Below, piece by piece: positions 1 to 39,260 of a stretch of 39,260 bases of DNA. The notes beneath the pieces are model-generated. The model saw only the letters and a list, made by a program, of their open reading frames with translations, was not told the DNA's origin and searched no databases. Source of the DNA: Jimgerdemannia flammicorona (Eukaryota); assembly GCA_003990765.1 (NCBI GenBank), contig RBNJ01000146.1:1-39260 (forward strand). The letters run 5' to 3'. The position numbers were made by a program, and so were the translations under genes. How positions within the stretch are numbered: the stretch's first letter is position 1; each line of letters begins with the position of its first letter.

Positions 1-1256
1 TTTTTAACAGACTCAATGTCCTGCAGATTTTTATTGGAAGAGAACCTAGACTATATAGGCCAAAACCCTCCCTCACCACCCATCAAGCACTGTCCCCTTA
101 TTAACCTAGACTAGCTATTGTCCAGCAGCTCAACTATACTAGGTGCAGTAGGGCCTATATTGGCCTATATCTTATTCTGTGCACTATGCTCTCCCTACTA
201 TCAGGGGGAACCCAGTCATATGCCAATGACTGAAAGCACACACCTGAGACCCCAATATATGTATAAGGCCATGCCCAAGCTGAATAGAATAGTCTCTACC
301 ACCTCAAGAAGAATAACAGGCAAAGAAAAATCCTCATCAAAGTACATCACAGTGGGTAGGGCTTGGTTCTCCCAGTTAAGGTGAGTAAAGGACTTATACA
401 TGAGGTAGGAGGAGACTCCCAATACTCCACTACTCAAGTCTGTAGGCCTTGATCACATTGTTGTATCAGCTCTTAGTTCTAGTTAAGTATAGCTAAGATA
501 TCTGAAATGGGTAGCCTTGGGCTCCCTGATCCTCTCCAATGACCAGGGCCCAATCTGCTTAATTGCCAAAAGAAGCTGAGAGTGATACCTATCACCTAAC
601 CACTCTGCACTAATCAAAAGGCCCCACTGAAGCAATACCTGCCCCAACCCCAATGACTGCCCCTAGTCTGGTACCCTACTAGTTTACCATAATTGCCCTT
701 CCTCCTATCTGTGATGGCCATCTCTCCTTCTATCCCAACATCACCCAAAAAATAATCACCTATACCAGAACTATGCTTGCCGGGAAGCTTGTCAAAGCCA
801 GAGGGCCTGACCACAGATACTGAGGACCTGCAGATAATCTATACTGAGCACTTGATACTCAAGATCAGCCAACTCTCTATATAACCCATGATACACTGAG
901 ACAGCATCTTGTTGGCAATGGCAAAAGGAAGAAAGCACTGCACCAAAATAGATGCACTTCAGATATAGCTGAAGATACCAGAAACTGCGAAAAAGTAGAG
1001 AAGATACTGATTGGATGTCAATAAAGAGACAACTCATTACCATTGCCTTCTCTCCACTGCCCTGCAATAGGTACAGCAAACCAACCTGAGGTAGAGGGGG
1101 TAATAGTTGTGGAAAGTGGACTTGGAAGGTTGCCTACCAAACCATTGTAACTGGTAAAGTAGCAGAGAAAGAGGTGATGTTCATGATTTGTTATTTGTAA
1201 GATCTTGACATAGAGTAGTATATAGTCTTAGAGAGATGTTAATTAGCCACTAAGTA

Positions 1257-1268
1257 GGGCTCATAACC
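1257..1268 (-). promoter_or_regulatory. Primer-binding site, half-tRNA-iMet type (GGTTATGAGCCC)
   Basis: Lies 2 nt after the LTR end and resembles the GGTTATGGGCCC internal-tRNAiMet PBS of copia-type (hemivirus) elements. Confidence 0.75.
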
Positions 1269-1270
1269 TT

Positions 1271-1432
1271 TGTTGTAAATATGTTGGGAATATGGAGTGG
1301 GGAGAAGAGCAGCAGTATTATTTATTGATTGCTCACACTTTTTACATGTCAAGTGACATAGCTCAAGAATGACGTAGTTATGTATAAGCCACATACATAT
1401 AATTGAGATGTCAAATAATAGGAATTTCAACA
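1271..1432 (-). repeat. Copia LTR (162 bp)
   Basis: Minus strand TGTTGAAATTCC...AATAAA...TTTACAACA. The 3' half resembles 4907-5029 and 18939-19078. Confidence 0.8.
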
Positions 1433-1772
1433 CCGGTGTGTCTGCATAGCCTCCCAGGTTTCTATTTGTCCAACAATGTCTTTCTCTGCCATCGACCATA
1501 TATCTCTTACCAAGATGTAAATTGTTTGAGCAAAATTGAATCATCTGTTTCTCCCAAAATAAATAAATTAAAATAAATGAAATAAACAAAATTCGAAAAT
1601 TCATTTTGGTTTACATTCTTAGAAGAGTGCCAGTAAAAGCAATTTTGATTAAGGGTCGTGCAGATATACCATTTCATAAGTCAATTTAATGATTAAGGAG
1701 AATGGCCATATTTGCCATTATTGGCGCAGCAGTGGTCTTACGAGTTGTTAACCCGTTCGCTTTCTTTGGTCG

Positions 1773-2508
1773 CACCCAGACACGGCATCACCTCTGAACG
1801 ATTTGGTAGAGTTTTACAAAAGCCAAGGCAAAAAGAACATGATAAAGCCGCTGTACGAACGGGTGCTGGCGTTCCGTGAGAAGGTGTTGGGACTAGAGCA
1901 TCCAGATACAGCATTTTCTCTGATCAATTCTACAACAAACAGGGCAAAAAGGACAAGGTGGAGCCGCTGTGCAAACGGCCGCTGGTGGTCCACGAGAAGG
2001 TGTTGGGTTCAGAGTAGTGCTCGGAACGAATTGAATCGAGGTCCAATTCAATTCGATTCAAATTTAATTATTTTTAGCTTGTTGGATTTGCCTTATATAG
2101 GCGAATCTAGCATAATAGATTTCGTTAGATTTGTATATGTTTCCGTCGAGAAATCATGTTTCAAATTCTGAAAAAAAAAAAAAAAAAAAAAAAAATCGAA
2201 TCGAATCGGATCAGACCTCAAATTCGAATCCAAAAATCCTCAATTCGTTTCGACTCAAATCAACCAAATTCGATTCGATTCGAATTGATTAGATTCGTTT
2301 GGGAGCACTAGTTCAGAGCATCCAAGCACGGCATAATCTCTGAACGATTTGGTCGTGCTCCACGGCAACTAGAACAAGTACGACAAGTCGGGGTCGTTGC
2401 ACGAACTGGCGCTGGCGATCCATAAGAGGGTGTTGATATCAGAGTACCACGGCATTATCTCTAAACGACCTCGCTTGGGCAAGTACGACAAGTATTAGCC
2501 GCTGTGTC
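1773..2508 (+). pseudogene. TPR-repeat (TPR_10/TPR_12, kinesin-light-chain-like 42-aa repeats) gene fragment
   Basis: Repeats HPDTASPLNDLVEFYKSQGK..PLYERVLAFREKVLGLE / HPDTAFSL..FYNKQGKKDKVEPLCKRPLVVHEKVLGSE / HPSTA*SLNDL..LHELALAIHKRVL. It carries frameshifts, stops and a MITE insertion. Confidence 0.9.
2015..2310. mobile_element. hAT-type MITE (296 bp) inserted in the TPR pseudogene
   Basis: TIRs TAGTGCTCGGAACGAAT...ATTCGTTTGGGAGCACTA, a perfect 8-bp TSD GTTCAGAG (2007-2014, 2311-2318) and subterminal TCGAA/TTCGA repeats. Confidence 0.93.
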
Positions 2509-2583
2509 TTTCAATCGGTTTCTACAGATGGCTGCCTGGATATTCTTAACCTCAAATGGGTTGAGATAAATGTGGCACACGTC

Positions 2584-2612
2584 AAAAAATAAAATAAAAT
2601 AAAATAAAAAAT
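2584..2612. repeat. (AAAAT)n microsatellite
   Basis: Visible tandem AAAAT units. Confidence 0.8.
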
Positions 2613-2700
2613 AAGGAAATTAGAAACCGTCTCAATGACACGACCTTAATTGATCACGTGCCTCACACAATTCCTCCCCCCCGACTTGCCATGTAGCCAC

Positions 2701-4790
2701 CCAAAGAAACTACATTTAACTGACCTCAAGATCTGGACTTGCAATATAAGAGATCACTACAGAAGGAGGAACAATAGACCCTGAATATATAGGCAAAATC
2801 AAGGTCATCCTGAAGAACAATAGTACTAAATAGATTTGAATCTATAGAGAAGAGTAAATTTCCCAAACAGTCTTTATGAAGGTTAAGATACTCTAACTTC
2901 AGAAAGTTTCTGAATTGACCTAAGGCACAGACAGATTGAAGGATTTGGAAGCTCAGACAAAAAGAAGGTATATCTCCTTTAAGTTAGTTACTATATTTTA
3001 ATAAATATACTACTAACTAGTTAAACTTCTCAAGAATCTTATTCTAGAATCAGAAGAGCAGACAATCTTTGAAATTTTTATACCACCAGACCCCAAGAAC
3101 CTCTTCTTTGAACTAAATGAAGATCTCAGAAACCCTGATATAGAAAGATATATATTTTCTAACAGAATAAACTCTATATATTCTTAAGTAACCAATTAAA
3201 GCTAAGATAGTCTCATTCTGTCAAAAGGAACTATCATAAGCCATCTGGTGCCCTATCTCAATCAGACATATATTTAGAGAAGTCTATGAACTAAATCTAT
3301 CAGAAAATGGTAAAAGATCTCAGAGAAAAGGAAAGGCCTCTCTGTGATCTAAGAGAAAGTAAAGCCTTTTACTAATATTAGAGAAGAACTAATACCTCAG
3401 CAACAGCAGCAACTAGTAAAACTCCTTTATAAATATCAGAATATCTTTATTACATAATGACAACCTGCCATATAACCTATCATATATATTACTATAATAT
3501 AAATATAAAAAATATAATACTTATTCAACAAAAACTCTATAGAATACCCCACTATCTAAATATATTTAAGAAAGAACATATTTAGGAACTCTTGGACAAT
3601 AGAGTCATCTAACCCCCTACTAGTCTCTATACTCATTATATCTAAAAAAGAAAGATAGAGACTCTGTATAGATTATAAAAAACTCAATTTAGTAACAGAA
3701 AAGAATACCTATCTTTTATTCTAAATTGATAATCTTCTAGACCAACTACAGAATACTAGATATTTCAGTAGTATGGATCTTTTTGCAAGATTTTATAAGA
3801 TCTCTAAGAATATTCAAAAAACAGTTTTTCTTACTATAGAAAAACTATTTGAATATCTCTAAATATTCTTTAAACTTTACAATATATCTCTAACTTTTCA
3901 AAAGATGATGAACTCTATTTATATTATATTAATTTACTACTGTCTAATTATCTATATAAATAATTTCTATATTTATTTAGCAAATTTCAGGAAATATTTA
4001 TAATATATAAAGAAGTTCTTTAAACTCATCTGAAAGAACTACTTAAGACTCAATACTAAGAAATGCTATTTTCAAAAACAGAAACTCGAATTTCTTAGTT
4101 TTATAGTCTCTAAAAAAAAAACTTATACAGACTTAAAGAAAACTAAGAAGATCAATAACTAGTCAGTACTCAAGACCTTAAAAGAAATACTATCATTTTT
4201 AATACTAGTATCTTACTATAGAAAATTTATTAAGAATTTTGCCCAAATTACTATACTAATTTAAATCCTTCTTATAAGAAAAGTACTATATAAATAGAAG
4301 AAACTACAAGAACTTATCTTCAAAGAACTCAAGTACTATATAACTATAGTATCAGTTCTTGTGCAATCTAATCTATAGAAGTTATTCATCTTATATATAG
4401 ATACTTCTAAAGATGACCTCAGAGCAGTCTTAGCTCAAAAAGGACCTGATCAGTAGTACTACATATATAATAGCTTATATAAGCTGAGCCACTAATAAGC
4501 AGTAAGCCAATTATGATAGTACTAAATTAGAATATCTTAAAGTCATATAAGAAGTTACTTTGTTCAAGCACTATCTTATCAGAAAAAGATTCTCTCTGAT
4601 AACTGATCATGCTGCTCTCAAATAGTTATTTAACTATAAGAAATCTATCAGAATTCTTGTCTGCTAGATTTTAATCTTATAGAATTACAAAATTACCATT
4701 ATTTATAAAGTAGAAAAAGTCTATAACAATATTGATATGTTTTTTTACTAACCCCAATAAATTAGAAAAAGGGTGTACCTAGAAACTATA
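2701..4790 (+). mobile_element. Heavily decayed Ty3/Gypsy pol remnant, family D: dUTPase - linker - RT - RNase H
   Basis: dUTPase motifs SRSGLA, GGTIDPEYIGKIKVIL and EGFGSS (2710-2960). RT-like LCIDYKKLN, YFSSMDL. RNase H FILYIDTS..AVLAQ and LITDHAAL. Many TAA/TAG stops. Confidence 0.88.
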
Positions 4791-4906
4791 CTCTAAAGAA
4801 AACTTCTATAACTATCAAAATACAAAAAGATCTCATCTAATAAGAATACTAAAAAGTCTACTGAGGATAAATAAATATTGAAGAGAAATTATAAAAAATA
4901 TACCAA

Positions 4907-5080
4907 TATTGATACTTCTCTAAATATAAGTTAGAGATATACTTAAGAGATATAATATCTGCTAGTAGTATATATAAAAACATAATCAATAAACAATATT
5001 CTTCTTTGCTCTACTCCATATTCACAACAAAGGTTATAAGTCTGGTTAGCAGCTAAGAAATACCTCTCTAAGCTATATAT
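4907..5080 (+). mobile_element. Copia LTR (~4907-5029) with decayed PBS (GGTTATAAGTCT, 5032-5043) and leader, cut by the family A insertion
   Basis: ...CTACTCCATATTCACAACA-AA-GGTTAT matches the minus-strand copy at 1257-1330. The left boundary is approximate. Confidence 0.7.
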
Positions 5081-6871
5081 TGTGATGGTTAATCTAAATT
5101 AGTAACATAAATTAGGGGAATTAGACATTTGATTGCAGAACCTGAATCTGATTCCCAAATATAGCTTAGTCTTATCAATAGCAGTTATATTTCACTAAGA
5201 GCAGAAACTTTAACATTGGCAAAGTTTTGAGAGATGGTGAAATCTTCACAGATGTTAAAAGATTCAATACTGGTAGAAAATGACTCATTACTTAGCCACT
5301 TTATAGCTAGTAAACTTGTATAAATAACTCAGTATCTTAGAGTGAATAAACCTCAGATCAAAATAGTTCCAAGCAAAGAGAAAGTAAAGGAACTAGTAAG
5401 CCTGCAAACAGATATACTTCGAACTCACCCATCTCTGTATTCTGAGGACTCTGTAGAGTCAAAGAAGATTAAGTTTTTAGGATACAGAAATCTGATATAC
5501 TTCTAAGGTTAAGTGTCTACTACATTACAACTTGGTGCCCATTAGCTAGTAATTCAAGATGAATCCCTCACTTTTAAGCTGAATAATGAACAACTACTAC
5601 CACCTAAATTATCACATAAACCAAACCCAGATACTCAGAAAAAATGGATATGAGACCACTAGTATTTCATGGATATACTTCAGATGAATCAATCATCACT
5701 TTTATTGATAACTTTGAGCAGTATGCTACAGTAAGAATCCTGATAGCAGTACAGTAAGTAGCTCTCATATCTTTCAGCCTATAAGGTCTTGCAAGAGTAG
5801 TATTCACAGCTATAACCTATGTAGGAAATGATGCTGATGCTATACTGACAGCACAGAAGACCTGGCTCTGAAATACCTACTATATAGATGAGATCAAGCA
5901 AGCTCTGAAGGATCAGCTCAATACAACATACCAGGGAATGAGTAAAGATCCAAATACATTCTATACCAGAATCTGATATCAGATAATTCTCACAGATTAT
6001 ACTGATGCTATCCAAGATCATAGCTGAAGTAACCTTTATAAAAAGAGTCTATCCAGAGATAGTTATGACCATTTGTTCATCACTAGTAGTTCTGAATCTA
6101 CCACAAAAGGTCACCTATGCTCAGTGATATTGGATAGCCAGATACCCACAAGACTATACAATGGAAAGAGTCACTAGAGTTAGAATTGAAGCACTCAAGA
6201 CAATCAGTATGATCTCAACCACAATGATCAATCAAAACATATCTCAGTTAAGAGCCACAGAGTAGTAGAGAAACAGCAACCTTATGGAGAAGCTTGCCAA
6301 ACAGTTCACTAAAATGACTGCCCACCTAGGAGATATAGTAAAGGAAATCAGAGGAAGAGACCACTGCTTAGTTCAGAAGTTTGCTGCCATCACAGATAAG
6401 AAGAAAGATATCTACTATAGCTGTAGAGAGGAAGGCCACTATTCTTATGAATATGAGTGAAACCAAGCATAAGGCTCAACTGAGCAATGCTACTAGAAAT
6501 AAAGAATAGGCCAACATTATCACATTTGAGAAAATTGGAGAATCAGATGAAGAATGGGAGGTCTATTCTGTATAGACTACTAAAAAAGATATTCATAAGG
6601 AATCTTACAAGAGGCCACCAGAAAGACCTAAGAAGAACTCAGTAGAAAAACAAATGGAGATAGCCACAGAAAGCCAAGCTAAAGAAATGGATCAAGATAT
6701 AGAGCTTGAGCAGACAGTTCAGGACATCATCCAAGAAATCACTCCAGCAAGTGAAGGAGAAAAGGAGAAGCTCTGCAAGACCAAGACCTTCAAGTATGAT
6801 ATCTTTAAAGACCTCAGCCAACAAAAGGTCAATGTAACCTTTGGTCAGCTTACAGAAATTCCCACCTTCAG
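5081..6871 (+). mobile_element. Gypsy family A 5' fragment: LTR (5081-5529), PBS (5533-5550), decayed gag with zinc knuckle
   Basis: The TGTG...TTACA LTR aligns with 26517-26978 and 37108-37568, and the PBS starts TGGTGCCC. Gag is colinear with 27035-27149 plus 32948-33905. It ends at the chromovirus LTR. Confidence 0.92.
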
Positions 6872-7856
6872 TATAACAGTTCTAGTTTCTAAATGAGGAA
6901 GCAACTAGTTCTGGTTAACTTAAAGTAGCTCAAAGAGATACTTAATGATTTAAGTGTTCTTGAAGGATTTCTGAGAGAAAATATTCTGAGACTTTATTCA
7001 TGAGAACAAAGGGAATATTTATATAAGATCTGAAAGAAGGATCTGGAAGGATCTGAGAAATCAAAGGAAAATGCCAAGAGGAAAGTTCTTGGTAAAGATG
7101 ACAAATGATGACAAATAAGTTTTACAAGTTTTCAGGATATTCCATGACTAGCTAAATAAGTACTAGTTAATGCTCAGTATCAAGAAGGAGATTTCTAAGT
7201 ATGTGGAAAGTACTGGAAGATTATAGAATGTTCAAGAAAGATAGAGAAAAGAAATAAACTACACTAAAATGTTACATCTCCCTCTCCTTAAGAATCAACA
7301 TCCTTGTTGAATTCTCAAAGTTATACATAATAAACAATAAGACTAAAAGAAACTTCAAATAAAATATATTGGCTCATTAGCAAGGACTGGCCATTCTTAT
7401 ATAAGGTGAGGGCCAAAGTATCATCTTAATTAAATGAGAACTAGTTTGAATCTCATTGATTATAAGATTTATAGAGTTCTCCTATATCTCTTATTTCTGA
7501 TACTATATCCTTTACTGATGCTTAATATATCTGATCAGCACAGTATGTCATCTACTATCTAAGGGGAGAACCTCATGGGCAGTTAATGAGTTTCTTTTTG
7601 CTTAAACTCTTGGATGTGATCTTGGGAGTTCTTGAGGTTGGCAGCAGGTTTCCAGGTGGTATCATATTCAGGATAACCCATCTACTTGACTAGGTATTCT
7701 GTGCAATAGTATCAGACTCATTTGTCTAAGATTTTCTTGACTTTATACTCAATGTGGTCTTCAACTATGACTGGTGCTGATAGTGTTAGAATTTGGCCAG
7801 GATAAGGGGGTGACTGGTTCTAGGCCTTAAGTTGTAATATATGGAATACTGGATAT
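6872..7856 (-). mobile_element. Chromovirus (Ty3/Gypsy) 3' end: integrase tail, chromodomain, PPT and 3' LTR (6872-7276)
   Basis: PPT AAGGAGAGGGAGA followed by a TGTAAC...GTTATA LTR, with the chromodomain upstream. Confidence 0.88.
7583..7855 (-). pseudogene. Integrase GPY/F tail plus chromodomain
   Basis: YPVFHILQLK...EYKVKKILDK...EYLVK*MGYPEYDTTWKPAANLKNS. Confidence 0.9.
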
Positions 7857-9329
7857 TGTAATGTGCCAGCTCAATGGAGGCAAATTACAAGGTTGGAGAT
7901 TGATGTAGTTTGGCTTAAGCCCCCAGTTACTTTGTCAAAAAGTAACAAAATGTTCTAAGATTCCTGAGGTTCTTGGTGTTTAGTGGTATAATAGTCAAAG
8001 CTGGATATCTGCGAGTGATTTCCTTATTGGGACAGTTCTCTGGGTGTAGTGGCAATTTGTGTGTGAATAGACTTCCTTCTTGGGTCAACTGGGAATAGCA
8101 GAATTTGTGTGTAGTATGAGCAGTTTTCTTCTTGAGTGATGATCTCTGATTTCTGTGTGACAATCTGACAATTTAGTGGTTCTCCTTATACGGTATCTGT
8201 ATGACAATTTCTGTATAGCATGACAATCTCCTTGTGCATGATGGTCTGGTAATTTAGTAGTTCTCCTTTTTGGGTGGTGAGTGATCTCTGTGTAGCACAG
8301 TGGATTCCTTATGCAGGATATTCTGATAATTTGATGGATAACTCAATTTGGCTCACTGGGAATTGTACGGCATGGGTTCTTATTACTGGAAATAGTACTG
8401 GTGGTGGATTCTTCTCGAGCTCACTGGGAATGACGAATAACTTGGATATCATGGGAGGTGGGTAATTCAATAACTCGGATAACTTGGGTGACATGGATTC
8501 TTCCTGAATCAGCAGAGTTCTTCTGGGAATACAGTAGATAACTCAAAAATGGCAAATGATGTGGATTCTTCCTAAATTGGCAGACTTCTTGAAAACAGTG
8601 ACTTAACTAGGAATTAACTCAGATGGTATGGATTCTTATAAATCGGTGGCTTCAATTGGGAATATGAACAACTGGCAGTGTTCTTTGGAAAAGGGTCTCT
8701 TGGTAAAGTTATGTCAAAGACTGGCTTCATTTGTGCAACGAATCACTGTGAAGTTGCATCAGAAACTGACTTGAGCAAGGTGGCTTTCTTAGGAAGGCAG
8801 AGAATAACTTGGAAATAGCGGCTTATTCCTTAAGCAGCAGACTACTCAAATAGTGGTGAAGTTCTCCTTGAACTTAGGTGGCAAATCTTCAGGCTTATCT
8901 AGCAAGTGAACCAATCAATCTTTGTATTGGAAAGTGGACCAGAGTGGGGAAAAGAGACCAATGCTCAATCTTTAGAGGCTTCTTTGATTTACTTCAACTT
9001 TTTGGACTGAGGTTTATTCACTCTTATCTCTGGGGTAATTTATACAAGTTGGTTGCTATCTGGTTACTATGTGGCTAACTATAGATCTGCTACTTATGGC
9101 AGGTGTACAGAGTCTGTATGGTGTACAGGACCTGTATAGTGTACAGAGTCTGTATGGTATACAGAGTCTGTACAGGTAAACAGACCCCCATCTGATATAT
9201 TTGGCTAATTATACAGTTTTCTGCAGCAATGGTTGCTGGTTACTATGCTGTATGTTTGCATCATCTTGCCTAATTGTTCACATCATCTGGTTAAGATATA
9301 ATTCAGGTGATATGTTTTGGTTTGTCACA
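7857..9329 (-). repeat. Family B LTR (1473 bp) with internal tandem repeats
   Basis: Aligns in inverted orientation with 15977-17247, and has TG...CA ends. Confidence 0.9.
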
Positions 9330-9368
9330 TCAGCCCCCACTGAAGGATAGTCTATCTCAGACTATTCT

Positions 9369-9884
9369 TCAGTCATCATCCCAATAAGCATAGGCTGCTT
9401 CTGCATCTATACCTGTTCCATCATCTTCATTGTCTGTACTGGGGTTACTCCATTCTATGGGCTCTTCTTCTTCTTCAGAGAATAGGATTTTGACAGAGTT
9501 GATGATGCTCAGATAGGTAACAGGGTTCATTCCTTGAATATCATTCAGGGAGAATTGTGCCTGTATAAGGGCTGTAACATTTTGTTTGTAAATGGTGTAT
9601 AGTCTGTCTGTAGCAGTAGTATCTCTTCTGGTCAGACCTGTGGTGTTCCTGATGTAGGTCTGTTCTGGGGCTGGGAGGTTTTGCAATTGTTCACCAATTG
9701 CATAATAGTCCTGCAGTTGGTGGACTTATAATAGGTGTCTGGCCAGGGTGAGATTTTCTTGATGAGCTTGAATCCTTTGAAGGGGGCTTCCATTGGCTTG
9801 GCCAAATTGGGGCAGAGGGACTGGTAAGGCTTGGAAGGAGCTGAGGACCAATGTCTAGAGGCGCTGATCAATCCTTTGGCTCAT
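9369..9884 (-). pseudogene. ORF3 of family B (171 codons, two C>T-type internal stops), unknown function
   Basis: ATG overlaps the integrase TGA (ATGA). MSQRIDQRL*TLV...QDYYAIGEQLQNLPAPEQ...DRLYTIYK...AYWDDD*, with no frameshift. Confidence 0.8.
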
Positions 9885-10691
9885 GGTGTAGAGGGGAAAT
9901 ATGGTTTGAGGTGATTGATATGTACTGGTGTTCTCAGGGTTTGTCCATCCATACTTCTTAAATAGATACTGGTTCTTCTGATGTTGTGTACAAGATAAGG
10001 TTCTTCTCATTTCGGTTCTAGTTTGGTGGCAACATTTGTCTCAATCATGCTTCTCCAAACTAGGACTTGATCTCTAATCTTGATCTCCTGATCCTTCTGT
10101 TTTTGGTTATAATACTTCTTTTGTCTTTCCTGAGCTTTGATAATCTGTCCTTGGGCTTGATTACATAGCTATTCTGCCTTCTTGAGGAGGTCTCTGAGAT
10201 TCTCATGGTCAGCAGTTCTGGTTCTCTTGGCAAACATCATTTCAAATGGCTTTTGTTTGGTGGATGTGGCAGGGGTATTCCAAATTTCCCATAGGATCTC
10301 AGGTAAGCAGAGGTCTCAATTAGTAGGATTAACTTGGGTAAGTCCTTTCTTGATGGTCTGATTCATTCTCTCTGTCATACCATTGGTCTGAGGATGGTAT
10401 GATGTGGTCCTTTTGAGGTGGATCTTGTGAATTTGGGCATAACTTGTGATTATGTTATTGATGAATTCTATGCCTTGGTCAGAGATGAGTTCTTCTGGAG
10501 GTCCATATCTGAGTGTGAGTCTATGGAGGAGGCCTACAATAGTTAAGACATCTGTGATTTCCATTGGAAAAGCCTCAGACCACTTGGTCAGATGTTCTAC
10601 AAATACAAGAATATATTTGTTTCTTTTTGGTGTAACTGGTAGAGGTCTGATTACATCTACTCCCCATCTTTGAAGGATGTGAGTGGGTGGT
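9881..10691 (-). pseudogene. Retroelement DDE integrase core and C-terminus (family B)
   Basis: D,D-35-E context motifs as above, ending HLKPYFPSTP*. Confidence 0.92.
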
Positions 10692-10773
10692 ACACCTTTC
10701 TCTTGTATAATTCATGTTATACAAAACTTCAAGCAAAGGTTTCGACACAACTCAGAGAAAAGGTATTATAAGA

Positions 10774-12789
10774 ATGTCATCAAGCAAGAGTGTGCTGGGT
10801 CAGATGGACATGGGGCTTTTGGCTGGCAGAAGGTGGGGGAGGTTTTGGACTAGGGATGGGGGCTTTTGGAGGATCAAAGGTAGGAGAAGGCTCTGGAGGT
10901 GGACTGGTGTCTGGTGGATCTGGAGGAAGGTCTGGTCTCTCCAGCTTTGCTGACAAGGTGAAGGTGGGTGGATGGCCTACTGAGACAAGAGCTGGCACTG
11001 CTGAGGAGAAGGGCAAGGCTAGTGTCAGGAGGGGAAGTGGCCCTCAGGGGGGAGCAGTGAGCATAGGGGCTGGTGGTGCTGTGGCTGGGGGTATGACTGT
11101 TGATAGGAGTGTGATGGGGGATCAGGAAAAAAAAAGAGATGTGATAGCTGATGGTAGAGTGGGGCAGAGGTTCCCAATGCAGAAGGGAGACCTGACCAAT
11201 GGTATAACGGGGCTGGTGGTGGCACTATTACTCAAGAAATCGATCTCAGAGTTTGTGGCAACACTGTGCTTCTGAGGCTTAGGGATGATGGCAAGGATGG
11301 TCTTAGGGCTTATCTTGAAGCAGGTGGCTGGGGCAGCTTTGGTGAAATTCCTGAAGGGTCTGGAGGGGGTTGAGGTGGGCTTTGAGAAGGCAGGCCCACT
11401 GGAAGAGATGCTGAGGGCTGGAGTGGCAGTTGGGGAGGTGGTAGTCCCTATGGTGCACTGTTTGAGGTAGGACCCCAGGGTGGTACAGCTGCTGGTGAAG
11501 GGGGTGCCCACAGTGACAAAGGAGGAGATGAGGAGGAGGGTAGAAGAGGTGATGGTGGAGTATAGGGATGTAGTGGATATTGGCTTCCAGGTGTGGGAAG
11601 AGATGATGATTAGAACAGGTGATGTTGATGTCAGGATTCGGCTAGTAGGGAGGGAGGCCACAGGGAAGGCAGGTGACTGGCCCTCAGTGCTGATGTGGGG
11701 GGCTTTTATTTGTAAGGTATCGAGGGTGAAGGGGAGTGAGGAGGAGGAGGAGGATTTGTTGGAAGCATTGGAGGAGATAAGTAGTACAGTGGAATAGTGG
11801 GCAAAGGCCTGGAAGCTCTATGAGGAGTCAACGCACCTGGAGATTGTCGAGAGGAAGTGTATCCACACTGACAAGAGGCAGTGGGAGCAGGCCCAGGGGC
11901 GGTTGAGGTAGAGGGAGCTCTTGGCAAGTATGACAGGAGGGGAGAAGAGGAAGGTAGATGGGGCTGAGGGGTCTGGAGGCATCGAGGCCAGTGTGTGGGC
12001 TAGTAAAGGAGGAAAGAAGGCAGTGGTGACCAAAGAATGGGCTGCAAAGGTGCTGGGTAAGGATCCTTATGCAGATGGTACTTTTGAGGTCTGGGAGGAG
12101 GAGTTGGATAACACCCCCCCCCCACTTGTCAGGAGGGGCCCAGTGGGGCAAAGAGGGGCAGTGGAAGATGTTTCGATGCAGAGGGCCCAGTGAGTTACCT
12201 TTGGGGTCCCAGATGTAGTGAAAGGGGGCCAGGTGGTGGTGGTTGGTGAGGATGAGCTGGTGGATATCCCAGAGGAGGAGTGGAATGAGGATGCCAGTGT
12301 AGGTGCTGATACTATGATGCTGGATGCAGGGCAGCCAGGGACCCCTGAAGGGAAGGAGATTGGGAATTAGCTGTGGATGAGCAAGGTGATGGATAACCTT
12401 ACAGCTGAGGTGTTGGGGGAAGTAGATCTGAGGGTCATGCTAGAGGAGCACTGGGCATGGATTCTGTGAGGTGATGGAGTAGTGGATACACTGAAGATGG
12501 AGATTCTTACAATATTACTGGAAGAAGAGAGTTATGAGGTAGATGAGGTGAGAAGGCAGAGCTGGTGGTTGTCGCTGGTGAGCGGGCTGCCTACTGTTAG
12601 GCAGAATGTCATGGTTTGCAGTTCTGGCAGAATGCCTGTGGAGAGTATTGAGAGGACTTTGAGGAGAAAGAGGATGGGGTAATGGTTGAACTTCTGGAGG
12701 GGTTGGAGGCACAGGGAGTTGAGAAGAAGGAACTGGCTGTGGAACACATCTTGGATTTGGCACAGAAGAACTTAGGTGCAGATTTCTAG
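10774..12789 (+). pseudogene. LINE ORF1 (RRM-like core), decayed
   Basis: LLLKKSISEF...KFLKGLEGVEVGF...GVPTVTKE...IRTGDVDVRIRL, colinear with 30931-32845. The start is approximate. Confidence 0.8.
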
Positions 12790-12820
12790 AGGAGAGGTTT
12801 AATCTTTAACAATATTCCTC

Positions 12821-13892
12821 ATGAATAGTACAACTAACATTTTCTTGCTCAATGTGAATGGTCTTTGAGGATCTGGACAGTGTAAGAACATTTTTATATA
12901 GCTAAAGAGATTGGAGGCTGATCTCGTTTTACTGCAGGATGTATGATATGAGGATGAGGATGATCGAGTAGAATGGACTAGGGAATGGGGTGGGGCTGTC
13001 GCTTGGTTTGGAAAGGTGGCAATTCTGGTAAAGAAGGGTAGAGGAGATTTAGAGGGAATTAGGAACTGGGGAAATCGATTGGTCTGGGATGAATGGCACT
13101 GGCCAGGGTGGGAATTAGTGAGGGTGGGCTCTTGTTACTGCCTGGCTGCTAGGAGAGAGAGGATTGTGTAGGTTAAGGAGCTACTGGAGGAGAGCATTCT
13201 CTTGGAGGAAGGGGTCGATGTTCTTGGTGGTGATTTTAATATAGTTCAAGATTTGCGGCTAGATAGGACTGATGGAGGGAGGAATGCAGGTGGGAGAAGT
13301 GGTGGTCTAGATATATGGGAGGAGGTGAAAAACCTTAGCTCCTTAGGGGATATGGGCCAAACATGGTGGGGCAACTCCCGGGTCTACACATACTGGGTGA
13401 ATGGCTTAGAGACAAGGATTGACTGGATTCTGACAGCTGAATGTTGGGGTGCTGATGTCTGGAAGACTTTGGAGGTGGTGTGGTGCCTATGGTCTGATCA
13501 CTGGAGACTGTTTGGATAGGGGCAGTTTGGGAGGAGTAGAGATGGACCTGGATATTGACATCTTAACTCCTCTCTGCTGGCTGAGAAGGGGTTGTGGGAC
13601 TCATGGGTGGAGGACATCCAGGCAAAGATTTCACTTTGGAGGCAGGAGGGTTTATCTGTGGGTATCTGTTGGATGAGATTGAAGGAGGCTACAAGGGTGT
13701 ATTGGGGTGGAACTGGTAGAGAGGCAGGGAGATGGAGGAGGAGGCAAATATAGGGTGCTTCAAATAGGCTGAGGAGATTGCAGTCAGAGTGGGCAGATTT
13801 GCTTATGTCTGATGAGGTGGTGGATTAGAGGTTAGAAAGGGCGAAATTGGAAGTAGTTGAACTGCAACAGGTGTTGAGAGAGGAGGAGGAGA
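12821..13892 (+). pseudogene. LINE ORF2 N-terminus: apurinic-like (APE) endonuclease
   Basis: LNVNGL, LLQD, GGDFN, RIDW and SDH motifs. Confidence 0.92.
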
Positions 13893-15491
13893 CTTATGCT
13901 GAGAACCACTAGGTCTAGCACTGGCTGGGTCCCAATCCCACAGTAAGAACAAGCCTCCATCCCTGTCCAAGTAGCTGAAAGACATGTCAGCACCTATCTA
14001 CATGGAGATATTAGAGGACAAAAAGCGAAAATCCTCATAGATACAGGAGCAGCTGTCTGTGTCATTGCCAAACGATTCTTGGACACCCTGCAATGGCCCA
14101 TTGATGGACCATCCAATCTCAGCATCATAGTAGCAGATGGAGCCCGAACTCAACCCCTTGGAGAGGTATGAAATATCACCATCTCCCTTGGACACATTCA
14201 GTTCTCCATCCCCAAAGCTATTGTCACTGAAGCTGTCACCTATGACATGATTCTCAGCACCAACTGGATGAAGGAAATGAATGCAGTTGTTGACATCAGC
14301 CAACAAGTACTCAAGTTTGACTACCGAGGCAAGAAGTACAGAGTCAAGATAATCAGCTATGAGTAATCAAAGAAGAAGAAGAAGGTCACCATCCAGGAAG
14401 AATATGCCAGCAGTGAAGAATCTACCACAGAAGAAGAAGAAGAAGAATCTGAAGATGGAAATGATCCCAGACTTAATCCCTGAATTAACCTGGTGGATGA
14501 CAGACTAGAAGACAATGTGTGGGCCAAGAACACTATCCCTATCACCATTGGAGCCATCGCAGGAGAAGCCAAAGGATGCCCTATATGTCTCAAGAGACAC
14601 AAGTGTCCCAAGCACTCCTCCAAGATCATGGGAATAAGAAAATCACCTGGCACAGCCTGCCCAGAGTGCAGAAGGAAGAAGAAGAAATGCAGACATGTTC
14701 CAGAAACCCCTGCAACTGAAGCTGCAGAAGTACAAGCAATTTGGGGTCAAGAATCATCTGAGATAGAAGAAACTTCCAACCAAGAAGTTCCTGAACAAGA
14801 ACTACCTGAAGAAGAAGAGGTCCCAGAACTCATTCCCTGGGATGACCCTCACTGGACACCACTTGAAGACAATGACCCCTGGAATACAGAGGAAAGACCC
14901 AGTACTATCACCATTATCCTCAAGAAAGAAACCCACCAAGAGAAAGCTTTCTGGCTAGAAAGATGTCCACATCAAATGGTCTTCCACTCTCCCCAAGACT
15001 ACTGCTATCAGTGTCACCTATTGGACCAACAAGAAAGACAGAGACCCCAGAGACCAGAACCCCCAACTACTCTTGCACAGTCCACCACCTTTCAAGAGGT
15101 CACCACAAGGTTACAAAGTCGATTTAGGGGACAAGGCTTCTTCACTCAAACAGAAATATACCCCTTGTCTACCCTTCCCCCAATCTATGATCAAGATGGA
15201 TACTGATTCCCAAGTCAACAAGAGATCAACAGCCAGGAACACCATTTCTGGGCAATGGTATATTGCAACCATGGAAGACACCCTGATTGCTGAGACTGCA
15301 GACATCAGAAGATTCACCTCAGTCATGATGTTGCAGTACATACCTTGAAGAGAGGAGATAACCAAAGCCAGATCTGAAAAAGTCAGATTCGAAAAAGCCA
15401 GACCAAGAAGCCTGGAAAAAGAATTCTCAAGATCTATGATTTGGGAGAAGACATCCTAGCTCTCATCAGACATATAACCCACCAAGAATGA
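13893..15491 (+). pseudogene. Retropepsin protease fused in frame to acidic and Cys/His-rich segments
   Basis: ILIDTGAAVCVI (codon ATC at 14031) and YDMILSTNWM are in the same frame as ORF 14493-15206. Internal stops are TGA/TAA/TAG, explicable by single transitions. The start is approximate. Confidence 0.8.
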
Positions 15492-15937
15492 GCAGAAGAT
15501 GCCATCAACTTCATAGAAGCCCCCTTCAAAGGATCCAAGCTCATCAAAAAAATCTCACCTTGACCAGATGCCTACTACAAGTCCACCAACTGTAGGTCTA
15601 TTATGCAATCAGTGAACAATTGCAGAACCTCCCAGCCCCAGAACAGACCTACATCAGGAATACCACAGGTCTGATGAGAAGAGACACTACTGCCACAGAC
15701 AGACTATACACCATTTACAAACAAAACATCACAGCCCTGATACAAGCACAATTCTCCCTGAATGATATTCAAGGGATGAACCCTGTTACCTATTTGAGTA
15801 TCATCAACTCTGTCGAAATCCTATTTCCTGAAGAAGAAGAAGAGCCTATAGAATGGAGTGACCCCAGTACAGACAATGAAGATAATGAAACAGGTATAGA
15901 TGCAGAAGCAGTCTATGCTTATTGGGATGATGACTGA
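15488..15937 (+). pseudogene. ORF3 (149 codons, one internal TAG)
   Basis: ATG overlaps the upstream TGA (ATGA at 15488-15491). MSRRCHQLHRSPLQRIQAHQKNLTL...AYWDDD*. From residue 11 it is near-identical to the 9369-9884 copy. Confidence 0.82.
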
Positions 15938-15976
15938 AGAATAGTCTGGGACAGACTACCCTTCAGTGGGGGCTGA

Positions 15977-17247
15977 TGTAACAAGCCAAGACATATCACC
16001 TGAATTATATGTTAACCAGATGATGCGAACAAGATGATGTGAATACACAGCTTAGTAACCAGCAACCATTGCTGTAGAAAACTGTATAAATAGCCAGACA
16101 TACTAGAAAGGGTCTGTTTACTTGTACAGACTCTGTATACCATACAGACTCTGTACACTGTATAGGTCCTGTACACCATACAGACTCTGTACACCTGCCA
16201 TAAGTAGCAGATCTATAGTTAGCCACATAGTAACTAGATAGCAACCAACTTGTATAAATTACCCCAGAGACAAGAGTGAATAAACCTCAGTCCGAATTGA
16301 AGTGCAAACCAAAGAAGCCTCTAAAGATTGAGCAATTGGTCCCCTTATTCCCACTCCGGTCCACTTTCTGATATAAAGATTGATTGGTTCGCTTGCCAGA
16401 TAAGCCTGAAGATTCCACCTAAGAGAAAGCTGCCTTGCTCAAGCCAGTTTCTGATGCAACTTTGCAGTAATTCATCATACAAATAAAGCCAGTCTTAAAC
16501 ATAACTTTGCCAAGAGACCCTTTTCCAGAAGAGCCCACCGATTCAGGAGAATCTGCATCATCCACCACCTTTTGAGTTATCTGCCATATTTCTAGTTGAA
16601 GCCACTGATTTAGAAGAATCCATACCATCTGAGTTAATTCCCAGTTGAAGTTGCCATTTCCAAGAAGACTGCCAATTCAGGAAGAATCTGCATCATCTGC
16701 TATCTTCAAGTTATCCACATTCTCAGAGAACCCGTGCCACCTGAGTTATTGTTCCCAGAAGAGCCCGATTCGTGCCATCTGAGCTATTCATTGTTCTCAG
16801 TGAGCCAAATCGAGTTACCCACCAAATTATCAGAATATCCTGCATAAGGAATCTGCCATGCTATACAAGAGATCATCGCACTACACAGAAATCATCATAT
16901 AGAAACCATATAAGGAGAACTACTAAATTGCCAGATCATCATGCATAAATCAGAGATCGTCACTCAAGAAGGAAACTGCTCACACTACACACAAAATTCT
17001 GCCATTCCTAGTTGACCCAAAAAGGAAACCCGTTCACATACATACAAATCACTGCTACACCCAGAGAACAGTCTCAATAAGGAAATCACTTGCAGATATC
17101 TAGCTTTGACTATTATACTGCTAAACACCAAGGACCTCAGGAATCTTAGAATATTTTGTTGCTTTTTGACAAAGTAACTGGGGGCTCAAGCCAAGCTACA
17201 TCAACCCCCAACCTTATAATTTGCCTCCATTGAGCCGGCACATTACA
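15977..17247 (+). repeat. Family B LTR (1271 bp)
   Basis: TGTAACA...CATTACA after the PPT, with TATAAATAG at ~16085 and AATAAA at ~16279. Confidence 0.9.
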
Positions 17248-19078
17248 GTATCTAGATTAGACCTCTCCAAGATCTCATATTTGTTTCTTATTTTGTAGAA
17301 GAGAATGTTATAGATTAGAGAGCCCCCACTGCTGCTGAATGAGATGAATAATATCATCCCACTAATTGGTGATATGCACAAAGCATACAAAATACATAAT
17401 ATATATAATGAGATAAATGAAATGTTTGCTGATCTCATCTCCTTTGAAGACATCCTGTCTACAATCTCTAGCCTTAATAATAGTGATGAAGATAAAGTCC
17501 CTATAGTTCTGAACTTTCTGCTCTAAGTTTTTAGTAACACTGGATTCTACCAGCATCCTTTTCCTATATAACTATTATTCTTCTAGTATTCTGATCCTGC
17601 ATAACTCATAATTCTTCTGGTATCCTTTTTCTATACTACTAAAATTCTACTGATATCTTAAACTTATGCAACTATTTATACAGACACTTGAACTTATACT
17701 TATAACTATAGTTTTCTGTATTTTATTTAGTTATTGAAATTTATATTTAGCTTTATAACTTAGTAACTATTGAATTATATTTTGTATAACCCTCTTATTT
17801 CCTTTGAAATAAAGTCAGTTCTAGTTCACTTACTCTCAATTCTATATAAGTAATCTAAAAGATAATAAGACAGTTTAAAGATAAGAAGTTTGAGAACTAT
17901 AAGACCTTAGGAAGATACTCTAATAAAAACTTGCTTATAACAAATTTGAGGTTAGTCTAAGAGATATATCTTAGAGAGAATCTGATATATTTGAAGGACT
18001 CAGTAACTACTATATAGTTAACCTATATTCAGATAATTCTTGAATACTTTAATATGAGCAATTATAAGCCTATTGATACTTTGATAGAGACTTCTATAAA
18101 GTTAAGAAAGTCTGACATTATACCTAAAGATGATGATAATATACTTGTTAAAAATACTACTACAAATATTCTCTATTAATAAACTATTAATTCTCTTATA
18201 TATCTTATTCTATAAATGAGATCTAATATATCCTATACTATTAATAAGTATGTAATATAGTATTGCTTATGCTATAATAACTTGTATATACTAATTAATA
18301 ATTAAGATAATTTTCAGATACTTAAAGAGATCTGTATATTATATACTTATATTGAACAGTAATATTGAATTGAACAAGAGCAATAGCAAGAGTAATAGTA
18401 GTTGGCTATCTAGTACTTGAGATACTGATAGGCTAGAGATCTTAATAATTATCAATTTATAGAAATATATATATAAAATAAGACTATATATCTGAAATAT
18501 CTCTCTATAGAGTATATGTATATATAATTATAGATTTACTCACCAAAGCTCTTCTAAGACTCAAATTCAAGCAATGCACTCATGAAATAAGTATTTTTAC
18601 CTATATACCTATAACAGAATAGCAAGTATATACTAGTAATAGATATATAATTATAGAATATTTTATGATGAAAAGAAAGTAGAAGAATAATAATATATTA
18701 CATCTCTCTCTCTTCAAGTATTATATTATATTATTATTCATTAGTCTATATCTTATTTCTTCTGCTATATTTGAGTTTTTTTATCAATAGAATCTATCTA
18801 TATATATTTTATTTTTACTCTATTTTCTTATAATTTAAGTATATATTGATAGCATCCTTTTAGTTCATCTATAGTTAGTTTGCAGTTATTACTTAGTTTA
18901 CTATATTCTTACTTATATATTATCTTATTAAGTAGAAGTATTGAAATTCTTATTATTTTATATCATAATAATTTATAATTTTTATTATCTATAATTATAC
19001 TAATTTCAATATATAAAAACATAAGTAACTCAGATTAATAAATAATACTCTTCTTTGCTCTACCACATATTTATAACA
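17248..19078 (+). mobile_element. Very decayed Ty1/Copia pol remnant (RT-RNase H) with 3' LTR (18939-19078)
   Basis: YIQIILEYFNMSNYKPIDTL, TINSLIYL..RSNISY, IFRYLKR and DLLTKAL are transition-eroded Copia motifs. The LTR resembles 1271-1432. The segment 17248-17850 is assigned only tentatively. Confidence 0.78.
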
Positions 19079-19079
19079 A

Positions 19080-19872
19080 AGTTATGTTAGTCAACTACTT
19101 CATTTATATAAATGAGTTCACTATGAAGATATATCTGACTAATTAGTTTTAGTTAAATAGGACAGACCTCTCTTTTTGGCAGACTTCTCTTTTGGTTTAA
19201 TCTGATAAGCAGATTAAAAATATTGCAAAATTCTCAAGTTCTTCTGGCTTAGTCTAGCAAGTATATTAAAATTAGATCTTCTTATATCGAAAAGTAGACT
19301 GGAGTATAAATTAAATATTAAGTTCTCTTACTTATAATATAAATTTTAGACTGAGATTTATTTACTCTTATTTTTAAGGTATTTTATATAAGTATAGTTA
19401 ATAACTAATTACTATATAACTAATTATAAAATACACAGTAAGACTAATTAGAAAGATGTGACCTGCTGTTCATAAGTAGAAATAGTATTTATAGATAAGA
19501 ATATATTTATAAGTAGAACAGATTTTATTCTATTTTAATATATTAGCTATTTATATAATAGATGATATAAGAGTAGCTATATTAAGTATTTTGTATATTA
19601 TCTGGTTATACTATAATATTTGCTCATTATATCAACTCTTACTAAAGAATAGTCTGTCCTCAGACTATTCTTTAGTTATTATTTCAATATTCATAAATAT
19701 CTTTGATATCTATTCTTATACCATCATCTTCTTCTATATCTGGGTCACTCTATTCAAGAAGTTCTTTCTCTTTCTCAGAAAATAGTACTTCTATACTATT
19801 AATAATTAACTGATAACTTTATTTATTTATTATATATTAGTTAAGTTGAATTAGATCTAAGTAAGAGTTAAG
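19080..19872 (-). mobile_element. Old family B-related element (B'): 3' LTR (~19080-19631), PPT region and ORF3 C-terminus
   Basis: 19632-19760 aligns with 9330-9460, and the conserved 42-bp LTR block is present at 19351-19392. Confidence 0.68.
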
Positions 19873-20289
19873 AGATTTCTTTATCTTAAATTCTTGTCTT
19901 TTTGACTCTGAGAGTCAGTAGTTCCTTGAGGTCAAATGTGTTTAAAGAGGTAATCCTGAAAGTCCCTTTATTGGTATACTTGTTCTTTTTCTAATACTTT
20001 CAATCTGAGGTTTATTCACTCAAAGATACTGGGTTATGTGGCTAAGTTATGAGTCATTTAACACTTTGTGAAATATTTTGCCAGTTGTGAAATGCTATAC
20101 TATATCGAGAAGCTTGATCTCACACTTTGCAAAATATTTCACCAGTTGCGAAATCGAGGACTGCTAACTATGTGGCTATACTACTTTGGAACTGGGTGTG
20201 ATCAAGTATCTGTTCTCTATTTCCTTCTTCCAAATCTGGCTATACCATCACAACTTCCTTCTAAATAGATGATCTTATCCCTGAGGCAT

Positions 20290-20751
20290 CTATTCAAACT
20301 CCCAGGCTTCAATAGTCTGTATGGTCTTGTACTATGCAATTTGTTACATTACTGTTTCCCAATGATATCGCCTGACTCGGTCAAAGTTTGAGGGAGTCAC
20401 TCCTCGCAGGTGGGCTAGTTCTGGTTCATTCTCTCAGAATAGCTTGTGGATTCTCTTAGTAATGGTGATCTGGGAATAGGAGAGCTGGCATTCTGCGATC
20501 TAATTTTCTTTGGTCATTTCTGGGTCTTGGTTGAGTATTTGGCCAAGTTTGAAGTACTCTTGAAATTCATTTCAATGCTGATAGGCCTTAAAGTGTGAGA
20601 TCTGAGAGAGATGAGTCTGCACGATACTTTAGATACTATTATAAGACTCCTCTATGGTCAGAGGCTTGGTAGTATACCATTGTCTCTCAATAGCTCTTTG
20701 GGCAGCACTAGTGATCTTGAGTACCATTGCAGTACTTTTGTTATTGGCCAT
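20290..20751 (-). pseudogene. ORF3 of family C (153 codons)
   Basis: ACCATGG start overlaps the pol TAA by 11 nt. MANNKSTAMVLK...FQEYFKLGQILN...LSYSQITITKRIHKLF...EAWEFE*. No frameshift, only transition-type stops. Confidence 0.8.
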
Positions 20752-23700
20752 GGTATTTCTTGAGTTGGTTTTGGTGAATAGTGGTGGGGATTATTGTGTC
20801 TGAGAGTTTTCATAACCAGAAAGTAATCCCTTTTATATCTTGTACCAGATAAGGTCCTTCCCACTTGGGCTCCGGTTTTCATGACCAAGAAGCTTCTACT
20901 ATATTCCAATACATCAGGACTTCATCTCCTATCTTGATAATCTCCAGAGGCTTGTGAGTCTTTTCCACATTGCTTTGTTGTAGTGCCTATGCCTTGATTA
21001 TGTAATCCTCTGCCTTTTTCCTAATTTGATGCAATCTCCATATCTCTATATCTATATGCTTCCAGACTGTGTCATTATTTGCTGACAAACTTCCACCAGA
21101 ACTTTCTTCTCCAAATAGTATTTCTCATAGTATGAAGTGGGTACTTTGTGATCGTATGTCCTGCAGAGTGGATAATGCTATTGGAAGATAGTGGTTCCAG
21201 TTTCCATATTCATTACAGATCTTGGCAATAATGTTCTTGAGAGTCCTATTGGTTCTTTCTACTTATTTGTTTCCTTGTAGGTGATAAGCTATAGTCTTGA
21301 TGTGCTGGATCTTGTATTTCTTGTAAAGAATCTCATAGAACTGATTGATGAATTCTATTCCTCTATCTATAGTAACTTGCTTTGGGGTTTTGAATCAGCA
21401 GATGATTTCTCTGTAAAAGAAATCAGCAATTGACTGTATATTGGCTTCCTTGAGGGGTCCAGTCTCTATCCATTTTGTGAATAGGTCTACGATCATGATG
21501 ACATATCAGTTGCCTGTCAATGTCAGAGATAGAGGGCCAATTACATCCATTGCTATGTGGGCAAATGGTACTGGTTTGATGTCTGCTGATCCAGGGGCTT
21601 GATCTCATTGGTTTTGTTTCTGTTTCTGGCATTTGTCACAGGTTCTGACAAATTATCTGATGTCTTCTTCCATTCCTGGCCACCACATGGTTCTTCTTGC
21701 CTTGTCATATATATTTGTTCCTCCTATGTGACCTTGCTTATGTACTTCCTTCATTACTTGATTCTTCCAGTGCTTGGATATGACTAATTGTTGTCCCTTC
21801 TTGAGTATTTCTCCATCAGTTTTGAATTGTTTCCATGTCTGATTAATAATTGTTCTTGTCCATTCTTCCAGATGTGGGGGCATCTTTTGCTGCCCCAGAT
21901 AGCTGATAATTCCATAGTATAGCTCCTTATTTATGGTGATTTTGTCGGGGTGGGGTCCTTCAGAGTGTCTATGAGAGGGCATCGGCATTTGCATTGGTTC
22001 TTCCAGAGTGGTGAGTAATTGTGGCATCATATGCTTGCAGCTTTATAATCCATCAGGCATAGATTCCTTTTGGTTCACTGGTAGTGAGTAACTAAGTGAG
22101 TGCCAAGTAGTCTCTCTGGATGGTGAAGTGTCTTTCTGCCAGGTAGTAGTGGAATTTTTCTACAGCCCAGATGACCATAAGGCATTCCAGCTTATAAAAC
22201 TCATAGGACTGCTCTGCTCCATGAGTACCTTGGCTGAGATAGGCTACCACATACTCAGTACCATTCTTTCTCTATATAAGGACAGCTCCAAGTCCCATTG
22301 TACTGGTATCTATCTGTAGGATAAATTCTTGTGTCCAGTCAGGTCTTCTCAAGATTGGGGCCTGGGTTAGCCTGATCTTGAGTTCATCGAAGGCTAGTTG
22401 CTGTTATTGTATCCACTGGAACTTGACCTCTTTTCTGAACAGGTCATAGATAGGGCTGGCAATGTGAGAGAATCTTTGAATAAATCTCCTATAATAGGAT
22501 GCTAGTTCTATGAAGGCTCGGGCTTCAGTGATACTGGTAGATACTGGGTATACTGCTACTGCCTTGATCTTTATGAGATCTGTGGGTGTTTCTTCACAAT
22601 TAATGATGTGTCCGAGGTATGCGATTTCTTCTTCTCCAAATTTGCATTTCTTGGACTTGATGTAGAGGCCATGTTTGTGAAGCCTTCTGAGGATTTCCTC
22701 AATATGTTCTAAGTGCTCCTTGGCTGTTTGGCTGAAGATGATCACATCATCCACATATACCATCATCCATTTTTCCATAACATCTCTGAAGATGCTATTC
22801 ATTATTCGCTGGAAGCTTGCTGGTGTATTGCATATCCCAAAGGGCATGCAGAGATAGAAATAGGTTCCATTAGGAGTAATGAAGGCTGATCTTTTACTGG
22901 CTTCAGGTATAAGGCCAATTTGGTAGAATCCTGAGAACAGATCCAGAGTGGTGTAAAATCATGATTCATTCCCCAGCATGATAAGAATGTTGCCAATGTT
23001 GGGCAATAGTTGTCTGTCCTTCTCTGTGACCTCATTGAGTCTTCTATAGTCTGTACAAAGTCTTGGTGCAAATTCTCCTGGTTGGCTCTCTTTCTTTGGT
23101 GTGAGGACGACCAAGGGCTGCTGGCTTTCTTGATGATACTGGATTCCTCCATTTTCTTGATTTCAGTCCTGAGCCATTCCCTATATGCTGGCGGAATGGG
23201 GTGGGCCTTTTGATAGATTGGTTTTGCATCTCTAGTGTTGATATCATGATAGTATAAGGGCTTCTTAGTCTTGATGTCCTTGAAGTCTGTGGCCAATATA
23301 TCTTCGAATATATATAGGAGATCCTGTAGTTCTCTTCTGAGGGAGAGGTTTTCTCCAATTACATAGGTGTGCTTATCTTGACTTTCTTCCTTCTTATGCT
23401 CTAATTCAGTAATCTTGATTGCTGCAAGGACTCCTCTTCCTATAGATCCAAGTCCAGCTCTTTCTTGCTGAGTTTGTCTGATGTTTGCGACTTTCTTGAT
23501 TCTTGGGTTAAGGATAGGTAGGATGAGTATTTGCACCAGCCAATCCTTCTTCCTTACTTCAAATGGGATTGTTGGATTATGATTCCTGGCAAGGAGGAGG
23601 ATTTCTCCTATATAGTCTAAATCAATGACTCCTCTTTCTATAGATATTTTGCTTTTTGCCAAGCTACTCCTTGTCTTGAGGATTCTGACATGATTTGGTG

Positions 23701-25950
23701 GGATGGTTACTTTGATTCCTGTTCTCAGCATAGTAGTGGTTTGCAGTTCAAGGATTGTGTGTATTGTGGTAGATAGGTCTATTCCTGCTATATTCTCCAA
23801 TTTGTACTGTGGCAAGACTGCATCAGGGTGGATCCTTCATATCTTGACTGTGATGTCTTCTTCATCATCACTGTCATTCAATAGCTCTGGTGGTCCATCT
23901 TCTGGTTTCTCCTGGTTCTTCTTTAGCTTGTTAGAGATCTTTTTCACTTCAATGATATAGGAGTAGCAGTGATCCAAGTGTTGGGCACAGTACATTCTTT
24001 CACCATGGGAGCACCTTCCTAGTGGGGTGTATCCATCTGCAATCCTTTTGTACCATTCTTCCTCTATCAACTGCTTATCTTTTCCTTTCTTTGTGGTAAC
24101 CATATAGGCTTCTTCTTCTTGCTCTTCCTCTATCTCAGGGTGGACTCCTTTGTGGACATTGATGGAAATTCTGATCTTCTTTCCCTGGTAGATGATTTGC
24201 ATCTTCTGTGTACTGAGATCAATCATTGCCTTGGCTTTGTGAAGCCATTGATTGCCAATGAGAATATCATAGTTGATTGCATTAGTGATGATGACATCTA
24301 CTGGAATAGTGGCTTCTCCAAACTTGATAGATATATCTCAGATCTTTCCCAGAGGTGTTGCTCATGTTCCATCAGCTGTAACAAACACCAATTTGGTAGC
24401 TTCTTCTATCTCTCAGCCTAGGCAGTCTACTGCTTTCTTGGTGATGAGACATCCTCCTACTCCTATATCGATGATAGCTTCAAAGACTCAGTCCTTGATC
24501 TGGCAGGTAGCATAGGCTGATGTCTTCTGATTATCTTCACTTTCTTCATCAGAATCTTCTTGTGCATTGTTGGCCTTGACAATTCTGTATCCTTGATCCT
24601 TTCTGATATCAGATATCCCAGTTCTCATCTGCTGTCTGAATGTTGGGATTTCAGCCAGCTGACCAAAGGTTGCATTCACCTTCTGGTCTTTGAGATCCTT
24701 AAAGATATCATACTTAAAGGTCTTGCTCTTGTGTAATTCCTGTTCCTTCTTTCGTTCACTTAATGGAGTGGTATTTTGAATAATATCTTCTACTGCTCAC
24801 TCCAGTTCAGCATCTTGTTCTAGCTCCATATCTTGATCAGCTTCAGTCTGCTGGATTTCCTTTTCGATGACTGTTTCTAGTTGTTTTATCTGTATCTGGG
24901 CCTTCTTAAGAGGTCTACCTGGAGGTCTTTTATAGGGACTGGTTTGGACATCCTTCTTGCTTGTGATAGTAGGATAAGCTTCCCATTCCTCCCTTTCCTC
25001 ATCAGATTCCCCAATCTCTTTGAAGGTGATAGTGTTCACCTGTTCATAGTTTCTGGTTGCATTACTTGGATTGGCCTTATACTTGGTTTCTGTCATACAA
25101 TCAGAGGCATAATGGTCTTCTTCTCCACACCTGTAGTAGGTTATTAATCACTTGTCATATGTGGCTATGAATTTCTATACTGGCTTCTTCTTGAACTCCT
25201 TGACCACATCGCTGAGGTGTACAGTCATTTCTGTGAACTGCTTGGCTAGTTCCTCCATTGGGTCAGCTCTTCTCTGCTCTTGTAATTGGGGTTGTTGTTG
25301 TGTATTCCTGTTAACTATAGTAGTTGGGACTGTATTGGTGATCCTTGGTGCTTGTTTGATTTTTACTCCTGTTATTCTTTCCATTGTATGGCCTTGAGGA
25401 TGTCTAGCAGTCCAGTATCTTTGGGTATAGGTAACCTTCTGTCCCAGGTGCAGTGCCCTTGGGGTAGATCAGATGGCTAAGGTAATTTCTTGATAAATGT
25501 CCTTCATGAAAGTATTCTTGGCCACTTGGTCTTGAACTGTATCAGGGTAGTCAGCAAGGACTATTTGGTGTTGTATTCTTGTATAGAATGTGTTTGAGTC
25601 TTTGGACATTCCTTGGCAGATAGTATTCAATTGATCCTTAAGTACTTGTTTGATTTCGTCTGTATAGTAGATTGCTTGCAGCCAGGTCTTGAAAGCCAGA
25701 ATTCTTGCTGGATCATTGATTCCTTATACATATATTAGCTGCAGTGAATGCAGTTCTTGCTGGGCCTCTGAGGCTTACAGAGAGTAAGGCTACTTGTTAT
25801 GCTACACTTAAGGTCCTTATAGTAGTATACTGCTCAAAATCATCAATGAAGATGATGATTGATTCATTGGAGATATATTCATGGAATATGGGTGGTCTCA
25901 TATCTATTTTATCTGATTGTGTTGTGTGGGTTCTTATTGCAGTTGTTCAT
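20741..25950 (-). pseudogene. gag-pol polyprotein (family C), many stops and a few frameshifts
   Basis: Knuckle YYRCGEEDHYASDC (~25095-25137), protease AIIDIG, RT MPFGICNTPASFQ and VYVDD, INT HKQGHIG and PKWEGPY. Confidence 0.93.
23438..23850 (-). pseudogene. dut: Trimeric dUTPase domain between protease and RT (family C)
   Basis: AGIDL, RSSLA, GVIDLDYIGEI and ERAGLGSIG correspond to dUTPase motifs I, II, III and V. Confidence 0.9.
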
Positions 25951-26462
25951 TGTTCAGCTTGAAAGTGAGGGATTTGTCTTGAATCACTAGCCAATGGACA
26001 CCAAGTTGTAATATAGCAGACACAAAGATGGGCAAGTACATCAGATTTCTTTATCTTGAATTCTTGTCTTCTTGACTCCAAGAGTCAGTAGTTCCTTGAG
26101 GCCAAATGTGTTTAAAGAGGTAATCCCGAAAGTCCCTTTATTGGTATACTTGTCCTTTTTCTAATACTTTCGATCTGAGGTTTATTTACTTGAAGATACT
26201 AGGTTATTTATATGAGTTTGCTAGCTATGAGATGGTTACTGGATTATATGGCTAAGTTATGAGTTATTTAACACTTTGTAAAATATTTTGCCAGTTGCAA
26301 AATACTATACTATATTAAGAAGCTTGATCTCGCACTTTGTAAAATATTTCACCAGTTGCAAAATCAAGGACTGCTAACTATGTGGCTATACTACTTTGGG
26401 ACTAAGTGTGATCAAGTGTCTGTTCTCTATTTCCTTCTTCCAAATCTGGCTATACTGTCACA

Positions 26463-26516
26463 TTATCTATAGTGATGATATTTCTTTAAGTTAAACTAGT
26501 GAAGTTCTTTATATAG
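26463..26516 (-). mobile_element. 54-bp sliver of B' ORF3 between the C and A insertions
   Basis: Aligns by eye with 9604-9657 and continues at 37569. Confidence 0.6.
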
Positions 26517-27210
26517 TGTGATAGTTGATCTGAATTAGAAACATAAATCAGAGAAATTAGACATTTGATCACAGTACCTAAACCCAATTCTCAATATAGT
26601 ATAGCCTTATAAATAGCAGTCATTGTTATTTTATAACTATTAAAGTTTTCATGAATGTTGAACTCTTTACAGATATTGAATATTTTATAGATGTTAAAAG
26701 ACTCAATACTTGTAAAAAGTAACTCATAACATAGTCATAACTTAGTCAACTTATAGCTAACAAACTTGTATAAATAACCCAGTATCTTAGAGTAAATAAA
26801 CCTCAGATTGAAATAGTTCAAAGTAAAGAGAAAGCAAAGGAACTAGTAAGTCTGCAGACAGATATACTTCAAACTCAACCACCCCTGCATCCAAGAACTC
26901 TGCAGAGTTAAAGAAGATCAAGTTTTCAAGATATAGAAATCTGATGTACTTCTAAGGTTAAGCATCTACTATATTATAACTTAGTGCCTATTGACTGATG
27001 ATTTAAGATGAATCTCTCACTTTCAAGCTAAACAATGAATAACCACTACTACTCAAACAACTATATAACTGAGATATCCAGACAAGATAGATATGAGACT
27101 ATTAATATTTCACAGTTATACTTCAGACAAGTCAATCATTACCTTCATTTTTTTTTTTTTTTTTTTTTTATAGTCACTTGGACTGTCCTTTATTACTGAA
27201 GTCTATAATA

Positions 27211-30200
27211 CTAATAATACAACATCACCCCACCCTCAACCTATTCCCTGTGGGCCCAACCCACTCCCCTCGCTCTCCCCCTGTCTGAGCACCACCCAGT
27301 TACCCACAACCCAAACCCTCCCCCCACTCTTCCAGGAGATACACTGCACCAGACCCTGGCGGTGTCCCCCCCCTGGCCCCCAACCCTGCCACCAACTATT
27401 CAGAATGTCCAATAGTAACTATTCCCAACGCACCACCTTGTCCCCAACTCCAACCCGATGACCTCCCTCAAAGACGTAGACCCAATGCCCAGCCAACCCA
27501 ACTCACATAGCCAAAGCCCAGCCAAGGGTCAGCCATTCATCCCCAACCCCACCCACCAGATACTGGCAGAGTGCTCCCCATCTCTCCCCTCCCTCTCCTT
27601 CCAAGGCACCCAGCCCTAACCAGTCCATAATACATCTCCAAAACTCCTCCAAAACCTCAAACTCGCCAAGCCAATGTTCAGGTGTTTGTACCACTCCACC
27701 CTCCTGACCAACATTGAAACACTCCTCACACTCGAATACTCCACCAGCCACCAAGTGTTCAGACTGAAAGTTCAACATCACATTCTGCCACAGGACATGC
27801 CACCACACCACCCAGAACTTGGGGGGCAGTCACTGCCTCACCCATTTGCACCACATCCAGACTCTACACCAATCCCACTCTTTACCAATTCCAACCCTCT
27901 GCCAGGTTTCGGGCCACAAGTCTCCACCTAAGCCTTGCAGGTATTCCAGACCCTCACCAAGCTGGAAGTTCTTCAATGAAACGCCACTAAGGAGAAGCCT
28001 GTCCCACCACCACATCTGTGGTCCCCAATCCTCCTCGGCTTCATCCCCATGCCAGTGAAGTCCTATCTTCTTAGCGCCATCCACCACCCCCCACCAGAAG
28101 CTGGTAAACCACATCCTCCTACTCCCCTTCATGGCTACCATCGCAAGCAGGTCACTGGAGCCACCACATGGGGAGTACCGAACCTCCCACAGCCACTGCA
28201 TGAGTGGCACCCACTCCCGACCCTGGAGCTCACTCGCCCTTCATAACCACCAAGCTCTCAGACAGAGGAGCTGCTTAGTAAAGTCTACTAAGCCCAGCCC
28301 ACTGCTTTCCAATGGTAGGGTGAGCACCTCCCACCCAACCTGGCTGCATTGCCCCCCCCAGACCCATGACTTCACCATCTTCAGTAACCCCTTGACCACC
28401 CAGAAGGGGAAATCCAAATAATATCCAATATACTACAGCTTCGGCATCCAATACACATTCAGTACCATTACCCTTCCAGCAAGAAACATATGCTGGCCTC
28501 CCCAATGCAGCAGAACATTACCCCACTCCAGAAGCTTACTATCCCACCATGCCCAGGGCAGAAGAGACCTGAATACTGAAAAGTAGATCCCCAGATAACG
28601 TACTGGTTCGCCTGCCAGTACCACTGTTCCAATGACTTTGCCACCCACAATGCCTGCACTCAGCACCAGAGTCTCGCATTTGTGCCAGTTTAGTCTAGCC
28701 CCAGAACCTCTCTCATACCATTCCACCGACCTCTGTAACTCCCCCACATCTGCCAAGGAGCCCAGCCCGACCACCATATCATCAGCAAAGGCCCCCACCT
28801 TCCAATTAACCCCCAGAATGTTCAAACCCCCAATCTGTCGCCGAATCCTGTCCAGTAGTGGCTCCAGGGAAAGGGCATACAGTATGGGCAACAACAGGTC
28901 CCCTTGCGGCACCCCCCACCCCAGGGGGAAGGTCACCCCCCTGTGGCCATTAACGATTAGAGCTGCCTGACTGTCCTCCAGGAGGCCAATCAATGATCCT
29001 TGAAACCTTGGGGGAATGCCAATCCATTTCAGCACTCCCTCCAGCCATATCCTCTGCACTCTATCATAGGCCTTCTCCTGGTCCAGAAACACCAATCTGC
29101 CATCCACCCCTGTTGCTCAGGCATCTTCAATCACTCCATGAACCCAAGCTGTCCCATCTCGAATCAGCCAACCACCAACAAACCCATGCTGCTCCACACC
29201 AAGAACCTGTTGAGCAATTCCTTGCAGCCTCAACACCAAGATCTTTGTCACCAGTTTGCAGTCCATATCGAGAAGCATAATCAGCTGCCAGTTCTTCCAG
29301 TCCTCTCGCCTCCCCTTGTTCTTATAGAGTAATGAGACTAGCCCTAAGTGCTGACCCCTCATCCAAGAACCCAACTGAAGAACCCCATTGCACATTGCAG
29401 TCATCTCCTCAAGCACCTTGCCCACCCCAATCATCTTCTGCCAAAAATCCCAGAGAAGTCCATCTTCTCCTGGAGCAGTCTCCTTACTCATCAAAGCCAT
29501 AACCTTGCAAATTTCCTCACCACTCACTGGGTCTCCTAATGCTCCAAGTCCTAGCACCGGGTCCAGGTGCCAATCCTCCAGCTGTCTATCAACATCCAGG
29601 GCATCCATTCCACCCTCCTCCTCACTCCATAGATTCTCCCACCAGGTTCGCAATAGGCTCAGAATCGCTGGAGTCCCCCCCACCAACTCACCATTGTCAT
29701 CCAGAACTTCCTCCCACTGCTGTCACACCCATCGAGCCTGTAACAACTGCGACAAAAACCTAGAAGGCCTCTCCCCCTCCTCAAGCCCTTACCACCATAG
29801 TCAGGCCACCATTCCTTATATCTGCATCTCCTCCTCCCTTTGCAACACCCCTTTCAACTCCCCTATCTCCTGCCGGATTCTAACAATATGCCAGTCAGAC
29901 TTGGCTCTATCTACCAATGCCCCAGCCCATCTCTTCATGAGGGCAGCTAGACGCCGTGAGGCCCACCACTCCCTCTGCCTATGCCGATCACATTCACCTT
30001 TCCCTGCCTCCCTTCAATACCCCTGAGCATTCACCTTCAGTCGTCTCCAGCGGTCCCCAATCCCAAGGCCCTGTTCCCGCCACCTGCCGATATTTCCCAC
30101 CACCTCTGTTTTCCAACCCTCCCACAATGCCCTATCCTCCAACAGAGAAGAGTTAAGCTGCCAATGTCCAGGCCTGTCCTCCTTTCCCCCAAACCTCCCC

Positions 30201-30898
30201 CCTCCATGCAGCCCCCAATGATCAGACCATGGACACCATACAACATCCAGCGCCGACCAAACATCTGCACCCCAATACTCCGCAGTCAGAACCCAGTCAA
30301 TCCTAGAGCCCAGCCCTGCCACCCAGTGGGTATACACCCACTGCTCAGCCCAGAAGCATCTACCAGAATCCACTAGAGTTCATAACCTTTCCAACTCTAA
30401 CCAGTCACCCAACCCACCACTATCGCCTCACACGCCCCTCCCGCCATCTGCTCTATCCACCTTCCTATCCTGCACCATATTGAAGTCACCTCCCATACAA
30501 TCCAGCCCCACCTCCCCCAACACACCAGCCTCCTTCAATCCTCGAATTCAATCCACCCTCTCCCCTCTCTCAGCTGGGCAGTAGCAAGACCCAACCATCA
30601 ACAAGCCCCATCTGGGCCTCTTCCACACACCCCACACCACCCTCGACCCCCAATGTCCAATGTCCTCAATGTCCCCCATCTCTTTCCGAATGAGAATACA
30701 CACTTTCCCCCTCCATACTGCCATGCCCCCCCATTCCTTGGTCCAATCCTGTAAGTCCACATCCGCCTCATAACAAACATCCTGCAATAAGAAGAGGTCC
30801 GCATCCAGTTCCTTAAGCCATCCAAATATATACCTCCTCCTAGCCGCCCCCCGTAACCCATTAATGTCCAATGGGAATATCTTAGTTGTACTGTTCAT
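27211..30898 (-). pseudogene. LINE ORF2: APE endonuclease - reverse transcriptase - C-terminal zinc-binding motif
   Basis: DINGLRG, LLQD, GGDFN, RIDW and SDH; LDQEKAYD, GVPQGD and AFADD; CEEC...TPEHWLGE. Confidence 0.95.
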
Positions 30899-30930
30899 AT
30901 TGATAAATGTTGCAAATAAGGGCCCCCAGC

Positions 30931-32845
30931 CTAGAATTCCATGCTCATCCCATCCCCAGTCAGATCTAAGCACTGCTCAGCTTCCAATTCATCCTCCGCA
31001 ATATCCCAAGCCTCCAGCACCCCCAAGATTTTCTGACATTCCACCCTGTCCACTTTCTCCATATTAGACCAGTAATCTAAGCAGACTGCATGCCACTTCT
31101 CCAGTCCCTTCCTCGCATTCCACAAGAAAAGTGCCCTGTCACTTGCCACCTTCCTGAGTTCCTCCTCCCACTGATCATCAACTTGATACTCAACTGACTC
31201 TAGGAGTACCACCAGGATCTCATTCCTCATCTTCCTCGGCACCTCCTCCCCCTGAAGGATCTCCTCCCAGTGCCTCTCTTCCATCACCCTGAAATCCTCC
31301 CCCCCCAGCTCCTCAACCACAACCCCCTCCAGAGTCTTCCACATCCACTTCTCCTCATCCACTGCCTCCACCACACCCTGAGCAATTTGTCCCCCATCCC
31401 CTCGGGGTCCACCAGCATACTCCTCCTCACGGACTCATCCCACTCCTCGTCCGGCACATCCAGCAGCTCCTCCTCTCCCTCAGCTCCACCTGGAACACTA
31501 TACTGAGGGTGCACCCTCTCACCCATCTCGGCATCGGCCACCAAGTCCCCTTCCCTTACTTCCCCCACTCCAATCTGAGCCACACTCTGGGCCATTTCTC
31601 CCCCCGCCACCCAGGCACTCTCCTGCAGCCCTGTAACTCCCTTCCCTGAGCCCCCACCAACCCTGCCCTCCCCCAACGTCACGAGCAGCTCCTTCTGGAT
31701 CCTCCTCCCCTGCATCTTCTCCCAGGCTCCCTTCTCCATCTGGACCCTCTTCCTGCCCACCTCTCCTACCACCATCCTGGCCTCAAACTCCTTCCAGGCC
31801 GATCTCCTCCTCACAACAGCCCCTTCCAGATCCTCCAGTGCCTCCAACAGGTCCTCCTCCTCCTCCTGAGTCCCCTTCACCCTCATGACCTTACACTCCA
31901 CTGGTTCCCACCTCAATGATGCTGGCCAGTCCCTTGACTTCCCCGCATTCTCCCTCCCAGCCAGCCTCACTCTGACATTGACATCGCCAGTCCTAAGCTC
32001 CATGCCCTCCCAGACCTTGAACTCTACATCCACAATCTCACCATACTTCTTGATCACCTCCACCACCAACTCCCTGGTCCTCTCCTTTGACACAGTCGGG
32101 AGATCCAACACTATAGCTGCACCACTCAGGGGTCCCAGCACATACACCGGGCCATAGGGACCACCATCCCACCAACCATCACTCCCTTCTCCATAGCTGC
32201 CAACAAGGCATCCTCCTCCTCAAACCCCACCTCGACCCCTTCTTTCCCTCTCAAGAACTTCACGGACATGGCTCCCTTTGCCTCCTGCACCACCAGCCCC
32301 AAGATCATCCTCGCCATCACTGCTAAGCCCCAGAAGCACAACATGACCGCAAATTCTGACTGCGACTTCTTGAGTAACAGGGCTGACACCATGCCCATCA
32401 CTCCATCCACCAGGTCCCCAGGCCTCATGCCCCCTTCCAGTCCGGAATTGCCACCCACTGTCACATCTGGATTTTTTGCCAGATCCCCAGTCATAGCTTC
32501 ATCAGCAGTCACAACTCCAGCCCCTACACTCGCTCCCCCCCTACCCCCTGTGACCCCCCTGGGTACACCTCTCTGTCCCCCAGTATCAGCCAACGATGCC
32601 TTCCCCAGGCCCAGCCAGCCATCCAGGCCCGAAGCCATCTTCTCCATTCGGACCTTGTCAGCAAAGGTCAGCCTATCCCCACCTCTCTGCTGCAGCCCGC
32701 CTCTCCCTCCACCACCAGGACCTCGGCTAGCCATTGAGGCCCCCAGCATCCCCAAACCATCTCCCCTCCTCCCCACCTGCTGCCAGCCAAAGGCACCGGC
32801 ACCCCCCTGTTTAGTGCGCTCACCAGTTTGATCATTGCTGTCCAT
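30931..32845 (-). pseudogene. LINE ORF1 (Gly-rich N-terminus, RRM-like core, acidic C-terminal domain), split by two frameshifts
   Basis: Three overlapping ORFs (32126-32845, 31284-32147, 30931-31374) colinear with the other LINE. Confidence 0.85.
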
Positions 32846-32947
32846 GTTATTAGTTGCTAGATACCAGAAATATAGTGAAAAGTGTTGTCGAAGTCTTGTG
32901 TCACCCGAATGTTACTGGTGAAAGAATGCTCGATCATTATCTTCATT

Positions 32948-35900
32948 GATGATTTCAAGTAATATGCTACTGTAAGGAGTCTGACAGCAAGATAGCAAGT
33001 AACTCTCATACTCTTCAGTCTCTGAGGACCAGCAAGAGTAGTATTCACAGCTGTAACCCATATAGAAAATAATGATGATGCTATGCTAGCAGTATAGAAG
33101 ACCTGGCTCTGAGCCATATACTATAGTCCTGGATCTAGTATAGAAGATTACCTATGCCCAGTGATACTGGATAGCCAGACACCTATAAGACTATATAATG
33201 GAAAGAGTTACTAGAGTCAGAATCAAAGCACCCAAAGCAACTAGTGTGATCTCTATTATAGTGATCAATTGAAATATACCTCAACTAAGAGCTACTGAGT
33301 AATAGAGAAATAGTGACCCCATAGAGGAACTTACCAAGAGGTTTGCTGAAATAACAACCCATCTAGAAGATATAGTAAAGAAAATTAAAGGAAGAGACCA
33401 CCACCCAGTTCAGAAATTCACTACCATCTCAGACAAGAAGAGAGGTATCTGCTACACCTATAGAGAGGAGGGCCACTACTCATATGAATATATAAGTAAA
33501 ACCAAGTGCAAGGCACAGCCAAGTAATACTACTCAAAATAAGGAATAGGCCAATATCATTATTTTTAAGGAGATTGGAGAATCAGATGAAGAAAAATAAG
33601 AGGCCTACCTTATACTGACTATTAAGAAGGATGTTTGCAAGGAACCCTATAAGAGACCATCAGAGAGACCCAAGAAGAACCCTGTGGAAAGGCAGATGGA
33701 GACTGCTACAGAAAGTTAAGATAAAGAAATGAATCAAGATATAGAGCTAGAATAGGTATTCAAGATATCATCTAAGAAACTACTCCAGTCAGTAAAGGAA
33801 AAAAGGAGAAGAAGCTTCACAAAACCAAAACCTTCAAGTAAGATATCTTTAAGTCAATAAAAGATCAATACAACCTTCAGCCAGCTAGCAGAAATACCCA
33901 CATTCAGACAGCAAAGATATAGACTCACTAAGATAACTAAGAAAGATAACCAAGGCCAACAATGTTTAAGAGGACTCAGGAGAAGAAAGCGAATATAACT
34001 GAAAGACCTCTACCTATACAACTTGTCAAATTAAAGATAGAGTCTTTAAGGCTATCATTGATATAGGAGTAGAAGGATGCCTTCTCAGCAAGAAAGCAGC
34101 TAGCTGCCTAGGTTGGGAAGTTGAAGAAGCAACCAAATTGGTATTTGTCACAGCAGATAGTATAAGAGCCACACCTCTGAGAAAGATATGAGATATTCTC
34201 ATTAAGTTCAGAGTAACAATAATCTCAGTAGATATAATCATGACTAATGCAATCAACTATAACATCCTCATCAGCAATCAGTAGCTTCATAAAGCTAAAG
34301 CAATAATTGATCTGAATGATCAAAAGATACAGATCATTTACTATGGAAAGAAGATACAAATTTCTATCAATTTCAATAAAGGAGTCCTGCCTGAGATGGA
34401 AGAAGAAGAGAGTAAACAAGAGGAAGCCTACATAGTAACAACTCAGAAAAAGGAGAAGAAAATCAGATGGATGAGTAAAGAAGACTGGTGCAAAAAGATT
34501 ATAGAAGGATATACACCATAAGGAGTCTGCCCCCATGAGATCCAAATGTATTATATGGAGCATATTAATGAGTGTTATCAGTACACTAGCAAAATCAAGG
34601 AAATCTACCACCAAAAAACAGAGAAGGCTCTTGAGAAACAGATAAGAGAAGAAAAGAGAATAGAAGAAGAGGAGAAAGAGGATGATGAACTACCAGCTCT
34701 CTTCAAAGATAGTGATGATAAAGAAGAAATCAAGATCAAGATTCAGAAGATTCACTCTAATGCAGTTTTACTAGAATATAAGTCAGAAAATATAGTTGGA
34801 ATAGATATCACTACAGTGAAAGAAACTGTACTAGAACTCCAGACAACCATTTCAAAATACTATGTTGGAATCCTCAAGACAAGAAGCAATCTTGCTAAGA
34901 GTGAAATCACAATTAAAGGAGGAGTCATCAATTCTGATTATATTGAAGAAATACTACTTATTACTAGGAACTACAATCCTATGATTCCATTTCCAATCAA
35001 GAAGAAGGACTAACTGATATAAATGTTGATCTTTCCAGTTCTGCAGCCAAGGATCATAGAAGTCAAGAAGTTGGAGAAAACAGAAAAAGGAAGAAAAGGA
35101 TTCAGATCTATAAGAAGAGGAGTATTTACCAGTACTAAGATTACCAAGCTGCAGCACAAGAAGAAGAAAACTATAAACAAGTACAGTTATACTATTGGAA
35201 ATGAATTCCCACTCAAGACAGAGATCAAGAAAATACTATATAAATTCAAGAATGTTCTCACCACAGACTTCAAGGATATCAAAGGAAAAACTCCATACTA
35301 CTATTATAATATAGATATTGGAGATACTGAACCAATTTACCAGAAGACAAGATCTGTCTACCAGTCTATCAAGAATGGCTCAGAGAAGAAATCAAGCAGA
35401 TAGAAGAAGTGAGTATCATCAAGGAGATCAGCAGCCCCTGGTCTTCACCAGTTATACTAGCTCCAAAGAAAGGAAGCAAGCCTGGAGAATTTTCTCCAAG
35501 ACTCTGCATTGATTACAGAAAGCTCAATATAGTCACTAAGAAGGATTGTCAACCACTATCTCTCATCAATGACATTCTTATAACTTAGGAGATGAAGTAC
35601 AGTACTATAGCATCTCAGATCTATATTTAGAATTCTACCAAATTGGACTCACAGAAACAGCAAGTGAGAAATCAGTCTTCATCATCTCAGATGGAACCTA
35701 TATCTACTTGTAAATGTCATTCAGAATATACAATACCTTTGTAAGCTTTTAGCAAATAATGAACAAAATCTTTTACTATGATATAGGAAGATGGATAATA
35801 GTTTATATAGATTATATCATCACCTACAGCAGGACAGTCAAAGAACATCAGCAGTACATCCAATAGATGATGAAGAAGCTGAGACAGCATGGTCTTTACA

Positions 35901-36785
35901 TCAAGCTCAAAAGGTGTAAGTTTGTAGAAATTGAGATCATTTATCTTAGCCATATCATCAATTGAGATAGAATACATACAGATCCTCTCAAGATATAAGT
36001 AGTAGTAGCATATCCAAGGTCTACTACTATTACTGAAGCCCAAGCCTTCATAGGGCTAGTCTTATATTAATAATAATTTATCAGAGGATTCTCCAAAATT
36101 GCAGGCCCAATCTATAAACTCAACAAGGATATCAAGTCCCAATGGACTGGTAGGTAACAAAAAGTATTTGATGAGCTCAAGGTCAGACTGACCCAGGACC
36201 CATCCTCAGTAGACCCAATTGGACTCAAGAATTCATCCTACAGACAAATGCAAGCACTCAGGAACTAGGAGCAGTCTTAGCTCAAAAAAAAGACAAAGTA
36301 GAGTATATTATCACATACTTAAGCCAAGGAATCTGAGAAGCTGAAAAAGAATATGAATCCTATAAGTTGGAATGTCTTACAGTTATCTGGGCTGTGAAAA
36401 AGTTCCACTACTATCTCACTGGAAGACACTTCACCATCCAGACAGACCACTCAGCCCTCACTTGGCTACTGACCACTGGGCAATCCAAAGAAATCTATGT
36501 CAGATAGAATATGAAGTTGCAAGCATATGATATAACTATTGTGCACTGCCCAGGAAGAACCAATGCCAATGTAGATACCCTCTCATAGATACCCCAAAGG
36601 ACTCACAACCAGTAAATCAATCATAAATAAAGAGCTCTACTATGGAATAATCACTTATCTGAGATAGCAAAAGATGCCCCAATATCTGGAAGAGTGGATA
36701 CAAACAATTATCAATAGAATATAGAAACAATTTGAAACCAATAGAGAAACATTGAAGAAAGGAAAACTACTAGTTATACTAGAAC
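32948..36785 (+). pseudogene. Family A gag-pol remainder: gag, protease, dUTPase (~34735-35115), RT, RNase H, start of integrase
   Basis: AIIDIG; VGIDI, RSNLA, GGVINSDYIEEI and GRKGFRS; LCIDYRKLN; FILQTNAS and IQTDHSAL. Confidence 0.92.
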
Positions 36786-36791
36786 TGAACC

Positions 36792-37070
36792 AAGTTTTGA
36801 GAATACTTTAAGTTGGAACAGCTACTGAACTCACAGCCAGACATGAAAAAAGAAGACTGAATTAGAGAGTATCAGCTCTCTTATACTCAGATTACAACTG
36901 CCAAATAAGTCAATAAGATGCTTAAGGATGATGAGCCAGCTCTAGCCTATCTTTATGGAGTAGTTTCAGGAGACTTTGGATATATCAAGAGACAATACTG
37001 GGAATATATAATGATACAGATTGAACAGTTTAAGGAGATATAAATTGTAGAAGCTTGAGAGTTTGAATAA
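36792..37070 (+). pseudogene. ORF3 C-terminal part (family A)
   Basis: EYFKLEQLLN...YQLSYTQITTAK...EPALAYL...EA*EFE* is a gapless match to family C ORF3, with the stop at the same position. Confidence 0.82.
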
Positions 37071-37568
37071 GATATTCAAGAGATAAATTACCTATTCAGG
37101 AGGAAGTTGTGACAGTTGATCCAAATTAGAAATATGAATCAGGAGAATTAGACATTTGATCATAGTATCTGAACCCAATCCTGATATAGTATAGTCTTAT
37201 AAATAGTAGTTATTGTTATTTCACAACTGTTAAAGTTTTTGTAAATATTGAACTCTTCACAGATATTGAAGATTTCACAAATGTTAAAAGACTCAATACT
37301 TATAAAAAGTAACTTATAACATAATTATGACTTAGCCACCTTATAGCTAGCAAACTTGTATAAATAACTCAATATCTTAGAGTAAATAAACCTTAGATCG
37401 AAATAGTTCAAAGCAAAGAGAAAGTAAAGGAACTAGTAAGCCTGTAGGCAGATATACTTTGAACTCAACCACCCCTGCATCTGAGGACTCTGCAGAGTCA
37501 AAGAAGATCAAGTTTTCAAGATACAGAAATCTGACATACTTCCAAGGTTAAGCATCCACTATATTATA

Positions 37569-38988
37569 ATAGATATAATCAGATACTAAGATATTTTGCA
37601 ATTGTTTTCTGATTATATATATATTAGACCTTTAGTTGATAAATTTGTAGCATATATTGAATAATGGTAACGTTTTTATAATGTGTTCAGACTTATTGGA
37701 TACAGTTTTCTTAAGCTTCTTGAAACTGTAGTAGTGGAATTGAAAAGGTCTAAAGAGAGCTGAGGACCAAGATCTAGAAGTACTGGTTAATCTTCTAATT
37801 TAAGAGATATATCTTGAGACAGTTGATATAAACTAGAGTTCTTAAGGTACATATATCTATTCATACTTCTTATATAAATACTAGTTTCTCTAATATTATA
37901 TATAAGATAAGATTCTTCGCACTTAGTCTCCAATTTAACAGCAAAGTCAAATTCAATCATACTTCTCTAAACAAGAACTTTATCATCAATCTTGATCTTC
38001 TAATCTTTCTGTTTCTGGTTATGGTACTTCTTTTGTCTTTCCTAAGCCTTGATTATCTAAGTTTGGACTTGATTATATAATTATTCTGCCTTTTTAAGAA
38101 GGTCTTCAAAGTTCTTATAATTAGTAATTCTGGTTTTTTTTAGTAAAAATTATCTTGAATAGCTTTTATTAAGTAGAGAGAATAGGGGTATTTTAAATTT
38201 CCCATAAGATCTCAAATAAGTAGACATCTCAATTAATAGAATTTACTCAAGTAAGTTTTTTCTTGATAGACTGGTTCATTTGTTTTATCATTTTATTAAT
38301 CTGAGAGTAGTAAGATATAGTCTTCTTCAGATAGATCTTATGAATTTATATATAACTTATAATTATATTATTGATAAATTCTGTACCTAGTACTCTCAAC
38401 AAATTGAATTAAATTGAATTTGACACAAATTCAATTTGAACTCTATTTTTTGAAATATAATAACTTAATGAAAATATATCTAAATTTAATATTCCTTAGT
38501 TTGTTAGATTTCTCTATATAAGAGGAATATAATAAGCTAAAGATCTTTAAATTTGGATGTGTCTTCATCAAGTTATTACATTTCTAAAAATAGAGTTCAA
38601 ATCAGACTCTCAATTTGATTTGAATTCAATTGAAAAATTTTCAATTCAATTTAATTCAAATGACTCCTAATTTGATTCAATTTGAATTGGTTCAATTTAT
38701 TTAAGAGCACTATCTGTGCCTTAGTAGAAATATATAAATTCTTCTGAGAGTCTATATCATAGTATAAGGTTATAGAGAAGGCCAACAATAGTTAAGATAT
38801 TAGTAATTTCTATTGAAAAGCTTTAGGCTATTTGGTCAGATATTTTACAAATATTAAAATATATTTGTTTCTTCTTGGTATAACTAGTAGGGGTCTAATA
38901 ATATCTATTCTCTATCTTTGAAAGATATGAACAAGTGGTGTAATTAGTTATAGTAGTATCTAATAGTTCTTTTTTCCTTAGTTGAAAT
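37569..38988 (-). mobile_element. B' integrase and ORF3 N-terminal remnant, very AT-shifted
   Basis: Colinear with 9655-10690, for example GAGCTGAGGACCAA at ~37757 and ~9838. Confidence 0.85.
38388..38712. mobile_element. hAT-type MITE (325 bp) related to 2015-2310, inserted in B' integrase
   Basis: Ends TAGTACTC...GAGCACTA and an 8-bp TSD TCTGTACC/TCTGTGCC. The same subterminal repeats are present with CpG converted. Confidence 0.9.
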
Positions 38989-39260
38989 CAGTGATGTATT
39001 CATGGGTGACGCAATCACGTATAAGCCGCAAATTATCGAGATAGAATTGAAATCCGCTACATTTTGGTCTGCTTGCCAGACGAAGCCTGAGAAATTGCCG
39101 TCATCCGCCAATCCGTCATTCAAGAAATCCGCCGAATTCGCCTCATTACGCAGAACCGCGCCTAATTAGGAAACCGCCGAAATCGTCCACGTTACCCAAA
39201 CAAGAGAACTTGCACTTATAGAATTAGAAACCTTTGAACATTTTGTTACTTTTTTTTTTT
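38989..39260. other. CpG-intact non-coding sequence with repeated AATCCGC/CCGCC motifs (possible DNA-transposon end or promoter)
   Basis: Abrupt return of CpG, beginning CAGTGATGT. The far end is not in the window. Confidence 0.35.

Follow-up and report, generated by a model that had tools for sequence, protein, structure and literature searches.

A third open reading frame, ORF3, lies between the integrase end of pol and the 3' long terminal repeat (LTR) of Ty3/Gypsy retrotransposons in Jimgerdemannia flammicorona and is very probably a real gene under selection. It is best explained as a lineage-restricted accessory gene of chromodomain-less, dUTPase-carrying Ty3/Gypsy LTR retrotransposons. 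Extra genes after integrase are already known in such elements, and the ORF3 protein family appears to be an undescribed one. The explanation as a whole, in which an accessory gene would be translated by reinitiation and its product would act through an adaptor tail, is put forward with moderate confidence.

Copies of ORF3 and the elements that carry them

The window, that is, the whole 39,260-nt stretch of contig RBNJ01000146.1 that was analyzed, contains ORF3 or its remnants in elements designated B, Bd (a derivative of B), B', C, and A, with the following features.

7849..9332, minus strand: putative 3' LTR of B, common to Bd up to 7849/17255, with differing flanks beyond
9369..9884, minus strand: element B ORF3, 171 codons and a terminal stop, interrupted by stops at codons 10 and 53, ATG at 9884-9882
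9881..9883, minus strand: TGA stop of B pol (integrase), its TG common to the ORF3 ATG (ATGA)
9884..10714, minus strand: integrase core and GPY/F-type C-terminal part of B, from a Pfam rve match and translation
15488..15512, plus strand: ATG of Bd (ATGA), in frame, and 8 codons not alignable with B
15513..15937, plus strand: ORF3 of Bd, homologous to B codons ~31-171, 92% nucleotide identity, 1 internal stop
37606..37803, minus strand: remnant of B' ORF3 with many mutations, covering residues 1-66 (tblastn with P0001, E 6e-8)
19675..19854, minus strand: remnant of B' ORF3 covering residues ~117-183 (tblastn with P0004, E 1e-7)
19873..26462, minus strand: element C, complete but decayed, LTRs at 19873-20252 and 26043-26462
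20290..20751, minus strand: ORF3 of C, 153 codons plus stop, 6 internal stops, ATG in ACCATGG context
20741..20743, minus strand: TAA stop of C pol, overlapping ORF3 by 11 nt (ATGGCCAATAA)
36792..37070, plus strand: element A ORF3, second half only, 92 codons and a terminal stop, interrupted by 5 stops

Element B is truncated upstream of integrase, at about 10800, and its integrase is 79 to 82% identical to those of two further B-lineage DNA copies, L001 and L002. A polypurine-like G-run (9334-9341) is followed by the TG start of the B LTR, which lies 36 nt past the ORF3 stop; the LTR itself is termed putative because the window has no 5' LTR of B. The B ORF3 is 74% identical across 168 residues to P0001, an intact protein of 171 amino acids, and intact B-family relatives in public protein sets amount to six proteins with 56 to 79% identity, the complete ones being 171, 172, and 183 amino acids long. 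Start and stop positions are kept down to 56% identity, while two database proteins, P0004 and P0005, were called from ATGs further upstream. A B-family profile searched over 1.84 billion representatives gave five matches, all of the B family. The two B' remnants are set apart by the nested A and C insertions; the sequence-only reading was right about the presence of ORF3 in B', and the junction there is too decayed for reading. The ORF-like stretch upstream of ORF3 in Bd gave no Pfam match and no similarity to integrase, and Bd was accordingly not classed as a nonautonomous "gag-ORF3" derivative.

Element C has the LTR pair (90 to 92% identical), the Gag zinc knuckle, and the protease-RT-RNase H-integrase order by which Ty3/Gypsy elements (Metaviridae) are recognized. 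Its genes run gag (zf-CCHC), protease, dUTPase, RT, RNase H, integrase, and ORF3, with Pfam matches in the order zf-CCHC, RVP_2, RVT_1, RT_RNaseH, Integrase_H2C2, and rve, and the dUTPase (PF00692, E 6.5e-16) falls between RVP_2 and RVT_1. The C ORF3 is 78% identical to P0007, which is intact and 153 amino acids long, and C-family relatives in public protein sets number eight. In element A, an internal deletion has fused the second half of ORF3 to the integrase N-terminus. For the B lineage, RT, RNase H, and integrase were detected; evidence for a dUTPase is suggestive only, with the first residues of L002 resembling the end of a dUTPase by eye, and a B-like degenerate pol at 2705-2935 gave a dUTPase match (E 6e-9). 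Gypsy elements bearing a dUTPase have been described in basidiomycetes, Tuber, and rotifers. A Chromo domain looked for in the pol of B, L001, L002, and C gave no match, pol ending 35 to 40 residues after GPY/F; the Chromo match at 7595-7747 belongs to another element, beyond the LTR of B. In both B and C, ORF3 occupies everything between the pol stop and a point about 36 nt short of the 3' LTR, in a frame separate from pol (-1 in B, +1 in C) and between integrase and the polypurine tract, as had been proposed.

Purifying selection on ORF3

The four ORF3 stretches (B, Bd, C, and A) translate as the sequence-only reading had said, with two, one, six, and five internal stops, respectively, and all of these stops fall at Q, R, or W codons of intact relatives. 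Those of B and Bd complement each other as claimed (TAA/CAA and CAG/TAG). The gapless alignment of A with C, with its synonymous changes, was likewise borne out over 279 nt, at 62% nucleotide and 51% amino acid identity, with 35, 23, and 47 differences at the three codon positions; for instance, FKL is encoded by TTT AAG TTG in A and by TTC AAA CTT in C.

The pN/pS of ORF3 was about 0.16 to 0.25, similar to that of pol (0.10 to 0.26 for these same pairs), and purifying selection was confined to the ORF3 frame. Between A and C, pN was 0.267 and pS 0.699 (omega 0.16), compared with 0.50 and 1.18 for the remaining two frames; between B and Bd, omega was 0.22, compared with 0.45 and 2.16; and between B and L001, pN was 0.17 and pS 0.67. 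These ORF3-frame values are far from the dN/dS near 1 that would have spoken against a gene. A functionless chance open frame within decaying repeats could account for the fact that all window copies are broken, and the intact database proteins are an ascertained sample, as gene callers list open frames only. Such an origin is nevertheless hardly credible given the frame-specific purifying selection in four independent pair comparisons, start and stop positions kept at 56% identity, and a conserved C-terminal peptide.

With respect to the transitions in these elements, Neurospora-type RIP was rejected as their cause: CpA and TpG are in excess and CpG has almost vanished from the elements (observed/expected 0.01 to 0.13), a pattern in keeping with methylation of CpG followed by deamination, or with some process directed at CpG.

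Two deep lineages and the relationship between their ORF3 genes

The sequence-only reading had counted three Gypsy families. The pol DNAs of A and C are 74 to 77% identical, and since A and C are sister families, the elements represent two deep lineages, not three, with integrases that are 32% identical between the B lineage and C. The supposed conservation across three families comes down to one close pair (A/C) and one remote, no more than probable B-C link.

This B-C link was supported by several searches. BLASTP of B against C ORF3 gave an E value of 0.002 with 18% identity across 65 residues, and hhalign gave a probability of 58% (E 1e-4, 54 columns). When six-frame translations of the window and two loci were searched with HMMs, the other family's ORF3 was the best non-self match both ways, in an identical register, with E values of 0.0023 and 0.032, 20- to 200-fold below the noise represented by the next unrelated matches (0.48 and 0.52). 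The motif pairs by which B and C had been linked (QDYYAIGEQL/QEYFKLGQIL and TDRLYTIY/TKRIHKLF) sit in the register found by hhalign and the HMMs. In addition, tblastn of P0011 matched the B ORF3 (E 0.016), the predicted helices of the B and C proteins align at that offset with agreeing boundaries (model pLDDT 70 and 51, respectively), and both lineages share the position of ORF3 and, apparently, the dUTPase. The pN of ORF3 is two to three times that of integrase, and because the integrases are 32% identical and ORF3 evolves two to three times faster, an identity of about 20% between the B and C ORF3s is what common descent would predict.

The alternative is that the two ORF3s are unrelated and were captured or born independently in the same permissive region separating pol from the polypurine tract, as is known for the repeated independent acquisition of ORF3s in rotifer elements according to PMC5408684. 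The low identity and the hhalign probability suit this alternative, as do the differing frames relative to pol and the long acidic tail found only in B (whole-protein net charge of -12 to -16, versus -1 in P0007). Moreover, the library-wide search with the B-family profile (1.84 billion representatives) reached no C-family member among its five matches, and B-C homology is therefore remote at best. Set against the reciprocal, single-register HMM matches, the P0011 match, the helix boundaries, and the predicted level of identity, independent origins appear unlikely, and a common origin of the B and C/A ORF3 genes is probable.

The pol-ORF3 junction

A start codon overlapping the pol stop had been claimed for B, Bd, and C, and this held in part. 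ATGA is present at 9881-9884 in B and ACCATGGCCAATAA at the C pol/ORF3 junction; the ATGA at 15488-15491 in Bd exists as well, while its reading as a conserved overlap fails. Because the Bd DNA upstream of ORF3 codon ~31 is not alignable with B and the upstream ORF is unlike integrase, Bd is not an independent case. Tabulated across copies, the junction reads ccATGA in two of the three B-lineage DNA copies (B and L001) and ccATAA in L002, where the start is lost and the pol stop has not moved; C has its 11-nt overlap, and B' is unreadable. The overlaps (4 nt in B and L001) are out of frame and all shorter than 20 nt. In all nine database B-family proteins that reach the start, Met is followed by N, T, or I, residues with A-initial codons only; this count does not represent nine independent events because the relatives are few and mutually related. 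The B-lineage overlap is retained despite indels on both sides. In the C/A lineage, a pol stop at the same position is impossible for proteins that begin with MANQ or MATQ. Thus, conservation of the stop/start overlap within the B lineage is supported by the sequences compared.

The ATG at the overlap can be taken as the ORF3 start because the 41 ORF3-frame codons upstream of it are neutral (pN 0.206, pS 0.257) and pol pS within them is not reduced (0.494 versus 0.504). These data bear on a further explanation, namely, that ORF3 extends the C-terminus of Pol, either through programmed frameshifting or as a derivative of an ancestral in-frame fusion with integrase. In B and L002, no stop interrupts the ORF3 frame over the ~50 codons before the ATG, and the upstream starts called for P0004 and P0005 point in the same direction. 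This explanation is very improbable, considering that the upstream stretch is neutral and places no added constraint on pol synonymous sites, that L001 has a stop codon 9 codons upstream of the ATG, and that the required shift would be -1 in B yet +1 in C. Furthermore, a canonical slippery heptamer was not seen by eye in the overlap, and fused or longer relatives were absent among the 8,000 candidates scored, which is weak evidence. An ancestral integrase fusion, which would have contradicted the earlier reading, is accordingly unsupported.

Translation of ORF3

If the overlap serves translation, ribosomes on the full-length genomic RNA would finish pol and then restart at the overlapping AUG to produce ORF3, and restarting at the overlap would keep ORF3 at a constant low ratio to pol. 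We rate such termination-reinitiation at slightly short of an even chance. According to PMC10275272, reinitiation following long ORFs typically involves a stop-AUG distance within 20 nt, and SART1 provides a retrotransposon precedent. RNA folding of 120 nt around the junction was no better than shuffles (z 0.94, 0.64, -0.87, and -0.57), and none of 13 predicted pairs showed covariation in a comparison of three sequences only. TGGGA, the calicivirus-type motif complementary to rRNA, is sited 112 to 125 nt upstream in three of four junctions and is uninformative because it falls where integrase encodes its conserved KWEGPY motif. Over the 96 nt directly before the junction, L001 and L002 differ at 5 positions, compared with 61 of 480 further up; B and L001 show no such dip. 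In the literature searched, no pol-coupled reinitiation was described for any LTR retrotransposon.

The main rival to reinitiation holds that ORF3 is real and is read from a spliced subgenomic mRNA whose donor would lie close to the 5' end and whose acceptor would shortly precede the ORF3 AUG, the overlap with the pol stop being mere tight packing. The env genes of errantiviruses and retroviruses are expressed in this way. According to PMC5408684, LTR retrotransposons typically express their ORF3s as transcription units of their own, from spliced messages, and CERV of Cer1 comes from a spliced five-exon mRNA as described in PMC10309623. At the junctions themselves, both ORF3 starts lie in a good scanning context (ccATGA in B and ACCATGG in C), which suits a subgenomic mRNA at least as well as reinitiation; in B, no ATG was seen by eye in the roughly 45 nt that separate a conserved CAG from the ORF3 ATG downstream of it; the lineages differ in their ORF3 frame relative to pol (-1 versus +1); and the reinitiation-type RNA structure sought near the junction was not detected. 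Conservation of the candidate acceptor is uninformative because it sits in integrase codons. What speaks for reinitiation over splicing is the exact ATGA/ATAA overlap, found in all three B-lineage DNA copies and implied in all nine proteins despite indels, as packing alone does not demand an exact overlap. Expression from a spliced mRNA retains an appreciable probability, well below even.

The ORF3 protein

The AlphaFold model of the B-family protein (pLDDT 70, pTM 0.57) has helices over residues 34 to 134 and a disordered tail, and the C-family model is poor (pLDDT 51). Across the alignment, the last 35 residues of the B ORF3 hardly vary; their net charge is -15 to -17, and they include two invariant Trp motifs, the last of which, Y/H-W-D/N-D-D, forms the C-terminus; the C-lineage ORF3 ends in A-W-E-F-E. 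In agreement with the earlier statement that no signal peptide or membrane segment is obvious, none was found in the four intact proteins tested, with 19-residue Kyte-Doolittle maxima of 0.19 to 1.11.

The family had not been recognized from the letters, and searches gave the same outcome. Pfam at E values up to 10 returned no family except EF-G-binding_N, which was below the cutoff (E 0.017 to 0.16) and was rejected as chance. The best PDB sequence matches of ORF3 had E values of 0.045 and 0.15, and the tail peptide had none. As had been suggested, the B model was searched with Foldseek, where nothing rose above noise (best E 0.58 in PDB and 0.11 in BFVD), and the best Z of a wide VIA-align search was 4.6, below noise for helical models. 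A DNA-binding reading was rejected, the KorB, Spo0J, and DnaA domain rows (Z 4.2 to 4.6) being below the chance level for helical models. In the Atlas, P0001 was present identically with unrelated neighbours (TM at most 0.37), and a search with the integrase piece gave rve clusters only. The ORF3 protein was not described in the literature searched. The preferred reading is that ORF3 is a soluble, all-helical protein of 150 to 180 amino acids outside any described family.

Tentatively, ORF3 might be an adaptor that ties an element component to a host factor via its Trp-acidic tail, a role suggested by motif resemblance and given a low probability. The tail pattern is similar to the WASP-family Arp2/3-binding acidic motif, the kinesin-light-chain "W-acidic" motif, or an acidic activation domain.

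Significance

The extra genes of LTR retrotransposons are few and mostly unexplained, and they are a site of dealings with the host, including entry, RNA export, targeting, and silencing; the host of the present elements appears to subject its repeats to heavy methylation and mutation. ORF3 offers a tractable handle on a step of the Gypsy life cycle because it is small, selected in two lineages, and available as natural intact copies. If the ATGA overlap reflects termination-reinitiation, LTR retrotransposons would join the few eukaryotic systems in which ribosomes restart once a very long ORF has been read. For annotation, ORF3 shows that a "hypothetical protein" recurring in genomic and metagenomic sets is a retrotransposon gene. 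The most far-reaching version is doubtful: ORF3 would found a family ancestral to a dUTPase-bearing, chromodomain-less Gypsy clade, would be the first pol-coupled reinitiated LTR gene, and would hijack a host machine through its invariant Trp-acidic tail, acting as a short linear motif of the viral kind. In that case, the tail might transport or direct the particle or preintegration complex in the stead of the chromovirus chromodomain.

Comparison with known systems

The chromodomain of chromoviruses and the env of errantiviruses occupy the same place as ORF3, after the integrase GPY/F and before the polypurine tract. ORF3 differs from both in its separate frame, in the lack of a Chromo match in B or C pol, and in having no signal peptide or membrane segment; of the features that mark errantivirus and retrovirus env (signal peptide, membrane span, and fusion glycoprotein family or fold), it shows none.

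With regard to the overlap, victoriviruses have an AUGA stop/start overlap. The hypovirus CHV1 uses a UAAUG reinitiation signal (PMC2699510). In the calicivirus and influenza B TURBS systems and in SART1 ORF1/ORF2, as described in PMC10275272, the downstream AUG is out of frame and within 20 nt of the stop, like that of ORF3; such systems rely on an RNA element lying upstream or downstream, and no element of this kind was detected at the ORF3 junctions.

CERV of Cer1, a Gypsy element of C. elegans (Sun et al. 2023, PMC10309623), is likewise an accessory protein that is neither Gag, Pol, nor Env, and in that account it is fast-evolving, has homologues in a narrow host group only and partly helical predicted domains, and is essential, being needed for genomic RNA export. 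It has 517 amino acids, a five-exon spliced mRNA with gag-shared exons, and a G-protein-like domain, whereas ORF3 has 150 to 180 amino acids, lies wholly 3' of pol, is acidic, and has detected similarity to nothing.

The rotifer ORF3s of Vesta, Juno, and TelKA (Rodriguez et al. 2017, PMC5408684) are likewise extra ORFs after pol in Gypsy-like elements with a dUTPase. The types described there (env-like, GDSL esterase, DEDDy exonuclease, coiled-coil, and transmembrane) come from spliced messages; the present ORF3 differs in matching none of those families, in having no membrane segment, and in a start that overlaps the pol stop. Also comparable with ORF3 are several rotifer types that are, by that description, small, nonenzymatic, and without homologues, and nonautonomous derivatives retaining ORF3 are described for the bdelloid elements. 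Among fungal Gypsy elements (Novikova et al. 2010, PMC2864245), some carry an "add. ORF" of unknown function, comparable with ORF3 by description only, and PosPlaTy3-5 has its dUTPase between protease and RT, just as element C does.

Elements carrying ORF3 in the window

The window was found to be a nest of decayed Ty3/Gypsy elements, in which ORF3, the small gene between the integrase end of pol and the polypurine tract, occurred in elements A, B and C, in Bd (an inverted derivative of B) and in B' (a third B-type copy, cut within its ORF3 by nested insertions of A and C).

Features of the window
7595-7747, minus: chromodomain PF00385 (E 1e-7), about 100 nt past the end of the B LTR
9369-9884, minus: ORF3 of B
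9884-10714, minus: integrase core and C-terminus of B, the only part of pol left
15488-15937, plus: ORF3 of Bd
19675-19854, 26463-26509 and 37606-37803: B' and its split region
19873-26462, minus: element C, complete, with LTRs at 19873-20252 and 26043-26462
20290-20751, minus: ORF3 of C
about 26510-27068 and 37101-37570, plus: LTRs of element A, sister of C
36792-37070, plus: ORF3 of A, partial

Element C comprised, in order, a Gag zinc knuckle, protease, dUTPase, RT, RNase H, and the integrase zinc domain and core. The pol DNA of A was 74-77% identical to that of C, with an internal deletion in A placing the latter half of ORF3 directly after the integrase N-terminus. The remainder of B consisted of ORF3 and about 1.5 kb in common with Bd (up to 7849/17255), which was taken to be the LTR; the chromodomain is part of another element, of chromovirus type, that had received the B insertion. 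The sequence-only reading had counted three families, and ORF3 is indeed carried by separate elements A, B and C, but these represent only two deep lineages, A and C being sisters and the integrases of the B lineage and C sharing 32% identity over 338 residues.

Several other features were observed. Elements A and C had inserted into B' roughly 50 nt apart, which could reflect chance or a common target preference. A degenerate pol at 2600-5070 (plus; 28% G+C), with dUTPase and RNase H matches and peptides resembling by eye those of a B-lineage metagenome locus (L002), ended at an A-type LTR at 5074. Two blocks of 50-58% G+C, at 27070-32900 (coding strand minus) and 10800-14300 (coding strand plus), were extremely skewed between strands (absolute GC skew up to 0.57). 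The former, which splits A just past its 5' LTR and matched the RVT_1 reverse transcriptase (E 1.4e-15), appears to be a LINE-like element whose coding strand is G-rich; the latter is flanked by B and Bd, which stand head to head. Stop-interrupted TPR_10/TPR_12-type repeats at 1785-2444 (plus; E 3.6e-11), with three diverged direct repeat units of ~87 nt, probably derive from a decayed host gene of the TPR-repeat (NLR-like) type.

The CpG observed/expected ratio was 0.01-0.13 in the retroelements, with CpA and TpG in excess, and 0.52-0.63 in the flanks (1-2600 and 37570-39260). The CpG loss and the transitions fit cytosine methylation directed at repeats or a mutation process that targets CpG; RIP of the CpA type as the source of decay was contradicted by CpG loss together with the CpA and TpG excess.

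ORF3 is a gene under purifying selection

ORF3 is a gene. Among 5.8 billion proteins, a word-indexed search returned six relatives of the B ORF3, three of them complete (171, 172 and 183 amino acids; 56-79% identity), and a search of the same kind returned eight for the C ORF3, the single complete one (153 amino acids, 78% identity) having the same first and last residues. Integrase followed by ORF3 was also recovered at two B-lineage DNA loci, L001 and L002, in one metagenome scan. From 1.84 billion representatives, a profile search brought in four further B-family members and nothing besides; the family is narrowly distributed, with 14 word-search relatives and five representatives library-wide.

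The four ORF3 stretches translated as the sequence-only reading had described, with two (B), one (Bd), six (C) and five (A) internal stops and no frameshift in the aligned parts. Stops in B and Bd complemented each other (TAA/CAA and CAG/TAG), and all stops in the window copies fell at Q, R or W codons of intact relatives, which fits transition-driven decay throughout; transitions made up 32 of the 35 B/Bd differences. A and C aligned gap-free over 279 nt, with 51% amino acid identity and 35, 23 and 47 differences by codon position. Nei-Gojobori counts, made frame by frame, gave an omega of 0.16 for A versus C (pN 0.267, pS 0.699), compared with 0.50 and 1.18 in the other two frames, and 0.22 for B versus Bd, compared with 0.45 and 2.16, purifying selection being confined to the ORF3 frame. 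For B versus L001, pN was 0.17 and pS 0.67, while B versus L002 and L001 versus L002 gave pN of 0.22-0.25 with saturated pS. The pol omega for these pairs was 0.10-0.26, and the ORF3 protein changed at 2-3 times the pace of integrase. The ORF3 end lay about 36 nt from the LTR in B as well as in C, leaving space for the polypurine tract only.

Overlap of the pol stop and the ORF3 start

The overlap between the pol stop and the ORF3 start is unusually tight and conserved. In the B lineage, CCA is the final codon of pol, and its stop and the ORF3 start have bases in common, the junction being ccATGA in L001 and in B (ATGA at 9881-9884, where it had been noted) and ccATAA in L002, in which a G-to-A change destroyed the ORF3 start and left the pol stop position unchanged. 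The residue after Met was N, T or I in all nine database proteins reaching the start, although these are related sequences and represent fewer than nine independent events; since N, T and I are encoded only by A-initial codons, the fourth base needed for the pol TGA has been kept while the second codon varies. The overlap was also retained in the branch of L002 and P0004 (a database B-family ORF3 protein) despite length changes of one codon at the pol end and three residues at the ORF3 start. The reported junction ACCATGGCCAATAA was likewise present in C, where ORF3 lies in the +1 frame relative to pol (-1 in B) with an 11-nt overlap; C/A-family proteins starting MANQ or MATQ have the pol stop elsewhere, so the overlap length is not fixed in this lineage.

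The ATGA at 15488-15491 in Bd, proposed as a second conserved overlap, did not hold up as such, because Bd matches B only from ORF3 codon ~31 on and the frame upstream (14301-15490) had neither a Pfam match nor similarity to integrase. This 396-codon frame (plus strand) has only five stops, is acidic, contains two Cys-rich motifs and ends in a TGA overlapping the in-frame ORF3 ATG; it might be the gag of a B-type element or foreign.

A frameshift fusion of ORF3 to pol was considered as an alternative: in B and L002 the ORF3 frame stays open for ~50 codons 5' of the ATG, and the gene calls of two database proteins begin at ATGs further upstream. In these codons, substitutions in the ORF3 frame are neutral in pattern (pN 0.206, pS 0.257), and the pol synonymous rate is not depressed there (0.494 versus 0.504), which argues that the overlapping ATG is the start and that a frameshift fusion is unlikely.

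Expression route

Termination-reinitiation, the route originally proposed, is plausible on the junction sequences, and we give it slightly less than even confidence. Both overlaps (B and C) are within 20 nt, the typical distance of reinitiation after long ORFs, and SART1 provides a retrotransposon precedent (PMC10275272). Against this route, the 120 nt around the junction had no more stable fold than shuffled controls (z 0.94, 0.64, -0.87 and -0.57), and none of 13 predicted pairs covaried among three junction sequences. TGGGA occurred 112-125 nt 5' of the ORF3 start in three of four junctions (L001, L002 and C), but within codons of the integrase motif KWEGPY, and B now has a stop at that Trp codon. 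L001 and L002 differed at five positions in the last 96 nt of pol, versus 61 in the preceding 480, and B versus L001 showed no such dip; the likeness may represent a nucleotide-level element or a small-number effect.

Sites near the junction
about 9997-10010 of the window: KWEGPY codons in B, the Trp codon now a stop
1088-1183 of L001 and 2873-2968 of L002: low-divergence stretch

Translation of ORF3 from a spliced mRNA is a possibility to which we lend tentative credence: both ORF3 AUGs have a good scanning context, and ORF3s of LTR elements are described as typically expressed from spliced messages (PMC5408684), CERV of Cer1 being an example (PMC10309623). Other routes take up the remaining probability.

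The ORF3 protein and probable kinship of the B and C/A genes

No described family or fold was matched by the ORF3 protein in the collections searched. The searches gave nothing above threshold in Pfam, best E values of 0.045 and 0.15 against PDB sequence profiles, and Foldseek E values of 0.58 (PDB) and 0.11 (BFVD) at best; VIA-align over 48,161 chains reached Z 4.6, under chance level for helical models, and TM was at most 0.37 in the Atlas. The B-family model (pLDDT 70, pTM 0.57) was all-helical at residues 34-134 with a disordered tail, and the C-family model was poor (pLDDT 51). The reported absence of a membrane segment was borne out (highest hydropathy 1.1). In the B family, the last 35 residues are almost invariant despite a charge of -15 to -17, and include the motifs [LIV]-x-W-[SC]-[DN] and G-[TM]-G-I-D-A together with a C-terminal Y/H-W-[DN]-D-D; the C family ends in A-W-E-F-E. 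This conserved Trp-acidic end resembles a short linear motif for partner binding, and may be akin to Arp2/3-binding, kinesin-light-chain-binding or activation-domain motifs.

A common origin of the B and C/A genes is probable. B and C matched by BLASTP (E 0.002, 12/65 identities) and hhalign (58% probability, E 1e-4, 54 columns, B 55-109 with C 61-115), and a C/A-family protein matched the B ORF3 by tblastn (E 0.016). Within six-frame translations of the window and of both metagenome loci, the B-family HMM reached the C ORF3 (E 0.0023; next unrelated match 0.48) and the C-family HMM reached that of L001 (E 0.032; next 0.52), in the same register, and the predicted helices coincide at the six-residue offset of the hhalign and HMM alignments. 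Against kinship, no C-family member was reached by the library-wide B profile search. A chromodomain is absent from both lineages, and dUTPase appears to be present in both, with firm evidence in C and suggestive evidence in B. Overall, the earlier observation was largely correct, and its reading of ORF3 as an accessory protein is supported.

Comparison with known systems

Neither the ORF3 protein nor an LTR element with reinitiation coupled to pol turned up in literature searches, and ORF3 would constitute an undescribed protein family. Extra ORFs 3' of pol are already known in LTR retrotransposons. For fungal Gypsy elements, an "additional ORF of unknown function" appears in one figure legend, and the same source describes fungal elements with dUTPase (PMC2864245). 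Many ORF3 types, and also dUTPase, are reported from rotifer elements (PMC5408684), and CERV of Cer1 shows that such an accessory protein can be essential (PMC10309623).
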